Assembly (NCBI GenBank): GCA_021161865.1 | Contig: JAGGZU010000124.1 | Coordinates: forward strand, 1 to 40,851 | Origin: Thermoplasmata archaeon | Lineage (GTDB): Archaea; Thermoplasmatota; E2; DHVEG-1; B18-G2 | Length of the DNA: 40,851 nt | Direction of reading: 5' to 3' | Shown here: positions 1 through 40,851 of the stretch, piece by piece | How the letters are laid out: every line of letters begins with the position of its first letter | Numbering within the stretch: the stretch's first letter is position 1 | Made by a program: the position numbers and the translations under genes | Notes under the pieces: model-generated | The model's input: only the letters and a program-made list of their open reading frames with translations | Told to the model about the DNA's origin: nothing | Databases searched by the model: none

Positions 1-23
1 CAAAATGCTCTGCTCATTGATAA

Positions 24-1391
24 CTACGAGGTTTTTTTAACCCTTGACACCACAAGAGGTGGAAGAACGGCACCATAGGTCGGTATCTCATCAACCTCCT
101 TTATCTGCACAGAGACACCTCCACCGATTCTTTCGTTTAACTCCGCCTCTATTTTATGATATACAATGACTGTTTTTTCCTTGTTTTTTTCATCCTTTTT
201 TGGGACAACCAAAACCGTTACGTTACCATTCTCCTCCTGCACTATCTGAAACTGTTTAACACAAAAATGTTTCTCCTCACTCATCACCTCATTAGGTACA
301 CCAGTTATTGACAAAGGGGGTATAATGCCCCCATCTGCTGTAACAATGGCATCAACCCTACGTCCCTCTATGGAACCAATGCAACCAGTGTTTATCCCAC
401 AGTCACATACATCATCCGTCCATTTAACAAGGTCACCCATCCCAACGTATCTCACCACAGGGGTGCCTTTGCCATACAGTTTAGTCACCGCTACACGGCC
501 AACCTCCCCAGAGGAGACCGGATTCATGTCGTCATCCAAAGCCTCCAAGTAAACCATGTCTGAGTGGAGATGATAACAACCTCTTCTGCATTCAAAGGCC
601 ATAGGGCCACCCTCTGTCGATTCATAGACATCAAAAACATGTGCATCAAAGGCTTCACTAATGTACCTTCTCGTGAAAGGGTCAAGCACGGCACCTGAAG
701 ATGAAACATACCTTGGGTTTATATCTCTGCCAAAACCCTTTTCCATCTTCAATGTTGCCAACGCATGTAAAACACCAGGGTAACCATTGAGGAAATCTGG
801 TTTAAAATCGTTTATTTTAGCAATCATCTCCTCAGATTTCTCAGTTATGTCAAGTATCTGTATATTATCTATGGGGAGTATCTTCATCAAAAAGGATGGT
901 AAAGGAGATTTGAAGGTGGCGTAACCGGCGCTGCCATAGGTTGTATCAGCTATTATCGTTATCCTTGTCTTATCCCATCTTTCACCATAGGCTTTAAGTA
1001 TTCTAACATACGCTATTATACTCTGAAGTATGGAGGAATGGTCGACATATATTGTAATTGGTTTACCCGTTGAACCTGAGGTGCTTAACTTCTCAGCCCT
1101 CCTGGTGTTGTAACCCTCCGGGAGCACCCCTTTTGGGAAACTGTTTCGTATATCATCCTTGGTTACAACAGGTAGTTTCCTGATATCCTCAACACCCCTG
1201 ATATCCCCAGGGTTAATACCTGCAGTCTTGTATTTATTATGATAAAGTGGTACGGTGTAGGCGTAACGCACAACCTTACGCAACCTTTTATCCTGTAACC
1301 TCCTTATCCTTTCTCTATCCTGCCAGACGACGTCTACATCAGAAAGATATCCTTTGATGAGCTTAATCAGAAGAGGGACATCATCCAGCAT
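24..1391 (-). CDS. Adenylate-forming enzyme of the phenylacetate-CoA ligase / coenzyme F390 synthetase (PaaK-like) family, copy 1
   Basis: The ORF 24..1403 begins with GTG; the first ATG is at 1391. It carries the AMP-binding signature STSGSTGKP. The N-terminal YAYTVPLYHNKYKTAGINPGDIRGVEDIRKLPVVTKDDIR block is typical of PaaK/F390-synthetase proteins. It is a paralog of 8151..9521. Confidence 0.75.
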   Translation of the reverse strand: MLDDVPLLIKLIKGYLSDVDVVWQDRERIRRLQDKRLRKVVRYAYTVPLYHNKYKTAGINPGDIRGVEDIRKLPVVTKDDIRNSFPKGVLPEGYNTRRAEKLSTSGSTGKPITIYVDHSSILQSIIAYVRILKAYGERWDKTRITIIADTTYGSAGYATFKSPLPSFLMKILPIDNIQILDITEKSEEMIAKINDFKPDFLNGYPGVLHALATLKMEKGFGRDINPRYVSSSGAVLDPFTRRYISEAFDAHVFDVYESTEGGPMAFECRRGCYHLHSDMVYLEALDDDMNPVSSGEVGRVAVTKLYGKGTPVVRYVGMGDLVKWTDDVCDCGINTGCIGSIEGRRVDAIVTADGGIIPPLSITGVPNEVMSEEKHFCVKQFQIVQEENGNVTVLVVPKKDEKNKEKTVIVYHKIEAELNERIGGGVSVQIKEVDEIPTYGAVLPPLVVSRVKKTS

Positions 1392-1527
1392 CAACTTGAA
1401 CACCTCAAGAAGGTTATATCTTTTTTCTTATATTTTCCTTGTTATTTATTTAAATAAACCTTATGATTTTTCATTCGTCACTGCTCATCCGCAGCTTTTT
1501 AAACAAGTAAAAGGATTAGCCTCCCAT

Positions 1528-2820
1528 ATGAAAGTTGTGCTTCAAGTCGCTTTAGACTTAATGAACCTGCATCGTGCACTCCAAATAGCAAAAGAGGCTA
1601 TAGATGGTGGTGCAGACTGGATTGAAGCAGGGACGCCTCTCATAAAAAGTGAGGGAATGGAAGCTGTAAGAGCGTTGAAACAAAGGTTTCCAGACAAGAC
1701 CGTTGTTGCAGATATGAAAACCATGGACACAGGTGCGCTTGAAACAGAGATGGCTGCAAAGGCTGGTGCAGACGTAGTTTGCATACTTGGTGCATCTGAT
1801 GACGAGACAATAAAGGATGCTTTACGTGCTGGTAGAAAATATGGTGCAAAGATAATGGTTGACCTTATAGGGGTAAAAGACAAACTGTCAAGAGCTGAGG
1901 AAATCGAAAAGTTTGGTGTAGACTATCTCTGCCTACACGTTGGTATAGATGAACAGATGAAAGGTAAACAACCACTTAATATCCTAAAACTCGTCGCCAG
2001 GAAAGTGAACATACCTGTTGCTGTCGCCGGCGGACTTAACAGCGAAACCGTATCAGATGTTGTAAAAGCTGGAGCAAACATTGTTATCGTTGGTGGAGCT
2101 ATAACAAAGGCAAAAAACGTTACTGAGGCAACCAGGATAATAAAAAAAGCTATTAAGGAAAAAAAAGTCATAAAAACAGAGTTTTACAAGAAATACAGCA
2201 GCGAGGAACTAAAAAAAGCGTTTTCCATGGTTTCAACACCAAACATCTCTGATGCAATGCATAGAAAGGGTGCAATGCATGGTTTGAAACCCATAGAACA
2301 TGGTTTTCACATGGTTGGGAAAGCACTCACAGTAAGCACAATAGATGGAGATTGGGCTAAACCTATAGAAGCCATAGACAAAGCAGAGTCAGGAATGGTT
2401 CTTGTCGTAGATGTCAAAGGCGGAGAAACAGCGGTATGGGGTGAGCTGGCAACCTGGAGTGCAAAGGGTAAGGGTTTAGCAGGCGTTGTCGTAGATGGAG
2501 CAGTCAGAGACCTAGATGATTTACTGAAAATAGGCTTCCCTGTCTTCTGCAGACATATCTCATCTAACGCTGGTGAACCCAAGGGTTTTGGTGAGATAGG
2601 TTCAGAAGTAACCTGCGGTGGACAAACCGTTAAAACAGGTGACTGGATAATAGGAGATGACTCAGGCGTAGTTGTTGTTCCTCAGGAGAGAGCTCAGGAG
2701 ATAGCAAATAGAGCGCTTGATGTAAAAGAGCATGAGGACAGAATCAGAGAGGAGATAAAAAGGGGTGGCTCACTGGGTACTGTGCTTAAGGTGAAGAAAT
2801 GGGAGAAGGTGATGGGGTAA
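1528..2820 (+). CDS. Fusion protein: N-terminal 3-hexulose-6-phosphate synthase-like (OMP-decarboxylase fold) domain plus C-terminal RraA / 4-hydroxy-4-methyl-2-oxoglutarate aldolase-like domain
   Basis: MKVVLQVALDL...DWIEAGTPLIK...VADMKTMDTG...LHVGIDEQ is HPS-like. The C-terminal half (ISDAMHRKGAM...GELATWSAKGKGLAGVVVDGAVRDLDDL...) is RraA-like. I trimmed the track ORF (1354) to the ATG at 1528, because the extension is low-complexity and overlaps the divergent gene. Confidence 0.75.
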   Translation: MKVVLQVALDLMNLHRALQIAKEAIDGGADWIEAGTPLIKSEGMEAVRALKQRFPDKTVVADMKTMDTGALETEMAAKAGADVVCILGASDDETIKDALRAGRKYGAKIMVDLIGVKDKLSRAEEIEKFGVDYLCLHVGIDEQMKGKQPLNILKLVARKVNIPVAVAGGLNSETVSDVVKAGANIVIVGGAITKAKNVTEATRIIKKAIKEKKVIKTEFYKKYSSEELKKAFSMVSTPNISDAMHRKGAMHGLKPIEHGFHMVGKALTVSTIDGDWAKPIEAIDKAESGMVLVVDVKGGETAVWGELATWSAKGKGLAGVVVDGAVRDLDDLLKIGFPVFCRHISSNAGEPKGFGEIGSEVTCGGQTVKTGDWIIGDDSGVVVVPQERAQEIANRALDVKEHEDRIREEIKRGGSLGTVLKVKKWEKVMG

Positions 2821-3800
2821 GCACTGTAGTGTTCTTCAAAGAGGAGGAACAATTGAGTGAAGCCCTAACCTACTTCGATTTAAAGGATTTTAAAGACAAA
2901 GATGTTCCTGTCAAACTACATATGGGTGAGGTACGAAACAAGTATCATGTTAAACCCGATTTTGTTAAAAAAGTGGTTGAAGAGTTCAAAAAGTTAGGAG
3001 CACACCCTTTTCTTTTCGACACTACCGTGGCATACAACAGTCCAAGGAAAACAAAAAAAGGCTACCAACAGGTTGCAAGACTACACGGTTTCTCTGAACG
3101 TAAAATAGGATGCCGCATCACAATAGGAGACAGAGGGGTTGTGAAAACCATTGAAGGTAGAATGTTTGAGGTTGCAAACGAGATCTTTTATGCGACCCAC
3201 ATAATCGCTGTAACCCATGTAAAAGGCCATGTACAAGCAGGTTTCGGCGGATCTATAAAAAACTTTGGCATGGGTGGTGTAACCAGGGAGAGTAAAAAAA
3301 CGATACACAGAGGAGCTGAACCATTGTATAATGAAAAAGACTGTATACTCTGCGGGGAATGTGCAAAAGCTTGCCCATTCAATGCAATAAAGGTCAAAGA
3401 TAACTGGTACTGGAACAGCAACGCATGCCTGGGATGTGGAAGATGCGTAAACATCTGTCCAACTGAAGCACTTAGTTTCAGAGACTCAGATCTACAGTAT
3501 CTGCTTGCTTTATCTGCAAAAGCGTGCGTAGAAGGAAAAAAGGTTTTTTACATAAACCAGATAAAAAACATTGCAAGATCCTGCGACTGCGACCCATTCG
3601 CTGGACCAAAAATCTGCCCAGACGTAGGTTATGTTGTTTCAGATGATATAGTGGCTGTGGATAAGACCTCACTTGATTTAATTCATGAGAAAAAAGGCAG
3701 GGTGTTTGAAAAGGTAAACCGAGTTAATCCGGAGAAACAGGTGAGGTTTGCCCATGAGGCAGGTCTTGGGAACATAAAATACGAGCTGATAGAGCTATAA
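2799..3800 (+). CDS. DUF362-type protein with an inserted 2x[4Fe-4S] ferredoxin domain
   Basis: It has two CxxCxxCxxxCP motifs (CILCGECAKACP, CLGCGRCVNICP) embedded in a DUF362-like scaffold. The start overlaps the upstream gene by 22 nt, so the exact start is uncertain. Confidence 0.6.
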   Translation: MGEGDGVSTVVFFKEEEQLSEALTYFDLKDFKDKDVPVKLHMGEVRNKYHVKPDFVKKVVEEFKKLGAHPFLFDTTVAYNSPRKTKKGYQQVARLHGFSERKIGCRITIGDRGVVKTIEGRMFEVANEIFYATHIIAVTHVKGHVQAGFGGSIKNFGMGGVTRESKKTIHRGAEPLYNEKDCILCGECAKACPFNAIKVKDNWYWNSNACLGCGRCVNICPTEALSFRDSDLQYLLALSAKACVEGKKVFYINQIKNIARSCDCDPFAGPKICPDVGYVVSDDIVAVDKTSLDLIHEKKGRVFEKVNRVNPEKQVRFAHEAGLGNIKYELIEL

Positions 3801-4241
3801 AACCTTTTTCTGATAAATCAAATAGGGTGTTTTTTCCATCCCAATCCTCTCATAAACCCTCGCAGCATCTCTGTTTTCACTGTGCACATACAGACGGATG
3901 ACTGAAACACTGTTTTTTCTTGCCATCTCCTCAACCATTCCAAACAGCATTTTAAAAACACCTTTTCTCCTGTAATCCTTTTTTATGTACACACTCTGTA
4001 TCCACCACATCATCTTGTTTCTCCAGTCGCTCCACTCGTAGGTGACCATCAGCTGCCCCACAACCTGGTTGTTTTCTTCAGCAACAACGTAGAAACCCTT
4101 GTTTTTGTCTGAAATAACAGCCTTAACAGCAGATAAAGAAATACTATAGTCAACGGAAGCACCTTCAGACTCCTTTGCCAGAAGAATGTTGTTCTGAGCC
4201 ATCTGTTCAGCGTCCTCCAAATTTGCCAACCTGATTCTCAT
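3795..4241 (-). CDS. GNAT-family N-acetyltransferase
   Basis: The MRIRLANLEDAE... start and the acetyl-CoA-binding-like RRKGVFKMLF segment fit a GNAT. I trimmed the track ORF (to 4385) to the ATG at 4241, because the extension runs through the tRNA-His gene. Confidence 0.7.
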   Translation of the reverse strand: MRIRLANLEDAEQMAQNNILLAKESEGASVDYSISLSAVKAVISDKNKGFYVVAEENNQVVGQLMVTYEWSDWRNKMMWWIQSVYIKKDYRRKGVFKMLFGMVEEMARKNSVSVIRLYVHSENRDAARVYERIGMEKTPYLIYQKKVL

Positions 4242-4279
4242 ATGAAACAGTAGAGTGGAAACAGGTTTAATACTTTTAC

Positions 4280-4285
4280 AAAAAA
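4280..4285 (-). terminator. Oligo-T tract (T6 on the minus strand) just downstream of tRNA-His
   Basis: The plus strand reads AAAAAA at 4280-4285, 14 nt past the tRNA 3' end. Archaeal RNA polymerase terminates at oligo-T tracts. Confidence 0.3.
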
Positions 4286-4298
4286 CATGGTGTTTGAG

Positions 4299-4418
4299 GG
4301 CCCGGACCGGGATTTGAACCCGGGACAAGGGATCACTGCAAGCCATCTTTACAGGTAAAGCCACTTTCTCTAGAGGGCTTCCCACAGTCCCTTATGTTGC
4401 CGCTACACCATCCGGGCC
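4299..4418 (-). tRNA. tRNA-His (anticodon GUG) with an approximately 48-nt intron at the canonical 37/38 position and an encoded G-1
   Basis: The reverse complement folds by hand as G(-1), acceptor GCCCGGA/TCCGGGC, D stem GTGT/ACAT, anticodon stem AGGGA/TCCCT, loop CT-GTG-G[intron]A, and T arm CCGGG-TTCAAAT-CCCGG. The discriminator is C, which can pair with G-1. No CCA is encoded. Confidence 0.85.
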
Positions 4419-4449
4419 ACAATGCAAGGAGCGATATTTGAAATAGATA

Positions 4450-4460
4450 TTTAAAATATA
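4450..4460 (+). promoter_or_regulatory. TATA-like box (TTTAAAATATA) upstream of tRNA-Leu
   Basis: An A/T box is centred about 34 nt upstream of the mature tRNA 5' end, in the 70-nt spacer between the divergent tRNA genes. Confidence 0.35.
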
Positions 4461-4488
4461 TGGGTATTCTGAGTATTGCATGTAGCAT

Positions 4489-4573
4489 GCAGGGGTAGCC
4501 AAGCCTGGTCAACGGCGCAAGGTTCAGGGCCTTGTCCTGCAGAGGTCCAAGGGTTCGAATCCCTTCCCCTGCA
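4489..4573 (+). tRNA. tRNA-Leu (anticodon CAG), class II with a long variable arm
   Basis: Acceptor GCAGGGG/CCCCTGC, anticodon stem CAAGG/CCTTG with loop TT-CAG-GG, variable arm TCCTGCAGAGGTC, T arm AAGGG-TTCGAAT-CCCTT, discriminator A. Confidence 0.9.
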
Positions 4574-5146
4574 CTAATATCTGTTTATGTGAAGGATGTC
4601 CTTGAGTTTTCTTTTTGGCACATGTAAAGTGCCTTGTTCATCCCTCCAGTACTCAACTGACTCCCTCAACTCCTCAACAACAGGTTTCTCAGCAGGATAC
4701 CCCACTGCTATGACGGAATCAATATAGAAATAATCTGGAACAGAAAACAGACTTCTAATCTCATCCTTATCTATGTTTCTAAGCACACAACATCCTAAAC
4801 CGTATTCTACTGCCAACAACATAATGTTTTCTGCAGCTAAACCTATATCCACCTCATAATAAGGGCTTTTTTGTTTATCAGCTAGCACAACAATATACGC
4901 TGAGGGTTTCTCATCCTCAGGGGGTCTCCACTCAGGTTTCAAATATCCCGCCCATTTCAAACCTTCAAAAACCCTGTCGCAAAGAGAAGCATCTGTAACA
5001 ACGATGTACTCAAGGGGTTGAAGGTTTGCACCAGATGGAGCAACTCTTGCTGCATCAACAAGTTTTTCAAGCATCTCAACAGGCACAGGTTTCTGCTTAA
5101 ACCTTCTGATTGACCTCCTAATCCTAATCGCTTCTTCAACATCCAT
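4574..5146 (-). CDS. Nitroreductase-family (FMN-dependent) oxidoreductase
   Basis: RRSIRRFKQKPVP...AARVAPSGANLQP is the nitroreductase N-terminal signature. The track start at 5164 is TTG; the ATG at 5146 gives MDVEEAIRIRRSIRRF. Its stop codon abuts the tRNA-Leu 3' end with a 0-nt gap. Confidence 0.8.
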   Translation of the reverse strand: MDVEEAIRIRRSIRRFKQKPVPVEMLEKLVDAARVAPSGANLQPLEYIVVTDASLCDRVFEGLKWAGYLKPEWRPPEDEKPSAYIVVLADKQKSPYYEVDIGLAAENIMLLAVEYGLGCCVLRNIDKDEIRSLFSVPDYFYIDSVIAVGYPAEKPVVEELRESVEYWRDEQGTLHVPKRKLKDILHINRY

Positions 5147-5238
5147 GGCTACCAAGAATATCAAATGATTTACATTAATTAAACCCTTTGCTTAACCGTA
5201 AACACTTTAACAGGGTTCAGCATCTCATACTATTGTAG

Positions 5239-6759
5239 ATGGTAAAAAAAAGTAGAGTAATGAGGAGTTTTGCAAAAACAGCTCCTAAAACAAAGGAGAA
5301 AAAGCTTATAGAAAATGCAAAAAAGTTAAACGAAAACCCCTTTGTTTTCTTCCCAGAGTGTAAGGACGCAAAGGCTGAAAGGTTTGTGAAAAAGATTAAA
5401 AAAAAGGTTGAAAAAGTCTGGAAAAACAGGGATGATGTCAAAAAACTCGAAAAACTGTCAAAAAAGAAGGGGCTGGAGGGTGCTGTTGCAGGAACACTAA
5501 TGCTTGTCCATTCAAAAAAGGCTCCCTATCTTGCTACAGCAAAAATCGGTGACATAGATGTCATGTATGCACTCAGAGGAAAAGCAAGAAAGGAGTTTCT
5601 GATTGCGGTGCAAAACTTTGATGACCCTGTGATGAGACTGCTTGCCTTTAAAGACCTCGCGGTAAAAAACAGGGTTTATCTTTACTCATGGGGCAAAAAC
5701 TTTGTATGCACTAGGGAAAATGGTAAGCCACCGGATGATTTCAAAAACTTTATTTTAAACAGGATTGGTTTTGAGTTAAAAAATGGAGTGGCCTCCTGTC
5801 CACATGTAAACCCCGAGAAACTGAAGAATGGTGTATCTGATGAAAGAAACTACATAAGGATAGAGTGGAAAAACGCTGATGTGATAATTGGAATCTGCGA
5901 AAGCTGTGCATCCAGAAACAACAGAAACACAGTGTTTGAACTCAGTAAATTTTTCATAGACCCTGAGATAAACAGAAATATTTCCGTGAAGGTTATCCCT
6001 CGGTTAACTGAGCTGCAGGATGAAAACCAGGATGTTACAGCATATCTCTCAGGTGGTCTAAAAGATGCACAGTTTATAGAAAAAACCATGGAGAATTGGA
6101 GAGAAAAACTAAAGTCATCTGAAGGCAGGGTATTGATTGCTGATGGCGTTTCTTATGGCAATGACATCGATAAATTCATAGAAGCGTTGAAACCAAACGA
6201 GTATGAAAGGAAAGGTCTTGAATTTATACTTTCTAAAATAAATGAACCTGTGATACTTGAGGATGCAACACCAAATAAACTGTTTGAGGTTTATTGGAAA
6301 AAATATGGTCGAGATTTGATTTCATCCATCGTCAAAGATGATGATCTGATGGATAAACTGTTATCCATCGATGAGACACCCTCACGGATAATCGAAATCG
6401 CTGTTAAAACGGCTGAGAGGAAGAAAAAACTGTCAGAATACCCTGATTACAAAAAACTGCCTCCAACAGCGAGGTTTGTGGATGACCTTGTAAAAAACTA
6501 TCTCCTCTTTGGAGAGCAAAAGGTTCTTTCTCTGCTGTCCAAACCCCCTGAGGAGACAAAAAAAAGATCTATAGCTTTTGCTTTCCTCCTTGCATTAGGT
6601 AAAGGTGATGAGAGGAAATGGCAGTACTCTGATGTAGAGGTTGAATACGGCAGGTTTCTCAAAGAGTATGTTGATAGACTTCTGAATGCCTCACCAAAGG
6701 AGTACAATAAGCTCCTCAAAGAGTTGATTCTGGCAAGCGGCTCAGATGAAAATATATAG
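5239..6759 (+). CDS. Hypothetical protein, 506 aa, with a Lys-rich N-terminus; no family recognised
   Basis: It is a long uninterrupted ORF with an ATG start and coding-like composition. It contains CPH...GICESC cysteines. I cannot assign a family. Confidence 0.6.
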   Translation: MVKKSRVMRSFAKTAPKTKEKKLIENAKKLNENPFVFFPECKDAKAERFVKKIKKKVEKVWKNRDDVKKLEKLSKKKGLEGAVAGTLMLVHSKKAPYLATAKIGDIDVMYALRGKARKEFLIAVQNFDDPVMRLLAFKDLAVKNRVYLYSWGKNFVCTRENGKPPDDFKNFILNRIGFELKNGVASCPHVNPEKLKNGVSDERNYIRIEWKNADVIIGICESCASRNNRNTVFELSKFFIDPEINRNISVKVIPRLTELQDENQDVTAYLSGGLKDAQFIEKTMENWREKLKSSEGRVLIADGVSYGNDIDKFIEALKPNEYERKGLEFILSKINEPVILEDATPNKLFEVYWKKYGRDLISSIVKDDDLMDKLLSIDETPSRIIEIAVKTAERKKKLSEYPDYKKLPPTARFVDDLVKNYLLFGEQKVLSLLSKPPEETKKRSIAFAFLLALGKGDERKWQYSDVEVEYGRFLKEYVDRLLNASPKEYNKLLKELILASGSDENI

Positions 6760-6761
6760 TC

Positions 6762-8075
6762 CTAGTTTTTTCTGTGACCCACTCTTAAACTACCGAGATT
6801 ACCTGCTAAAACGGCAAACGCTGGGTAAAAACCCAGTTTAAAACCCTTTAAAACCCGATAAGCTACCTTCGATGGGGAGTTGAATTCATCTGTTACAAAA
6901 CTTAAACCGTTTTCAAGCTCCTCCTTAGTCATGTTTTTTGGTTCAAAAACCACATCCTTCCTGTTGTACTTAGACCAATCCCTTGTGAGAATCCTGCCCT
7001 CCTCATCAAGTTTCTTAAACAAGGGTGTACCAGGGTATGGTGTAAGCACAGCAAAAATGGCTCCATCTAAACCAAGTTTTTCAATGTTTTCCAATGTTTT
7101 TTCAAACACATCAGGTGTATCCTCATCAAAACCAAAGACAAAGGTTCCTACAACAGCCATACTATAATCATGTAACTTTTCAACGGCAAGGATATACTCC
7201 TCAACCCTGTTTGCTTTTTTGTTTACATTGTTTAGCGCGCTCTGAGAAAAGGTTTCGAAACCAATAGTCCACTCTATACATCCTGCCTCATGAGCTAGTT
7301 TAACAAGCTCCTCATCACGAGCTAGAACATTGACGTTACCATGACAGATAAACCTTTTATTCAAACCCTTCATGCCTCTAAAGAGGGTTTTGGTGTAAAC
7401 TGGGTTTATAGTCATGGAGAGATCCTTGAAGTAAAGAAGCTTTTCATTGGTCATCTTAACCTCATTGAGAACGTCTTCAACGGGTCTCGTGTAAAATATT
7501 GAACCACCTGGGATGTTAGAATATTGGCAGAAAACACATTTATCTGGGCAACCACGTGTGGCTTCAACTGCATTAACAAACCTTATTCTCCTCTCCATTT
7601 TCATAAAGGAGACGATGTTATCTGCCAATGAAAGTGATTGCTCCTCCTTAAACGCCATGGAGTTGTAGATTGGTTGTAATCTACCTTCCTCAAGGTCTCT
7701 GACCACATGAGGCCAAACCTTGAGTGCATCACCAACAACAACAGCATCAGCATGCTGCTTTGCTTCATTGGGTAAAGCAGATGGATGGTTGCCGCTTAAA
7801 ACAACGGTTTTACCATTCTCTCTAAAACCATCTGCAACCCTGTAGGCGTTAAAGGATGCGGATGTACCAAAAACAATGTGCACCACATCATGATCTGAGC
7901 TGAAATCGATCTGCTTGTTGTTTTCAAGTATTTCAACAACATGTTTTCTTGGTGTCACAGCTGCAATCAGACGCTCATTGAATGTAGAACGATAGGAGAA
8001 TGCAGATAAAAATGATTGGAGAATTGGAGGGGTCGTAAAATCCAAGCATATCTCACCGATCAGTAGTATCCTCAT
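6762..8075 (-). CDS. B12-binding-domain radical SAM protein (class B rSAM)
   Basis: It has the CxxxCxxC radical SAM motif ATRGCPDKCVFCQY, preceded by a roughly 150-aa Rossmann-like N-terminal domain typical of cobalamin-binding rSAM enzymes. Confidence 0.8.
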   Translation of the reverse strand: MRILLIGEICLDFTTPPILQSFLSAFSYRSTFNERLIAAVTPRKHVVEILENNKQIDFSSDHDVVHIVFGTSASFNAYRVADGFRENGKTVVLSGNHPSALPNEAKQHADAVVVGDALKVWPHVVRDLEEGRLQPIYNSMAFKEEQSLSLADNIVSFMKMERRIRFVNAVEATRGCPDKCVFCQYSNIPGGSIFYTRPVEDVLNEVKMTNEKLLYFKDLSMTINPVYTKTLFRGMKGLNKRFICHGNVNVLARDEELVKLAHEAGCIEWTIGFETFSQSALNNVNKKANRVEEYILAVEKLHDYSMAVVGTFVFGFDEDTPDVFEKTLENIEKLGLDGAIFAVLTPYPGTPLFKKLDEEGRILTRDWSKYNRKDVVFEPKNMTKEELENGLSFVTDEFNSPSKVAYRVLKGFKLGFYPAFAVLAGNLGSLRVGHRKN

Positions 8076-8150
8076 TTTACATGGAATAACCTTATAAAAG
8101 TTATAAAGTTTTGTCGCATGCTTTTATATGGAGTAAAGGGATGAAACAAC

Positions 8151-9521
8151 ATGAATTATCTACTAAACCCTGCATTCATGGGTAAGGTTCTGAAAAGTTA
8201 CCTTTTTGATTTAAACAGAATCTGGGGTATAAATGAAAAGGAGTTACGTGAATATCAGGAGAGACAGATAAAAAAGATGATAAAGTATAGCTACGAAAAC
8301 ATTCCTTTTTACAGAAAAAAATATCAGAAAGCTGGAGTGCATCCTAAGGATATAGAAACCCTTGATGACTTAAGGAAGTTACCTTTTGTGTCAAAGGATG
8401 AGTTGCGTAAATGTTCACAAAAGGAGATCACACCTTCTTCACAGAAAAATCTTATCAAAACATCAACCTCAGGCACCATGGGCAAACCTGTCTCGGTTTA
8501 TGTCAGCATGCATGAGATTGTGATGGGATTGCTTGGTTACCTTAGAACGCTTAAGGAACATGGTATAAACTGGAGGAATGACAGGATAGTGCTTCTCCTT
8601 GATTTAAGACGTAACAGCGCTGAAAGAAAATACCTGAACGAAGGGGTTATACCTGGTTTCAAGCCTTTTTTTTCCTTTGAAAATATCCGTATCTACAGTT
8701 TCAAGGTTGATTCAGAGAAACTAATAAGGGAGCTTGATGAGTTTCAACCAGATTTCATAGGAGGGTATACCGGTAAACTCGTTAATCTGGCTTTACTTAA
8801 AGAAAAGGGTTTTGGTAAAAATGTTGCTCCAAGAGTTGTGGGTTCAAGTGGCAATACCCTAGATAAATATCTGAGGATGCTCATTGAGGAGGCTTTTAAC
8901 ACACGTTTGTTTGAAGCCTATGGTGCAACAGAGTCTGGACCGATAGCCTTTGAATGCCATGACAGAAAACTTCACATCCATGGTGACCTGGTTTACGCTG
9001 AGTTTATAAACAATGGTAAAGTGGTTAGCAATGAACCTGGCAATATTGTTGTCACGAAACTATATGGAGGTGGCACACCTATAATAAGGTACACTGGGAT
9101 AAACGACGTTGTTGCTCCATCAAAGGAGAAATGCAGCTGTGCAGCTGGAGGTGGTTTGATAAAGAAGATTTATGGTAGAGACAACTGGTATCTTATTTTC
9201 TCAGATGGAAGAATAATGTTACCCTCCGCTGTATCTGAGATCTTCAGCAGAGTTGTCTATGAGTTTAAAACAAGGATGATTCGGCAGTTTGAGGTGACTC
9301 AACATACTGTTAACAAGTTAGAGGTTAAGGTTGTTGTAGATGAAAAGTTAAGTGAAGGTGTTTCAACAGCTGAGGTTTTTTCCATGATTAAATCAGGTTT
9401 CTATGAGAAGGTTGACTCTGATTTGAAGGTAGATGTAAAGAAGGTTGATAAAATAGAGAGCGGCAGGTACCTGATATCTAAGGTAGATAAAAACAGGTTT
9501 GACCATAAAATCTATATCTAG
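8151..9521 (+). CDS. Adenylate-forming enzyme of the PaaK / F390 synthetase-like family, copy 2
   Basis: It has TSTSGTMGKPV and YSYENIPFYRKKYQKAGVHPKDIETLDDLRKLPFVSKDELR, and is collinear with copy 1. Confidence 0.75.
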   Translation: MNYLLNPAFMGKVLKSYLFDLNRIWGINEKELREYQERQIKKMIKYSYENIPFYRKKYQKAGVHPKDIETLDDLRKLPFVSKDELRKCSQKEITPSSQKNLIKTSTSGTMGKPVSVYVSMHEIVMGLLGYLRTLKEHGINWRNDRIVLLLDLRRNSAERKYLNEGVIPGFKPFFSFENIRIYSFKVDSEKLIRELDEFQPDFIGGYTGKLVNLALLKEKGFGKNVAPRVVGSSGNTLDKYLRMLIEEAFNTRLFEAYGATESGPIAFECHDRKLHIHGDLVYAEFINNGKVVSNEPGNIVVTKLYGGGTPIIRYTGINDVVAPSKEKCSCAAGGGLIKKIYGRDNWYLIFSDGRIMLPSAVSEIFSRVVYEFKTRMIRQFEVTQHTVNKLEVKVVVDEKLSEGVSTAEVFSMIKSGFYEKVDSDLKVDVKKVDKIESGRYLISKVDKNRFDHKIYI

Positions 9522-9570
9522 GTTTTAGAATACAATAAAAAACTATTTAAGCGCAGTATATATTAGTATG

Positions 9571-9584
9571 TTAACAATTGTTAA
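9571..9584. promoter_or_regulatory. Perfect 14-bp palindrome TTAACAATTGTTAA between a TATA-like box and the start of the small Cys-protein gene
   Basis: Read directly from the sequence. TATATATTA lies at about 9557-9565, GGAGGT at 9588-9593 and the ATG at 9601. Confidence 0.4.
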
Positions 9585-9600
9585 AAGGGAGGTAACAAAA

Positions 9601-9768
9601 ATGAAGGTTATATTATGTGGCGGCGGAACATGTGAGACTGTTAAGAACTGTCCAGCTGTTGAAATCAACGGAGATGTTGTAACCATTGGAGAAGACGAAA
9701 ACACCTGTACCTTAACATTGGAACAGTTCAACATAATGAAGGAAAAGATACTGGCTGGAGAACTATAA
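9601..9768 (+). CDS. Small (55 aa) four-cysteine protein, unknown family
   Basis: The ATG at 9601 is preceded by GGAGGT. The sequence is MKVILCGGGTCETVKNCPAVEINGDVVTIGEDENTCTL... The track start at 9568 was trimmed. Confidence 0.5.
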   Translation: MKVILCGGGTCETVKNCPAVEINGDVVTIGEDENTCTLTLEQFNIMKEKILAGEL

Positions 9769-9779
9769 ACCAGCCTCTT

Positions 9780-10091
9780 CTACCTATTTTTTAAAAAACC
9801 TTTACTTATCATCAACTTACATAGCCTGCAAGTTTCTTTTTCTATCTCATCTTTCCCATTTTCAACGATGTTTTCCACAGCCCTTCCAATCTCCTGTATT
9901 AACTCCTCATCCTTTATCTCCACATTACCTCTTTTACCAGAAAGGTAATAGGATACCGCTGCCTCTGTTAAATCCAAAAGAGAGGCTATCTCACGTTGAG
10001 AAAAACCATATTTCTCATGAAGCACACGGGCAAACTCCTTCCTGATAATTGGTAAAATATACCAGACTACCTTCTCACACGGGAGTTTCAT
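9780..10091 (-). CDS. Small HTH transcriptional regulator with a C-terminal CxxC
   Basis: GFSQREIASLLDLTEAAVSYYLSGKRG is a helix-turn-helix segment, and the C-terminus carries CRLC. It is the last gene of the redox-island strand. Confidence 0.6.
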   Translation of the reverse strand: MKLPCEKVVWYILPIIRKEFARVLHEKYGFSQREIASLLDLTEAAVSYYLSGKRGNVEIKDEELIQEIGRAVENIVENGKDEIEKETCRLCKLMISKGFLKNR

Positions 10092-10107
10092 GAAACCACC
10101 AAATACA

Positions 10108-10755
10108 TCATTCAGTATTATGTGATGGAATATAACCCTGGTGGTTTTGAATGTACATGTCTACACCTTCTTCAATCAACTGTTTGAGAACCTCTTTTCC
10201 CTGCATAGGTGTTTTTTCCCCAAGGAAACCATATCCTGTGGCATAGGCTGGTTTAACTGTTCCTCTGTCATACCCAAATGTGATCAAAGAAAACATGGGC
10301 ACTCCGCCATTATCACCAAGGATATTGTAAACCTTGTAGGAGCGTTTAAGATTTTCATTAACATGATCCAAATTGATATGGATGAGAGTAACATTCACAC
10401 CATTAAACCTTGAAGTTACCACCAAATAGTTTTCCTCAAGCGATGTTAGATTAAAAAGTGAAGCAACCATTGGATCCATCTGATCACATGCTGCGCAGGC
10501 ATCTGTCCTGTAATGGAGAAGAACAACACCTTTGCTCAGGTTTTCAAGAACGAAATCGGGGAAGGGCTCATTATTAGCAGTTTCAAAGGAGAAACTCAAA
10601 ACCGTTTTAGGTTCAAGTTTAATACAGCTTAAACAAAGCACGGAAACAATAGTGGACTGAACATGCTCATAGGTATCTGTAGCAAAGAAAAGGTAGCCAA
10701 ATGACGATGAAAATGTAATTATAAGAACTATTTGAACTACAAGAAGTTTTTTCAT
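10108..10755 (-). CDS. Membrane-anchored thioredoxin-fold protein (CAAC active site, plus an additional CLSC)
   Basis: It has an N-terminal TM/signal segment MKKLLVVQIVLIITFSSSFGYLFFA. The Trx-like core is VVLLHYRTDACAACDQM...GGVPMF, including a cis-Pro. It shares an ATGA overlap with the upstream NapH-like gene. Confidence 0.65.
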   Translation of the reverse strand: MKKLLVVQIVLIITFSSSFGYLFFATDTYEHVQSTIVSVLCLSCIKLEPKTVLSFSFETANNEPFPDFVLENLSKGVVLLHYRTDACAACDQMDPMVASLFNLTSLEENYLVVTSRFNGVNVTLIHINLDHVNENLKRSYKVYNILGDNGGVPMFSLITFGYDRGTVKPAYATGYGFLGEKTPMQGKEVLKQLIEEGVDMYIQNHQGYIPSHNTE

Positions 10756-11561
10756 GATCCCACCTTAAACTTTATTATCTTCTGTGGACAAACATCTATA
10801 CATTTGCCACACAATATACATTCTGGGCTTCTGTTCATATTCGGTACATCTATCCCCATTGGACAGGCATCGCTACATAGATTACAATGGAGGCATTTAT
10901 CCGTCTCTATATCTATATGAAGCAAACTGACTTTGTTGAAAGGCGCTAAAAGTGCACCAAGTGGACAAAAGTATTTACACCAGCCTCTACCAGACAGGAT
11001 GATCAAGATGATAAAAAACACAAATATGATCAATGCAACCAAAAAAAACTGGTTTGGTGTAAACTCCCCAAAATTCAAGATTAAAATCGGTATAGTACCC
11101 GTTAGGAAACCAACTGGGCAGATGTCGGTGAACATGAAACCTATGAAATAGGTGGTTAAAAAAACAAGAAGCACAAGGTTAACGTACTTTATGTACCTTG
11201 CATACGGTAGAATAGATGGGGCAAACCTCTGAGAGATTTTTTTAATGGTTTTCCTCTGAGAAATCGGATAGGTTATCCTCTGCAAAAGACCTATTGGACA
11301 AGCCCAGCCACAGATTGCCCTGCCAAACACCATACCGATAACGCCGAAAAATACAAGTGGATATAACAGAAGATTCCAATCTAGTTTCCCCTTATAAACC
11401 GCATGTTCAATAGTACCCAGTGGACAACCAGCAGAGGCAGCAGGACAACCGTGACAGTAAAAAAAAGGGTAACAGAAACCTGTTTTTATCTTAAATGCCC
11501 CAAGATTAGCTAAGATTAGAAAAAATGTTTGTGACAGCAGTCTTTTGATTTGGAGACGCAT
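10752..11561 (-). CDS. NapH/MauN-type integral-membrane polyferredoxin
   Basis: It has two CX3CP motifs (CGWACP, CKYFCP), several hydrophobic helices and a C-terminal 2x[4Fe-4S] domain (CLHCNLCSDACP, CILCGKCIDVCP). I used the ATG at 11561, since the track start at 11564 is TTG. Confidence 0.75.
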   Translation of the reverse strand: MRLQIKRLLSQTFFLILANLGAFKIKTGFCYPFFYCHGCPAASAGCPLGTIEHAVYKGKLDWNLLLYPLVFFGVIGMVFGRAICGWACPIGLLQRITYPISQRKTIKKISQRFAPSILPYARYIKYVNLVLLVFLTTYFIGFMFTDICPVGFLTGTIPILILNFGEFTPNQFFLVALIIFVFFIILIILSGRGWCKYFCPLGALLAPFNKVSLLHIDIETDKCLHCNLCSDACPMGIDVPNMNRSPECILCGKCIDVCPQKIIKFKVGS

Positions 11562-11570
11562 CAACGTCTC
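11553..11570 (-). other. Predicted mRNA hairpin (GAGACG-UUGAUG-CGUCUC) with the NapH-like start codon in its loop
   Basis: There is a 6-bp perfect inverted repeat at 11553-11558 and 11565-11570. The loop contains the TTG/ATG start, and the 5' arm overlaps a GGAGAG SD-like element. Confidence 0.3.
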
Positions 11571-11572
11571 TC

Positions 11573-12064
11573 CTATGTTTTTCTCCTGATCAAAATCACT
11601 GTTGTCATCAATGCCACAATAGCAATAAACAGTTCAAACCCTGGTGTACCTCCCGAACCACCGTTACTGGATGATGAGTCACCATTTTGAGAGGAACCAA
11701 CAGTGACATTGTACATGTTGCTCTCCACATTCTCACCATTAACCTCAGCAAACACCTTGTAGTGGAAATAGGCGGTGTCATCCCCAAGTGTGTAGGTTGC
11801 TGTATAGTTACCATCACCAGTTGAGGTCATAGCTACCTCTTCAGGTAGATGACATATTGTTTTAGTGCACTCCTCAACCCACAATGTTACATTAGAAACG
11901 TTTCCACCATTAACAGTTGCATAAAATGTCACTGTTGAACCTACGGTAGGCGAAGACGGAGTGTAACTTGTTGATATCACATCGCTGCCCTGAGCAACTG
12001 CTGCACCCATGGAGAACAGAAGCATCAATACACCTGCAATGGTTACTGTTTTTACCATACTCAT
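11573..12064 (-). CDS. Secreted/surface protein with a C-terminal PGF-CTERM archaeosortase sorting signal
   Basis: The signal peptide is MSMVKTVTIAGVLMLLFSMGAAVAQG. There are several N-x-S/T sequons and a Ser/Gly linker. The C-terminus is PGFELFIAIVALMTTVILIRRKT. I chose the ATG at 12064, which has an upstream GGTGAGGT; the track start is 12085. Confidence 0.75.
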   Translation of the reverse strand: MSMVKTVTIAGVLMLLFSMGAAVAQGSDVISTSYTPSSPTVGSTVTFYATVNGGNVSNVTLWVEECTKTICHLPEEVAMTSTGDGNYTATYTLGDDTAYFHYKVFAEVNGENVESNMYNVTVGSSQNGDSSSSNGGSGGTPGFELFIAIVALMTTVILIRRKT

Positions 12065-12129
12065 ACAAACCTCACCCTTCCACATTTATCTTCGACATCA
12101 GGAGATTGTAAGTTGTTAATCCAGAATTA

Positions 12130-12351
12130 CTATAAATAATATTCCCCCTCTTTATTTACAACAACAATCTTTGAAACACCTACAACATGATAAGAGTTAT
12201 AGATGCCTTTGTCATCGATCACAAAACTCCATTTGTTAACCTTTCCATAAACGCTTTGTATCTCCTGAGATGCGCCACCAACCACAACAGACACTATAAC
12301 CGCATTATTAACTAATTCTGCAACACAAAAACTGTATAAGACAAACAACAA
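12130..12351 (-). CDS. Possible orphan fragment resembling the C-terminal half of a TlpA-like thioredoxin fold (may be frameshifted or a pseudogene)
   Basis: The only start is TTG and there is no ATG in the ORF. KWSFVIDDKG...VVGVSKIVVVNKEGEY resembles the C-terminal beta-strands of TlpA/redoxin proteins. An SD plus ATG at 12367 opens a different frame (MKHNVVVVC...) that stops after 19 codons. Confidence 0.3.
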   Translation of the reverse strand: MLFVLYSFCVAELVNNAVIVSVVVGGASQEIQSVYGKVNKWSFVIDDKGIYNSYHVVGVSKIVVVNKEGEYYL

Positions 12352-12377
12352 CCACGTTGTGTTTCATTCCTCACCAC

Positions 12378-13601
12378 CTATGGAAGAAGTATAAAGGTCT
12401 TCACAGCCATCCTTGTCTCAGATGTTTTCCCCTCATTATCCAGAGCTTTTACCTTAAGGGTGTGTTTACCAAACAGTGGACCATGCAGAGCAAAGGTATA
12501 CTCCTTATTCTCCATTTTACCAGTGTCCTGCACAGTCTGCTTAAGAGAGTTGTCAACATAAAACTCCAGTTTTATGGAATCACCGTCATCATTAACCAGC
12601 ACACTTACATCGGTTTTTCCAATGACCCAGGTGTTGCCAAGCAGCGACCAAATAAGGGGTTTTGAATGAAGGTTAACCTTGCCTTTTTTTGGCGAGGAAA
12701 ACCCCACCTGAGGTGGTAGATTACCTTCGCCTACACGCTGCATAACCATTGCATCAACCTGATGGGCAGAGAAGTCATGTGTATCCTGTGGTGGATCCGC
12801 ATACATTTTGGTTAAACTCTGAGAAAACACTACCGCGGTTGCAACAAGGTTGTCTTTGTCAACCGGCTTGTATTTTGATGCGTTCCAGTCTGATGAAAAG
12901 TTTTTGTTTTCACCTGATTTGATTGACAAGGGAGTGTCAAGGGTGTAGTCCAAGAACGCAAAACGGTAGGGCTTACCATCATAATCATACCATCTTGAGT
13001 TCGCCTCCACAAGATAAACTCTTAATATGCCGTCATAGACTTTACTTTCGTTGTTGGTTACAGAAACCTCTGTGTGAAGTAAACTTGTGTTTTCATCCCA
13101 TGACATAGAGAGGGTTAAACCAAGGTCTGGTTTCCTCTGTTTTGCAAGAGATGCTATGATGCTTTCAACCTGTGATTTGCTGTAATCGGAGCCGTAAATC
13201 ACCTTCTCTCCACCATTCAAAAAAACCGTAGGGAAACCGAGAACGTTGTAATCGTCGGTTAATCTTTTTTTTGCCTTTGAGTTTCTATCATAAACCAAGC
13301 TCACTACGGATACGGGGTATTTACCCTCATCGTATATGTTATACAGGATTGAACCGATTTTTGGACAATACTTGCAGGTTGTACCGGTTGCAAACTCGCA
13401 GAAAACAGGAGAATACGTTTCTGTTTCCTCCCGAGTATTGTTTCCGTTGTCCGTCTCATTGGATGATGAATCTGATGACGGAGCCTCAGGTTGATACGGT
13501 GTGACGTTTTCTGAGGTATAACGTGGGAAAAACACTATACTTAACAACAGTATGATGGCTATGAAGATGGCTGTTTTCTCTCGGTTTGAAAGTTTACGCA
13601 C
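12378..13601 (-). CDS. Membrane-anchored extracytoplasmic protein: thioredoxin/glutaredoxin-like domain (CKYC) followed by beta-rich (Ig-like) domains
   Basis: GTG start. TM anchor TAIFIAIILLLSIVFF, a Ser/Asn/Glu-rich linker, FCEFATGTTCKYCPKIG...GFPTVFLNGG, then about 250 aa of beta-strand-like sequence. Confidence 0.65.
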   Translation of the reverse strand: MRKLSNREKTAIFIAIILLLSIVFFPRYTSENVTPYQPEAPSSDSSSNETDNGNNTREETETYSPVFCEFATGTTCKYCPKIGSILYNIYDEGKYPVSVVSLVYDRNSKAKKRLTDDYNVLGFPTVFLNGGEKVIYGSDYSKSQVESIIASLAKQRKPDLGLTLSMSWDENTSLLHTEVSVTNNESKVYDGILRVYLVEANSRWYDYDGKPYRFAFLDYTLDTPLSIKSGENKNFSSDWNASKYKPVDKDNLVATAVVFSQSLTKMYADPPQDTHDFSAHQVDAMVMQRVGEGNLPPQVGFSSPKKGKVNLHSKPLIWSLLGNTWVIGKTDVSVLVNDDGDSIKLEFYVDNSLKQTVQDTGKMENKEYTFALHGPLFGKHTLKVKALDNEGKTSETRMAVKTFILLP

Positions 13602-13673
13602 TAAAATCCCATATAACCTTATTAAATTAATCCCTTTAAGTTTTTTTGCTTCACTTATTGTATAGAATGAGAA

Positions 13674-14282
13674 TCATTCCTCAATATACTCCCCAAATGC
13701 TTCTCTTACATCCTGCTCCGTTTCAGAGCCATACGCAGCATCAACATCTATAGATAGTATGATTACATCTCCTTTATCCAGCTTCACCTTATGAAGCTCT
13801 GGCATCTGTTGATGACAGGGAGGACATCTTACGGCCATAAAATCCAGTATGACCACCTTGCCATGATGCTCAGACAGTGTAAAGGTTTCTCCATTGAACG
13901 TCTTTAGAGTGAAATCAGGTGCTGGACCAAGTGTATGTGTAGGGTTCTGTGCCTCCTCAATTAAATCAAGAAGCTGAGATTCTGTATGCACTCCTGCTTC
14001 TTTATGAATAATGTCTCCATTTACGTCAACAACAACAAGAGTAGGTATGTATCCTGTACGGTATTCCTCGTAGTTTCCCACACGGACAGTGTTTGTATCC
14101 AGTGCAAACAGCCATTTTCCAGACTGCGGCTGTCCAGTGGGTGTCTCATGAGATGTTAATGCAAGTATGAGAGCTCCAGCGGTTATAATAAGAATTGCCA
14201 GCAAAACCAACCCATATTTTGAGTTGAATTTTTTTAATGCACCTCTATTTTCTATTTTTTTATTTGCTCTTTTCCTAGTCAT
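13674..14282 (-). CDS. Membrane-anchored TlpA/redoxin-like thiol-disulfide oxidoreductase (CPPC), with apparently circularly permuted domain order
   Basis: TM anchor GLVLLAILIITAGALILAL. Next comes YIPTLVVVDVNGDIIHKEAG...LLDLIEEA, which is normally the C-terminal part. Then comes APDFTLKTFNGETFTLSEHHGKVVILDFMAVRCPPCHQQMPEL, which is normally the N-terminal part. Confidence 0.65.
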   Translation of the reverse strand: MTRKRANKKIENRGALKKFNSKYGLVLLAILIITAGALILALTSHETPTGQPQSGKWLFALDTNTVRVGNYEEYRTGYIPTLVVVDVNGDIIHKEAGVHTESQLLDLIEEAQNPTHTLGPAPDFTLKTFNGETFTLSEHHGKVVILDFMAVRCPPCHQQMPELHKVKLDKGDVIILSIDVDAAYGSETEQDVREAFGEYIEE

Positions 14283-14303
14283 TTATATCTTCATCTAATT
14301 TTA

Positions 14304-14708
14304 TTATAAATATGGACTAAGTTTTGCCTTTAACATAGGCTTAGGCATTGCACCTATTATTTTATCCACGAGTTTACCGTTTTTGAAAACCATGAGAGTG
14401 GGTATGCTCATTATCTGGTATTTCATTGCTGTGAGCTGGTTTTCATCTACATTCAGCTTTGCAAAAACAACCTTTCCTTTCATCTCCTTTGCCATTTCTT
14501 CAATCGCTGGTGCAATCATAAGACAAGGTGCACACCACTCTGCCCAGCAGTCCACAACAACAAGATTATATTTGGATACAACTGCGTCTAAATCCTTGTC
14601 TGTCACATGTACTGGTTTATCTGGGTACTCTGGCACGTTATCACCTTTTGAAAACTTTTGCTGTAACTCCTCCAGTTTTTTTCTTCTCAGTATCTCTAAC
14701 TCATCCAT
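14304..14708 (-). CDS. trxA: Thioredoxin (cytoplasmic, WCAPC active site)
   Basis: VVVDCWAEWCAPCLMIAPAIEEMAKE...KLNVDEN...MSIPTLMVFKNGKLV is classic thioredoxin. No signal peptide or TM segment is present. Confidence 0.85.
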   Translation of the reverse strand: MDELEILRRKKLEELQQKFSKGDNVPEYPDKPVHVTDKDLDAVVSKYNLVVVDCWAEWCAPCLMIAPAIEEMAKEMKGKVVFAKLNVDENQLTAMKYQIMSIPTLMVFKNGKLVDKIIGAMPKPMLKAKLSPYL

Positions 14709-14741
14709 GTGTTGGGCGTAATGCAGATCTCATATATAAGG

Positions 14742-14762
14742 TTGTGCATAAATCTTGCACAA
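14742..14762. promoter_or_regulatory. Inverted repeat TTGTGCA-N7-TGCACAA in the trx / wHTH-regulator divergent promoter region
   Basis: The 7-bp arms are perfect. The repeat is flanked by TATA-like boxes, CATATATAAG (14731-14740) and GTTATATATC (14765-14774). Confidence 0.4.
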
Positions 14763-14797
14763 TCGTTATATATCAAAAAGTAATTCAACAAAAGGCA

Positions 14798-15157
14798 ATG
14801 GATGAAACAAATGCAAGATGCTCTGACATACTGAAGATGATGTTTAACCTAAAGGATGTTGACCTTGAAACCTACAAACACGTTATCACCATAGGTGAAG
14901 TGAGAGCAGATGAACTCGCAAACAAGGTTGGAAAAGACAGGACAACCGTCTACCGCTCCCTTGAGAGACTGGTAAAATCAGGTTTATGCGAAAAAAAGAA
15001 GATGACACTAAAAAACGGGGGAAACTACTATTTGTATGTTTATAGAGAGCCAACGGCGGTGAAAAAAATGCTTCAACAATGTGTAGAGGAATGGTACTAC
15101 TCCATGAAAAACACTTTAAATGAGCTTGAAAGACACCTTACTGAGTTAGACTTCTAA
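14798..15157 (+). CDS. Winged-HTH transcriptional regulator (TrmB/MarR-like)
   Basis: EVRADELANKVGKDRTTVYRSLERLVKSGL is a wHTH recognition region. I trimmed the track ORF (14528) to the ATG at 14798, because the extension is antisense to trxA. Confidence 0.65.
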   Translation: MDETNARCSDILKMMFNLKDVDLETYKHVITIGEVRADELANKVGKDRTTVYRSLERLVKSGLCEKKKMTLKNGGNYYLYVYREPTAVKKMLQQCVEEWYYSMKNTLNELERHLTELDF

Positions 15158-15370
15158 TTCTTCTTCCAACCACAAAATTCTTTGCAACCTCCTCAATCTC
15201 CAGCGCCTGGTTTTTATCGGATACTAATCCAACCAACATCATCTTCTCATTCACCTCATGTAAAACTTTGTATTTCTCTTTATAAACGGCTTGTTGTACA
15301 AACGTTACCCGAAACGTTTTAATTAGGGTACTTTATTCACCTACCCACTTGTTTGTAAAGGGGGCATGAT

Positions 15371-16819
15371 ATGTCATCTATATTAGAATACGAGCCGAAA
15401 CTTGTTTGGAAACATTTTGATGAGATAAGGAAGATACCTAGGTGTTCCAAACATGAAGAAAAAATAAGGGAATACCTCCTTGAATTCGCAAAGAAGCAAG
15501 GACTTAAAGCAAAAACAGACAAAGCAGGAAACGTACTCATTGAAAAGCCAGCAAGTCCAGGAATGGAAAACAAGCCAATCGTTGTATTGCAAGGACACAT
15601 GGACATGGTCTGTGAGAAAAACAAGGAAGTAAAACACGATTTCAGCAAAGACCCGATAAAACTCAAAATAGAAGGAGACAAACTAAAGGCTGATGGCACC
15701 ACACTTGGAGCAGATGATGGAATAGGCGTTGCAATAGCTCTGGCAATACTTGAAGACAAAAACCTGAAACATGGACCTATAGAGGCTTTGTTCACCGTCG
15801 ACGAAGAAACAGGTTTAACAGGTGCATTCGCGCTTGAACCAGGTTTCCTGAAAGGAAGGGTAATGCTTAACCTTGACAGTGAAGACTTTGGTGTCATAAC
15901 AGTTGGATGTGCTGGTGGTGGAGACACCATAATAACCCTACCTGTGAAGAAACATAAGGTAGAAGGGGACATGGCTTTCCTTGTAATCAGAATCTCCGGG
16001 TTAAAAGGTGGCCACTCCGGTGTTGACATACATGAGCAGAGGGGTAACGCCATAAAACTACTTTCAAGAATACTATGGAAGGTTAAACAAAAATGCAGCC
16101 TCCTCATATTGGATGTAACAGGTGGAGACAAACACAACGCTATACCGAGAGAGGCAACAGCATTGGTTGCAGTGAAAAAGGGTGACGTAGAAGAACTTAA
16201 AAAAACAGTGGAATCAGAGGGAAAGGACATACTGGAAGAGATAAAACCCATAGACCCTGGCTTCAAAGCAGAGGTTAAAAAAGCTGATAGCAAAAATGAA
16301 GCGCTTGACAAAAAGTCAACGGAAGATTTAATCAACCTACTCTATGCGTTGCCTCATGGAGTTCTCGCGATGAGTTTTGACATACCTGGGCTGGTGGAGA
16401 CCTCAACCAACCTCGCTAAGGTGAGAGTAGAGGGAGAAAAAGCATCTATAGCTATGAGTTCCAGAAGTTCAATAAAATCTGCTTTACAAGCAACAAGGGA
16501 TAGAATACACGCTATAGCCTCACTTGCAGAAGCAGAGGTTGAAGAGGGATCGCCGTACCCTGGATGGAAGCCAAACATGAACTCAAAGCTTCTTGCACTT
16601 GCAAGAGAGATATTTAAGAATATGTTCAACGAAGAAGCAAAGGTTGAGGCTATACATGCCGGACTTGAAACAGGGATAATTGGCGAAAAATTCCCTGGAA
16701 TGGATATGATATCCATAGGACCAACAATAAAACACCCTCATTCACCGGATGAGTATGTTGAAATCAGCACCGTAGAGAAATTCTACAAGTACGTGCTTAA
16801 AATACTGGAGAGTCTTTAA
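15371..16819 (+). CDS. pepD: Aminoacyl-histidine (Xaa-His) dipeptidase, peptidase family M20C
   Basis: EPKLVWKHFDEIRKIPRCSKHEEKIREYL..., GNVLIEKPASPGMENKPIVVLQGHMDMVCEKN and TLGADDGIGVA are typical PepD blocks over the full length. Confidence 0.85.
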   Translation: MSSILEYEPKLVWKHFDEIRKIPRCSKHEEKIREYLLEFAKKQGLKAKTDKAGNVLIEKPASPGMENKPIVVLQGHMDMVCEKNKEVKHDFSKDPIKLKIEGDKLKADGTTLGADDGIGVAIALAILEDKNLKHGPIEALFTVDEETGLTGAFALEPGFLKGRVMLNLDSEDFGVITVGCAGGGDTIITLPVKKHKVEGDMAFLVIRISGLKGGHSGVDIHEQRGNAIKLLSRILWKVKQKCSLLILDVTGGDKHNAIPREATALVAVKKGDVEELKKTVESEGKDILEEIKPIDPGFKAEVKKADSKNEALDKKSTEDLINLLYALPHGVLAMSFDIPGLVETSTNLAKVRVEGEKASIAMSSRSSIKSALQATRDRIHAIASLAEAEVEEGSPYPGWKPNMNSKLLALAREIFKNMFNEEAKVEAIHAGLETGIIGEKFPGMDMISIGPTIKHPHSPDEYVEISTVEKFYKYVLKILESL

Positions 16820-17301
16820 ACTCTCCCTTTCCTATATTTTTTGCATAACTCTTGGAGCTCAGGTGGACAACGTTTCAACTCTCCATTTCTAAGGTAATCG
16901 TGAAACAGGTTCAACCAAAATGGTTTTTCATCACAACGGTTAAGGAACTCAACAAACCTCACCAGAAGCTCAATGGTGTTAGAGGTAACAACATGCTCTA
17001 TAGTGCATGCATCCTTATCTGAAGTCTCCCCATCCAAACCAAGAGCCATCAGAAAATCACGTAAAGCTTTATGTCTATGCTGCAACTCCTCAGCAATTTT
17101 TAAACCCTTTTTAGTGAGAACAGCACCCTTGTAACGTTCATAACTTATGTAGTTCTCACTGCTTAGTTTCTGAAGCATCTCAGTGACGCTTGCAGGTGCA
17201 ATACCCATACACTCGGCTATATCACTGGTATGCACAAGCTTGTCTCCTCCCCCAAGTGCATATATGCACTCTATATACTCCTCTATTCTCCTCTGTATCA
17301 T
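16816..17301 (-). CDS. DtxR/MntR-family metal-dependent transcriptional repressor
   Basis: IEEYIECIYAL...TSDIAECMGIAPASVTEMLQKLSSENYISYERYKGAVLTKKG is the DtxR-type N-terminal wHTH plus dimerisation region. It lies 2 nt after feoB. Confidence 0.8.
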   Translation of the reverse strand: MIQRRIEEYIECIYALGGGDKLVHTSDIAECMGIAPASVTEMLQKLSSENYISYERYKGAVLTKKGLKIAEELQHRHKALRDFLMALGLDGETSDKDACTIEHVVTSNTIELLVRFVEFLNRCDEKPFWLNLFHDYLRNGELKRCPPELQELCKKYRKGRV

Positions 17302-17303
17302 CT

Positions 17304-19004
17304 CTACACACCGAGCAGAATGACCTTTAAAACCGCACCAACAACTACTGCAGTTGCTATCATAATCACAGTTGCTTTCAACATATCCTTAATCCCCAAC
17401 TCCTTTATCAAAACCGCGAAAGTGGCTACACAGGGAAAATAAACTGTGAGCATGGTCACAGCGATAACCATCTGCAAAGGAGTTAAATCAAGTGGAAGCA
17501 GCACACCAACAGCCAAGTCTTTCCTTAGGAAACCCATTATAAGCGCAACACTTGCACTCCCAGGTAAACCAAACAATGCCTGTGTAACAGGTGAAAGCAC
17601 TCTTCCAAGCCACTGAAGCACACCAGCAACATAAAGTACATTTACTATAAACACCCCAAAAAACAAGAAGGGTATAGCGTCGCTTAAAAACCATCGGACG
17701 CGCATCCATGTTTTCTTTGTCACTGCCCTAAGACTGGGGCGATGATAAGGTGGTATCTCAAGGAATATCTCGGGGCTTTCACCCTTAACAGTTTTGTTGA
17801 GTATAAGGCCCATCACAACGTAGAGCACACCAAGTGTAAGGAAAACCATTACTATATACTGCATACCATATGTTCCAAGGGCACCAAAGATCATAGCGGT
17901 CTGAGCCATACATGGAACTGCTATAGCGAGCAAGGTGGCTGAAATAAAACGCTGCTTCCTTGTCTCCAATGTTCTTGTCGCCAAAGCACCAGGTACATTA
18001 CAACCGAGACCAAGAAAAACCGGTACAATACCATGACCATGCATACCAAGTTTATGGAAAACGTTATCCACAACTGTTGCAAGCCTAGGGAGATAGCCAC
18101 TGTCCTCAAGTATTGAAAGCGTGAAATAAAAGGCGATGATATATGGTAAAACCATTCCAATTGGTACATACAACCCTGTTGTAAGCAATCCCATGGACTG
18201 CATGAAATCTATGTCGCCGTTTATCAGTTGGCCTATTATGATATCATGTAGAAAACCTGATCCTAACAGGTTGCTCAACTCAACCATCACAGGTTTATAC
18301 CACAGGTTGAAAAAAGGGTCGAAGATAAAGTTGATTAGACTCTCACCTATCAAACGCACAATCCAGAATGAGGCAAAGATAATCACTATTGCGAAGGGTA
18401 TACCTGTGAGAGGTTTTATTGTTGCATCAGCTATACGGTCAACAAGAGTGTGATGCCTGTGTTCAATTCTTTCAACCTTTTTTATAATCGAGCCGATCTC
18501 TATCCATCTCGCCTCATCACTGGTTGGTTTGATGTGCTCAGGTGACTTTGCCTCTTTTATCCTTGAAACCAGTTTTTTTATACCCTCACCGGTTATTGCA
18601 ACAGTGGGAACAGCAGGTACATCTAATAGTTCCTCAAGTTTTTTTTCATCTATATATATACCAAGGTGTTTGGTTTCGTCCCAAAGGTTTAATGCTATGA
18701 TAACAGGTTTATCTCTTTCAAGAAGCTGCAGGGTAAGGTACAGGTTTCTTTCAAGGTTGGTTGCATCAACGACGTTGATAACAACATCTGCCTCCTCAAA
18801 CATCTTCAAAGCTACTTCCTCCGCCTTGTTTGTGGGTTCAAGCGAGTAAGTACCGGGTGCATCAATTATTTCTACTTTTTCTCCATCAAGCCTCATTTTT
18901 CCTTTGGAGAAATCAACGGTTGTTCCAGGGTAGTTAGAGGCAATAACGTTTGCTCCTGTTAAGCGGGAGAAAACAACGCTTTTACCGACGTTTGGGTTAC
19001 CCAT
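17304..19004 (-). CDS. feoB: Ferrous iron transporter FeoB (start may lie upstream at a non-canonical ATA at 19022)
   Basis: It has the G-domain P-loop GNPNVGKS, DAPGTYSL, and a long polytopic membrane domain. Confidence 0.85.
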   Translation of the reverse strand: MGNPNVGKSVVFSRLTGANVIASNYPGTTVDFSKGKMRLDGEKVEIIDAPGTYSLEPTNKAEEVALKMFEEADVVINVVDATNLERNLYLTLQLLERDKPVIIALNLWDETKHLGIYIDEKKLEELLDVPAVPTVAITGEGIKKLVSRIKEAKSPEHIKPTSDEARWIEIGSIIKKVERIEHRHHTLVDRIADATIKPLTGIPFAIVIIFASFWIVRLIGESLINFIFDPFFNLWYKPVMVELSNLLGSGFLHDIIIGQLINGDIDFMQSMGLLTTGLYVPIGMVLPYIIAFYFTLSILEDSGYLPRLATVVDNVFHKLGMHGHGIVPVFLGLGCNVPGALATRTLETRKQRFISATLLAIAVPCMAQTAMIFGALGTYGMQYIVMVFLTLGVLYVVMGLILNKTVKGESPEIFLEIPPYHRPSLRAVTKKTWMRVRWFLSDAIPFLFFGVFIVNVLYVAGVLQWLGRVLSPVTQALFGLPGSASVALIMGFLRKDLAVGVLLPLDLTPLQMVIAVTMLTVYFPCVATFAVLIKELGIKDMLKATVIMIATAVVVGAVLKVILLGV

Positions 19005-19018
19005 TAGGACGATTTTTT

Positions 19019-19270
19019 TTATCTTATCACCTCAACCAGTACCTTGCCTGCCATTCCTCTTCCCAGTGTCACCTGTCTACCGTTGACTTCAACGGTAACT
19101 GGTCCCCTCAGTGGTTGCACTGAGACTACTCTCAGTTTTTTTCCATTTACAAGACCCATCATGTGTAGTTTCTTCTGGAAACCATAGCCACCCCGTATAT
19201 CTACTATCCTAGCAGTCATCCCCGGTATAACTGAGGTCAAAGGCAATGTCTTAGCTGTCAAAGCAACCAC
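19019..19270 (-). CDS. feoA: FeoA-domain protein
   Basis: It is an 83-aa SH3-like FeoA (LTSVIPGMTARIVDIRGG...LHMMGLVNGKKLRVV) with a GTG start, directly upstream of feoB. Confidence 0.8.
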   Translation of the reverse strand: MVALTAKTLPLTSVIPGMTARIVDIRGGYGFQKKLHMMGLVNGKKLRVVSVQPLRGPVTVEVNGRQVTLGRGMAGKVLVEVIR

Positions 19271-19272
19271 CT

Positions 19273-19292
19273 TTTTTAGGTAAACCTAAAAA
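19273..19292. promoter_or_regulatory. 20-bp palindrome TTTTTAGGT-AA-ACCTAAAAA immediately upstream of feoA; candidate metal-repressor operator
   Basis: The 9-bp arms are perfect. The outer hexamers TTAGGT/ACCTAA match the ends of the DtxR/IdeR iron-box consensus TTAGGTTAGCCTAACCTAA, but the spacing differs. The palindrome overlaps an A/T-rich TATA-like stretch. Confidence 0.4.
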
Positions 19293-19338
19293 TATGAGTT
19301 TGGTATACAAAGTCAGCTATAAAAGATTAACGTTTCCT

Positions 19339-20112
19339 TCAAACACCCTTAAAAACAGGTTTCCTTTTCTCAACAAAAGCCGTTACACCCTCCTTGAAAT
19401 CCTCCGTTGCCGCCGAAAACGATGCCAACCTGCTTTCAAGCTCCAAATGAGAAAACATGTCATTCCTCAAACTCTCATTAATTAATTTCTTCGCTAAACC
19501 AACCGCTATCGGAGGTAACTTCCTGAATTTCTCAACCTCCTCCTCCACAGCAAAATCAAGGTCATCAACAACCCTATTCACAACACCCATCTCACAGGCT
19601 TCATCCGCTGAGAATGTTTTTGCTGTCAATATAAGCTCACATGCCCTGTGATACCCAACAAGCTGGGTGACAAACTGTGTGCCACAACCAGGTGCAAGAC
19701 CTATATTAATGAATGCGGTGTTAAACTTAGCGCCTTTAACAGCCAATATAATATCACAAGCCAACGCCAAAGAAAAACCTGCTCCAAAAGCATAACCGTT
19801 AATCGCAGCTATAACCGGCTTCTCCATCTCCCTTATCTCAATCACACACCTATGTATCGCCCTTGTCAACTCCCTGAGAAAAAACGGTTTATCCTCCGCA
19901 GCATACATCTCCTTAACATCACCACCACCGCAGAACCCTTTACCCTCACCAGTCAAAACAACAACTCTAACATTTCTATCACCACCAACCCTTCTCAAAG
20001 CATCATAAAGCTCCTCACCAAGTTTAAGGTCAAAGGAATTCAACCTCTCAGGTCTACTCAAAGTAACATAAGCCACATTTTTTTTCACATCCAACCTAAT
20101 GGTCTCATACAT
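19339..20112 (-). CDS. Enoyl-CoA hydratase/isomerase (crotonase superfamily)
   Basis: VAYVTLSRPERLNSF...VVVLTGEGKGFCGGGDV...AAINGYAFGAGFSLALACD is the crotonase fold signature. I chose the ATG at 20112; the track start is 20133. Confidence 0.8.
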   Translation of the reverse strand: MYETIRLDVKKNVAYVTLSRPERLNSFDLKLGEELYDALRRVGGDRNVRVVVLTGEGKGFCGGGDVKEMYAAEDKPFFLRELTRAIHRCVIEIREMEKPVIAAINGYAFGAGFSLALACDIILAVKGAKFNTAFINIGLAPGCGTQFVTQLVGYHRACELILTAKTFSADEACEMGVVNRVVDDLDFAVEEEVEKFRKLPPIAVGLAKKLINESLRNDMFSHLELESRLASFSAATEDFKEGVTAFVEKRKPVFKGV

Positions 20113-20180
20113 CCAATTCACCCAGCAACCCATGGAATACTCTTTTGAATATAAATGTTGGGAAAACCTATAAATAAACA

Positions 20181-20208
20181 GTTAACCATGCCAGCTAAAA
20201 AGGTTAAC
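20181..20208. promoter_or_regulatory. Predicted BirA operator: GTTAACC-N14-GGTTAAC upstream of bioY-birA
   Basis: The 7-bp inverted repeat is perfect and matches the BirA-box pattern TGT(A/T)AACC-N14-16-GGTT(A/T)ACA. A TATAAATA box lies at 20169-20176, GGAGGT at 20211-20216 and the ATG at 20223. Confidence 0.6.
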
Positions 20209-20222
20209 AAGGAGGTTAAAGG

Positions 20223-20876
20223 ATGAACGTTTACGTAAACAAATACAAAAAACTGAGATACAACCTATTCAAAAAACGCTGCCAACTATGTTTCGCCTAC
20301 AAACTTGCTCTCGCCTTCAGTTTCGCCTGCCTAACAGGTTTACTGGCGCAACTGCGTTTTTATTTACCCTGGACTCCTGTACCAATCACCGGGCAGGTCT
20401 TCGCTGTACTTTTAACCGGGGTTTTGCTAGGAAGATGGGGTGGAATAAGCCAAACCATGTACATAGGTTTTGGAGCAATAGGTATGCCATGGTTTGCTGG
20501 ACTTAACGGTGGTTTAGCATACCTCACTGGTCCAACTGGTGGTTACATACTTGGTTTTGCTGCCGCAGCGTTCTTCCTTGGCTACCTTACAGACAGATAC
20601 GTTAAATCAAGGGTTTTCGCCAACATGCTTGCTTTAATGTTTTTTGCAACCTTCGTACTCATATACATCCCCGGCTTACTATACCTCTACATTTGGACCG
20701 GCAACTCCGTCTCACTCTGGGAGCTTCTCACCATAGGAATGCTACCCTATATAGCTGGGGATTTACTGAAAATAAGCGCCGCTGCTACCATTGCAGCAGC
20801 CGTAACACCTAAACAAGCGTATAATGGAGAGGTAGACGCAAAAAATGGAGAAAGGGATGAGGGAAAAACTCCTTGA
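20223..20876 (+). CDS. bioY: Biotin transporter BioY (ECF S-component type)
   Basis: TPVPITGQVFAVLLTGVLLG...PTGGYILGF...LPYIAGDLLK are BioY hallmark segments, and the protein is polytopic. Confidence 0.8.
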   Translation: MNVYVNKYKKLRYNLFKKRCQLCFAYKLALAFSFACLTGLLAQLRFYLPWTPVPITGQVFAVLLTGVLLGRWGGISQTMYIGFGAIGMPWFAGLNGGLAYLTGPTGGYILGFAAAAFFLGYLTDRYVKSRVFANMLALMFFATFVLIYIPGLLYLYIWTGNSVSLWELLTIGMLPYIAGDLLKISAAATIAAAVTPKQAYNGEVDAKNGERDEGKTP

Positions 20877-21813
20877 ACTTCTCAACAAAAACGGTTTTGT
20901 GTCTGGTGAGAAAATCGCTGAACAACTAGGTGTCTCCAGAACCGCTGTTTGGAAACAAATAAACACCCTAAAAGAGATGGGATACAAGATCACTTCAGTT
21001 AAAAACAAAGGTTACCATTTGGAATCCAGACCAGACATCCCATACCCTGAGGAAGTATGCTCAAAACTTAACACCAAAATCATAGGGAAAAACCTGTACT
21101 ACTTCAAAACCCTTCCGTCAACCAACCTTTATGCAAAGGAGTTAATCAACAAGGGTGCTGAGGAGGGAACCGTGGTTGTAACGGACACACAAACCAAAGG
21201 AAAAGGCAGAAAAAACAGGGAATGGTTTTCACCACCTGGAGGCTTATGGTTCTCAGTCATCCTGTACCCCACCATGATCCCTCCAAACCAGAGCATGTCT
21301 CTCACCATGGTTGCATCCATCGCTGTAACAGAAGCCATCAAAAAAGTGACTGGTTTAAAACCAAAAATAAAATGGCCCAACGATGTTTTAATCAACAACA
21401 AAAAGGTTTGCGGCATCCTAACAGAACTGGATGCAGAACTAGATAAAATAAATCATGCAATCATTGGAATAGGAATAAACGTCAACAACGAACTAAAAAA
21501 AGACTTAAAAGAAAAAGCCACAACATTGAGAAACGAAGTTGGCACAAAGGTTCCAAGAGTTAAACTACTTAAAACCATTTTGAAACATCTTGATGAAAAC
21601 TATGCTGAATTACTAAAAGGCAAAAACGATGTTGTTAGAAAAAAATGGATTCAATACTCCAAAATAGTCGGCAAAAAAATAACCGTGAAGGACGAAAACA
21701 CTGTCATAAAAGGCGTCGTGGAAAAAGTTGATGAAGAAGGTTACCTGATCCTACAAACCAATGAAGGAAAAAAAACCAGGATACTATCAGGTGACATAGA
21801 ATACACAACGTAA
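20857..21813 (+). CDS. birA: Bifunctional biotin-[acetyl-CoA-carboxylase] ligase / biotin operon repressor BirA
   Basis: It has an N-terminal HTH (FVSGEKIAEQLGVSRTAVWKQINTLKEMGY) and the catalytic GKGRKNREWFSPPGGLWFS motif. It overlaps the bioY 3' end. An alternative ATG lies at 20845. Confidence 0.85.
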   Translation: MREKLLELLNKNGFVSGEKIAEQLGVSRTAVWKQINTLKEMGYKITSVKNKGYHLESRPDIPYPEEVCSKLNTKIIGKNLYYFKTLPSTNLYAKELINKGAEEGTVVVTDTQTKGKGRKNREWFSPPGGLWFSVILYPTMIPPNQSMSLTMVASIAVTEAIKKVTGLKPKIKWPNDVLINNKKVCGILTELDAELDKINHAIIGIGINVNNELKKDLKEKATTLRNEVGTKVPRVKLLKTILKHLDENYAELLKGKNDVVRKKWIQYSKIVGKKITVKDENTVIKGVVEKVDEEGYLILQTNEGKKTRILSGDIEYTT

Positions 21814-21818
21814 TTAAA

Positions 21819-23276
21819 CTACCTCTGCCTCCTCTCAACCTGAATCTCCTCATCTACGTTAACTATTCTCCTCACCAGATCAACAAAACGATTGAAATCA
21901 GCCTTCTTTCTTACAACAACTCTTGCTCCATCAGGAGAACCACCACCATGCATACACCCAGGAACACCAGCCCCAAGCGTCAACCATTCAATAAACCTTG
22001 CAATCTTTGCTCTTGTTTCACCACTACAATTAGCTTTAAGATACTTCATCAACAACTCACCATACCGGGAATCATTCAAATCCTTGTAAGAAGGTAAACA
22101 ACCGGTTTCACCGATACCACCAGCTATCTCCTGCGTAAGCCTTTTTGTCTCATAAGGCAGTGTCGCAACAAGCACCTTATTCACATTAGAAAGCAAAGGA
22201 TCAGGTATCCAAACTCCAGAGGGATGTTTTCTGCCAAGCACGGCTGCAGCCACACCTAAACCAAAGGTTGTCTCATTGTTCACAACCATCCTTGTCAGCT
22301 TCTCCTTAAAAACTTTTTCATCTAAACCGTTTGCCCTAGCAATCAATACGGATGCACCAACCATAAGATCACCCTGACCAGCAACACATCCACCAATCGC
22401 TGCCCTATAAGGAGCCGTGAAATTCATAACCGCTTCACCAGTGTACTGATATTCGCCACACATGAACACCCTTTCCCTTGGAACAAAAACATCCTCAAAA
22501 AGCAGATAAGCCTGAGTGATACCACCCTTCTCCACAGGGATATCAAAACCATCCTCCAACTCCCTTCTATCACTTGGTCTAGTGGCTTCAACAACCGTTA
22601 AACCCTCAACATCCCTTGGGACAACAAAAGAAACAGCGTAAACCCTATCGTCCCCTCTGTAGCTGCCACCAGGCATAACAAAAATCTCATTTGCTGCCGC
22701 AACACCACAAATCATAACCTTAGCCCCCCTGACAACTATACCCTTGCTACTCTCCTCAACCACATGCAAAAACATGTCCGAATCCTTTTGCTGACTCGGC
22801 GGTTTCGAACGATCACCCTTCGGATCAGTTAACGCCCCAGCAACCGTGATGTCTCTTTTTTGAGCATCCATCAACCACCCCTGGAGTCTACTATGATAGT
22901 TTGTACCAAGTTTCTCATCCATATCATAAGTTGTACTCCACATGGCGTTCAACGCGTTAAAACCAGCGCATCTACCACCAGTACAAGTACCAGTGAGGTT
23001 GAACATTAAACGTTTCATTTTAACGTTCGCAACCATATCCTCAGCGCTACATATTACAGAGAGATACCTGGAGACTCTTTCACCGGTTAAACAAGACTTT
23101 GTTGTAAGCAAATCCTGGTACTCTGGTTTCAACGATGCCTCAAAAATCTGAGCATGTCCCTCAACCGTTCTCCTTGTAGCAGGATGCGTGGTAACATCCT
23201 CAATAAGTTCACCAAACTTGTAAATGTTAGGTCTCATCTTTCTGAGGCTTTCCTTGTACTCTACAGGCGTCCTCAT
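21819..23276 (-). CDS. abfD: 4-hydroxybutyryl-CoA dehydratase / vinylacetyl-CoA isomerase family protein (AbfD / HpaB-like fold)
   Basis: It resembles AbfD over its full length, for example YKESLRKMRPNIYKFGELIEDVTTHP, TDPKGDRSKPPSQQKD and VVRGAKV. The Fe-S ligand set needs checking (see findings). Confidence 0.65.
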   Translation of the reverse strand: MRTPVEYKESLRKMRPNIYKFGELIEDVTTHPATRRTVEGHAQIFEASLKPEYQDLLTTKSCLTGERVSRYLSVICSAEDMVANVKMKRLMFNLTGTCTGGRCAGFNALNAMWSTTYDMDEKLGTNYHSRLQGWLMDAQKRDITVAGALTDPKGDRSKPPSQQKDSDMFLHVVEESSKGIVVRGAKVMICGVAAANEIFVMPGGSYRGDDRVYAVSFVVPRDVEGLTVVEATRPSDRRELEDGFDIPVEKGGITQAYLLFEDVFVPRERVFMCGEYQYTGEAVMNFTAPYRAAIGGCVAGQGDLMVGASVLIARANGLDEKVFKEKLTRMVVNNETTFGLGVAAAVLGRKHPSGVWIPDPLLSNVNKVLVATLPYETKRLTQEIAGGIGETGCLPSYKDLNDSRYGELLMKYLKANCSGETRAKIARFIEWLTLGAGVPGCMHGGGSPDGARVVVRKKADFNRFVDLVRRIVNVDEEIQVERRQR

Positions 23277-23809
23277 TTCTCATCCCTCAAAACAAACTCC
23301 CACTCGCACCACAAATCATCTGGGTGCTCATCCGGTGGACAAACAATGCAGTTCACAACAATATCTGAGTTAAACTCTTTTGCAAAACTCTTAAGAAAAC
23401 CCCATCTAACGTTTTTACAGGGGAAAACACCAAGGCCTTTCTTTATCCTAGTGTTCTGAACCCTACAGTTTCTGTTTCTAATAACCGCTCTACTGTCTTC
23501 AACCTCAACCTCCTTATCCTCGATATCCAAAGCCCATCCACTGTGACGCAAAGCCTTCATCATAGTTGGGATATCACCGTCTTCTAAACCTAAAAACTTC
23601 TTCAATCTCCTCGCTTCGATTTTACCCATAACCTCCCAAACCTTTCTGTCTATCTCAGTAGCAGCCTCAGTACCAAACCTTTCCTCAATACCCAAAAAAT
23701 ACAAACCATCAACAGCCCACAAGTCACGGAGATGCAAAAAAATAAAATCCGCGACCTTATCACCTGGTATCTCAGCGATCAACCTTCTATCCTCTTCTCT
23801 CCCGCTCAT
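23273..23809 (-). CDS. Uncharacterised 178-aa protein with a C-terminal cysteine cluster, translationally coupled (ATGA) to the AbfD-family gene
   Basis: It is a clean ORF with an ATG start. Cysteines occur at ...NCRVQN...FPCKN...NCIVCPPDEHPDDLWCEWEF. I cannot assign a family with confidence. Confidence 0.55.
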   Translation of the reverse strand: MSGREEDRRLIAEIPGDKVADFIFLHLRDLWAVDGLYFLGIEERFGTEAATEIDRKVWEVMGKIEARRLKKFLGLEDGDIPTMMKALRHSGWALDIEDKEVEVEDSRAVIRNRNCRVQNTRIKKGLGVFPCKNVRWGFLKSFAKEFNSDIVVNCIVCPPDEHPDDLWCEWEFVLRDEK

Positions 23810-23868
23810 ATTTCTCTACCCCATTTTGCACAAGTTAACGCAGAGGTATATTTTTCGACTACAAAAAA

Positions 23869-24321
23869 CTACTTCCTCAACTCAGACAAAACCATTTCAA
23901 CCGCCCCCGGCACCGCCTCAGCAACCTCCCTGCTGAGCTCCTCCTTAAAAGATGATGCCTCTGATATAGTGATGCCTACAACAACGATCTCAGAAGGCAA
24001 CCTGTTTTCACCCATTTTTTTAGCCAAATCAACTGCTTCCAAAAAACTCATGCCATGCGGATTAGAAGAATGAACGGTTTCGAAATCACTCAAAGTGAAA
24101 CGTTTCACCAAACCCTTTTCTTCACCAACAACGGCATCCACAACAACCGCTTTATCATAACCAAGAATTAAATCAACAAGATTCATACCACCAGTTAAAG
24201 CCTCCTCAAAAAACACTCCTCTGTTTTTCACCCTCCCCCTAAGCCTCCTCACAACATGAATACCTACACCATCATCTCCAAGAATAGGGTTACCAACACC
24301 AACCACAATAGTTTTCCTCAT
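23869..24321 (-). CDS. [NiFe]-hydrogenase maturation endopeptidase (HycI/FrhD/HoxM family)
   Basis: VVGVGNPILGDDGVGIHV is the family signature. It overlaps the mvhA stop by 4 nt. Confidence 0.85.
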   Translation of the reverse strand: MRKTIVVGVGNPILGDDGVGIHVVRRLRGRVKNRGVFFEEALTGGMNLVDLILGYDKAVVVDAVVGEEKGLVKRFTLSDFETVHSSNPHGMSFLEAVDLAKKMGENRLPSEIVVVGITISEASSFKEELSREVAEAVPGAVEMVLSELRK

Positions 24322-25775
24322 AACCTCTCGACAGACTTCAAAAGATTCCTATTAGAATCATAAACGTCAACCTTCAAAGCCAAACCACCAGGTAAAGTAT
24401 GAGATGCACAAGCGAAACACGGGTCATAAGCACGGAAAGCCATCTCAACCTTATTCAACAAACCATCACTAACCACACCCTTCTTTATCACACCCTTTGC
24501 TGCATCCCTAATCGACATGTTTATGGCACCAGCGTTGTTTGTTGTAGCAACAATCAAGTTAGCCTTCTCCACAAGCCCATCCTTATCAAGTTTATAATGG
24601 TGTATCAACGTACCACGTGCTGCTTCAACCACACCCACCCCTTCACCGGGTTCACCAACAGGATTCCTAATCTTACTAGAAGTTATCTCCGGATCCTTAA
24701 CCAACTCCAATGCTCTCTCAGACGCATACAACAACTCTATCAACCTAGCCCAATGAAAAGCAAGCGTAGAATTAACAGGTTTACCACCAAGGGTTTCATA
24801 AAAACGTTTATACTCCTTATCCGCAAGAGGAGTAGCCATACCCTCTGCAGCATTAAGCCTACCCAACGGCCCAACCCTGTAAATACCACTACTTTTTCCA
24901 TCAGTAAAACCCTTCCAACCAACTTTCTTAAGGTATGGAAACTTCACGTAACTCCATTCCTCAACATGCTCCGCAACATGCTCACCATACTCCCTGCCAC
25001 TAAACTTTAAAAACTCTTCACCGTTTTGATCAGTAACCCTGGTCATACCATCATAAAAGTTAACTCTGTTTTTTTCATCAACCAAACCCATGTTATACGT
25101 TTTAAGAGTAAAAGGATCACTGAGAATCATGTCCACATAACTCTTATTGTTCAACACTATCTCATCAAAAAGTTTCAAAGAAAACTTTGCGAAATCAACG
25201 CATGACTCAACCATCCTTTCGATTTCTCTACGTTCCTCCTCTGAAATAGGTTTAGAGACTCCACCAGGTAAACCACACACAGGATGAGTCGCCTTACCAC
25301 CGATTATAGCCGTAATCTTCTGCCCATAAGCACGATGTTTAATAACCTCCTTACCAACCTCCACTCCAGCTTTCTCAATAACCCCAAAAATATTCCTCTT
25401 CTCAGGTGGAGCCTCAGGTCCAACAACAAAATCCGGTCCACCAAGGAAATAAAAATGAAGAATATGATCATATATTATATAACCACAATACATGAGTTCC
25501 CTAATCTTTTTAGCAGCAGAAGACGGCTCAACATTGAAAGCATCATCCAAAGCCTTTGTTGAAGCCATATGATGAGCCACAGGACAAACACCGCAAATCC
25601 TAGATGTTATCTGCGGCATATCCTCAGCACGTCTACCCTGACAAAACCTTTCAAAACCTCTGAGCTCAGGAATCTGCAAATAAGCGTTCTCCACATTACC
25701 CTGATCATCAAGGAAAATACTGATCTTACCATGTCCCTCCAACCTAGTTATAGGATCAATCACAACAGTCTTCAT
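24318..25775 (-). CDS. mvhA: F420-non-reducing [NiFe]-hydrogenase large subunit (group 3c, MvhA-type)
   Basis: It has RLEGHG, the L1 motif RICGVCPVAHHMAS and the L2 motif DPCFACASH, followed by a C-terminal extension that is the protease substrate. Confidence 0.9.
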   Translation of the reverse strand: MKTVVIDPITRLEGHGKISIFLDDQGNVENAYLQIPELRGFERFCQGRRAEDMPQITSRICGVCPVAHHMASTKALDDAFNVEPSSAAKKIRELMYCGYIIYDHILHFYFLGGPDFVVGPEAPPEKRNIFGVIEKAGVEVGKEVIKHRAYGQKITAIIGGKATHPVCGLPGGVSKPISEEERREIERMVESCVDFAKFSLKLFDEIVLNNKSYVDMILSDPFTLKTYNMGLVDEKNRVNFYDGMTRVTDQNGEEFLKFSGREYGEHVAEHVEEWSYVKFPYLKKVGWKGFTDGKSSGIYRVGPLGRLNAAEGMATPLADKEYKRFYETLGGKPVNSTLAFHWARLIELLYASERALELVKDPEITSSKIRNPVGEPGEGVGVVEAARGTLIHHYKLDKDGLVEKANLIVATTNNAGAINMSIRDAAKGVIKKGVVSDGLLNKVEMAFRAYDPCFACASHTLPGGLALKVDVYDSNRNLLKSVERL

Positions 25776-26764
25776 TTTTTAATCACCCTCCTATTTATCA
25801 GAGAACGAGGCAGAGTATACCGGTAAAAGGTTCCAAGCGGGTCCTTAACCTGATCAACAAGTTTCCTAATCTCCTCTTCACTCATATTCTCCTCATTCTC
25901 CACGCCAAGCACAGAAGCAAGAGCAGAAAGCATTTTCGCACCTTGATCAAAAGAGTTAGGTGTAGGTCCACCGCAACCTGTACAAGGCATGTTAGCGTCT
26001 AAACACGCTGCTCCGCAGCCTCCCCGAGTAGCAGGACCCATACAAATTATCCCTTGTTCAAGAAGACAAACGTTTGGGTCAACATTTTCAACCTCATAAA
26101 CCCGTTTAATCTCCTTGATTTTTTTCTCCGACCTCTCCCTAGGGCATTCGTCACAAACTGATTTCAAAGGAGCAAGAACACTACCCTTAGGCGGCAACTT
26201 GTTTTCCACTATAGCATCAATGGCTTGAGAAATCAGTTTCGTCGGCGGAGGACAACCAGGAATATAATAATCAACATCAACAACCTGATCAAGGGTTTTC
26301 ACAGTATCATAAAACTCCGGTAAAGTAAGCTCACCCTCACTAACCCTTGTTTTAGTTTTAGGCGTAACCTTACCAGGGTTATCAGTAGAAGGATTATCAA
26401 CGTAAGCAACATCAAAGATCTCCTCACGGTTTGAAACATTCGCTAAACCAGGTATACAACCATCAGCTGCACATGAACCAAAAGCAACAAGTATCTTAGC
26501 TTTTTTCCTAAGAAGTTTAGCCATATGCTCGTTTTCCGATGTTCTAATTGCTCCATTGAAAAAACAAACGTCAAGGCTTTCATCATCCATAGCCTCAACA
26601 TCACTATATTTCGTGTCCATCGCAACCGGCCAAAAAAGTATGTCAACATGCTCAACAACCTCAAGGATTTTCTCGTTGATATCCAAAACAGCTATCTCAC
26701 AGCCTCCGCAGCTTGCAGCCCAATAAAAGGCAAACTTTAACTTACCCTTATTTTCACTGCTCAT
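25772..26764 (-). CDS. mvhG: F420-non-reducing hydrogenase small subunit (MvhG-type)
   Basis: It has YWAASCGGCEIAVLD, GSCAADGCIPG, and distal cluster cysteines (CPRE, CMGPATRGGCGAAC, CTGCGGP). Confidence 0.85.
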   Translation of the reverse strand: MSSENKGKLKFAFYWAASCGGCEIAVLDINEKILEVVEHVDILFWPVAMDTKYSDVEAMDDESLDVCFFNGAIRTSENEHMAKLLRKKAKILVAFGSCAADGCIPGLANVSNREEIFDVAYVDNPSTDNPGKVTPKTKTRVSEGELTLPEFYDTVKTLDQVVDVDYYIPGCPPPTKLISQAIDAIVENKLPPKGSVLAPLKSVCDECPRERSEKKIKEIKRVYEVENVDPNVCLLEQGIICMGPATRGGCGAACLDANMPCTGCGGPTPNSFDQGAKMLSALASVLGVENEENMSEEEIRKLVDQVKDPLGTFYRYTLPRSLINRRVIKK

Positions 26765-27177
26765 TGTTCACCCCTCAAAGGATTCGGACCAATCTCCTTT
26801 ATTTCTTCAACAAACTCCTTCACCACGTTAGCAAACTTTTGTCCCTCAGAAGCAGAAACATACTCAAACCTCACCCTCCGAGGATTTATATTAAGCTGCT
26901 GAAGCAACTCCTTAAGCAAAATAACCCTTCTGTTAGCCTTGTAATTACCAGACTGATAATGACAGTCACCAGGGTGACAACCAGCTATAAGCACACCATC
27001 AGCCCCTTTTTTCAACGCTTCAAGCACAAAAACAGGGTCAACCCTCCCAGAGCACATGACCCTAATTGGTTTAACATTAGCAGGATAAATGAGTCTACTT
27101 GTACCAGCGAGATCAGCGCCAGCATAAGCACACCAGTTGCATAAAAAAGCAACAATATTTGGTTCAAAATCGCTCAT
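26761..27177 (-). CDS. mvhD: Methyl-viologen-reducing hydrogenase delta subunit (MvhD, [2Fe-2S])
   Basis: AFLCNWCAYAGADLAG...VMCSGRVDP...GADGVLIAGCHPGDCHY is the MvhD/FlpD signature. Confidence 0.9.
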   Translation of the reverse strand: MSDFEPNIVAFLCNWCAYAGADLAGTSRLIYPANVKPIRVMCSGRVDPVFVLEALKKGADGVLIAGCHPGDCHYQSGNYKANRRVILLKELLQQLNINPRRVRFEYVSASEGQKFANVVKEFVEEIKEIGPNPLRGEQ

Positions 27178-29150
27178 GCTTCACCTCCCAACACATCAAC
27201 CACCGCCAGAATCTGATCGTCCTTGAACCCCTTCTGCTGCATAGCTCCAGATGGACAAGCAGCGACACAACTACCGCATCCCTTACAAAGTGCTTCAACA
27301 ACCCTTGCAACATACTTATTATCCTCTTTTTTCATCAGTTCTATAGCGTTGAAACTACAAACAGAAACACAAGTAGCGCAACCTGAACAAAAATCCTCAT
27401 CAACAAAAGCTATAAGCGGTTCAGCCTCCAACTCCTCCTTAGACAGTATGTTAGCCGCGCGAGATGCTGCTCCACTCGCCTGAGCAACACTATCCTGAAT
27501 ATCCTTAGGACCCTGACAGCAACCAGCTATAAAAATACCATCTGTGAAAGTATCCATTGGTTTAAGCTTAGGATGAGCCTCCAAAAAGAAACCATCGGCA
27601 CCTCTTGACACATGCAGAATCTTACCAAGGTCGGAAGAGTCATTCCTTGGAACAACCGCTGGAACCAAAACAACCAAATCCGTTTTAATCTCAAAAAGCT
27701 TGTTCGTCATCGTATCAAAAACATCAATAGTTAAACCATCCTTCTTCTCTTTCACCTCAGATGGGCGACCTCTGAAAAAGTTTGTTTTAACACCTCTTAT
27801 CCGCCTGTAAAACTCCTCATACCTTTTACCAAAAGAACGAATATCTGTGTAACAAATATTAATCTCAACATCATCACCAAGATGCTCCCTCAAAAGATAA
27901 GCCTGCTTCAAAGCAGTCATACAACCAACACGGCAACACCACGTGCAAACGGTTTCGTCACGTGAACCAACACAAAGAACAAAGGTTACACTCCCCGGCT
28001 TCCTTTGATCAGAGGGACAAACTATTTCACCACCGGTTGGACCAGAAGAACTAATAAGCCTTTCAAGCTCAAGAGTCGTTATAACATCCTTATAACGAGA
28101 ATAACCATACTCGTACAAAGCAGAGGGATCCAGCAGATCATAACCTGTTGCAACCACTATAACTCCAACCTCAAACTCCACCAACTCCTCCCTCTGAGTG
28201 AAATCAATAGCTTCTGCTTCACAAACATCCTGACACGCTGGCGACCTACCACATTTACCGTACCTGAGAAACAAACACTGTTCAGGGTCAATCGTAGCCT
28301 TCAAAGGGATAGCTTGAGGAAATGGTATATAAACAGCACCCCTCTTACCCAGGTTCATGTTGAACTCATCCGGAACCTTACCCTTCATCCTGCAAACATT
28401 AACGCAATCACCGCAACCGGTGCATTTATCAAAATCAACGTACCTTGGTTTCCTAACAACCTTAACCCTGTAGTTTCCAATGCTTCCATCAACACTAACC
28501 ACCTCAGAATAAGCAAATAACTCAATGTTTGGATGATTCTTCACATCCATCATCTTAGGAGTGAGTATACAAGAAGCGCAGTCCAAAGTTGGAAACGTTT
28601 TGTCAAGCTGAGCCATCCTACCCCCTATACTCGGCTCCTTCTCAACAAGATAAACATGGAAACCCTTCTCAGAGAGATCAAGAGACGCCTGAATACCAGC
28701 TATACCACCACCAACAACCAAAGCCTTAGGTGTAACCTTAACCTTCTCCCTAACTAATGGTTCAAGTAGTCTAACCTTCGCAACCGCACCCTTAACAAGC
28801 AACTTAGCTTTCTCCGTAGCCTCCTTTCTATCCGGGTGAACCCATGAACACTGCTCCCTGATGTTAGCGATTTCAAGAACAAAAGGATTTAAACCAGCCT
28901 CCTCAACAACCCTCCTAAAAGTATGCTCATGCATCTGCGGAGAACAACTTGCTACCACAACACCATCCAGTTTAAACTTTTTAATAGACTCCTTGATAAG
29001 GTTTGCACCATTATCGGAACACATGTACTTGTAGCTTTTACTAACCACAACACCATCGAGTTTACCCGCGAAATCAACAACCTCGTCAACGTCAACAGTT
29101 GCAGCAATGTTAACACCACAATGACAAACAAACACACCAATCCTATCCAT
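27174..29150 (-). CDS. hdrA: Heterodisulfide reductase subunit A (FAD, multiple [4Fe-4S]), set 1
   Basis: It has VFVCHCGVNIA, the FAD fingerprint VVGGGIAGIQASLDL, inserted and C-terminal ferredoxin motifs (CTGCGDCVNVC, CSGCATCVSVC, CKGCGSCVAACP), and no in-frame TGA. Confidence 0.9.
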   Translation of the reverse strand: MDRIGVFVCHCGVNIAATVDVDEVVDFAGKLDGVVVSKSYKYMCSDNGANLIKESIKKFKLDGVVVASCSPQMHEHTFRRVVEEAGLNPFVLEIANIREQCSWVHPDRKEATEKAKLLVKGAVAKVRLLEPLVREKVKVTPKALVVGGGIAGIQASLDLSEKGFHVYLVEKEPSIGGRMAQLDKTFPTLDCASCILTPKMMDVKNHPNIELFAYSEVVSVDGSIGNYRVKVVRKPRYVDFDKCTGCGDCVNVCRMKGKVPDEFNMNLGKRGAVYIPFPQAIPLKATIDPEQCLFLRYGKCGRSPACQDVCEAEAIDFTQREELVEFEVGVIVVATGYDLLDPSALYEYGYSRYKDVITTLELERLISSSGPTGGEIVCPSDQRKPGSVTFVLCVGSRDETVCTWCCRVGCMTALKQAYLLREHLGDDVEINICYTDIRSFGKRYEEFYRRIRGVKTNFFRGRPSEVKEKKDGLTIDVFDTMTNKLFEIKTDLVVLVPAVVPRNDSSDLGKILHVSRGADGFFLEAHPKLKPMDTFTDGIFIAGCCQGPKDIQDSVAQASGAASRAANILSKEELEAEPLIAFVDEDFCSGCATCVSVCSFNAIELMKKEDNKYVARVVEALCKGCGSCVAACPSGAMQQKGFKDDQILAVVDVLGGEA

Positions 29151-29167
29151 TCACGCTTCCTCCACTT

Positions 29168-30031
29168 TCAAACCTTCAACTTATCCACAGGGCTGAGATT
29201 CAAATCCAAACCAAGCTTCCTCTCATCCAAACCAAAAGCTAAACCAAGCAGCTGAGTAAGATAAAACACAGGAACCTCCAGTTTAGCAGCAACAGTTTCA
29301 CCAGCCTTCTTCTGCCTTGAATCAAACATCCTCTGACACCATGGACAAACCGTCACCAAACCATCAAAACCATGCTCCTCAACAGCCTGGAGTTTCTGAC
29401 CGGTTTTCGTTAAAGCAGACTCAGGCAGATTAACCAACAACAAACCACCGCAACAATCGAGTTTCTCAGCATAATCCATTGTTTCAGCACCCAAAGCCTC
29501 AAGAACCGCCTCAATCTTCATGGGGTTCTCAGAATCAACAGGTCTACCAATCTCACTTGGTCTAACCAGATGACAACCATAATGTGACGCAATCTTCAAA
29601 CCCTTCAAAGGCTTCTTCACATGTTTTTTAATCTCCTTAACACCAACATGATCATACAATAAATCAACAGTGTGAACAACACCAACTTTACCCTTATACT
29701 CCAGGTCTTCGGAAGCAAGCATCTCGTTAACCCTGCTCCTCATCCCTCCATCGTTGTCTAAAATGTTTTTACATTCACTTAAAGCAAAATGACACACACT
29801 GCAGGGAACAAAAAGATCAAAACCCTGCTGTTCAGCGATCGCAAGATTCCTTGCAGAAAGATACAAAGTCAAAAGCTGATTAATACTTTTCACAGGTTCA
29901 CCGCAACAAGAAAAGTTTTCCACATCAACCAGCTCAACGCCCAACACTGGGAAAACCTCCCTAATAGAAAGCTCGTAACCATACTGCTCCGTCTGCATCA
30001 CACAACCCGGGTACAGAGTATATTTTTTCAT
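29168..30031 (-). CDS. hdrB: Heterodisulfide reductase subunit B with two complete CCG motifs, set 1
   Basis: Motif 1 is PGC...SCCGEP...VPCSVCH. Motif 2 is HYGCH...DCCGG...VCPWCQ. Both fit CXnCCXnCXXC. Confidence 0.9.
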   Translation of the reverse strand: MKKYTLYPGCVMQTEQYGYELSIREVFPVLGVELVDVENFSCCGEPVKSINQLLTLYLSARNLAIAEQQGFDLFVPCSVCHFALSECKNILDNDGGMRSRVNEMLASEDLEYKGKVGVVHTVDLLYDHVGVKEIKKHVKKPLKGLKIASHYGCHLVRPSEIGRPVDSENPMKIEAVLEALGAETMDYAEKLDCCGGLLLVNLPESALTKTGQKLQAVEEHGFDGLVTVCPWCQRMFDSRQKKAGETVAAKLEVPVFYLTQLLGLAFGLDERKLGLDLNLSPVDKLKV

Positions 30032-30043
30032 CTAAACTTCCCC

Positions 30044-30571
30044 TTACACCTTCTCAACAGCCAGTTTAGTCAAAACCATCTGAAACTTAGAAGCATCCTT
30101 TGGTTTAGAAACCCTTGGTAAACCAAGATCTTCTCTCCTCCTCGTTTTCATATCCCGTGTCTGTACCTCCTGAACATCCTGAATCAAACCCATTGACAAA
30201 ATCGACTGAAGCATACTAGTGTAGTTACCAGGAATCTGCTTACCTCCCATAACAGCCAGGTTTTTCAAAGCAAACAAAACATCAACAGGTGAAACCTTCT
30301 GCGGGCAACGTTCCCTGCATTTAAAACAACTCATACAAGTCCAAATAACATCAGAGTTAACCATCTCATCAATCAAACCACGTTTAAGCAAAGCCATAAT
30401 CTTATGAGGCTCAAGCTCAAGAAGCTTATGAGCCTCACAACCAGAAGTACACTTAGCACACTGAAAACAGTAATCAGACAACTCATTCTGAAGCCTCAAC
30501 AACCTATTGTTTATCTCCTCCCTCAACTCAACCTGAGCTTCAGCCATGGACGTCAAATCCTTTATGCTCAT
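30044..30571 (-). CDS. hdrC: Heterodisulfide reductase subunit C (2x[4Fe-4S]), set 1
   Basis: It has CFQCAKCTSGCEA and CMSCFKCRERCPQ. I chose the ATG at 30571, since the track start at 30583 is TTG. Confidence 0.85.
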   Translation of the reverse strand: MSIKDLTSMAEAQVELREEINNRLLRLQNELSDYCFQCAKCTSGCEAHKLLELEPHKIMALLKRGLIDEMVNSDVIWTCMSCFKCRERCPQKVSPVDVLFALKNLAVMGGKQIPGNYTSMLQSILSMGLIQDVQEVQTRDMKTRRREDLGLPRVSKPKDASKFQMVLTKLAVEKV

Positions 30572-30633
30572 GATACCACCCAAAGGGGTTTTTAACAGGT
30601 TTGCTTAAGTACGGTGTTCTCCCATTTATCACA

Positions 30634-30652
30634 AAGTTAACTTTGTTAACTT
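30634..30652. promoter_or_regulatory. Inverted repeat AAGTTAAC-TTT-GTTAACTT in the hdrC (set 1) promoter/leader
   Basis: The 8-bp arms are perfect. The repeat lies about 25-45 nt downstream of a minus-strand TTTTATATA box (30678-30686) and about 65 nt upstream of the hdrC ATG. Confidence 0.35.
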
Positions 30653-30979
30653 CGCATTTTCCCAAATCACATATTCCTATATAAAACATGCTAATCTGTA
30701 GAACCTGCCAAGATAACTGCTAACACATTTTTTTTTGCATACCAAAGCATACATAAGTTGACTCTACACAAAACACAGCATCATAAACTCTGGACTCATC
30801 TACCACACAGATGTTTAAAAAGAATTTCTACATAGCATATAAAAGAGTTTCAAGTATCCCACATAGCGATCAGCTAGACATAATCCATGGGCCCTAAAGC
30901 ATGCAGCAGACACCCAAAAATAAAAAGGTGGTACACCATACCAATTACAATACCAGAATTTTCCTAGGACAGGGATAAT

Positions 30980-31452
30980 ATGATGGAATTAAAAAACGAG
31001 TTTATCATGCCACCTACCAAGCTTGGTTACTCCACAGGGGACGGCAAAGTTACAGATAGACATATAAACTTCTATAAAGTTAGAAGTAAACATCTTGGTG
31101 CTATCGCTATCGAACCAATGTATCTAGATAAGGGTTTAAGGGAAATACCCAACCAACTTGGTATAGACAACGATGACAAAATCAAAGGTTTAAAAAACTT
31201 GTTTATGCTGTACATGAAACAGATACAAAGGTTACAAAAATAGATGGTGACAAAATCTATATAGCTGGTAGAGAAAAAGGTGTTTTAGAAGGTGTAAATC
31301 ATATAATAATAGCCACCGGTATGAAAAGTTATAACCCTTTAGAGGAGAAACTTAGAGGTAAACTACCAGTATACGTAATAGGGGATGCCAAACAGGTTGG
31401 TAAAGCAAAGGATGCTATTGAAAGTGCCTTTGATTTAGCAAGTAAACTTTAA
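30980..31452 (+). pseudogene. Decayed NADH:flavin oxidoreductase (Old Yellow Enzyme / 2,4-dienoyl-CoA reductase-type) remnant: N-terminal about 80 codons, a frameshift, then an internal deletion joining to the extreme C-terminus
   Basis: Frame 1 gives MMELKNEFIMPPTKLGYS...HINFYKVRSKHLGAIAIEPMYLD...DDKIKGLKN. After the A6 run (31192-31197) the homologous reading continues in another frame as KKLVYAVHETDTKV. It then runs into ...HIIIATGMKSYNPL...PVYVIGDAKQVGKAKDAIESAFDLASKL, a typical C-terminus of the FAD/NAD domain. Confidence 0.65.
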
Positions 31453-32312
31453 ATTAACCTATCTACGGGACTTAGATTAAGGTTTAAACCCAACCTATCT
31501 GGATTTCTACCCACCGCCAGTCCCACAAGCTGTGTCAAATAGAACACCGGTACATCCAGTTTCTCCCCAATTGTACTCCCTGCCTTCTCTTGTTTCCCAT
31601 CCAAAAGTCTACCACCATAAGGACAAACGATAGCTAGTGCATCAAACCCTCTATCCTTAACCGCCTTCAGTTTCTCCCCGGTTTTTGTAAGAGCAGCCTC
31701 CTTATGAGTAACCATCAATGGTGCACCACAACAGTTCAGTTTCTCAGAGTAATTCCACGTCTCGCCACCAATAGCCTTTATAATCTCCTCCATCTTACTT
31801 GGATGCTCCGCAGCATCCGGTCTACCCGCCTCAGTATATCTAATGGTGTGACAACCATAATGGCAGGCTATCTTCCATTTAACAGGGTTACTAACCTTCT
31901 CCTTTATCCTCTCCACCCCAATTACATCATGCAACAGATCAACTGTGTGATAAATCTCTAAATCACCTCTGTACTCCAAGCCCTCATTTTCCTTCAGTTT
32001 TTTAACAATCTTCTCCCTAAGTTCCTTAGAGTTGTTGAGACGATTTTTTGTCTCAACTAAAGATAAATGACCCAAGGCGCAGGGAACAAACATATCCAAA
32101 CCCTTTTCCTCACATACCGCTATATTCCTAGCAGAAAGATACATCTGCATCAACAGATTAACGCTTCTCAAAGGCGCTCCGCAACAAGAGGTATTTTCCA
32201 AATCAACCAGTTCCACACCAAGATCAGGCAAAACCTCCCTAATGCTCATCTCATAAGCATACTGCTCTGCGGACATCACGCATCCAGGATAAAAACCAAG
32301 TTTTCTAATCAT
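31449..32312 (-). CDS. HdrB-like subunit with degenerate CCG motifs (terminal Cys of both motifs replaced by Gly), set 2
   Basis: It is a collinear 287-aa paralog of hdrB set 1. It has SCCGAP...VPCALGH and NCCGAP...VCPYGGR. I trimmed the track ORF (32522) to the ATG at 32312, because the extension overlaps hdrC2. Confidence 0.85.
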   Translation of the reverse strand: MIRKLGFYPGCVMSAEQYAYEMSIREVLPDLGVELVDLENTSCCGAPLRSVNLLMQMYLSARNIAVCEEKGLDMFVPCALGHLSLVETKNRLNNSKELREKIVKKLKENEGLEYRGDLEIYHTVDLLHDVIGVERIKEKVSNPVKWKIACHYGCHTIRYTEAGRPDAAEHPSKMEEIIKAIGGETWNYSEKLNCCGAPLMVTHKEAALTKTGEKLKAVKDRGFDALAIVCPYGGRLLDGKQEKAGSTIGEKLDVPVFYLTQLVGLAVGRNPDRLGLNLNLSPVDRLI

Positions 32313-32322
32313 TTTTACCGCC

Positions 32323-32853
32323 TCATAGTTTCTCCGCTGCCAGCTGAGAAAGAGCTGACATAAAACCATTAATATTCTTAGGATGGCCCCGCTTCGGTAA
32401 ACCAAGTTTCTCCCTACTCCAACCCTTATTATCCTTATCCAAAACCTCAACAGGTTCCTGTATATACCCTGTTGACAATATTCCCTGCAGCAGGTTTTGA
32501 TAATCTCCAGGTAGCGACCCACCAGACATCACGTACCAGTTTTTAAGGATAAACATCACGTCAACGGGGCTCATCTCCTGAGGACACCTTTCTTTACATT
32601 TAAAGCAGCCAACGCAAGCCCAGATTACATCAGAGTTCATCATCTCATCCAAAAAACCGGTTTTAACAGAAGCCATGACAGAATGAGGTTGAAGCTCAAG
32701 CAGTTTCATAGCCTCACAACCAGAGGTGCACTTGGCACACTGGAAACATAAACTAGGATTCTTTACACCAAGTACAGCCAACTGTCTTATAAGCTCCTTC
32801 TGTTTATCGCCCTCCGGTTTAGACATATTAAATAAATCCGTTAAACCCATCAT
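32323..32853 (-). CDS. hdrC: Heterodisulfide reductase subunit C, set 2
   Basis: It has CFQCAKCTSGCEA and CVGCFKCKERCPQ. By eye it is highly similar to set-1 HdrC. It shares an ATGA overlap with hdrA2. Confidence 0.85.
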   Translation of the reverse strand: MMGLTDLFNMSKPEGDKQKELIRQLAVLGVKNPSLCFQCAKCTSGCEAMKLLELQPHSVMASVKTGFLDEMMNSDVIWACVGCFKCKERCPQEMSPVDVMFILKNWYVMSGGSLPGDYQNLLQGILSTGYIQEPVEVLDKDNKGWSREKLGLPKRGHPKNINGFMSALSQLAAEKL

Positions 32854-35156
32854 TGCACCCCCTTCAAATACTCAGCCATTTCCCTGCAACTCCTCTGAAA
32901 CTTCTGCCCATCAGGTGTAAGAATCTCAACAAAACGAAGCCTGTTAACATCAACACCTTTCTCCTCCAAGATTTCCCTGGCTTTCATGTACTTCTCCTCA
33001 GCAGCCTCAGTACCATCTACATAATGACACAAACCCTTAGGACATGCAAAAATCATCACGCCCTTAGCTCCTTTCTCAAATGGATAAAGAATATCCTCTA
33101 CGCTTAACCTACCCACACAGGGCAGCTTCACCACCTTCACCATTGAAGGATACTCCATCCTGCTTGTACCAGCAATATCAGCAGCATTATAACCACAGGT
33201 TTCAGTGGTATAAGCAATAACAGAATCCGGATCCCCCTCCAATATACCATCAACCTGCGCCCTAAGCTGCGCCTTTGTGAGATGTCTTATCTCTATAGCA
33301 TCCTCAGGGCAAACAGAAACACATTTACCACAACCCTTACAAGCCATATCCACAACTTCATAGCTCTCAGTAATCGCGCCGTACCTACAAGCCTCTCTGC
33401 ACAAACCACATCTTGTACATTTATCTGGATCAATTACTGCAGTGGTTAAATCCACAGTGGCAACATCATCCTTCAATATCGTAGCAACCCGGCTAGCTGC
33501 AGCACCAGCATCGGTTATACTATCCTGAATAGACTTGGGCCCCTCCGCTGTACCAATGATGTAGATTCCCTCAGTTGTTGTATCAACCGGAGCAATCTTA
33601 ACATGCAACGGTGAAAGAAACTTATCCAGCCCATACTGTAAATGCAAAACCTTAGCCATCCTTTTTGTACCCTCAGACGGCTCCAAAGCCGTTGCCAAAA
33701 CAATTAAATCAGATTCAACCCGCATAAACTTATTAGTAGCCTTATCAAACACATCAAAAAACAGTCTACCATCAGGTGTATCCATTATCTGAGAAGGCCT
33801 ACCCATTATCATGTTGATATTCTTCTCACGGGCAAGAGCATAATACTCCTCATTCCTACGACCAGGTGCCCTAATATCTATGTAACACATGTTTATAGTA
33901 GCATCCGGAAACTTAGCACGCATAATCTTAGCGTTTTTAATAGAATACATACAGCAGATGTTGGAACAGTACTCCTTATGTCTCTTATCCCTTGAACCAG
34001 CACACTGAATAAAAGTGATGGTTTTCGGTTCCCTACCATCAGAAGGACACACAACTTTACCACCGGTTGGACCGGATGGAACAATCATCCTCTCCAGTTC
34101 CAAACCAGTTATAACATCAGGGTGCTCATAATAGTACTCAGTATTACTCAGATCAGTCTGCTGATAACCTGTTGCAACAACTATGGCCCCAACCTTAAGT
34201 TCCCTCCTCTCCTTTTTCTGATTGAAATCCACAGCATCAGCCGGACAAACCTTTTCACATATCCCACATACACCCTTGTTGATTTTTAAACAGGCCTCCT
34301 CTTCTATGAAAGCAGCGTTTGGAACAGAACCATCAAATGGTATATGAATAGCCTTTGTTTTATCTAAACCAAGATTGTAGTTGTTTGGAATAGATACTGG
34401 GCATTTCTCAGTACATAACCCGCAGGCTGTACATCTATCCAAATCAACGTACCTTGGTTTAGTTTCAACAGTAACATTGTAATCCCCAACTCTCCCAGAT
34501 AGACCAACAACCTCAGACAAGGTTAAAAGCTCTATATTTGGATGAGCTTTAACCTCATTCATTATAGGCGAAACCGTGCACATGGAGCAGTCATCGGTGG
34601 GAAAGGTTCTACCAAGTTTCGTCATGTTTCCACCAATGGACGCTTCCTTCTCAACAAGATAAACATGGAAACCCTTGTCTGCAAGTTCAAGAGATGCATG
34701 CATTCCCGCTATACCAGCACCTATAACAAGAACATCCCTATTAACAGGCACATCCACAGTACCTATAGGCTCATGATGCTGAACCTTATTAATGGCTCCT
34801 TTGATAATAGAATAAGCCTTCTTAGTAGCCTCCTCCCTGTCAGAGTGTACCCAGGAACAATGCTCCCTGATGTTAGCCATCTCAAACATGTAAGCATTCA
34901 GTTTCTGCTTCACACAATCCTTAAAAATATTCCAATGATGCTTAGGGGAACAACTGGCAATAACCAGTCTATCCACATCCTTGTTTTTATCCAAAGTATC
35001 AAGAATCATCTGCTGCCCTGCTTCCGAGCAGAGAAACATGTGATTCTTAACAACAAGGTTTTTATCCTTAGAAAACTCCTTTTTAAGTTTCTCAATATCC
35101 ACCGTTGCAGCTATGTTGTCCCCACAATGACATAGAAAGACTGCTGTTTTACCCAT
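32850..35156 (-). CDS. hdrA: HdrA fused to a C-terminal MvhD domain, set 2
   Basis: The HdrA core has VFLCHCGDNIA, VIGAGIAGMHASLEL and several ferredoxin motifs. The last roughly 130 aa are MvhD-like (TETCGYNAADIAGTSR...LPCVGRLS...GAKGVMIFACPKGLCHY). Confidence 0.85.
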   Translation of the reverse strand: MGKTAVFLCHCGDNIAATVDIEKLKKEFSKDKNLVVKNHMFLCSEAGQQMILDTLDKNKDVDRLVIASCSPKHHWNIFKDCVKQKLNAYMFEMANIREHCSWVHSDREEATKKAYSIIKGAINKVQHHEPIGTVDVPVNRDVLVIGAGIAGMHASLELADKGFHVYLVEKEASIGGNMTKLGRTFPTDDCSMCTVSPIMNEVKAHPNIELLTLSEVVGLSGRVGDYNVTVETKPRYVDLDRCTACGLCTEKCPVSIPNNYNLGLDKTKAIHIPFDGSVPNAAFIEEEACLKINKGVCGICEKVCPADAVDFNQKKERRELKVGAIVVATGYQQTDLSNTEYYYEHPDVITGLELERMIVPSGPTGGKVVCPSDGREPKTITFIQCAGSRDKRHKEYCSNICCMYSIKNAKIMRAKFPDATINMCYIDIRAPGRRNEEYYALAREKNINMIMGRPSQIMDTPDGRLFFDVFDKATNKFMRVESDLIVLATALEPSEGTKRMAKVLHLQYGLDKFLSPLHVKIAPVDTTTEGIYIIGTAEGPKSIQDSITDAGAAASRVATILKDDVATVDLTTAVIDPDKCTRCGLCREACRYGAITESYEVVDMACKGCGKCVSVCPEDAIEIRHLTKAQLRAQVDGILEGDPDSVIAYTTETCGYNAADIAGTSRMEYPSMVKVVKLPCVGRLSVEDILYPFEKGAKGVMIFACPKGLCHYVDGTEAAEEKYMKAREILEEKGVDVNRLRFVEILTPDGQKFQRSCREMAEYLKGVQ

Positions 35157-35163
35157 CTACTCA

Positions 35164-35553
35164 TCAACCCCTATCTTCCACCTCTTTAGCAGGTATAGGA
35201 TCTTTAATAACATCAGATGAATTAAAGGTGGATAAAAAGAAGTTTTTTGTAAGCTTTATAGCGCCAGTTGGACAAATGTCCTCACAAAGAGCACAAAAAC
35301 AACATTTACCTATATCCACCCTTGGATATTTCTTAGGATATTTCTCCTTATATTTCTCTGGTGCTTCAACCATATCTATGGCCTTATTTGGACATATCTT
35401 AGCGCAAAGATTACATGATATGCATTTGTCTACATCGTAACTATGCTCCCCTCTGTATCCATCCGGTATTGGATTAGACTCATGTGGAAACCTGGTTGTG
35501 ATGGGTTTAGAAACCATATTTTTTAATATTTTAGGGACTACCTTCATCTTCAT
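35164..35553 (-). CDS. NuoI / HycF / MbhN-type 2x[4Fe-4S] ferredoxin subunit
   Basis: It has GYRGEHSYDVDKCISCNLCAKICPNKAI and DIGKCCFCALCEDICPTGAIKLT. The length and spacing are typical of the TYKY-type subunit. Confidence 0.75.
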   Translation of the reverse strand: MKMKVVPKILKNMVSKPITTRFPHESNPIPDGYRGEHSYDVDKCISCNLCAKICPNKAIDMVEAPEKYKEKYPKKYPRVDIGKCCFCALCEDICPTGAIKLTKNFFLSTFNSSDVIKDPIPAKEVEDRG

Positions 35554-35559
35554 CTTTTA

Positions 35560-36681
35560 TCACCTATCGATATCAGCTGGGCATCCATTTAAACTCCAGT
35601 ATATCGCTGGTACATCAGCTATCTGTGCATCCCTCAATAGAAACTCTAAAACCGGTATAATATGCAGAAAACTTGGTCCTCGAATCTTTACTCTATATGG
35701 TTTGATTCCACCATCGCTAACCATATACACCCCTGCTTCCCCTCTTCCAATCTCATTCCTAATATATGCCTCACCTTCAGGTATCTTCATATTGAGTTTT
35801 GGTTTGCTAAACTCTTTTGCTATAAAATCTCCATCAGGTAAGTCTTTCAAAGCCTGTTTTATAATACCTACCGATTGTTCCATCTCCTCCAATCCTATTT
35901 GAAACCTTGCATAGGCGTCTCCTTCTTTTCTAACAGGTATCTCGAAATCAAATCTATCATACACCTCATATGGTTCTTCTTTCCTAACATCCGTCTTCAA
36001 ACCACTGGCTCTTAAAACAGGTCCTGTCGCACCTAACCTTATCGCATCCTTCAGATTCAATATACCTACGTCTTTTAATCTAGCTAGATTTGCAGGGTTT
36101 TCTGCTCTCTCAAAATCTATCATCTTCCCTATTTTATCCAAGACATTCAGTATCTTTTCCTCCGCTGATTCCGGCAAATCCCTTCTAACGCCACCAGGGC
36201 ATATATACCCTGCAGGATAAACTCTTCCACCAGTTATTAACTCAAACAAATCAAGTATAAAATCCCTGTAACCAAACGCCAGTTTGAACCCCGTATCAAA
36301 ACCTGTGCCAATTGAGATAATTCCATACCATATAAGATGAGACTGTATCCTGGACAACTCTGCCATTATAACCCGTATATATTTTGCTCTTTCAGGTACC
36401 TCCACACCCATCAACTCATCTACAGCCTCAGCGTGTACAAGATTCCAAGCCAAGGATTCGAGTACGCATATTCTATCAGATAAAACAGCATTTTGTAGAG
36501 GCAACCTATACTCCATTAATTTCTCAAAACCTCTATGCAGATACCCTGGATCTGCCCTCGCAGATACTATCCTCTCTCCATCCACTTTAAGCTTAACAGA
36601 GAAGTTACCGGAGCCAGGATGAGCTGGACCAAAGAACAACTCATAGGTATCATCATCTATCTTCTCCATAGTTCCCTGCAT
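35560..36681 (-). CDS. NuoD / group-4 [NiFe]-hydrogenase large-subunit-like protein retaining only 2 of the 4 Ni-Fe cysteine ligands
   Basis: It has FGPAHPGSG, GYLHRGFEKLME and a C-terminal ...GCPADIDR. The L1 position reads RICVLES (CxxE) and the L2 position reads NGCPADIDR (CxxD). The start was set to the ATG at 36681, 1 nt after the nuoC-like stop; the track start at 36789 overlaps nuoC by 107 nt. Confidence 0.8.
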   Translation of the reverse strand: MQGTMEKIDDDTYELFFGPAHPGSGNFSVKLKVDGERIVSARADPGYLHRGFEKLMEYRLPLQNAVLSDRICVLESLAWNLVHAEAVDELMGVEVPERAKYIRVIMAELSRIQSHLIWYGIISIGTGFDTGFKLAFGYRDFILDLFELITGGRVYPAGYICPGGVRRDLPESAEEKILNVLDKIGKMIDFERAENPANLARLKDVGILNLKDAIRLGATGPVLRASGLKTDVRKEEPYEVYDRFDFEIPVRKEGDAYARFQIGLEEMEQSVGIIKQALKDLPDGDFIAKEFSKPKLNMKIPEGEAYIRNEIGRGEAGVYMVSDGGIKPYRVKIRGPSFLHIIPVLEFLLRDAQIADVPAIYWSLNGCPADIDR

Positions 36682-36682
36682 T

Positions 36683-37201
36683 TCAGTCCCTCCCAAAATA
36701 GGCTGATTCTCTATCATTATCTTTGCTGTAATACTCATTTCTAACGTATTCTCTCCAATCAAAGTCCTTCCTAAATGGAGCTGGTCCATCCCAATCCTCT
36801 AAGAAGAGAGGTGATAAATCGGGATTTCCCTTGAATTTAACTCCAAACAGCTCATGCATCTCCCTCTCATGTATCTGAGAACTTTCACCCCATATTTTAG
36901 AAACGGTTTCAATCTCTGGATTTTCCCTATCTACCATCGTTTTAATGGTTATAAGGATTTTATCATCATAAGACCATATATGATAGGTTAACTCGTATTC
37001 TCCTTTTTTAGGCCAATCTGTTACAGAGAGGGCGGACAGATGTTTAAAACCAAGCTTATTTTTTACAAACATACATAAATCAATCAAATCCTCTGACGGA
37101 GACTTCACCCATATCCTTCTTTCTCTCTGAATCCCTACGTCCACCTTGAAATTTTTGGTTATATTCTCTATGATTTCCTTCTCTCTCACCGACTCAACCA
37201 T
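36683..37201 (-). CDS. NuoC / 30-kDa subunit-like protein
   Basis: LSALSVTDW...YELTYHIWS...SKIWGESSQIHEREMHELFGVKFKGNPD is the Complex1_30kDa signature. Confidence 0.8.
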   Translation of the reverse strand: MVESVREKEIIENITKNFKVDVGIQRERRIWVKSPSEDLIDLCMFVKNKLGFKHLSALSVTDWPKKGEYELTYHIWSYDDKILITIKTMVDRENPEIETVSKIWGESSQIHEREMHELFGVKFKGNPDLSPLFLEDWDGPAPFRKDFDWREYVRNEYYSKDNDRESAYFGRD

Positions 37202-37202
37202 A

Positions 37203-37637
37203 TTACTTCATCTCCTCTACATGTTTGAAGATCTTTCCAACCGCCTCAAATACTGCCTCTGGTCTAGGTGGACAACCCGGTATATACATTGTAACTGGCA
37301 GATAATCCTCCAATCTTTTTATTGTGTTATATGAATCCCAGTACATACCGCCCGTCATAGTACATGAACCCAGTGCGATTACCACCTTTGGCTCAGACGT
37401 CTGCTCATATATCCTCTGCGCTCTTTTGATTGATTTTAAAGTCTGATACCCCGCAATGAATAAAACATCTGCATGCCTAGGGTTTCCTACAACAATTATG
37501 CCAAATCTCTCCATATCCCATCTGGATCCAACAAGGGGAACCAACTCGCAGAATCCACAAGAGTTAAACCAGTTAAAAACCCATATCGCCTTTATAAGCC
37601 TCTTCATAACCTTTTTTTGTGGAGATTCCTCACTCAT
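37203..37637 (-). CDS. NuoB / group-4 hydrogenase small-subunit-like protein ([4Fe-4S], CxxC type)
   Basis: It has SCGFCE, GSCTMTGG and IPGCPPRPE. I chose the ATG at 37637, since the track start at 37667 is GTG. Confidence 0.8.
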   Translation of the reverse strand: MSEESPQKKVMKRLIKAIWVFNWFNSCGFCELVPLVGSRWDMERFGIIVVGNPRHADVLFIAGYQTLKSIKRAQRIYEQTSEPKVVIALGSCTMTGGMYWDSYNTIKRLEDYLPVTMYIPGCPPRPEAVFEAVGKIFKHVEEMK

Positions 37638-37715
37638 TTTATTGCCTTCTTTCAATTTTGTGTACACCCATTCAACATATCAATATCTAAGCCTCATCAG
37701 AGATTTTTTTCCAAT

Positions 37716-38669
37716 CTAACTCATCTTCTCCTTAACCGCATTCGTCAACTTAGGTAGAACCTCATAGAGGTCTCCCACAATACCATAGTCGGCGGATTTA
37801 AATATTAATGCTTCAGGATCCTTGTTTATCGCAACCACCACATCCGAGTCACGCATACCAGCTATATGCTGAATCTGACCAGAAATACCAACAGCAATGT
37901 AAAGCTTCGGTTTAACCTTATGCCCAGATAAACCAATCCAATGATCCTCAGACAACCATTTCAGATCAGCAGCAATCGGTCGAGAACAACCGGTTGTTCC
38001 CCTTAACACCTTGGCCAGCTCCTCCACCAATTGTATATCCTCTTTTTTCTTGAACCCTCTACCACAGGAAACAATGATTTCAGCGTCCTCAACATTCACT
38101 TCACCGGTTTTCATCTCCTTAACGTCAACAATCCTTGAAGGATACCTATCCACCTTCACCTCTTTTTTAATCACCTCCCCAGCTCTACTCTCATCTTCTG
38201 GGAGAGGGTCAAAAACCTTAGGAGGTATGGTAACAACAGCGGGTTTAGAGTTAAACCGTTCAACAGCAATGGCGTTACCACTGTAAACCACTCTCTCAGT
38301 GGTAAGTTTCCCATCCTTTACGTAAAGGTTTATGCAGTCTATCACACAACCTGTGTCAAGCTTTGCAGCTAGACGGGAGGCAAGCTCTTTACCGTTTTTA
38401 GTGGAACCGACAATAACAACCTCCTCGTTGGTTTCCTCAAGAATCTTCTCCATCGCGTCAGTGTACTCCTCGCCCTTGAATGTGTTCAACCCTGTTTTAA
38501 CCATGAAAACCCTGTCGGCACCATGCATTATATATTTTTTAGCCAAGCTTTCATCATCAGTGTCAAACACTACAGCAGTAGCCTTCTCATCCAACTCCTT
38601 GGAAACATCCTTGGCCTTAGCTATCAACTCAAGCATGTTTTTTTCATCATCAGAGTAAACAAGCACCAT
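37716..38669 (-). CDS. etfA: Electron transfer flavoprotein alpha subunit
   Basis: The C-terminal FAD-binding block is IVSCGRG...PKLYIAVGISGQIQHIAGMRDSDVVVAINKDPEALIFKSADYGIVGDLYEVLP. Confidence 0.85.
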   Translation of the reverse strand: MVLVYSDDEKNMLELIAKAKDVSKELDEKATAVVFDTDDESLAKKYIMHGADRVFMVKTGLNTFKGEEYTDAMEKILEETNEEVVIVGSTKNGKELASRLAAKLDTGCVIDCINLYVKDGKLTTERVVYSGNAIAVERFNSKPAVVTIPPKVFDPLPEDESRAGEVIKKEVKVDRYPSRIVDVKEMKTGEVNVEDAEIIVSCGRGFKKKEDIQLVEELAKVLRGTTGCSRPIAADLKWLSEDHWIGLSGHKVKPKLYIAVGISGQIQHIAGMRDSDVVVAINKDPEALIFKSADYGIVGDLYEVLPKLTNAVKEKMS

Positions 38670-38675
38670 CTTTCA

Positions 38676-39440
38676 TCACCTCAAAACACCCTCTTTAGCA
38701 AGACTATCAACCAGTTTCTCCACAGCCTCATCAACATCATCCTGATAAACAATGTTTTTCCTCTCCATAGAAACCCCTTTAACCTCAACCGTTTCCATCT
38801 TAGGAGTAAGCTCCTTCACACCAAGCGACTCCATACTCCACTCATTGATTGGTTTGTTAGCAGAGGCAAGTATCTGCATAAGACTGGGTAACCTGGGTTC
38901 ATTAATCTCTTTAGTAACCGTTATAAGCACAGGGTATGGTGACTCCATTGTTACAACAACATCACCCACATCCCTTTCAGCAACAACCTTATCCTTCTCA
39001 GCATCAACCTTCCTGGCGTATGTTATCTGAGGAATCCCAAGAAGACCTGCTAACCTCGGTCCCATCTGACCAGAAAACAAGTCAATTGATGCCTCCCCAC
39101 CAAGTACAATATCATAGTCTCCTATCTTCTTTATCGCAGCAGCCAACAACTTAGACACCACATCATAATCAGCGTTCTCAGGTGCAGAAACTATCACAGC
39201 CTCATCAGCACCCATAGCAAGTAGCTCCTTAACCCTCTCCTTAGCGTCGGATGAACTAACGGTTAAAACCGTGACCTTACCGCCATGTTTCTCCTTTATT
39301 CTTATTGCCTCCTCCACAGCGTTTTTATCGATATCACTTATCTTCAAAGGAACACCCTGCAACACCGGCTTCTTAGTGCTGGGGTCAACCTTGATCTCAG
39401 ACACATCAATAACCTGCTTCGCACAAACAACTATATTCAT
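38676..39440 (-). CDS. etfB: Electron transfer flavoprotein beta subunit
   Basis: MNIVVCAKQVIDVSE...DKNAVEEAIRIKEK...DIVLGGEASIDLFSGQMGPRLAGLLGIPQITY...INEPRLPSLMQI is typical EtfB. Confidence 0.85.
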   Translation of the reverse strand: MNIVVCAKQVIDVSEIKVDPSTKKPVLQGVPLKISDIDKNAVEEAIRIKEKHGGKVTVLTVSSSDAKERVKELLAMGADEAVIVSAPENADYDVVSKLLAAAIKKIGDYDIVLGGEASIDLFSGQMGPRLAGLLGIPQITYARKVDAEKDKVVAERDVGDVVVTMESPYPVLITVTKEINEPRLPSLMQILASANKPINEWSMESLGVKELTPKMETVEVKGVSMERKNIVYQDDVDEAVEKLVDSLAKEGVLR

Positions 39441-40851
39441 AGCCTAACCTCCATACCTTTCCTCTTCATCTCCAACTCCCTTAACTCCTTTCTCTTTATC
39501 TTACCGCTCTGCGTCTTAGGCAGCTCCTCAACAAACTCAATCTCCCTAGGATACTTGTAGGGTGCAGCATTCTCCTTCATAAACCGTTGAATATCCTTAA
39601 CCATCTCATCACCTGGTTCAAACTCCTCATTAAGTATAACAAATGCTTTAACAATCACACCCCTCATCTTGTCAGGGCTTGCAACCACTGCAGCTTCAAG
39701 AACAGCAGGATGCTCAATGAGAGCACTCTCCACCTCAAAAGGCGAAACCCTGTAACCAGCGGTCATAATAAGGTCATCACCACGAGCGGCAAACCAATAA
39801 TAACCCTCCTCATCCATGTAAACGGTGTCACCGGTTAAAAACCAACCGTTTTTAAAAGCCTCCCTTGTTTTATCAGGTTTATTCCAGTACTCAAGGAAAA
39901 GCCCAGGGTCATCATCTTGCACAGCAAGAGTACCAAGTTCACCAGGTTTAACAGGGTTACCTTTTTCATCAACAACCCCGCAGACATGACCGGGCTGAGG
40001 CTTACCACATGAACCCGGTTTAATCGGCAAACCAGGCATGTTTGAAAGATAAACCATGACCTCAGTCATACCGATACCATCATATATTGTTACACCAAAC
40101 CGTTTCTTCCACGCCTGAATAACCTCAGGGTTAAGTGGTTCACCAGCACTAATACAATGCCTAAGCTCAGATAAATCATACTTTTTCTCTGCATCCTTAA
40201 CCGTGAGAAACATTCTATACGCTGTGGGAACCGAGGCAAGATTAGTCACGCGGTATTTCTCAAGCAAAGAAAACCATTTCTCAGGATCAAACCTGCCATC
40301 ATAAAGTAAAACAGATGCTGCATGACGCCAGGCATAAATAAAAGCGTTACCCAACGGATAAATCCAGCTGAGAGCACCAGTATGAGCAACAATATCATCA
40401 GGTTTATAGACCTGCCAGTACAAAGCGTTTGGATCGTTACCAATAGCCCAACGATGAGCATGAACTGCACCCTTCGGCATACCCGTTGTTCCACTCGTGT
40501 AACAGAAAAACGCCATGTCATCAGGTTTAGTATCAGCCACCTTAAGGTGATGAGAAGCGTTTTTCATCAAATCATAAAACGAAAGTTGATCTTTCTCTGC
40601 ATCCCCGACAACAATGATATGTTTCAATGTTGGACAGGAATGTTTTACCTCCTCTACCTCCTTAACATACTCTGGTGTGGTCACAGCAAGAACCGCTGCA
40701 CTATCATTAATCCTGTACTCCACCTCCTTAGCTTTAAACATCACACTACTTGGAATAGGAACAGCACCAATTTTCACACCACCCAAAAAAACCATCTGGA
40801 ACTCAGGGACATTTGGTAAACGTATTAGAAAACGATCACCCTTTTTAACAC
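39437..40851 (-). CDS. AMP-dependent acyl-CoA synthetase/ligase, 5'-partial (continues beyond the window edge)
   Basis: It has FCYTSGTTGMPKGAVHAH, YDGIGMTE, GDTVYMDEEGYYWFAARGDDLI and PKTQSGKIKR. The reading frame stays open upstream of the first ATG (..VKKGDRFLIRLPNVPEFQ MVFLGG..), so the true start lies outside the window. Confidence 0.85.
   Translation of the reverse strand, partial: VKKGDRFLIRLPNVPEFQMVFLGGVKIGAVPIPSSVMFKAKEVEYRINDSAAVLAVTTPEYVKEVEEVKHSCPTLKHIIVVGDAEKDQLSFYDLMKNASHHLKVADTKPDDMAFFCYTSGTTGMPKGAVHAHRWAIGNDPNALYWQVYKPDDIVAHTGALSWIYPLGNAFIYAWRHAASVLLYDGRFDPEKWFSLLEKYRVTNLASVPTAYRMFLTVKDAEKKYDLSELRHCISAGEPLNPEVIQAWKKRFGVTIYDGIGMTEVMVYLSNMPGLPIKPGSCGKPQPGHVCGVVDEKGNPVKPGELGTLAVQDDDPGLFLEYWNKPDKTREAFKNGWFLTGDTVYMDEEGYYWFAARGDDLIMTAGYRVSPFEVESALIEHPAVLEAAVVASPDKMRGVIVKAFVILNEEFEPGDEMVKDIQRFMKENAAPYKYPREIEFVEELPKTQSGKIKRKELRELEMKRKGMEVRL

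Follow-up and report, generated by a model that had tools for sequence, protein, structure and literature searches.

A conserved thiol-disulfide gene cassette of Thermoplasmatota centred on a NapH-type membrane polyferredoxin, a possible transmembrane redox relay without DsbD or CcdA

How do membrane-anchored thioredoxin-fold proteins exchange electrons with the cytoplasm when the genes around them include no DsbD- or CcdA-type transporter? The question is raised by a gene island in a 40,851-nt stretch of DNA from an uncultured Thermoplasmatota archaeon, which we analysed as a whole and call the window. An earlier note on this DNA described a thiol-disulfide island around a NapH-type protein and suggested that this protein carries electrons across the membrane. 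The island is real. All ten of its open reading frames were found, with small corrections, at coordinates equal or close to those given earlier, and those on the minus strand are tightly packed from 14708 down to 9780. The NapH-like gene (10752..11564, minus strand) is the only polytopic membrane gene of the cassette. The reported absence of CcdA and DsbD was borne out in the window, where neither Pfam scans of the large open reading frames up to 37667 nor a motif screen of every open reading frame found a CcdA/DsbD-like candidate, and it extended to the flanks of 84 loci, about 1.2 Mb in all. The motif screen looked for PCxxP together with at least four membrane segments, and no open reading frame in the window or flanks had both.

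The NapH-like protein matches the Pfam model Fer4_5 twice (E 4.1e-17) and the NCBIfam napH model TIGR02163 at E 1.3e-28, with 100 bits against a cut-off of 213. The protein crosses the membrane four times and carries two cytoplasmic CX3CP motifs as well as the motifs for two [4Fe-4S] clusters. An AF2 model of moderate quality (pLDDT 73, below 50 in the Cys-rich loop) has helices at residues 3-24, 63-80, 125-140, 150-163 and 174-191. The loop charges are +3.0 at the N-terminus, +8.2 in loop 2, -0.8 in loop 3 and +3.0 after the fourth membrane helix, and they fit an N-in/C-in arrangement. Because of these charges and the AF2 helices, we place the extra cysteines that are invariant in the family (C31, C37, C40, C47 and C149) on the outward face, opposite the Fe-S domain. 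NapH and YccM of E. coli share the CX3CP motifs and the ferredoxin cysteines with this protein but lack the five outer cysteines. The protein also contains an internal repeat in which C47-P aligns with C149-P and the first CX3CP motif with the second (hhalign probability 88%, E 2.7e-6). The chemistry of the CX3CP motifs is unassigned in the literature (PMC5928378).

The next gene encodes P215 (10108..10755, minus strand), a membrane-anchored protein of 215 residues. The ATGA overlap between the two genes, already reported in the earlier note, can be read directly in the DNA, and P215 is presumably coupled to the NapH-like gene in translation. It has no match in Pfam or NCBIfam. Its AF2 model (pLDDT 84.6) finds its best PDB fold matches among thioredoxins, with TM-scores of 0.6-0.67 normalised to the target, and the protein is accordingly predicted to have a thioredoxin fold. 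In an alignment of homologues C41, C44, C87, C90 and P153 are invariant, and the motifs are a juxtamembrane CLSC, a CxAC within the fold (CAAC here) and a cis-proline. The anchored thioredoxin-fold proteins of the island all begin with a positively charged N-terminus followed by a single membrane helix, a layout that supports placing their thioredoxin-fold domains outside the cell.

The first gene of the operon encodes a cytoplasmic thioredoxin (14304..14708, minus strand) with the active-site sequence D-C-W-A-E-W-C-A-P-C. It scores 118.5 bits against TIGR01068 (cut-off 96.8) and matches Pfam Thioredoxin at E 1.2e-28; its sequence contains no hydrophobic or membrane segment, and an additional cysteine, Cys54, is 97% conserved. 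The second gene (13674..14282, minus strand) encodes a TlpA/ResA-like thiol-disulfide oxidoreductase with a CPPC motif. Its identity and its membrane anchor had been recognised correctly, the N-terminus being rich in Lys and Arg and followed by a membrane helix at residues 24-42, and its CxxC is invariant across 69 homologues. What had been missed is the order of its parts. The Redoxin (E 2.2e-12) and AhpC-TSA (E 4.1e-12) matches both span only residues 120-184, and the canonical TlpA model matches the protein in swapped order. Re-ordering the sequence gives a single collinear match of 158 bits to that model, and the protein is circularly permuted.

The arrangement recurs in 80 species-level relatives (GTDB species representatives), all of them Thermoplasmatota. 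P215 directly follows the NapH-like gene at 78 of 78 loci. In 60/63 relatives a thioredoxin gene lies upstream, about 1.5 kb from the NapH-like gene; a TlpA-like gene is likewise upstream in 60/63, and a homologue of the surface-protein gene PGF170 lies directly upstream in 60/63 by BLAST and 62/63 after inspection. The three genes, for thioredoxin, TlpA-like protein and PGF170-like protein, occur jointly upstream and in the same order in 58 of the 63 species-level genomes, a recurrence far beyond what chance would give.

PGF170 is a PGF-CTERM surface protein (11573..12064, minus strand), whose open reading frame runs from 11573 to 12085; the called homologue starts at 12064. It consists of a signal peptide, one beta-sandwich-like domain, a linker rich in Gly, Asn and Asp, and a PGF-CTERM anchor (PF18204, 23.4 bits, cut-off 18.8; Heimdall-CTERM NF045529, 28.8 bits, cut-off 24). 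Within the domain the E-C-x4-10-C hairpin is invariant and one methionine is conserved; in alignments of 38-74 homologues C73 and C78 are invariant and E72 and M86 are at least 90% conserved.

These residues suggest another role for the island, in metal handling. The NapH-like protein would then be a cupric reductase, or a reductase of another metal or metalloid, in the manner of CcoG/FixG, and the TlpA-like protein, the thioredoxin-fold proteins and the Cys/Met-bearing surface protein would be metallochaperones or their reductants, as TlpA and Sco are in CuA assembly. CcoG, a polyferredoxin of the NapH/YccM family, does reduce Cu(II) (PMC7558416), the TlpA homologue at the related locus L003 also matches SCO1-SenC, and genes for FeoB and DtxR lie 2-4 kb from the island. 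The NapH-like protein itself matches the ccoG model TIGR02745 weakly (E 3.5e-11) and in its ferredoxin part only, with 42.7 bits, far under the cut-off of 316.7. CcoG is described as a protein that reduces copper at the cytoplasmic side of the membrane (PMC8267372, Table 1), and the extra cysteines of the NapH-like protein lie on the opposite, outward side. In the surface protein, 4 to 10 residues separate the two cysteines, depending on the homologue, and the alignment shows no conserved histidine; a defined metal site would seldom look like this. In a survey made by homology to the window genes, 0/80 loci had a cuproenzyme, P1B-ATPase, CopZ, Sco (CxxxC plus His) or PCuAC in the cassette. We therefore regard a role in metal handling as improbable.

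The remaining genes of the island are more loosely attached to it. A 407-aa anchored surface protein (12378..13601, minus strand) has a membrane helix at residues 10-28, a weakly recognised Trx/Grx-like N-domain with a CKYC motif (Thioredoxin_3, E 0.0019) and Ig-like domains (Big_7, E 0.007, also weak); its best PDB sequence match, the M. jannaschii thioredoxin 1fo5, reaches only E 0.22. A full-length homologue occurs within the cassette only at L003, and elsewhere only the middle domain matches, in neighbouring genes on the opposite strand. Next to it is a 73-aa degenerate remnant (12130..12351, minus strand) of the C-terminal half of TlpA; it has no Pfam match, is 24-34% identical by BLASTP to the C-terminal halves of TlpA-like proteins from six loci, and has VSK at the cis-proline position. 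Both genes are present as the earlier note had them, but they lie outside the conserved core, and the 407-aa protein is accessory. The last gene on the strand (9780..10091, minus strand) encodes a 103-aa protein with a C-terminal CRLC. It was rightly called an HTH protein, if a weak one (HTH_3, E 5e-4; Sigma70_r4_2, E 4e-4; both under their cut-offs), but no homologue lies near the cassette in any of 76 relatives and the gene is lineage-specific.

The divergent winged-helix regulator (14798..15157, plus strand) is of the TrmB/Lrs14/Sta1 type (Pfam TrmB, E 1.3e-12; NCBIfam Sta1, E 1.9e-18, and Lrs14, E 2.6e-13, each under its own cut-off). Its start was listed at 14528 and is corrected to the conserved methionine at 14798. 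A homologue is divergent in 17 of the 53 relatives with enough upstream sequence. At the other end, the small four-Cys protein reported as convergent at 9601 is there (9601..9768, plus strand), and 42/77 relatives have a homologue in the same convergent position. This cytoplasmic protein of 55 residues has four invariant cysteines (C-x4-C-x5-CP...C), a mean column identity of 79% over 26 sequences and no relative in Pfam or PDB; it represents an undescribed family.

More distant relatives were examined as the 150 best representatives with 30-60% identity to the NapH-like protein. All five outer cysteines are present in 83 of these and four in a further 43. In 22 of the 150 the NapH-like protein continues, after its cytoplasmic ferredoxin domain, into one extra membrane helix and a thioredoxin-fold domain, which resembles TlpA/Redoxin in 19 cases and P215 in three (P0249, P0250 and P0253; P0250 and P0253 also have a PGF170-like domain). 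The extra helix would put the fused domain outside, in agreement with the topology predicted for the anchored proteins. One relative, P0306, starts with a fused flavoprotein, GltD/NfnB-like and NAD(P)H-dependent (Pfam), and is followed by a TlpA-like gene; P0342 has the same layout, as judged by length and match position only. Among bacterial-type relatives a gene for a TlpA-like secreted protein or lipoprotein is directly adjacent on the same strand at 51/54 loci. The bacterial contigs are mostly from the gut, and Peptoclostridium acidaminophilum also has the module. The pairing of NapH-like and thioredoxin-fold proteins thus spans archaea and bacteria.

The NapH-like protein could instead act in the cytoplasm only, as a membrane-bound ferredoxin:thioredoxin (or ferredoxin:disulfide) reductase that serves the operon thioredoxin through its Fe-S clusters and CX3CP motifs. 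Fe-S clusters beside Cys pairs on the cytoplasmic face recall the logic of FTR and HdrB. The thioredoxin gene is as constant in the cassette as this role would have it, and the outer proteins could have unrelated roles or be fed otherwise, for example by a CcdA encoded elsewhere, our search having covered the window and flanks. This explanation nevertheless leaves without a purpose the five invariant outward cysteines, the unbroken adjacency and translational coupling with outward-facing P215, and the 22 fusions. The bacterial modules, moreover, have TlpA and differ from the archaeal cassette in having no cytoplasmic thioredoxin gene. We give it little credence.

We favour, at a probability of roughly 55%, the reading in which the island specifies a redox relay across the membrane that uses neither DsbD nor CcdA and has a specialised NapH-type polyferredoxin as its membrane part. 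The outer cysteines, the fusions and the same pairing in bacteria support the earlier suggestion of an electron conduit, and NapH-like proteins have been proposed before as modular transmembrane conduits for other ectoproteins (PMC8238504). We infer a reductive direction. Electrons would come in from the cytoplasm by way of the two [4Fe-4S] clusters. Their source is probably a partner protein, either ferredoxin-like or an NAD(P)H flavoprotein, and the operon thioredoxin may work on this side too. The electrons would next pass to the two CX3CP motifs, which lie where helices 2 and 4 end on the inner side, and from there cross to the five outward-facing cysteines, including the pseudo-symmetric pair C47-P/C149-P. 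Thiol-disulfide exchange could then pass them to co-translated P215, at the juxtamembrane CLSC and then the CxAC, and from P215 to the TlpA-like protein and the Cys-hairpin surface protein, which may maintain extracytoplasmic cysteines in the thiol state or act as reductants of external disulfides. DsbD has an analogous role, as reductant for extracytoplasmic thiol-disulfide proteins, and is unrelated to the NapH-like protein.

The flow might also run the other way, and the earlier note named draining as an alternative to feeding. As in DsbB/VKOR systems, the anchored thioredoxin-fold proteins would make disulfides in surface proteins and be re-oxidised by the outer cysteines of the NapH-like protein, which would pass the electrons to quinone or, through its CX3CP motifs and Fe-S clusters, to a cytoplasmic acceptor. 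DsbB and VKOR are likewise four-helix membrane proteins whose two outer loops both contain cysteines, and VKOR-Trx fusions are known, a parallel to the NapH-like/Trx-fold fusions that counts for oxidation. A quinone-linked, possibly oxidative mode is conceivable because canonical NapH is regarded as interacting with quinol (PMC5928378; PMC8238504). The partners, however, are TlpA/ResA/DsbE-type domains with WC-x-PC motifs, characteristically reductants, and in 60/63 loci the archaeal operon begins with a gene for cytoplasmic thioredoxin. The GltD-like fusion fits electron input and not output, because transfer from thiol to NAD(P)+ would be uphill, and the hosts are anaerobes with Mvh/Hdr or gut Clostridia. 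An oxidative relay therefore seems unlikely to us.

We found no paper describing a NapH-like/Trx-fold reductant system, in keeping with the earlier statement that such wiring is uncharacterised in archaea; confining it to archaea was too narrow, because the module is cross-domain. If the reductive relay is correct, the pairing of NapH-like and thioredoxin-fold proteins points to an undescribed route, free of DsbD and CcdA, by which reducing power may cross the membrane.

The ORF list and the Pfam and NCBIfam scans bear out every gene that the earlier note had read on the minus strand from 14708 down to 9780. The cassette is headed by a thioredoxin (Trx, 14304-14708, minus strand; TIGR01068, 118.5 bits against a cut-off of 96.8) with a WCAPC site, no hydrophobic segment and no signal peptide or membrane helix. 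On the same strand follow an anchored TlpA/Redoxin-like protein with a CPPC site (TlpA-like, 13674-14282), an anchored protein of 407 aa with a CKYC site and weak matches only to Trx-like and Ig-like models (P407, 12378-13601), a 73-aa fragment (12130-12351), a PGF-CTERM/Heimdall-CTERM surface protein (PGF170, 11573-12064), a NapH-like polyferredoxin with two Fer4_5 matches (10752-11564), an anchored protein of 215 aa with CLSC and CAAC sites and no family match (P215, 10108-10755), and a weak HTH protein (9780-10091). A TrmB/Lrs14-type regulator is divergent on the plus strand, starting at the Met at 14798, and a small four-cysteine protein (9601-9768, plus strand) is convergent at the other end. 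The ATGA overlap of the NapH-like gene with the 215-aa gene can be read directly in the sequence, and the intergenic gaps of 8-72 nt on the cassette strand fit a single operon.

The NapH-like gene is the sole polytopic membrane gene of the cassette. As the earlier note had stated, a CcdA/DsbD-type gene is absent from the window, with no DsbD_TM among its Pfam-scanned ORFs. DsbD_TM (PF02683) gave zero matches in the cassette proteins with Pfam or NCBIfam, and no CcdA-like ORF (PCxxP plus at least four hydrophobic segments) was found in the window or in about 1.2 Mb of flanking sequence from 84 loci. Nor did we find a NapG/NapA or mau partner among the Pfam-scanned window ORFs or the cassettes of 80 relatives, a match to FMN_bind or ApbE in any cassette protein (Pfam, NCBIfam), or cco genes in the window (Pfam scans).

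Judged by the names that close homologues carry, the window belongs to an uncultured Thermoplasmatota archaeon. The remaining window genes include those for MvhADG, two HdrABC-like sets, an Mbh/complex-I-like module, FeoB and DtxR. Positions 21819-40795 hold a dense anaerobic energy-metabolism block that encodes HpaB-like, DUF6125, HycI, MvhA/G/D-like and HdrA/B/C-like proteins, a second HdrA-MvhD fusion with HdrB/C-like proteins, and complex-I/Mbh-like 49-kDa, 30-kDa and 20-kDa subunits. The gene for a DtxR-type iron-dependent repressor adjoins that for FeoB at 16816-19004 on the minus strand, about 2 kb from the redox cassette, a closeness that is probably incidental. One ORF at 1354-2820 on the plus strand combines an OMP-decarboxylase/HUMPS-family domain with an RraA-like aldolase domain.

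Homology of the NapH-like protein to the napH model is clear (E = 1.3e-28), with scores under the family cut-offs for both TIGR02163 (100.3 bits; cut-off 213.05) and NF007013 (80.7 bits; cut-off 234). The protein has the NapH/MauN architecture of four membrane helices, two CX3CP motifs and a C-terminal 2x[4Fe-4S] motif. Across 55 homologues with 56-85% identity to the window protein, the two CX3CP motifs (C85/C89-P and C196/C200-P) and the eight ferredoxin cysteines are kept, as are C31, C37, C40-P, C47-P and C149-P. We compared these positions with the NapH and YccM sequences from the E. coli K-12 genome. All twelve CX3CP and ferredoxin cysteines and the prolines P48 and P150 are common to E. 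coli NapH and YccM, whereas the five extra cysteines are absent from both, V/L-P and N/S-P standing at the positions of C47-P and C149-P.

Family-mean net loop charges are +3.0 for the N-terminus, +8.2 for loop 2, -0.8 for loop 3 and +3.0 after helix 4. Together with the requirement for a cytoplasmic Fe-S domain and the precedent of NapH, these charges predict an N-in/C-in topology, which would place loop 1, rich in cysteines, and C149 on the outside. When the two halves of the membrane module were compared profile to profile, an internal repeat emerged (probability 88%, E = 2.7e-6) that pairs C47-P-L-G with C149-P-V-G and the first CX3CP with the second, so that each half supplies one outer "CP" and one inner "CX3CP". 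The AF2 model is moderate (pLDDT 73), with helices at 3-24, 63-80, 125-140, 150-163 and 174-191 and a low-confidence Cys-rich loop. A profile search of the PDB for a solved structure of the NapH membrane module matched ferredoxin domains only, and the best Foldseek match had an E-value of 4.6.

A NapH-like profile search of one genome per GTDB species yielded 80 loci, all in Thermoplasmatota MAGs, and neighbours were counted with the window proteins as BLASTP queries against all ORFs of these loci. The linkage seen in the window, which the earlier proposal needed to recur in relatives, does so: P215 is directly downstream of the NapH-like gene in all 78 loci with enough sequence, and Trx and the TlpA-like gene are each upstream in 60 of 63. 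PGF170 also scored 60 of 63, although its true count is 62, two of the three "misses" holding a diverged copy on inspection; all three genes are upstream in 58 of the 63 loci. The small four-cysteine gene is convergent in 42 of 77 loci and the TrmB-type regulator divergent in 17 of 53. Reduced cassettes consist of PGF170, NapH-like and P215 alone (two loci) or of NapH-like and P215 alone (one locus). Three tiers can be told apart in the cassette: NapH-like and P215, a pair found without exception; these two with PGF170, a trio that is nearly always complete; and the usual five-gene form, in which Trx and TlpA join them. The genes for P407, the 73-aa fragment and the HTH protein, the last of which (9780-10091) has no homologue in any of 76 loci, are lineage-specific additions. 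One comparison locus, L039, has a glutaredoxin/NrdH-like 85-aa gene (CIKC) that ends about 1.56 kb upstream of the NapH-like gene, before the cassette Trx.

In the TlpA-like protein, P407 and P215 alike, a single hydrophobic helix comes after a K/R-rich N-terminus, and their domains are therefore predicted to lie outside the cell, in agreement with the orientation first proposed for the Trx-fold domains. The AF2 model of P215 (pLDDT 84.6) has a thioredoxin fold, and its top matches in the PDB are thioredoxins, with TM-scores of 0.6-0.67 normalised to the target. A CxAC site, a cis-Pro and a second site, CLSC, right after the membrane helix are invariant in this protein, for which Pfam and NCBIfam contain no family. 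Assignment of P215 to a specific Trx subfamily was rejected; hhalign probabilities of 5% against E. coli DsbD-gamma and 9% against TrxA are insignificant, and the fold alone is common.

PGF170 starts with a signal peptide, continues with a single domain of roughly 100 aa and a linker rich in G, N and D, and ends in a PGF-CTERM anchor. Its sorting signal scores 23.4 bits with PF18204 (cut-off 18.8) and 28.8 with NF045529 (cut-off 24) but 20.2 with TIGR04126, below the cut-off of 24.5; the Heimdall-CTERM score is thus above cut-off although the host is a Thermoplasmatota archaeon. The family keeps E-C-x(4-10)-C and one Met. We discarded the possibility that C-T-K-T-I-C-H is a CX4CH heme attachment site, as the His is present in only 9% of 74 homologues. 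A profile search of the PDB found no relative of the family at E <= 1. DsbD_N (PF11412) matches 2 of 38 members, over the hairpin only, at 12.2-12.6 bits against a cut-off of 25, and hhalign gives 20%; the resemblance of the hairpin to DsbD-alpha would thus be weak and local, a lead and not a finding.

The TlpA-like protein belongs with the TlpA/ResA/DsbE-type Redoxin proteins (PF08534, PF00578), matching Redoxin at 47.4 bits (cut-off 26.6), and falls under the cut-offs of the NCBIfam equivalogs for ResA and TlpA. Its membrane helix spans 24-42, I-P-T occupies 79-81 and CPPC 153-156. The order of the domain is non-canonical, with residues 56-113 corresponding to HMM positions 123-179 and residues 118-201 to positions 34-116, and re-ordering in silico produced one collinear match of 158 bits. 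Judged by these alignments, the protein is a natural circular permutant in which the anchor is followed by the C-terminal half with the cis-Pro and then by the N-terminal half with CPPC. The permuted arrangement occurs in about 8 of 69 TlpA-like members, all with CPPC, namely those of the window and of the comparison loci L004, L049, L067, L072, L074, L075 and L082. The 73-aa ORF (12130-12351, minus strand) is a degenerate TlpA C-terminal half that has lost the cis-Pro; it may be the leftover of a duplication behind the permuted gene two genes upstream. The small convergent protein (9601-9768, plus strand) has 55 aa, with four invariant cysteines (C-x4-C-x5-CP...C) and 79% mean column identity over 26 species, and no family for it was found in Pfam or the PDB. 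A role as a cytoplasmic partner, in redox or metal chemistry, is conceivable, or it could be no more than a syntenic neighbour.

More distant relatives were collected by an exhaustive HMMER search with the membrane part only (residues 1-216) against 1.84 billion cluster representatives, which gave 1285 matches at E <= 1e-3 and 325 at E <= 1e-10. Among the best 150 of the 1285, at 30-60% identity, 83 have all five outer cysteines and 43 have four. Local HMM domain scans of those best 150, checked with Pfam, identified 22 natural fusions of a NapH-like protein with one extra membrane helix and a Trx-fold domain, which is TlpA/Redoxin-like in 19 and P215-like in three. Two of the three P215-like fusions (representatives P0250 and P0253) add a PGF170-like domain and a C-terminal anchor and so hold the core trio in one chain. 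In another representative, P0306, a GltD/NfnB-like NAD(P)H flavoprotein (Fer4_20 plus Pyr_redox_2) forms the N-terminal part, and a TlpA-like gene follows; P0342 (locus L090, 3308-5677) has the same length and match position, the flavoprotein having been read in P0306 only. The flavoprotein of P0306 suggests a candidate cytoplasmic electron input.

Bacterial contigs hold two of these relatives, the fusion P0358 and the unfused P0321, with PBP5, or sigma-70 and RsgI, as neighbours; a TlpA-like gene precedes P0321. A metagenome contig scan with a bacterial-type profile gave 80 best-scoring loci, clustered around one query lineage and many of them labelled as human-gut metagenome assemblies. Of the 54 bacterial-type loci with at least 1.5 kb on both sides, 51 have a TlpA-like gene as immediate neighbour on the same strand (Pfam check), and the partner proteins bear signal peptides or lipoboxes together with WC-x-PC sites. 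In 71 of 72 bacterial-type loci the NapH-like gene is overlapped at its start by an ORF of 45-60 aa whose product ends in IC[ML]EC[IV]G[IL]G and belongs to NF040920, "CD1871A family CXXC motif-containing protein" (64-69 bits against a cut-off of 32). Small membrane peptides of this kind lie at 4826-5008 in locus L091, just upstream of the NapH-like gene in L093-L172 and at 5874-6011 in L173; in L087 the same motif ends a multi-helix protein of 261 aa. A cultured carrier is Peptoclostridium acidaminophilum DSM 3953, in which the annotation of the trio goes no further than "TlpA disulfide reductase family", "CD1871A family CXXC" and "4Fe-4S binding protein".

The bacterial and archaeal systems share the Cys-rich NapH-like subfamily, with the loop C-x5-C-x2-CP-x5-CP, an adjacent TlpA-like ectoprotein, and a juxtamembrane CxxC element that is translationally coupled to the NapH-like gene. 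They differ in that the bacterial CxxC is on a separate upstream peptide, whereas the archaeal CLSC opens the downstream Trx-fold protein, and in that the bacterial loci have neither a thioredoxin gene nor a PGF-CTERM protein. The likeness of the archaeal CLSC to the CD1871A peptide is one of pattern only, and the N-terminal 64 residues of P215 do not match NF040920.

Obligate adjacency, translational coupling, repeated independent fusions that put a Trx-fold domain outside, a lineage-specific gain of outward cysteines at pseudo-symmetric positions and recurrence of the pairing in both domains of life would all be expected if the NapH-like subfamily were a dedicated membrane redox partner of Trx-fold ectoproteins, which is the role that we predict. 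Electron transfer to these ectoproteins is likewise a prediction, and the evidence bearing on it is confined to gene context and fusions. The protein might instead act purely in the cytoplasm as a ferredoxin:thioredoxin reductase, the ectoproteins being served by another route. A cytoplasmic thioredoxin is present in the usual archaeal cassette and would lie on the same side as the Fe-S domain; the five extra cysteines and the Trx-fold domains of the fusions are predicted to lie on the other, and we regard this role as quite improbable.

The proposed logic of the dedicated partner, in which cytoplasmic reducing power would be passed to ectoproteins of the TlpA/CcmG/ResA type, is analogous to that of DsbD, CcdA and ScsB. 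The gene order PGF170, NapH-like, P215 repeats that of the alpha, beta and gamma domains of DsbD (a Cys hairpin of putative Ig-like fold, then a membrane module, then a Trx fold), and like DsbD the NapH-like protein has pseudo-symmetric halves, each with a Cys-Pro element. A sequence or fold relationship is absent, however, and no part of the cassette is demonstrably homologous to DsbD. DsbD relies on thiol chemistry alone and needs Trx, whereas the NapH-like module has two [4Fe-4S] sites and the CX3CP motifs, making one-electron Fe-S input possible.

With NapH, MauN, YccM, NosR and RdhC (PceC), the cassette protein shares the four-helix module, the two CX3CP motifs at the cytoplasmic end and the C-terminal 2x[4Fe-4S]; it has no NapG/NapA, NosZ, Mau or Rdh partner and is paired with Trx-fold proteins instead, and unlike NapH and YccM of E. 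coli it adds five invariant outward cysteines. NapH-like Fe-S membrane proteins have been proposed as modular transmembrane conduits for flavinylated extracytosolic proteins (Meheust et al. 2021, eLife, PMC8238504). The concept of a NapH-like electron conduit to extracytosolic redox proteins is the same, but those systems are defined by an ApbE-flavinylated FMN-binding domain, whereas the cassette partners are cysteine-based; a pairing of NapH-like proteins with TlpA or Trx-fold proteins is not reported in the passages of that paper that we consulted. CcoG is a polyferredoxin of the same superfamily with Fe-S on the cytoplasmic face, and shows that such a scaffold can be a reductase in its own right, acting on something other than a nitrate reductase partner (PMC7558416). 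This precedent makes CcoG-like metal handling conceivable for the cassette protein. The CcoG/FixG/RdxA model (TIGR02745) nevertheless gives 42.7 bits against 316.7 and covers only residues 221-266, the ferredoxin part; the cassette has no cco context and no Ig-like C-terminal domain in the same chain, and its extra cysteines face outward, leaving metal handling a poor prospect.

We favour a reductive direction of electron flow, and do not consider it proven, on four grounds: the TlpA/ResA/DsbE type of the partner domains, the position of a cytoplasmic thioredoxin at the start of the archaeal operon, the fusion of some members to an NAD(P)H flavoprotein, and the anaerobic life of the hosts. Outward cysteines next to Trx-fold ectoproteins could also work in an oxidative mode like that of DsbB or VKOR, but set against those four features this mode appears unlikely. 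Our preferred reading is an Fe-S-based, DsbD-independent reducing relay, with a probability of roughly 0.55; for it we infer the electron donor, the order of the relay and the substrates. A wider proposal, which we hold tentatively and at slightly less than even odds, is that the Cys-rich NapH-like subfamily constitutes a third class of transmembrane disulfide reductase with a mechanism of its own, beside DsbD/CcdA and apart from the oxidative DsbB/VKOR. Its Fe-S centres would be fed by ferredoxin or NAD(P)H flavoproteins and not by thioredoxin alone, and it would reduce its outward cysteine cluster and thereby serve TlpA-like ectoproteins in anaerobic archaea and bacteria, with sediment Thermoplasmatota and human-gut Clostridia at the two ends of the range.

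To our knowledge, every textbook route of reductant to extracytoplasmic thiol-disulfide oxidoreductases consists of DsbD/CcdA-type proteins fed by cytoplasmic thioredoxin. They support the maturation of cytochrome c, the isomerisation of disulfides and the repair of Met and Cys after oxidation. A literature search largely outside subscription journals found no paper linking NapH-type proteins to TlpA, ResA, CcdA or Trx-fold partners, and only unrelated mentions of CD1871. We rate the type of conduit as known and its wiring to cysteine-based partners, in the proposed DsbD/CcdA role, as new.

For two decades the CX3CP motifs in the NapH/NosR/RdhC superfamily have had no assigned chemistry (PMC5928378), and if the relay exists, these motifs would gain a concrete, testable role. 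The idea of a modular NapH-like conduit (PMC8238504) would widen from flavin to cysteine partners. The hypothesis is open to direct testing, since cultured Clostridia, Peptoclostridium acidaminophilum among them, carry the bacterial version. If the relay works as proposed, many strict anaerobes would own an unrelated, Fe-S-based conduit, which could account for reduced surface cysteines in organisms without an obvious CcdA. For protein-degrading sediment archaea, we speculate that the system may act on disulfides, reducing them in substrates outside the cell or in the archaea's own surface proteins.

Follow-up and report, generated by a model that had tools for sequence, protein, structure and literature searches.

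Among described systems, the MBS of P. furiosus and the Hdr-type disulfide reductases bear on the locus analysed here. In MBS the proximal cluster has three Cys ligands, the catalytic chamber is built jointly with MbsM, and the β1-β2 loop of MbsL couples to the membrane arm (PMC7684303). Its soluble subcomplex, C-MBS (MbsJKLN), was purified in a stable and active form that reduces polysulfide (PMC7684303). Conservation of just three Cys ligands at the proximal [4Fe-4S] cluster marks this enzyme's reduction of sulfane sulfur (polysulfide). In Asgard archaea, MBH-like complexes that carry an Hdr domain in their peripheral part have been predicted (bioRxiv 10.1101/2024.07.04.601786). No characterised complex was found with the subunit set described below, as the original prediction had supposed.

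Organization of the gene chain

The window, an entire 40,851-bp contig of a Thermoplasmata MAG from an uncultured archaeon of sediments, carries ten co-directional, nearly gapless genes on the minus strand, as confirmed by ORF calls and Pfam (Table 1). The tight packing and the gene identities given in the original prediction were both correct. Direct reading of the junction sequences showed an overlap or a gap of at most 10 nt at eight of the nine junctions: ATGA overlaps at acs/etfB and hdrA/hdrC, gaps of 1 nt at nuoB/nuoC and nuoC/nuoD, of 6 nt at etfB/etfA and nuoD/nuoI, of 7 nt at nuoI/hdrA and of 10 nt at hdrC/hdrB. The predicted spacing of −4 to +48 nt holds for all of these junctions but not for etfA/nuoB, where the gap is 48 nt only if translation starts at the GTG at 37667, and 78 nt with the ATG at 37637. 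The longer gap is preferred because this ATG agrees with the N-termini of nuoB-like homologues (MSEESPQ versus MAKESPQ). The resulting spacer, the longest in the chain and its sole loose junction, is the seam between the first cassette (acs-etfBA) and the second (the nuoBCDI-like genes).

Table 1. Features of the locus and the evidence for each.
Feature	Position	Strand	Evidence
acs, AMP-forming short-chain acyl-CoA synthetase, N-terminus cut	39437..40851	-	Pfam AMP-binding and AMP-binding_C
etfB, electron transfer flavoprotein small subunit	38676..39440	-	Pfam ETF; ATGA overlap with acs
etfA, electron transfer flavoprotein large subunit	37716..38669	-	Pfam ETF and ETF_alpha
Spacer etfA-mbsJ, 78 nt, AT-rich	37638..37715	-	Junction sequence; start backed by homologue N-termini
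mbsJ-like (NuoB-like) small subunit, proximal [4Fe-4S] cluster	37203..37637	-	Pfam Oxidored_q6
mbsK-like (NuoC-like) subunit	36683..37201	-	Pfam Complex1_30kDa, 7e-30; 1-nt gaps on both sides
mbsL-like (NuoD-like) large subunit, without NiFe site	35560..36681	-	Complex1_49kDa; MBS 6u8y_L, 2.3e-97
mbsN-like (NuoI-like) subunit, 2x[4Fe-4S]	35164..35553	-	Pfam Fer4 families
hdrA2, HdrA fused to MvhD, 768 aa (FAD, 4x[4Fe-4S], [2Fe-2S])	32850..35156	-	Pfam FlpD (residues 646-765), Fer4 and FAD domains
hdrC2, 2x[4Fe-4S] subunit	32323..32853	-	Pfam Fer4_17, Fer4_8; ATGA overlap with hdrA2
hdrB2, two CCG domains	31449..32312	-	Pfam CCG x2; HdrB 9sfi_C (1.7e-51) and 5odc_B
Spacer between Hdr2 cassette and Hdr1-Mvh operon, 865 nt	30584..31448	.	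Sequence
Canonical hdrC1-hdrB1-hdrA1-mvhD-mvhG-mvhA-hycI operon	23869..30583	-	Pfam
DUF6125	23273-23809	-	Pfam DUF6125
4-hydroxybutyryl-CoA dehydratase-like (AbfD-like) gene	21819-23276	-	Pfam HpaB_N/HpaB; solved match 1u8v_A, 1.7e-100

The acs gene is cut by the contig end; it has no upstream stop and its reading frame runs off the window. The full gene (545 aa on L001) is present on two near-identical contigs, L001 and L002, where it is preceded, across a 22-nt gap, by a gene for a 388-aa acyl-CoA dehydrogenase (ACAD) and, before that, by one for a secreted NosD/beta-helix protein. Beyond position 40851, then, these contigs supply an ACAD, and no NuoH/L/M/N-type gene was found upstream of the chain on them; the chain was predicted to be free of membrane subunits, and none lies within it or just upstream. 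At the other end, the 865-nt spacer carries a degraded opposite-strand ORF (87 aa; weak Oxidored_FMN match) and a TTTTATATA box about 100 nt upstream of hdrC1.

Subunits of the Mbs and Hdr2 cassettes

The nuoBCDI-like genes had been assigned to the hydrophilic part of a group-4 hydrogenase / complex-I-type enzyme, an assignment that can be made more exact: judged from sequence, they encode a peripheral arm of the mbsJKLN type, belonging to an MBS/Mbx-like complex. For both the mbsJ-like (6u8y_J, 8.6e-38) and the mbsL-like products, P. furiosus MBS outranks complex I and MBH among solved matches. The module is NiFe-free and the quinone residues are missing. In the mbsL-like subunit, FGPAHPGSGNF replaces the L1 CxxC motif and NGCPADIDR the L2 motif, and the Cys equivalents of P. 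furiosus MbsL C85 and C385 (PMC7684303) are retained. In the mbsJ-like loop, FNWFNSCGF[C/T/A]E, a single Cys is conserved, in agreement with the three-Cys proximal cluster of P. furiosus MBS (PMC7684303). The mbsN-like subunit is kept in every cassette examined, at 47-85% identity. This second cassette most likely oxidises reduced ferredoxin, and the sulfur or disulfide acceptor guessed at earlier would fit the MBS-type active-site signature.

By its domain composition, the third cassette encodes a flavin-based bifurcating disulfide reductase of the HdrA2C2B2 type, in which the cluster site of HdrB is altered. HdrA2 matched HdrA 8rvu_a over its full length (1e-172) and also MvhD chains; its top NCBIfam model was HdrA2 NF040770, at 859 bits under the cut-off of 1100. 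In both CCG motifs of HdrB2, Gly replaces the last Cys (PCALGH and VCPYGG, whereas 5odc_B has VCNGCY and VCPFCH), and therefore the substrate is probably other than CoM-S-S-CoB. The canonical operon predicted next to the chain was confirmed by Pfam, and its MvhA has both NiFe motifs (RICGVCPVAH and DPCFACASH). The HdrA::MvhD-type set of the chain is distinct from this adjacent set, so that the chain does not simply repeat the Mvh-Hdr of the organism, as had been argued.

Membrane-linked and stand-alone Mbs modules

"Membrane-free" is true of the locus, as originally proposed, but probably not of the enzyme. The closest relatives of the module, with 63-70% identical large subunits, sit inside Mrp-type membrane operons (for example L033-L048, whose membrane genes were assigned because they cluster with Mrp, MbhD/E and NADHdh genes that Pfam confirmed in L051, a locus with the membrane operon convergent with the cassette). 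In other Thermoplasmata, membrane-only Mrp operons end at MbsM and lack JKLN (L171-173, L174/175). Membrane-linked modules have 286 conserved positions; stand-alone modules keep the identical residue at 240 of them with equal conservation, vary at only seven, and show no near-fixed differences from the membrane-linked ones. Stand-alone modules thus show no sign of relaxed constraint, and this extends to the MbsL β1-β2 loop. The second cassette would probably still dock on a membrane arm whose genes lie at another place in the genome, made up of a NuoH-like MbsM and an Mrp-type ion-pumping part. No such arm was located for this genome, and the 40.8-kb contig has none; the membrane-only operons from the same samples are unlike the window in composition (GC 36% versus 41.6%; tetranucleotide r of 0.81, versus 0.93-0.96 within the window).

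The absence of membrane genes from the chain, its upstream region and the contig could also be read as that of a soluble seven-subunit enzyme, in which a membrane-freed MbsJKLN plugs via the fused MvhD into HdrA2C2B2 and Etf has no part. Such an enzyme would directly parallel MvhAG-MvhD-HdrABC, an MBS-type FeS catalytic module standing where that complex has its [NiFe] hydrogenase module; ferredoxin, a thiol/disulfide couple and a substrate of the sulfane-sulfur type would be the partners between which it bifurcates or confurcates. The B-C-D-I cassette occurs on its own in about 45 genomes. A rough NJ tree places the stand-alone cassettes in a single clade, and they are found with just their four genes in Thermoplasmata, Heimdallarchaeia, Dehalococcoidia and Atribacterota, a spread over several phyla that a module working on its own would explain more easily. 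In at least seven Thermoplasmata loci the cassette adjoins HdrA/MvhD-type soluble modules. Beyond the units joined to Hdr2, stand-alone cassettes have HdrA-like, MvhD or FrhB-like genes (by Pfam) beside them in L013 and L026, and in L029/L061 the upstream genes look by eye like FdhA, FdhB and MvhD. The mbsN-hdrA2 gap is also very short, 5 nt in L168 as against 7 nt here, and C-MBS itself is stable and polysulfide-reducing when soluble. We nevertheless regard a soluble enzyme as unlikely, since constraint is identical site by site in stand-alone and membrane-linked modules, the membrane-only Mrp-MbsM operons require a separately encoded arm, the MBS chamber is made together with MbsM, and L169 does without mbsJKLN at this locus.

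Conservation of gene order

The full ten-gene order was seen only in this species' own contigs, so the synteny check set out with the original prediction speaks against a ten-gene unit. What is conserved is a seven-gene part, mbsJKLN followed by HdrA::MvhD-HdrC-HdrB, which was found in five lineages (the window, L006, L016, L165 and L168). Order and near-zero spacing are the same across 71-88% HdrA2 identity, and identities are congruent across all seven genes. Mbs and Hdr2 form a recurrent, co-inherited unit and may be a new enzyme pairing. Coupling of Hdr2 to the MBS-like arm is inferred, and the gene order would suggest physical contact between the two.

The same comparison showed HdrA::MvhD-HdrC-HdrB on its own in L166, L169 and L170. 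L168 and L169 have a common PadR-MFS-NifX-DUF134 flank, with mbsJKLN present in L168 and missing in L169, a sister lineage. This polymorphism, the occurrence of each cassette alone in relatives, and AT-rich, TATA-like sequence (read by eye) upstream of most stand-alone cassettes, consistent with their own promoters, are what would be expected if the three cassettes and Mvh-Hdr1 were independent, clustered by chance, and had only the ferredoxin pool in common, with no specific Mbs-Hdr2 interaction. Such pure juxtaposition appears quite improbable to us, given the Mbs-Hdr2 order and spacing kept in five lineages and the other arrangements in which stand-alone cassettes adjoin HdrA-like or MvhD genes.

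Origin of the Etf cassette

Together with the upstream ACAD, the first cassette makes up the leading half of a six-gene unit that is widespread and consists of a Bcd/Acr-like enoyl-CoA reductase or acyl-CoA dehydrogenase, a short-chain acyl-CoA synthetase, bifurcating-type EtfBA, DUF6125 and a 4-hydroxybutyryl-CoA dehydratase. All top solved matches of both Etf subunits are bifurcating Etfs: CarD 6fah_B (1e-38) and 5ol2_B for EtfB, which has DLFS at the β-FAD motif where these have DGDT, and 7koe_B, 5ol2_A and 4kpu_A for EtfA, which lacks an N-terminal ferredoxin domain. For the upstream ACAD the best solved match was 5ol2_C (2.6e-144), the Bcd subunit of the bifurcating Bcd-Etf complex, and the top NCBIfam model of acs was MbcS, under its cut-off. 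From these families, the cassette probably converts a short acyl-CoA to its enoyl-CoA and back, using ferredoxin as a co-substrate.

In 31 related metagenome contigs, ACAD-ACS-EtfB-EtfA is directly followed by DUF6125, usually with an AbfD-like gene next, and in none of the 31 is etfA followed by Mbs or Hdr2 genes; DUF6125 takes the place occupied in the window by the 78-nt spacer and mbsJ. The DUF6125 and AbfD-like genes of the window, about 13.9 kb from etfA, are 68-76% identical to the genes right after etfA in L086-L119, and synteny with loci of this type extends through BirA and its neighbours. They correspond to the downstream half that the Bcd-ACS-EtfBA cassette had in its ancestral form, now displaced. 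On account of this displacement, the redox block, of which the Mvh-Hdr1 operon is the second half, looks inserted into an older Etf operon, and the link of Etf to Mbs/Hdr2 looks like a recent rearrangement.

That all ten (or eleven) products form one cytoplasmic bifurcating/confurcating super-complex, in which Etf hands on electrons from acyl-CoA oxidation to the NuoBCDI-like and Hdr modules, is very improbable: the contiguous, tightly packed genes, the ACAD directly upstream and the Etf cassettes adjoining Hdr-type clusters in two other lineages speak for it, but the one loose junction, etfA/mbsJ, occurs in this species alone, the 31 related Etf cassettes have DUF6125 as their next gene, the Mbs-Hdr2 units of L006, L016, L165 and L168 have no adjacent Etf genes, and the known reaction of the Bcd-Etf family requires no extra partner. 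In those two other lineages, an HdrC1-like gene (78% identity) comes after DUF6125 of the Etf cassette (L108), and EtfAB is convergent with an Hdr2-type cluster (L167). Together with the tight packing after insertion, these arrangements leave room for a real functional link between Etf and Hdr.

A proposed mosaic redox operon

The original prediction of one cytoplasmic complex made by all ten genes is not supported; the comparative data show three independently conserved cassettes. We propose, with a probability of roughly 0.55, that the chain is a lineage-specific mosaic operon of three self-standing cassettes rather than one ten-subunit complex, and that it forms an island of co-regulated genes centred on ferredoxin, in which Hdr2 may be wired to an MBS-like arm. 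The Mbs-Hdr2 unit, together with Mvh-Hdr1, would have entered the Etf operon by insertion in this species. The island would then combine two ferredoxin-reducing bifurcating systems, Bcd-Etf and Mvh-Hdr1, with one ferredoxin-oxidising respiratory arm, the MBS-like module, and with Hdr2. Hdr2 may meet the MBS-like arm via the ferredoxin pool, or its fused MvhD may dock on the FeS chain of the arm, much as MvhD docks onto MvhG.

Gene organization of the chain

The ORF calls and Pfam searches bore out the original prediction of ten co-directional minus-strand genes with the identities claimed for them. The front of the chain encodes an AMP-binding acyl-CoA synthetase (acs), EtfB and EtfA, the middle encodes Oxidored_q6 (NuoB-like), Complex1_30kDa (NuoC-like), Complex1_49kDa (NuoD-like) and 2x[4Fe-4S] NuoI-like proteins, and the end encodes an HdrA of 768 aa that carries FlpD/MvhD at its C-terminus, an HdrC-like ferredoxin and an HdrB-like protein containing two CCG domains. 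The tight junctions were also read from the sequence as proposed: ATGA overlaps at acs/etfB and hdrA/hdrC, 1 nt at nuoB/nuoC and nuoC/nuoD, and 6 to 10 nt at four further sites. The sole loose junction is etfA/nuoB, for which the proposed gap of 48 nt holds only with the GTG start at 37667; the ATG at 37637, taken as the start of nuoB (mbsJ) because it agrees with the N-termini of the homologues, gives 78 nt. Only a weak TATA-like sequence, TTAGATAT, is present in this spacer of the window, and clear TATA-like boxes lie upstream of mbsJ in other mbsJKLN cassettes.

The window is an entire contig of 40,851 bp from a Thermoplasmata MAG; the acs gene has no stop codon upstream and continues past the window end. 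On L001 and L002, near-identical contigs of the same species from two other assemblies, the chain continues upstream with a gene for a 388-aa acyl-CoA dehydrogenase (ACAD), ending 22 nt upstream of acs, and with a gene for a secreted NosD/beta-helix protein. The expected lack of membrane genes just upstream was checked on these contigs, and no NuoH/L/M/N-type gene was found there.

The adjacent hdrCBA-mvhDGA-hycI (Hdr1-Mvh) operon is canonical, as had been proposed, and its MvhA carries both NiFe motifs. An 865-nt spacer separates hdrB2 from hdrC1; its short ORFs, on the opposite strand, gave no more than a weak Oxidored_FMN match and are probably the remains of a decayed old-yellow-enzyme-type gene. 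Within the spacer, about 100 nt upstream of hdrC1, lies a TTTTATATA box, which is likely a separate promoter of the Hdr1-Mvh operon. The coordinates of these and other features are listed in the table.

Features of the window and of the compared loci
Sequence	Position	Strand	Feature
Window	31449-40851	-	Ten-gene chain
Window	30584-31448		Spacer, hdrB2 to hdrC1
Window	23869-30583		Hdr1-Mvh operon
Window	23273-23809		DUF6125 gene
Window	21819-23276		HpaB-family gene
Window	1354-2820		OMPdecase/HUMPS-family domain fused to an RraA-like aldolase domain in one ORF
Window	2799-3800		DUF362 protein with two [4Fe-4S] motifs, next after the OMPdecase/HUMPS-RraA ORF
Window	4489-4574		tRNA-Leu(CAG)
L001	710-1933		NosD/beta-helix gene (secreted product), 18 nt upstream of ACAD
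L165	118-1317		Similar NosD/beta-helix gene, about 6 kb from the Mbs-Hdr2 unit
L027	18651-18914		Ferredoxin-thioredoxin-reductase catalytic-subunit-like gene (FeThRed_B, 6e-25)
L064, L069, L072, L074, L082, L083, L084	about 11.1-13 kb in each locus		NuoI-like ferredoxin, apparently fused to a ~590-630-aa partner
L108	11779-12129		HdrC gene
L166	7087-9915		Metallo-beta-lactamase, radical SAM and aminotransferase genes
L167	730-8070		Hdr2-type cluster with its convergent Etf neighbours

The NuoBCDI-like module is an MBS/Mbx-type arm

Among solved structures, the large subunit matched MbsL of P. furiosus best (6u8y_L, 2.3e-97), followed by complex I (2fug_4, 2.9e-72) and MBH (6cfw_L, 2e-48). The best solved match of the small subunit was MbsJ (6u8y_J, 8.6e-38), and the order of the four hydrophilic subunits is that of mbsJ, K, L and N. 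Both CxxC pairs of the NiFe motifs L1 (RxCGxCxxxH) and L2 (DPCxxCxxH/R) are missing in the window and in all 70+ aligned homologues; they are replaced in the large subunit by FGPAHPGSGNF at the L1 place and by NGCPADIDR. The equivalents of MbsL C85 and C385 are kept: aligned with 6u8y_L, the large subunit has RICV and NGCPADIDR conserved. Loss of two of the four NiFe cysteines with retention of the C85/C385 equivalents is the large-subunit state that defines MBS (PMC7684303). In the alignment to 2fug_4, the quinone ligand His38 of complex I (T. thermophilus Nqo4) falls in a gap (HPGS.GNF versus HPSTHGV), and Tyr87 (Nqo4 numbering) aligns with Val (RICV versus RMDY). The missing NiFe motifs rule out a hydrogenase, and the missing His38 and Tyr87 rule out a quinone reductase.

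In the MbsJ-like subunit, the N-terminal loop SCGF[C/T/A/I]E carries a single Cys conserved across 60+ homologues, and further conserved cysteines are found in GSC and PGCPP. Because only one loop Cys is conserved, the proximal [4Fe-4S] cluster is predicted to have three conserved Cys ligands, and a three-Cys proximal cluster is the catalytic hallmark of MBS according to the structure paper (PMC7684303). From the best solved matches and these motif states, we assign the module to the MBS/Mbx-type peripheral arms rather than to the hydrogenases or quinone reductases.

Genomic contexts of the arm

The arm family is large, with >7,600 matches, the best 120 of which each showed at least 74% identity. 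For comparison we used 80 loci, one genome per species, onto which the window proteins were mapped and in which all flanking ORFs were clustered. The J-K-L-N (B-C-D-I) cassette is intact in all 80 loci and occurs in two contexts. First, in Altiarchaeota, Desulfobacterales, Dehalococcoidales and several archaeal MAGs (63-70% large-subunit identity), it is embedded in an operon of membrane-protein genes. These genes fall into the same clusters as the membrane genes of locus L051, which were identified by Pfam as MnhE, MnhG, MbhD, MbhE, MnhB, NuoK-like, Proton_antipo_M and NADHdh; a matching operon in L171 additionally carries MrpF. Second, the cassette stands alone in about 45 genomes, including the nearest relatives of the window (Thermoplasmata, 68-86%, and some Dehalococcoidia and Atribacterota) and Heimdallarchaeia (63%). 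The stand-alone cassettes group into a single clade in a rough NJ tree, with a membrane-linked clade as its sister. Large transmembrane proteins beside the Heimdall and Thermoplasmata cassettes were considered as hidden NuoL/M/N, and turned out by Pfam to be MMPL transporters, a permease, PFOR and others.

Some stand-alone cassettes are accompanied by redox genes. Those of L013 and L026 adjoin genes for HdrA-like giant flavoproteins, MvhD, FrhB-like proteins and thioredoxin (Pfam), and FdhA, FdhB and MvhD genes, read by eye, lie upstream of the cassette in L029/L061. Unrelated genes downstream of the stand-alone cassette in L029-L031 and L061, some of the Thermoplasmata loci, code for a metallo-beta-lactamase, a radical SAM protein and an aminotransferase, and the same set precedes hdrA2C2B2 in L166; therefore mbsJKLN and hdrA2C2B2 (Hdr2) share a conserved neighbourhood even when apart.

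Two further associations were noted within the wider Mbx-like family. Distant Mbx-like operons of bacteria (Spirochaetota, Fermentibacteria, Cloacimonadota and others) carry a NuoI-like ferredoxin apparently fused to a partner that clusters with pyridine-nucleotide-disulfide oxidoreductases, an arrangement suggestive of a fixed connection between an MBS/Mbx-type arm and a CoADR/NSR-like flavoprotein. In one archaeal clade (L027, L033, L034 and L043), the FeThRed_B-like gene recurs at the flanks of complete or split Mbx-like operons, together with thioredoxin and Mrp/NBP35-type ATPase genes read by eye. These recurring flank genes hint at a thiol/disulfide connection of the family.

Membrane-anchored or soluble arm

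No membrane-arm or MbsM gene was found in the chain, upstream on L001/L002, or elsewhere on the 40.8-kb contig. Peripheral and membrane arms are separated in other genomes as well: in L051 the cassette converges with a membrane operon of nine genes, and in L027 the membrane genes begin 7 kb from it. In the Thermoplasmata contigs L171-L173 and L174-L175, an operon of MnhE-MrpF-MnhG-MbhD-MbhE-MnhB-NuoK-like-antiporter-MbhI-like-MbsM ends at MbsM with no JKLN and is followed by housekeeping genes (exosortase, PS decarboxylase or ribonucleotide reductase). These membrane arms therefore need a peripheral arm encoded elsewhere.

A search for the membrane arm of this genome with L051 MbsM and the fetched Thermoplasmata contigs gave none assignable to the window genome. 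L171 and L173 derive from the two samples that also yielded L002 and L001, but the membrane-only contigs from both samples have a GC content of 36% versus 41.6% for the window, and a tetranucleotide correlation of 0.81 versus 0.93-0.96 among window chunks. Their composition points to another genome, and L171-L173 are taken as evidence for split operons in general, not for the arm of the window genome. A Thermoplasmata MbsM match, RLF29809, lies about 1,480 accession numbers from RLF28324-30 of the window species, which is suggestive but not proof.

The constraint on the arm is unchanged between stand-alone and membrane-linked modules. Mean column entropy in membrane-linked and stand-alone modules, respectively, was 0.61 and 0.48 for J, 1.20 and 1.26 for K, 0.77 and 0.76 for L, and 1.09 and 1.03 for N, and the site profiles of the two groups correlated with r = 0.70-0.83. 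Out of 286 positions conserved in the membrane-linked modules, 240 keep the same residue with equal conservation in the stand-alone modules and 7 turn variable; the site-by-site comparison gave no near-fixed differences. The beta1-beta2 loop of the large subunit, which in MBS is part of a three-loop link to the membrane arm (PMC7684303), is near-invariant in both groups.

One explanation of the bare cassette is that the arm works as a soluble module with no membrane partner. In its favour, no membrane arm was found for this genome, the bare cassette is spread over several phyla, and P. furiosus MbsJKLN forms a stable, active soluble subcomplex (PMC7684303). The evidence leans to membrane anchoring, because split operons exist, the constraint is unchanged, and the catalytic chamber of MBS is built jointly with MbsM (PMC7684303). 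We give membrane anchoring a probability of roughly 60%. The frequent encoding of the peripheral arm apart from the membrane arm is also an annotation issue: a genome with split arms is readily recorded as carrying a partial complex I or a lone Mrp antiporter, and membrane-only operons such as L171-L175 could be mis-annotated as plain Mrp antiporters.

The arm is paired with an HdrA::MvhD-type Hdr set

Residues 3-640 of HdrA2 align to HdrA (8rvu_a, 1e-172) and its tail aligns with MvhD, in agreement with a Pfam FlpD domain at residues 646-765; the layout comprises FAD, inserted and C-terminal ferredoxin domains and the MvhD fusion. The best NCBIfam model, HdrA2, was covered from position 2 to 771 of 777 with 859 bits, the cut-off of 1100 not being reached. 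For HdrB, a complete CCG motif was taken as Cx31-39CCx35-36CxxC, two per protein, ligating two non-cubane [4Fe-4S] clusters. In HdrB2 of the window the final Cys is replaced by Gly in both motifs (PCALGH and VCPYGG). The second-motif replacement is found in every HdrB partnered with the HdrA::MvhD clade, and the final Cys of the first motif is missing in the window, L168 and L169. The incomplete motifs make it unlikely that the substrate is handled exactly like CoM-S-S-CoB. The window showed neither mcr nor any other methanogenesis gene, and its Hdr2 therefore cannot be presumed to use CoM-S-S-CoB or F420H2.

The seven-gene unit is recurrent: the window, L006, L016, L165 and L168 all have mbsJKLN directly upstream of hdrA2C2B2, the seven genes diverging congruently, and Hdr2 occurs without mbsJKLN in L166 and L170. 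L168 and L169 (HdrA2 87% and 85% identical to that of the window) share the flank PadR-MFS-NifX-like-DUF134-hdrA2C2B2, and mbsJKLN is present between DUF134 and hdrA2 in L168 only, a clean presence/absence polymorphism of the four-gene cassette. As a docking signature, a C-terminal extension of MbsN specific to Hdr-linked cassettes was sought and none was found. The Mbs-Hdr2 pairing is real and conserved, and it is a candidate for a new variation on Hdr-coupled, complex-I-like enzymes.

The Etf cassette is probably interrupted by an inserted block

The locus is a mosaic, and in related contigs its front part has other downstream neighbours. A metagenome scan with EtfA detected many contigs (64-77% EtfA identity), and ACAD-ACS-EtfB-EtfA is conserved in those of sufficient length (ACAD 81-86% identical). 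A gene of ~176 aa directly follows etfA in 31 contigs, and a gene of ~485 aa comes next in most of the long-enough ones; these are homologues (68-76%) of the DUF6125 and HpaB-family genes that lie beyond the Hdr1-Mvh operon in the window, and the synteny extends to BirA and its neighbours. No Mbs or Hdr2 gene was found after etfA in these contigs. The HpaB-family protein matches 4-hydroxybutyryl-CoA dehydratase (1u8v_A, 1.7e-100), ACAD matches Bcd of the bifurcating Bcd-Etf complex (5ol2_C, 2.6e-144), and the best solved matches of EtfB and EtfA are the bifurcating Etfs 6fah, 5ol2, 7koe and 4kpu. At the motif that marks the second (bifurcating) FAD site in EtfB, the window has GGEASIDLFSGQMG versus the GRQAIDGDTAQVG type, the scaffold being conserved with DGDT changed to DLFS.

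The simplest reading is that, in this lineage, ~13.9 kb came to lie between etfA and DUF6125 by insertion. The inserted block would consist of mbsJKLN-hdrA2C2B2, the degraded spacer and hdrC1B1A1-mvhDGA-hycI, with the 78-nt etfA-mbsJ spacer as its seam. The Etf part is most likely an ordinary Bcd-Etf/4-hydroxybutyryl-CoA dehydratase operon interrupted by rearrangement, and its link to the arm is probably specific to this species. The original prediction of one cytoplasmic complex of all ten gene products is only partly supported: the gene identities and the locus without membrane genes stood, and membership of Etf was not supported.

Etf and Hdr genes are neighbours in two other loci. In L108 an HdrC gene 78% identical to window HdrC1 follows ACAD-ACS-EtfB-EtfA-DUF6125, after which the contig ends, so the Hdr1(-Mvh) operon may neighbour the Bcd/Etf cassette in a second lineage. 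In L167, a more distant relative (HdrA2 59% identical), an additional CCG-domain protein of 640 aa comes after HdrA::MvhD and before HdrC and HdrB, and convergent genes for EtfA-EtfB and an ADP-forming acyl-CoA synthetase lie immediately downstream. From these two loci, a looser Etf-Hdr association may recur.

Possible electron path

Beyond the gene identities, motif states, mosaic structure and recurrent seven-gene unit, which the data show, an electron path may be proposed. Bcd-Etf and Mvh-Hdr1 would be the ferredoxin-reducing bifurcating systems. The MBS-like arm would take electrons from reduced ferredoxin at the MbsN clusters and reduce a sulfane-sulfur-type substrate at the open iron of the proximal cluster, probably mounted on a separately encoded Mrp-type ion-pumping arm; in MBS/Mbx-type complexes, ferredoxin-dependent polysulfide reduction is coupled to ion translocation. 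Hdr2 would be coupled to the arm through ferredoxin, or by docking of the fused MvhD on the FeS chain of the arm, and such coupling would join a thiol/disulfide couple to the same electron path. The single orientation of the four systems would fit a co-regulated, ferredoxin-centred energy metabolism.

A more far-reaching proposal is that the stand-alone mbsJKLN cassettes form a clade of modules, derived from group-4 hydrogenase/complex I, that has departed from the membrane, serving in Thermoplasmata as the catalytic input/output module of HdrA::MvhD-HdrCB and here fed by acyl-CoA electrons through Etf. We regard this as improbable; if true, a soluble MBS-Hdr complex would couple ferredoxin, a thiol/disulfide couple and sulfane sulfur.

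Comparison with known systems

MBS of P. furiosus is the membrane-bound sulfane sulfur reductase formerly called Mbx (6U8Y; Wu et al. 2018; Yu et al. 2020, PMC7684303). The window arm resembles it in the mbsJ/K/L/N homologues and their order, the loss of NiFe ligands, the retained C85/C385 equivalents and the predicted three-Cys cluster, and relatives of the arm with 63-70% identity possess a full Mrp-type membrane operon. It differs in that the window locus has no membrane-arm genes, the genes are joined into an operon with the Hdr2 set, and even the non-ligating C25 is missing from the MbsJ loop (FNWFNSCGF versus FCTGCGGIE). The membrane arms of the relatives, with one antiporter-like subunit and an MbhI-like protein, are MBH-like rather than MBS-like. 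Identity of the large subunit to MbsL, judged by eye, is only moderate, and the activity here is predicted.

As in the window cassette, the genes for ACAD, CoA ligase and Etf are clustered in carB-C-D-E. This clustering of ACAD, AMP-forming CoA ligase and EtfBA is the likeness to Bcd-EtfAB, CarCDE and acryloyl-CoA reductase (5OL2, 6FAH). The window differs from Bcd-EtfAB/CarCDE in an EtfA without the ferredoxin domain, in DLFS instead of DGDT in EtfB, and in NCBIfam scores that are all under the equivalog cut-offs; the window-type cassette normally carries DUF6125 and 4-hydroxybutyryl-CoA dehydratase.

The A-C-B gene order is common to window Hdr2 and the HdrA2B2C2 genes of M. acetivorans. That enzyme is an F420H2- and ferredoxin-dependent bifurcating heterodisulfide reductase, according to the summary of Yan et al. 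2017 in PMC6085437, and shares with window Hdr2 the HdrA-MvhD fusion, the end-to-end NCBIfam HdrA2 match and a three-gene unit without hydrogenase. Window Hdr2 differs in its score under the HdrA2 cut-off, in the loss of the last Cys of HdrB2 motifs (the second clade-wide, the first in this species), and in the MBS-type arm directly upstream.

With MvhAGD-HdrABC (5ODC and others), a canonical copy of which adjoins the chain, the unit would share the wiring from a hydrogenase-derived large/small pair through FeS and MvhD to the FAD of HdrA and to HdrBC. The window large subunit differs in having no NiFe site and in belonging to the group-4/complex-I lineage rather than group 3c; MvhD is fused to HdrA, and its contact with the Mbs arm is putative.

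In a literature search of incomplete coverage we found no published account of HdrA2C2B2 with a NiFe-free MBS-type arm, nor of the Etf junction, an absence that is weak evidence. The association of Hdr with group 4 has precedent. For Asgard archaea, MBH-like complexes in which a heterodisulfide reductase domain is peripheral were predicted (groups 4l/4q; bioRxiv 10.1101/2024.07.04.601786), and syntenic blocks of Hdr, group 3 and group 4 were reported in Atabeyarchaeia and Freyarchaeia (PMC11291895). The likeness is a group-4-type energy-converting module tied genetically or structurally to Hdr, with Mvh-Hdr in the block. Those cases are [NiFe] hydrogenases with the membrane arm encoded alongside, whereas the window has a NiFe-free MBS-like large subunit, no arm at the locus, a Thermoplasmata host and an HdrA::MvhD-type Hdr. 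If the arm and Hdr2 work together, Thermoplasmata of sulfidic sediments would gain a new tie between flavin-based electron bifurcation and a complex-I-like module, unexplained Hdr sets of non-methanogens would get a partner, and the pair would parallel the predicted Asgard MBH-Hdr complexes as an extra case for the modular evolution of complex I from hydrogenases.

Follow-up and report, generated by a model that had tools for sequence, protein, structure and literature searches.

The window analysed here is a 40,851-nt stretch of DNA from a Thermoplasmata archaeon (contig JAGGZU010000124.1, assembly GCA_021161865.1). It carries two sets of genes for HdrABC-type subunits. Set 2 lies in an operon with genes for an electron-transfer flavoprotein (ETF), a NuoB-C-D-I-like module and an acyl-CoA synthetase. 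The relevant features are as follows.

29168..30031, minus strand: hdrB1, all-cysteine paralog and internal reference, within hdrC1-B1-A1-mvhD-G-A-hycI (23869-30583)
31449..32312, minus strand: hdrB2, HdrB paralog of 287 aa; two CCG domains, each with Gly in place of the final (bridging) Cys (MCD6469051.1)
31614..31616, minus strand: Gly233 codon GGT, matching bridging Cys234 of the C-terminal (proximal) non-cubane cluster
32070..32072, minus strand: Gly81 codon GGT, matching bridging Cys81 of the N-terminal (distal) non-cubane cluster
32323..32853, minus strand: hdrC2, two [4Fe-4S] motifs with all 8 Cys intact and no extra Cys
32850..35156, minus strand: hdrA2, HdrA with a fused C-terminal MvhD (FlpD) domain (PF02662, residues 646-765; NF040770 HdrA2, 859 bits)
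35164..35553, minus strand: NuoI/FpoI-like 2x[4Fe-4S] ferredoxin subunit (TIGR01971, 113.7 bits)
35560..36789, minus strand: NuoD/FpoD-like subunit without a NiFe site (N-terminal CxxC absent; C-terminus NGCPADIDR)
36683..37201, minus strand: NuoC/FpoC-like subunit
37203..37667, minus strand: NuoB-like subunit with the cluster motif SCGFCE...GSC...GCPP
37716..38669, minus strand: etfA, ETF alpha subunit, whose nearest solved relatives are bifurcating-type ETFs
38676..39440, minus strand: etfB, ETF beta subunit
39437..40851, minus strand: AMP-forming acyl-CoA synthetase (ACS), 5' end cut by the window edge; 545 aa in near-identical contigs

In the window and in three near-identical contigs (L091, L092 and L094), the genes are arranged on one strand with short gaps in the order ACAD-ACS-EtfB-EtfA-NuoBCDI-HdrA/MvhD-HdrC-HdrB2. 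The acyl-CoA dehydrogenase (ACAD) gene, which precedes the ACS gene in the near-identical contigs, falls just beyond the edge of the window. The genes hdrA2, hdrC2 and hdrB2 are contiguous, and only 10 nt separate the end of the upstream hdrC2 from the ATG of hdrB2. The reading frame of hdrB2 is unbroken, in agreement with the initial annotation, which described the gene as intact and tightly coupled to hdrC2. The mechanical list gives a 357-aa open reading frame with a GTG start, which arises artefactually from read-through on the upstream side; the homologs all begin at the ATG at 32312. The open reading frame of the NuoD-like gene overlaps nuoC at its start, and its ortholog in L091 is called as 385 aa; the real start probably lies further downstream. 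The NuoB-like and NuoD-like proteins both lack a NiFe site, and the absence of the NiFe cysteines from the NuoD-like protein rules out the NuoBCD-like module as a hydrogenase. No membrane domain is found in the hdrB2 operon, HdrC2 being a separate protein, and no thiol-cofactor or sulfur-carrier genes are found in this operon in the window lineage. The ETF of the window resembles bifurcating ETFs; such a bifurcating-like ETF could serve the acyl-CoA dehydrogenase independently of Hdr.

The motif of HdrB, CXnCCXnCXXC, occurs twice and provides ten cysteines that have been described as "perfectly conserved" (PMC13261682). The translation of HdrB2 contains VPCALGH, with Gly81, and VCPYGGR, with Gly233, so that the final cysteine of both CCG motifs is replaced by Gly, as the initial annotation had reported. 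Specifically, the codons are GGT at 32072-32070 (ccc tgc gcc ttg GGT cat) and GGT at 31616-31614 (tgt cct tat GGT ggt aga), each separated from TGT by one T-to-G transversion. In the phmmer alignment to the solved HdrB of M. thermolithotrophicus (5odc_B; E = 1e-50), Gly81 is opposite Cys81, and Gly233 is opposite Cys234. The remaining 8 of the 10 motif cysteines (C11, C43, C44, C78, C154, C194, C195 and C230) are in register with the solved protein, consistent with the earlier reading that the CC pairs and the leading cysteines are kept. PF02754 (CCG) matches HdrB2 in two stretches with E = 7e-19. The AF2 model of HdrB2 has a pLDDT of 89.5 and superimposes on 5odc_B with TM of 0.89 and rmsd of 2.3 Å, which indicates that the predicted fold is of the HdrB type and intact.

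HdrB1 shares 55% identity with HdrB2 and has all ten cysteines, with VPCSVCH and VCPWCQ at the corresponding positions. HdrB1 scores 233 bits against TIGR03288, the curated NCBIfam equivalog for methanogen HdrB, below the cut-off of 345 bits, and HdrB2 scores 204 bits. The host organism is probably a non-methanogen, and "canonical" CoM/CoB chemistry has no firm basis for set 1 either.

The substitutions recur outside the window. We compared 150 HdrB-like representatives clustered at 50% identity. The ten cysteines are complete in 137 of them, and the window protein is the only one in which both final cysteines are missing. In the corresponding 90% cluster, which comprises the window protein and nine others drawn from NCBI, JGI, ENA and Logan assemblies, both Gly are present in 10/10 members; both are also present in relatives of 79-80% identity (P0002-P0004, L007 and L088). 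The Gly codons vary synonymously among the relatives (GGT/GGA at 81, GGT/GGC at 233). A metagenome scan for double-Gly loci yielded five loci and no new long contigs. Although a single T-to-G change would suffice to turn TGT into either Gly codon by sequencing or assembly error, the same residues are found in at least 15 independent sequences from varied samples and assemblers with synonymous codons, and the intact frame is under strong purifying selection. Error, or a pseudogene, is thereby ruled out, and we assign it a negligible probability.

Pairwise dN/dS values in the clade range from 0.05 to 0.14. Across a divergence down to 53% identity, the clade keeps the eight remaining motif cysteines at 100% conservation, and neither the CCG glycines nor the flanking residues vary. 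No replacement residue other than Gly was seen at either position among the sequences compared, which points to a particular steric demand and away from relaxed constraint. Because the Gly residues are kept in relatives, dN/dS is low, the eight cysteines are invariant and the operon is conserved, the sequence record indicates that HdrB2 is a functional variant under selection, and that its sites are adapted rather than decaying, as had been proposed. The same conservation bears on the possibility that HdrB2 is degenerate, has lost one or both clusters, and survives only because HdrC2 and HdrA2 need a structural partner to stay folded. In other family members, the distal cluster shrinks or is destroyed when a cysteine ligand is lost: Thr in EtfD leads to a linear [3Fe-4S] cluster, and Ser in BamD leads to a [3Fe-4S] cluster. 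Folding of HdrC requires HdrB in M. acetivorans (PMC5296606); nevertheless, invariance of the eight cluster cysteines and their surroundings, together with the low dN/dS, makes degeneration very improbable.

The two substitutions differ in age. Of the 122 closest sequences, 59 carry the C-terminal Gly, which also occurs in five further places, namely P0071, which is nested in an all-cysteine clan, and the distant P0121, P0125, P0137 and P0235. Gly81 is held by HdrB2, P0001-P0004, L007, L088 and the 90% cluster, plus two distant representatives. The C-terminal CxxG is old and marks a large Thermoplasmatota HdrB lineage, while the N-terminal CxxG is recent and belongs to one sublineage. Given the limits of their rooting, neighbour-joining (NJ) trees are compatible with either one or two origins of the C-terminal Gly at the base of the Thermoplasmatota family. 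The initial annotation treated the two changes as the same substitution in both repeats; the positions are indeed equivalent, but the changes are not one concerted event.

The genomic neighbours were compared across Gly-type and all-cysteine HdrBs. NuoBCD-like genes are conserved partners of the CPxGG clade of hdrB2, whereas Etf adjacency within this clade is confined to the window's own lineage: the sister loci L001, L008, L010, L016 and L098 have NuoBCDI-HdrACB with Etf not nearby. Related Gly-type HdrBs with CPWG[HQ] lie in beta-oxidation/Etf clusters at 14 of 18 unique loci, and P0137, a distant CxxG HdrB, adjoins ACAD, EtfBA and HdrA. Etf/ACAD genes also adjoin all-cysteine HdrBs (9/54). 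Etf linkage is neither universal nor exclusive to Gly-type HdrBs, and the association of the N-terminal Gly with Etf represents a single lineage. A strict rule that CxxG means Etf-linked is ruled out by the Etf-less CPxGG sisters and by the all-cysteine HdrBs beside Etf/ACAD. The co-occurrence of CxxG with Etf and NuoBCD-like genes, for which a survey had been suggested, holds across the clade for the NuoBCD-like genes and in the window lineage for Etf. A literature search for CxxG HdrBs in Thermoplasmatota or NuoBCDI-Hdr operons found no earlier description among the papers it covered.

Cys81 and Cys234 of HdrB are bridging cysteines on the catalytic iron and are moved away on substrate binding (PMC13083937). 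In canonical HdrB, the bridging cysteine caps the reactive iron and swings off when CoM-S or CoB-S binds. In the ETF:menaquinone oxidoreductase (EMO) of Syntrophus aciditrophicus, the residue equivalent to "C81 in HDR" is G535, and inorganic sulfide fills the site; the resulting non-cubane [4Fe:5S] cluster is non-catalytic and receives electrons from the ETF flavin (bioRxiv 10.64898/2026.08.18.745454). By analogy, the small Gly residues of HdrB2 would make space for a non-protein ligand, most likely an extra inorganic sulfide, and both clusters would become closed one-electron relays instead of a disulfide-splitting site. The redox partner at the HdrB2 end would be EtfAB from the same operon. 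Electrons could move between acyl-CoA/enoyl-CoA, ETF, HdrB2, HdrC2 and the HdrA2 flavin in either direction, with confurcation or bifurcation with ferredoxin at the flavin, and a third partner at HdrA2 might be reached via the fused MvhD domain and the NuoB-C-D-I-like module.

Overall, we consider the chances about even that HdrB2 is not a heterodisulfide reductase but exchanges electrons with ETF at one end of an HdrA-type complex that bifurcates or confurcates. The initial suggestion that set 2 lacks the standard CoM-S-S-CoB chemistry fits the literature, given the loss of Cys81 and Cys234 and the EMO precedent, but is still an inference. A fuller version is offered tentatively. It places two sulfide-completed [4Fe:5S]-type clusters at the ETF-docking end of an undescribed soluble Etf-Hdr-Nuo(BCDI) bifurcating or confurcating complex, which in anaerobic Thermoplasmatota would link ferredoxin and a complex-I-like Q-module to the oxidation of acyl-CoA or the reduction of enoyl-CoA; HdrB2 would then be the first HdrABC-type subunit without the bridging cysteine at both clusters. 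All relatives characterised so far have a canonical proximal cluster, and the EMO preprint emphasises that this cluster is conserved in HDR and in the EMOs studied to date (bioRxiv 10.64898/2026.08.18.745454). The structural precedent is limited to the N-terminal (distal) site, and the Gly at Cys234 has no solved counterpart.

HdrB2 has kept the CCG signature, the HdrB fold and the four other ligands of each cluster, which would also suit a protein that is still catalytic on sulfur or disulfides. The special iron would then be permanently "open" for lack of the bridging cysteine, and the site would be tuned to another substrate, such as the disulfide of an unknown thiol, a persulfide, a polysulfide or a protein-bound disulfide. 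Substrate binding, which gives the "open" state, displaces the bridging cysteine in any case. The residue at position 80 differs between clades (Leu in GG, Gln in CPxGG, Met in all-cysteine); as EMO/EtfD have a His there that caps the proximal cluster, the sites of HdrB2, with Leu80 and no cap, may stay open. Etf is not nearby at most loci of the CPxGG clade, and the NuoD-like and NuoB-like partners without NiFe are, we presume, similar to sulfane-reducing MBS-type modules. In addition, DsrK, in which Asp often replaces the last CCG cysteine, remains catalytic (PMC10861901) and reduces the DsrC trisulfide. However, the sole solved protein with the Cys81-to-Gly change has sulfide in the site and carries out electron transfer, and a free coordination site on the iron of both clusters would probably be unstable. 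Moreover, the operon has ETF, acyl-CoA dehydrogenase and CoA ligase genes and lacks those for a thiol cofactor or sulfur carrier. We therefore regard a catalytic HdrB2 as unlikely, though a serious alternative.

Normal five-cysteine clusters and normal chemistry would be kept if Cys67 and Cys150 supplied the missing ligands. Cys150 (ACHYGC) is present in 39/39 CPxGG- and GG-type sequences and in 0/63 all-cysteine sequences, while Cys67 is present in 5/5 GG-type, ~70% of other Gly-type and 5/63 all-cysteine sequences. Cys67 is, however, already found in relatives that still have Cys81; it predates the loss and did not arise to replace Cys81. Cys150 is present in just 8 of 20 CPWG[HQ] sequences, which also lack Cys234. 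In the AF2 model, Cys150 is inside the strand 147-151, four residues ahead of Cys154, and Cys67 is near the far end of the helix 53-69, whereas the lost residues are in the first turn of the helices starting at 79 and 231, beside the clusters. From this predicted secondary structure, Cys67 and Cys150 are expected to be >10 Å from the vacant sites, and compensation by these residues is very improbable.

The five-cysteine CCG motif has been treated as an invariant hallmark of heterodisulfide reductase, and for this reason genes including hdrB2 are annotated as CoB-CoM heterodisulfide reductase. The present comparison indicates that a large, selected HdrB lineage of non-methanogenic Thermoplasmatota gave up the cysteine that gates the reactive iron, and that one sublineage did so at both clusters. 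Together with two 2026 preprint structures in which HdrB-like domains with altered clusters act as ETF-fed relays, CxxG could serve as a marker that separates "wire" from catalytic Hdr modules in metagenomes. HdrB2 is a natural test case for whether the [4Fe:5S] form is open to the proximal cluster as well. It also offers a candidate for the long-unknown partner of non-methanogen Hdr complexes, namely ETF and acyl-CoA metabolism instead of an unknown heterodisulfide. If true, metabolic models of abundant sediment archaea would change.

HdrB2 resembles the methanogen HdrBs (M. thermolithotrophicus 5ODC, M. marburgensis 8RVU and M. hungatei 7BKB) in length, in its two CCG domains and in predicted fold, with 33% identity, and set 2 has a separate 2x[4Fe-4S] HdrC and an adjacent HdrA, as in methanogen HdrABC. 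In contrast to the methanogen proteins, both Cys81 and Cys234 are Gly, and position 80 is Leu, not Gly. Other differences concern the complex: an MvhD domain is fused to the HdrA of the window, the MvhAG hydrogenase is replaced in set 2 by the NuoB-C-D-I-like module without NiFe, and ETF and acyl-CoA genes are in the set-2 operon. HdrA2 of Methanosarcina acetivorans HdrA2B2C2 likewise has HdrA fused to MvhD, and in NCBIfam the HdrA2 of the window matches it best. Unlike the window protein, M. acetivorans HdrB2 has both cysteine motifs complete, and it reduces CoM-S-S-CoB.

DsrK of DsrMKJOP, like HmcF and TmcB, has a single CCG cluster, and its replacement residue can still ligate iron. The complex that contains DsrK is bound to the membrane, and its substrate is the DsrC trisulfide. 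HdrB2 has two CCG motifs instead of one and no GECGH motif, which carries the catalytic cysteine of DsrK.

A PDB search with the HdrB2 sequence or profile returned methanogen HdrBs only; EtfD surfaced by fold comparison alone, with TM of 0.62 to the Mycobacterium smegmatis protein (9OJN). Residue equivalences to EMO, EtfD and BamD were taken from the papers' own numbering against M. thermolithotrophicus HdrB. The Cys81-to-Gly change at the distal cluster of S. aciditrophicus EMO (SaEMO) has a sequence equivalent in HdrB2 at Gly81, and HdrB2 has a further one at Gly233. EMO clusters relay electrons from the ETF flavin in association with beta-oxidation, and the window lineage, but not its sister loci, has a genomic link to EtfAB and acyl-CoA dehydrogenase as in the EMO/EtfD type. 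EMO differs from set 2 in being a single membrane protein with HdrC-like, HdrB-like and heme-b domains, in which HdrA and bifurcation are absent. It also has a proximal cluster with five cysteines and a His cap (H534 in SaEMO, H583 in MsEMO) at the residue directly preceding the final Cys/Gly of motif one.

In the class II benzoyl-CoA reductase, the HdrBC-like BamD occurs with the HdrA-type BamE and an MvhD-like adaptor; the distal cluster of BamD is modified, its heterodisulfide pocket is filled, and ETF, the high-potential partner, docks at its two non-cubane clusters (bioRxiv 10.64898/2026.04.10.717634). In contrast to HdrB2, BamD is an HdrB-HdrC fusion with a Cys-to-Ser change, a [3Fe-4S] cluster and a canonical proximal cluster, and it works with a tungsten ring reductase and a HydABC-like module. 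In Geobacter metallireducens BamBCDEFGHI, the HdrBC-like module is at the high-potential end, with the bifurcating flavoprotein BamE and the adaptor BamF, and set 2 likewise combines an HdrBC-like module with an HdrA-like flavoprotein and an MvhD-like adaptor.

HdrB2, the set-2 paralog, carries glycine in place of the last cysteine of both CCG motifs. The gene and its set-1 counterpart are:

31449-32312, minus strand: hdrB2, 287 aa, two CCG domains
29168-30031, minus strand: hdrB1, paralog 55% identical to HdrB2, with FVPCSVCH and VCPWCQ

The motif stretches of HdrB2 translate as FVPCALGHLSL and AIVCPYGGRLLD. Both Gly codons, at 32072-32070 and 31616-31614, read GGT in the DNA, where the initial annotation had placed them, and each is a single transversion away from TGT. 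Translation starts at the ATG at 32312, as in HdrB2 homologs, with the hdrC2 stop 10 nt before. A 357-aa ORF with a GTG start from a mechanical listing was rejected as the hdrB2 gene, because it is an upstream read-through and homologs begin at the ATG. The database record is MCD6469051.1, 'CoB--CoM heterodisulfide reductase iron-sulfur subunit B family protein [Thermoplasmata archaeon]'.

The only solved structures matched by HdrB2 (phmmer) are methanogen HdrBs (9sfi_C, 5odc_B, 8rvu_b, and 7bkb_B; E = 1e-40 to 1e-51). In the alignment with 5odc_B, the Methanothermococcus thermolithotrophicus protein, Gly81 and Gly233 lie opposite the bridging cysteines Cys81 and Cys234. C11, C43, C44, C78, C154, C194, C195, and C230 align with the remaining eight ligands. 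Because Gly81 and Gly233 replace the Cys81 and Cys234 equivalents, the ligand gating the reactive iron is gone from both clusters. The five motif cysteines were termed 'perfectly conserved' in a 2026 study of Hdr substrates (PMC13261682). The AF2 model of HdrB2 (32 homologs as input; mean pLDDT 89.5) superimposes on 5odc_B with a TM-score of 0.89 and RMSD of 2.3 Å.

Both glycines are present in 10/10 members of the HdrB2 90% cluster, which come from independent NCBI, JGI, ENA, and Logan assemblies, and in relatives of 79-80% identity (P0002-P0004, L007, and L088), where synonymous codons are used (GGT/GGA at position 81, GGT/GGC at 233). Sequencing error or a pseudogene is thus extremely improbable. 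Pairwise dN/dS in the double-Gly clade is 0.14 at 94% identity and 0.05-0.11 where dS is still measurable, and the eight remaining motif cysteines are invariant. These values indicate a functional protein under purifying selection, consistent with the initial proposal of an adapted site rather than random decay. They also argue against a degenerate subunit with a structural role, which we regard as unlikely.

Among the 122 closest sequences (the best 120 database matches plus the two window paralogs), 63 have all ten cysteines (one with a truncated N-terminus), 54 have only the C-terminal CxxG, at identities down to 53%, and five have both, namely the window protein and P0001-P0004. In an unrooted neighbor-joining (NJ) tree built with the two variable columns masked, an all-Cys clan is apart from the Gly-type sequences, which comprise a CP[YFL]GG clade, containing HdrB2, and CPWG[HQ] clades. 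P0071 has a separate Gly nested within the all-Cys clan. The double-Gly sequences form a single small clade, sister to the 15-member P0005 cluster (CPQC and CPYGG). Rooting with distant representatives groups the whole Thermoplasmatota family into a single clade, in which the CPxGG sequences branch as sister to (CPWG[HQ] + all-Cys). Given its short branches, the rooted tree is compatible with one or two origins of the C-terminal Gly.

In a wider sample of 150 representatives (28-47% identity), 137 have all ten cysteines, the C-terminal Gly appears in four more and the N-terminal Gly in two, and none of the 150 is double-Gly. The replacing residue is Gly in every case among the 122 and 150 sequences; the Cys-to-Gly change is recurrent and specific. 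Judged from the NJ tree, the C-terminal change in HdrB2 is old and the N-terminal one recent. Thus, the same substitution noted at first in both repeats is present and conserved, but the two instances differ in age.

Residues near the clusters change together with the C-terminal Gly at four further positions: 46 (CCG-E to CCG-A), 193 (D-CCG to N-CCG), 249 (A to G), and 80 (Met to Gln, with Leu in the double-Gly clade). The codon for position 80 occupies 32073-32075 of the window; its residue directly precedes the last Cys/Gly of the first motif, and position 232 was noted together with it. At position 80, EMO/EtfD has a His capping the proximal cluster, methanogen HdrB has Gly, and Thermoplasmatota proteins carry Met in the all-Cys type, Gln in the CPxGG type, and Leu in the double-Gly type. 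All Thermoplasmatota HdrBs, HdrB1 included, may have a partly filled CoM pocket. Gained cysteines could in principle compensate for the lost ligands, since every CPxGG-clade member has Cys150 and no all-Cys HdrB does. Against this, Cys150 is inside strand 147-151, and Cys67, on the far end of helix 53-69, is older than the loss of Cys81; we consider compensation very doubtful.

HdrB2 is encoded in the following operon:

39437-40851, minus strand: acyl-CoA synthetase, AMP-forming, truncated at the window end (L091 and L092 have 545 aa)
38676-39440, minus strand: EtfB
37716-38669, minus strand: EtfA
37203-37667, minus strand: NuoB-like
36683-37201, minus strand: NuoC-like
35560-36789, minus strand: NuoD-like, without NiFe cysteines
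35164-35553, minus strand: NuoI-like
32850-35156, minus strand: HdrA with fused MvhD
32323-32853, minus strand: HdrC2

L091/L094 (QMSQ01000002.1) and L092, contigs near-identical to the window, carry an acyl-CoA dehydrogenase (ACAD) gene directly upstream of the synthetase, beyond the window edge, and the same downstream set 1 (HdrC1-B1-A1-MvhD-G-A-HycI-DUF6125-HpaB/AbfD-like). All of the closest solved relatives of EtfA/EtfB are bifurcating-type (CarDE 6FAH, Bcd-Etf 5OL2, LctBC 7QH2, 4KPU, and 7KOE) and outscore the human and Paracoccus ETFs, which are non-bifurcating, so two flavin-based bifurcation modules may be combined in this operon. Where NuoB has a tandem CC motif, the NuoB-like protein carries the hydrogenase-like CxxC SCGFCE. 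The NuoD-like protein lacks the N-terminal NiFe cysteines and retains one Cys at its C-terminus (NGCPADIDR). An 87-aa ORF at 30980-31243 (plus strand), between hdrB2 and hdrC1, resembles the N-terminus of Old Yellow Enzyme/enoate reductase; an identical ORF in L091 has a weak Oxidored_FMN match, and it is probably a conserved gene remnant.

We classified HdrB type and flanks at 80 loci, nearly all Thermoplasmatota, scanning one genome per GTDB species. The CPxGG clade has a conserved unit, NuoB-C-D-I-HdrA/MvhD-HdrC-HdrB, in the window and in L001, L008, L010, L016, and L098. The stand-alone NuoB-C-D-I-like set is always in one operon with this Hdr set, and membrane Nuo/Fpo genes are absent within 10 kb at all six loci. 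Within this clade, Etf is found in the window lineage only; the association of the N-terminal Gly with Etf is from one lineage.

The CPWG[HQ] type is in beta-oxidation clusters in 14/18 unique loci, typically ordered ACAD-EtfBA-thiolase-hydroxyacyl-CoA dehydrogenase-enoyl-CoA hydratase-HdrC-HdrB-HdrA(-MvhD-G-A)-acetyl-CoA synthetase. A full butyrate-type beta-oxidation set with HdrC-HdrB-HdrA immediately after it, and often MvhD-G-A and acetyl-CoA synthetase as well, is found in L004/L032 (1-17000), L006/L021, L034, L055, L059, L067, L068, and L080; several of these loci are from saline or soda-lake samples. By gene content, they resemble a confurcating Hdr-Mvh hydrogenase that is fed by ETF and serves the syntrophic oxidation of fatty acids. 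P0137, a distant C-terminal-Gly HdrB (37% identity; CPHGGE), lies beside ACAD and a divergent EtfB-EtfA-HdrA-LarA (lactate racemase-like) unit (L090, 8001-13948), which may be a further ETF-Hdr system with a different substrate.

All-Cys HdrBs are mostly with MvhADG or alone. Etf/ACAD is adjacent in 9/54, in a basal clade. HdrBs of this basal type (FVPCPMC...CPWCH/S) lie directly downstream of EtfB-EtfA and near ACAD in L022, L023, L025, L027, L039, L041, L065, and L073; Etf-Hdr coupling in Thermoplasmatota is therefore not confined to Gly variants. In raw locus counts, which ignore kinship, Etf linkage is enriched in Gly-type HdrBs, neither universal nor exclusive.

By analogy, we propose, at about an even chance, that an HdrA-type bifurcating/confurcating complex has HdrB2 as its electron-transfer end, facing ETF. 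Each Gly would free space for a non-protein ligand, with sulfide the most plausible one, turning reactive open-iron clusters into closed relays, with disulfide chemistry lost. Electrons would pass between acyl-CoA/enoyl-CoA, ACAD, ETF, HdrB2, HdrC2, and HdrA2-FAD, where they would be coupled with ferredoxin and a third partner via the MvhD domain and NuoBCDI-like module. The genes would fit acyl-CoA oxidation in which ferredoxin helps drive electrons to a mid-potential acceptor; they would likewise fit enoyl-CoA reduction as the exergonic branch. Nearby, 21819-23276 encodes an AbfD-like dehydratase and 19339-20133 an enoyl-CoA hydratase; these candidate assignments suggest crotonyl-CoA metabolism in the surroundings of both Hdr sets. 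The former, a 485-aa HpaB-family protein, is a putative 4-hydroxybutyryl-CoA dehydratase; with the DUF6125 protein (together 21819-23809, minus strand) it follows set-1 Hdr-Mvh-HycI in the same orientation and is kept in L091.

HdrB2 could instead still be catalytic, with sites that stay open at all times and are adapted to a different sulfur substrate. The missing His cap, the sister loci without adjacent Etf, and DsrK, which often has Asp for the final CCG cysteine (PMC10861901), favor this reading, which we hold to be a less probable but serious one.

Fold, domain content, and operon make HdrB2 an HdrB homolog. However, it lacks the ten-cysteine signature and falls below the curated equivalog score, and therefore should not be filed as CoB-CoM heterodisulfide reductase. 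No description of CxxG HdrBs or NuoBCDI-Hdr operons was found in the searchable literature. In Syntrophus aciditrophicus EMO, where Gly likewise replaces the Cys81 equivalent, the outcome is a [4Fe:5S] cluster, and the ETF flavin docks approximately equidistant from both clusters (bioRxiv 10.64898/2026.08.18.745454); its authors regard the proximal cluster as the part common to HDR and the EMOs characterised so far. In class II benzoyl-CoA reductase (cryo-EM/ET), the HdrA-type bifurcating flavoprotein BamE and MvhD-like adaptor BamF accompany HdrBC-like BamD, whose heterodisulfide pocket is filled and distal cluster altered. With residue equivalence taken from the cited papers' own numbering, HdrB2 probably works like these non-cubane-cluster domains. 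It belongs to neither family, since it has a separate HdrC, no heme domain, and no His cap, and its proximal cluster is also altered. What is genuinely new here is this proximal-cluster Gly, which a large Thermoplasmatota lineage conserves.

Follow-up and report, generated by a model that had tools for sequence, protein, structure and literature searches.

The window analysed here, 40,851 nucleotides of a Thermoplasmata archaeon (contig JAGGZU010000124.1), carries on its minus strand a four-gene module in the order J-K-L-N. Its third gene, L (35560..36681), encodes a 373-aa MbsL/MbxL-type, NuoD-like large subunit, as judged by Pfam Complex1_49kDa, a match to a solved structure and a check of the codons. 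The start of L is placed at ATG 36679-36681, with GGGAGGG ~7 nt 5' of it and the stop of the NuoC-like gene directly before it; a longer open reading frame (to 36789, 409 aa) overlaps the upstream gene, and gene callers give lengths of 385-392 aa for proteins of which homologs measure 369-375 aa. The partner subunits, on the same strand, are a MbsK/NuoC-like protein (172 aa; 36683..37201; Pfam Complex1_30kDa, 7e-30), a MbsJ/NuoB-like small subunit (37203..37637; 144 aa from ATG, or 154 aa from an alternative GTG at 37667) whose best structure match is 6u8y_J (8.6e-38), and a MbsN/NuoI-like 2x[4Fe-4S] subunit (129 aa; 35164..35553; Pfam Fer4 families; NCBIfam NuoI, 113.7 bits) with two 4-Cys [4Fe-4S] motifs, CISCNLCAKICP and CCFCALCEDICP.

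The module is set among genes for flavin-linked electron transfer, all on the minus strand. Directly 3' of it, with a start 7 nt past the MbsN stop, lies an HdrA2-type HdrA with a C-terminally fused MvhD (FlpD) domain (768 aa; 32850..35156; Pfam FlpD at residues 646-765, FAD, Fer4), which scores 859 bits with the NCBIfam HdrA2 model, under the 1100-bit cutoff. It is followed by HdrC2 (176 aa; 32323..32853) and HdrB2 (287 aa, two CCG domains; 31449..32312), both assigned by Pfam and NCBIfam. Both CCG motifs (Cx31-39CCx35-36CxxC) of the window HdrB2 are without the final Cys (PCALGH, CPYGG), and in its orthologs at loci L002 and L012 the last Cys is missing from the second motif only. On the 5' side are EtfA (317 aa; 37716..38669; Pfam ETF and ETF_alpha), EtfB (254 aa; 38676..39440; Pfam) and an AMP-forming acyl-CoA ligase (39437..40851; Pfam) that is truncated by the window end. 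The closest solved relatives of EtfB are bifurcating Etfs (CarD, Bcd-Etf); the xAIDGDTAQVG motif is not kept in it.

EtfB is found 100% identical on four contigs from four samples. On identical contigs the ligase extends to 545 aa and is preceded by an acyl-CoA dehydrogenase (ACAD) on the same strand, and two of the four display the whole series on one strand with gaps of <80 nt, an 11-gene operon of acyl-CoA dehydrogenase, acyl-CoA ligase (ACS), EtfB, EtfA, J, K, L, N, HdrA2(MvhD), HdrC2 and HdrB2. A canonical HdrC1-HdrB1-HdrA1-MvhD-MvhG-MvhA set with a HycI-type protease (23869..30571, minus strand) adjoins and parallels the JKLN-HdrA2C2B2 set, L and J being homologous to MvhA and MvhG.

The sequence-only reading had held that L keeps exactly one Cys of each of the two CxxC pairs that bind the Ni-Fe site of hydrogenases, and that it is thus neither a standard four-Cys hydrogenase nor a NuoD lacking these cysteines. 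On the minus strand the first motif (36457..36468), which corresponds to the hydrogenase RxCGxC and to RIC85VPE88 of MbsL, indeed reads R-I-C72-V-L-E75, with TGC at 36466-36468 for Cys72 and GAA at 36457-36459 for Glu75. The second (35563..35583), corresponding to the hydrogenase DPCxxCxxR/H and to C385PPD388IDR of MbsL, reads C367-P-A-D370-I-D-R373 after a Gly, with TGC at 35581-35583 for Cys367 and GAT at 35572-35574 for Asp370. L has no C-terminal extension, since Arg373 (35563-35565) is directly followed by the stop TGA (35560-35562), and MvhA of the same window (24318-25775) has, as had been read, both intact motifs, RICGVCPVAH and DPCFACASH; it ends in a tail of 26 residues.

Among solved structures the best match of L is MbsL of the Pyrococcus furiosus MBS (6u8y_L, E 2.3e-97), with Nqo4 (2.9e-72) and MbhL (2e-48) also matched. 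The HMMER alignment to MbsL is gapless at both motifs and sets C72 and C367 of L on C85 and C385, which the MBS structure paper describes as the two NiFe ligands, of an original four, that persist (PMC7684303). The retained cysteines are accordingly homologous to Ni-Fe ligand positions, and the two-of-four-Cys state that the sequence-only reading ascribed to the Mbx/MBS large subunit is a documented one. Cys72 and Cys367 are relics of the NiFe site, with Glu75 and Asp370 standing for the lost partners.

That L is a still-active [NiFe]-hydrogenase variant can hardly be credited: it has a weak Pfam NiFeSe_Hases match (1.3e-7) and a HycI-type protease is encoded within the window, but this protease adjoins the tail-bearing mvhA, and L itself has two of four ligands left, no cleavable extension, and Gly at the position of the proton-relay Glu (MbhL E21; HPAVHEP of hydrogenase paralogs). 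It is likewise highly improbable that L is an ordinary NuoD/FpoD belonging to a complex I-like enzyme that reduces quinone or methanophenazine, an identity that the motif tests largely refute. The generic NuoD model NF004739 does score 396 bits against a 360-bit cutoff, homologs are named NuoD, and a Foldseek search of the L model finds a general NuoD/NdhH/MbsL fold without discrimination, NdhH/NuoD chains being level with MbsL (TM ~0.8). However, the quinone-headgroup residues are absent (Nqo4 H38 aligns with a gap and Nqo4 Y87 with Val73), J is without the tandem CC of N2-type clusters, related operons have Mrp-type rather than NuoA/J/K/L/M/N arms, the MbsL sequence score is far above that of any NuoD, and the FpoD model gives 324 bits, below its 600-bit cutoff.

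The one-Cys-per-pair pattern is real to the base, yet it is no oddity of a single gene. When the quartet columns were scored in an alignment of 213 relatives of L, Cys-[E/D]-Cys-[D/E] was present in 197 of the 202 that remained after hydrogenase paralogs and NuoD were set aside (~97%, very divergent members included), while CCCC occurred in the ten true hydrogenase paralogs and TDWE in one Thaumarchaeota NuoD. Natural members that lack one or both Cys read NEVE (L060), CEYE (L079 and L080) and SECD (P0098). The quartet occurs regardless of membrane-gene adjacency in the family members sampled, and conservation of this degree puts the Cys-acid-Cys-acid pattern of L beyond chance. The two-Cys state is an invariant signature of a very large family and not new in the window gene; as a published MbsL signature (PMC4758237, PMC8165549), the pattern alone adds nothing new.

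The small subunit also has a loop of the MBS type. Compared with MbsJ, NdhK and hydrogenase J subunits, window J has a short FNSC-GF-C-E loop, ~3 residues shorter than in hydrogenases, and its clade conserves three Cys (NSC, GSC, GCP). This agrees with the published account of MBS, in which the J loop is ~3 residues shorter than in MbhJ and the proximal [4Fe-4S] cluster has three ligating Cys (PMC7684303). Window J has in addition a fourth Cys, 3 residues past a ligand Cys, at a position that is variable in the clade (C, A, T, S, I, M); this residue could close the open iron site.

Whether the quartet of L might itself be a working site, binding another metal or serving as a thiol/persulfide relay so that L rather than J would be catalytic, has to be weighed against the genetics of the P. 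furiosus enzyme. Its ~97% conservation, termed surprising by the MBS authors given that the residues are dispensable (PMC8165549), speaks for such a site, as does the extra Cys of window J, which might supply the proximal cluster with a fourth Cys ligand. But the P. furiosus C85A/C385A mutant matches the wild type and retains full dimethyl trisulfide (DMTS) reductase activity, one or both Cys have been lost naturally in some members, the extra Cys of window J is not a conserved residue of its clade, and the MBS passages searched describe three [4Fe-4S] clusters only, with no further metal site in MbsL (PMC7684303). A working quartet is on this evidence improbable. Convergence of the Cys, Glu and Asp residues cannot be read from the AF2 model of L (mean pLDDT 67) because pLDDT is <50 at both motifs (residues 47-82 and 366-373); the input alignment comprised 30 sequences, only 73-87% identical to L.

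The window module resembles the P. furiosus MBS (formerly Mbx; 6U8Y) in its J-K-L-N order, in the L motifs RICVxE and CPxDIDR-stop, in the short J loop with three conserved Cys, in an N with two 4Fe-4S clusters and in lacking the quinone-binding and proton-relay residues. It differs in that the window clade is just 45-50% identical to P. furiosus MbsL and forms a subclade apart, marked by the motifs DR[ILV]C[VI]LExLNWN and SLNxCPAD[ML]DR, in that no membrane arm is adjacent and the genes lie inside an Etf/Hdr operon, and in its host, a Thermoplasmata member of apparently mesophilic sediment rather than one of the Thermococcales. The group 4 [NiFe]-hydrogenase MBH (MbhJKLMN, 6CFW) is homologous in J, K, L and N, but its L is ~35% identical to window L, its ligands are CCCC, its J loop is longer with CxxC, and its operons place M between L and N. 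Ehr complexes are group-4-like complexes with a large subunit lacking the full NiFe ligand set, Mbx being one type (PMC6349859); they are defined with Mrp-type membrane subunits, of which none is adjacent to the window module. Window L shows a signature that is already known, here in a new subclade and a new operon setting.

The subclade comprises more than 120 clusters (90% identity) at least 73% identical to window L, in Thermoplasmata, Heimdallarchaeota, Altiarchaeota, Dehalococcoidia, Atribacterota and Desulfobacterota. Its members are publicly annotated as NuoD ("NADH-quinone oxidoreductase subunit D"); window L passes the generic NF004739 cutoff, which accounts for that name, and no MbsL-specific NCBIfam model exists. 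A lone JKLN cassette has moved across domains, with 73-75% identity between Thermoplasmata and Dehalococcoidia/Atribacterota and one case on a 257-kb contig.

JKLN-HdrA2C2B2 recurs at L002 (L identity 82%) and L012 (74%), and Etf adjacency is limited to the window species (contigs of 97-99.6% nucleotide identity). The genes around most orphan JKLN cassettes are unrelated housekeeping genes, and in other lineages JKLN is abutted by MvhD, thioredoxin or FTR-like genes. Several apparent parallels were rejected: recurrent AMP-ligase hits near other JKLN loci come with no conserved acyl-CoA context, the neighbours being thiolase-like, CoaBC, tRNA synthetase and similar genes, with an ACAD at L011 only; the "HdrA" next to Heimdall JKLN are ferredoxins of 133-165 aa; large transmembrane proteins near those loci are MMPL-type transporters and unrelated proteins; and the "Hdr-IFO" lead (Nobu et al., via PMC5736913) is a FlxABCD-HdrABC cassette unrelated to JKLN. 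No description of JKLN in an Etf/Hdr operon, or of orphan MbsJKLN cassettes, was found in the full-text literature searched, in which few subscription journals are covered.

The Etf plus Hdr setting without membrane subunits is the only unusual feature of the module. The earlier observation that no membrane subunits accompany it stands over the 40.8 kb of the window and the 3.4 kb next to it; by tblastn no MbsM or Mrp-type arm homolog is encoded in the window, L170 or L171 (~44 kb). Missing adjacent membrane genes are nonetheless no proof of a soluble module, because an 80%-identical homolog does have a Mrp-type arm and arm operons exist that are without JKLN. In the former (P0013, at L088/L089), whose L is nested beside window L in the tree, JKLN is followed by MnhE, MrpF, MnhG, MbhD, MbhE, MnhB, a NuoK-like subunit, one antiporter subunit and NADHdh (MbsM). 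The arms of the window clade have a single Proton_antipo_M subunit, as in MBH, whereas MBS has two, H and H' (PMC7684303). In related sediment archaea, an arm of the same type (MbsM ~70% identical) can serve a 4-Cys or a 2-Cys peripheral module.

These arms give substance to a second explanation, in which JKLN is only the peripheral arm of a conventional ferredoxin-oxidising, ion-pumping MBS-like respiratory complex in the membrane, whose Mrp-type arm and MbsM anchor would be encoded elsewhere, and its position between etf and hdr genes reflects co-regulation or chance rather than a shared complex. Besides the P0013 operon, arm operons without J, K and L were found at 21 metagenomic loci (at least eight fully visible) that share thyX/RibD_C/Mut7-C upstream synteny with L088; at L047 an arm lies beside JKLN on the opposite strand; the tetranucleotide usage of sequences flanking orphan arms is close to that of several orphan-JKLN loci (r 0.93-0.97); and a precedent is provided by Chloroflexi in which nuoBCDI is split from the remaining nuo genes (PMC7117926). 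Nor do orphan modules (n=23) differ from membrane-linked ones (n=15), the per-site entropies being 0.83 vs 0.81 for L, 0.59 vs 0.63 for J, 1.04 vs 1.15 for N and 1.21 vs 1.18 for K, with no residue that separates the two sets, so that constraint is not relaxed in orphan modules. Against a split operon are the lack of an arm in and just beyond the window, the failure of any retrieved orphan arm to fit the window genome by tetranucleotide binning (r <=0.81; GC 0.34-0.37 vs 0.416), the position of JKLN midway in a tight 11-gene operon, and the crossing of domains by the lone cassette, which is easier to explain with an autonomous cassette. As the whole explanation the split operon is possible but, in our view, unlikely; that JKLN also docks on a Mrp-type arm encoded elsewhere is a matter of roughly even chances.

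The reading we prefer, and consider somewhat more probable than its negation, is that L is the large subunit of a nickel-free MbsJ-K-L-N module, equivalent to the peripheral arm of MBS/Mbx/Ehr complexes, in an Etf/Hdr-linked system. In MBS and MBH, ferredoxin docks at N. On the model of P. furiosus MBS, electrons would enter at the two clusters of N and continue to the proximal [4Fe-4S] cluster in J, which has three conserved Cys ligands, and S-S bonds of sulfane sulfur or polysulfide would be reduced at the open iron of that cluster, not at the Cys of L. Ferredoxin-dependent sulfane-sulfur/polysulfide reduction is known only for the P. furiosus enzyme, of which a soluble JKLN subcomplex is stable and reduces dimethyl trisulfide. 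H2 is excluded as a substrate of the window module because the NiFe site is absent. Together with the Etf and Hdr flavoproteins, JKLN may form the ferredoxin- and sulfur-reactive end of a bifurcating or confurcating system linked to acyl-CoA oxidation.

Known Hdr systems offer partial models for such coupling. In MvhAGD-HdrABC (5ODC), MvhA is the counterpart of L, and MvhG that of J, together with N where the other clusters are concerned; the window likewise encodes an MvhD domain with HdrA, C and B 3' of JKLN; but the window module lacks the NiFe site, MvhD is fused to HdrA, and the JKLN-HdrA link is putative. HdrA2B2C2 of Methanosarcina acetivorans shares the HdrA-MvhD fusion and the gene order A2-C2-B2, and Methanosarcina HdrA2-MvhD fusions function without a hydrogenase-like partner (PMC5296606). 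From it the window differs in the below-cutoff HdrA2 score, the CCG Cys losses, the JKLN and Etf neighbours and a host for which no methanogenesis genes are in view. In Methanomassiliicoccales, also Thermoplasmata, a ferredoxin-oxidising Fpo-like complex has been proposed to deliver electrons to HdrD (bioRxiv 10.1101/2020.03.09.984617), and MBH-like complexes with a peripheral Hdr module have been predicted in Asgard archaea (bioRxiv 10.1101/2024.07.04.601786); these have Fpo-type or 4-Cys large subunits and membrane arms in the same locus, unlike the window with its MbsL-type L, HdrA2C2B2 instead of HdrD, and added Etf and ACAD. Membership of JKLN in the operon is no proof of a physical complex with Hdr or Etf. 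The furthest-reaching version, in which a fully soluble JKLN replaces MvhAG as the MvhD-wired partner of HdrABC in a cytoplasmic megacomplex with ACAD/EtfAB that couples beta-oxidation and ferredoxin to S-S reduction, seems to us rather unlikely.

The subclade is very abundant in anoxic sediments and universally mislabelled NuoD, so that sulfur-linked ferredoxin oxidation has probably been overlooked in metabolic reconstructions. Its peripheral and membrane arms are often encoded apart, and one arm type can carry a hydrogenase or a sulfur-reductase-like head, which shows in living organisms the kind of modular evolution that has been proposed for complex I. The ACAD-ACS-EtfBA-JKLN-HdrA2C2B2 operon is a candidate route for the disposal of beta-oxidation electrons in non-methanogenic archaea, and a candidate clue to the "heterodisulfide" partner chemistry of Hdr enzymes in non-methanogens. 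If the soluble megacomplex were true, it would add a new class to the complexes that bifurcate or confurcate electrons, and would explain what the thousands of orphan "NuoBCDI" cassettes of sediment archaea and bacteria do for their hosts.

An MBS-type JKLN module with relic cysteines lies in one operon with genes for an acyl-CoA dehydrogenase (ACAD), a CoA ligase (ACS), EtfAB and HdrA2(MvhD)C2B2. MBS, formerly Mbx, is the membrane-bound sulfane-sulfur reductase of Pyrococcus furiosus. The MbsL-type large subunit, L, is encoded at 35560-36681 (minus strand) as a 373-residue protein starting at an ATG immediately 3' of the stop of the NuoC-like gene, with a GGGAGGG box 5' of it. The open reading frame itself spans 35560-36789 (minus), with 36 extra codons that overlap the NuoC-like gene upstream of the likely start; public gene calls for L of the window species are longer forms (385-392 aa), and homologs have 369-375 aa. 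The codons that the sequence-only reading assigned to the four NiFe-ligand positions all stand on the minus strand: Cys72 (TGC, 36466-36468), Glu75 (GAA, 36457-36459), Cys367 (TGC, 35581-35583) and Asp370 (GAT, 35572-35574). At the C-terminus of L, ...GCPADIDR directly precedes the stop, so that a protease-cleaved tail is absent, as was proposed; the MvhA of the window carries both motifs ascribed to it, RICGVCPVAH and DPCFACASH, complete and with a 26-residue tail. A third cysteine of L, Cys161 (GYICPGG), is invariant in 30 aligned close homologs, whereas P. furiosus MbsL has Ile at this position (YTIPGG).

Against all PDB sequences the top match of L is MbsL (6u8y_L, 2.3e-97), with T. thermophilus Nqo4 (2fug_4) at 2.9e-72 and MbhL (6cfw_L) at 2e-48; in Pfam, Complex1_49kDa matches at 4e-73 and NiFeSe_Hases weakly. 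The alignment with MbsL is gap-free around both motifs, RIC85VPE88 facing RIC72VLE75 and C385PPD388IDR facing C367PAD370IDR, and the retained cysteines fall on NiFe-ligand positions, the opposite of the alignment result that the earlier reading named as refuting. Of the quinone-site residues of Nqo4, H38 is aligned with a gap and Y87 with Val, and Gly occupies the position of the hydrogenase proton-relay Glu; judged by sequence, these further MBS hallmarks (no H38/Y87, no proton-relay Glu, a J that matches MbsJ best) are present too. L fails the sequence tests for a hydrogenase and likewise those for NuoD/FpoD and passes those for the MbsL family, in keeping with the view that it is neither a standard hydrogenase nor a standard NuoD. 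Its public name, "NADH-quinone oxidoreductase subunit D", arises because the generic NuoD model of NCBIfam, a collection in which no MbsL model was found, passes its cutoff on L.

Alignment of the quartet in 213 relatives, drawn from 169 fetched loci and 120 database clusters, gives Cys-[E/D]-Cys-[D/E] in 197; true hydrogenase paralogs have CCCC (10 sequences), a single Thaumarchaeota NuoD has TDWE, and Glu75 or one or both cysteines are replaced in five family members. A neighbour-joining tree places L in a large subclade with the motifs DR[ILV]C[VI]LExLNWN and SLNxCPAD[ML]DR, sister to the P. furiosus-type clade (RICVPEPD, CPPEIER). The statement that Mbx/MBS large subunits have two of the four cysteines proved right. 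According to the MBS structure study (PMC7684303), MbsL keeps C85 and C385 of the four NiFe-ligand cysteines of MbhL, beside the proximal cluster; exchanging both for Ala (C85A/C385A) leaves dimethyl trisulfide reduction at the wild-type level; catalysis is ascribed to the proximal [4Fe-4S] cluster of MbsJ; and just three cysteines ligate this cluster, their loop being three residues shorter than in MbhJ. The two cysteines are described in a review as a NiFe-site vestige, conserved though non-catalytic (PMC8165549), and vestigial ligand cysteines of mbx, mbx-like and Fpo NuoD homologs were noted in an earlier comparative study (PMC4758237); the two-Cys state of L is therefore an already known feature.

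The small subunit J (37203-37637, minus) has MbsJ as its top match (8.6e-38). Throughout the clade J has a short FNSCGFxE loop and three conserved cysteines, whereas hydrogenase J subunits at the same loci have a longer loop with GSCNGCD-IE. In the window the motif reads FNSCGFCE, with an additional Cys three residues past the cluster-ligand Cys, giving hydrogenase-like CxxCE spacing on a loop of MBS length. About a third of clade members share this Cys; because A, T, S, I or M stands there in the rest, it is treated as non-essential, although a role in cluster ligation might still be conceivable.

On the minus strand of the window the gene order is CoA ligase (cut at the window end), EtfB, EtfA, MbsJ, K, L, N, HdrA with fused MvhD, HdrC and HdrB, followed after an 850-bp gap by HdrC, HdrB, HdrA, MvhD, MvhG, MvhA and a HycI-type protease. 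A search for exact copies of EtfB turned up four contigs, from four samples. One of them (L170) is 99.6% identical to window 28676-40851 and reaches 3.4 kb further; on it the CoA ligase is complete (545 aa) and a gene for an acyl-CoA dehydrogenase (388 aa) lies on the same strand, which makes ACAD-ACS-EtfBA-JKLN-HdrA2C2B2 an operon of 11 genes. Its intergenic gaps are below 80 nt, with 7 nt between N and HdrA2. No TM-like segment was found in any of its proteins and no Mrp/MbsM homolog in the window or the extension, which bears out the remark that membrane subunits are absent. EtfB is nearest to bifurcating Etfs (CarD, 1e-38; Bcd-Etf, 4e-38), and their xAIDGDTAQVG motif is not kept. HdrB2 (31449-32312, minus) has degenerate CCG (non-cubane cluster) motifs, the final Cys missing in both (PCALGH for PCxxCH, CPYGG for CPWCQ); orthologs at two other loci (L002:14417-15286, L012:14436-15296) lack it in the second motif only, and both motifs are complete in HdrB1 (29168-30031). 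The gap between the hdr clusters holds an 87-aa ORF (30980-31243, plus), also present on the identical contigs L170 and L171, whose match to the NADH:flavin oxidoreductase (OYE) profile covers no more than the initial ~75 positions and scores under the cutoff (25 bits); it is probably a gene remnant. Acyl-CoA genes are general to the window (19339-23809, minus; 24-1403, minus; 8151-9521, plus), including an enoyl-CoA hydratase and a 4-hydroxybutyryl-CoA dehydratase-like HpaB-family protein adjoining a DUF6125 protein; the ORF at 24-1403 is by Pfam an AMP-binding, F390-synthetase/phenylacetate-CoA-ligase-like protein, which that at 8151-9521 resembles by eye only.

In 80 GTDB-genome loci surveyed for context, basal members of the window subclade (Altiarchaeota, Desulfobacterales, some Dehalococcoidales and one Aenigmatarchaeota MAG) encode JKLN together with Mrp-type subunits and a NuoH-like anchor, in an operon of the classical kind; most Thermoplasmata, Heimdallarchaeota and several Dehalococcoidia and Atribacterota have four bare genes amid unrelated ones. 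JKLN-HdrA2C2B2 as in the window recurs at L002 and L012; Etf genes 5' of J occur, among the loci examined, in the window species only. Thiol/disulfide-redox genes adjoin JKLN in other lineages: an MvhD-ferredoxin fusion (MvhD + 2x[4Fe-4S]; L019, 4337-5233) overlaps the N stop from its 3' side; HdrA, an FrhB-like gene, MvhD and thioredoxin lie upstream of J at L022, thioredoxin (8370-8792) directly 5'; and at L029 (11459-13825) a ferredoxin:thioredoxin-reductase-like catalytic subunit, NifU and a SLAC1/TehA-type channel lie 3' of membrane-linked JKLN.

Whether such a module is soluble or docked is nearly evenly balanced, and the two readings are mutually compatible. A membrane arm encoded elsewhere may nonetheless provide the docking site for orphan cassettes. 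The L protein of L088/L089 is 80% identical to window L and adjacent in the tree, and there JKLN is followed by an arm (MnhE, MrpF, MnhG, MbhD, MbhE, MnhB, a NuoK-like gene, one antiporter subunit, NADHdh). A metagenome scan with the L088 MbsM found arm genes running straight into mbsM, with no J/K/L, in 21 loci (at least 8 fully visible), which share with L088 the thyX/RibD_C/Mut7-C synteny upstream; all other loci bear 4-Cys hydrogenase heads on ~70% identical arms, so that heads have been lost from, or swapped on, a single type of arm. Per-site entropy of J, K, L and N is equal in orphan (n=23) and membrane-linked (n=15) sets, no residue separates the two, and tetranucleotide usage of orphan-arm flanks and several orphan-JKLN loci correlates at r 0.93-0.97, the level reached between the halves of a single locus; split nuoBCDI is known in Chloroflexi (PMC7117926). 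However, no retrieved arm fits the window genome (r no higher than 0.81; GC 0.34-0.37 versus 0.416), JKLN sits mid-way in a tight operon, the cassette by itself has moved between domains (73-75% identity), with one copy on a 257-kb Dehalococcoidia contig, and JKLN of P. furiosus forms a soluble subcomplex that is active on its own. For Asgard MBH-like complexes, a membrane-bound head to which an Hdr module is attached has been predicted (bioRxiv 10.1101/2024.07.04.601786), and Fpo-like with HdrD has been proposed in Methanomassiliicoccales (bioRxiv 10.1101/2020.03.09.984617).

Complete Mrp-type arm operons ending in a NuoH-like MbsM without J/K/L/N are seen on metagenome contigs L091, L097, L098, L105, L107, L111, L113 and L134, directly 3' of thyX where L088 carries 2-Cys JKLN, and the equivalent operon of L093, L095 and L112 carries a 4-Cys hydrogenase J-K-L-M-N; a single arm type thus exists with interchangeable or detached heads. 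Between Thermoplasmata and bacterial loci (L013, L014, L016, L020 and L061, Dehalococcoidia; L015 and L018, Atribacterota/Caldatribacteriota) JKLN identity is 72-76%, which suggests that the head on its own was recently transferred between archaea and bacteria; L016 and L061 also have, a few kb off, a complete operon of the hydrogenase type.

Unlike the complete MBS complex, the window module has no adjacent arm, and in related arms there is a single antiporter subunit in place of two; since these two tests failed and the MbsL-family tests passed, it is filed as a family member, not a demonstrated MBS complex, and as one that would work like the MBS peripheral module. A full-text literature search, covering few subscription journals, found no description of orphan MbsJKLN cassettes or a JKLN-Etf/Hdr operon; the window subclade, the split encoding and the ACAD-ACS-EtfBA-JKLN-HdrA2C2B2 operon are new relative to known MBS. 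By analogy with the P. furiosus enzyme, ferredoxin would dock on N, electrons would pass via three [4Fe-4S] clusters to the proximal cluster of J, with its three predicted Cys ligands, and the open iron there would reduce an S-S bond, the cysteines of L not being needed. From the operon and the homology of L with MvhA and of J with MvhG, JKLN beside HdrA2-MvhD may take the place that MvhAG has in the neighbouring canonical cluster, and may tie the chemistry of ferredoxin or sulfane sulfur to flavin-based bifurcation or confurcation that acyl-CoA oxidation feeds via Etf. A bioenergetics specialist would be unsurprised by the motif, and would find the operon worth testing.
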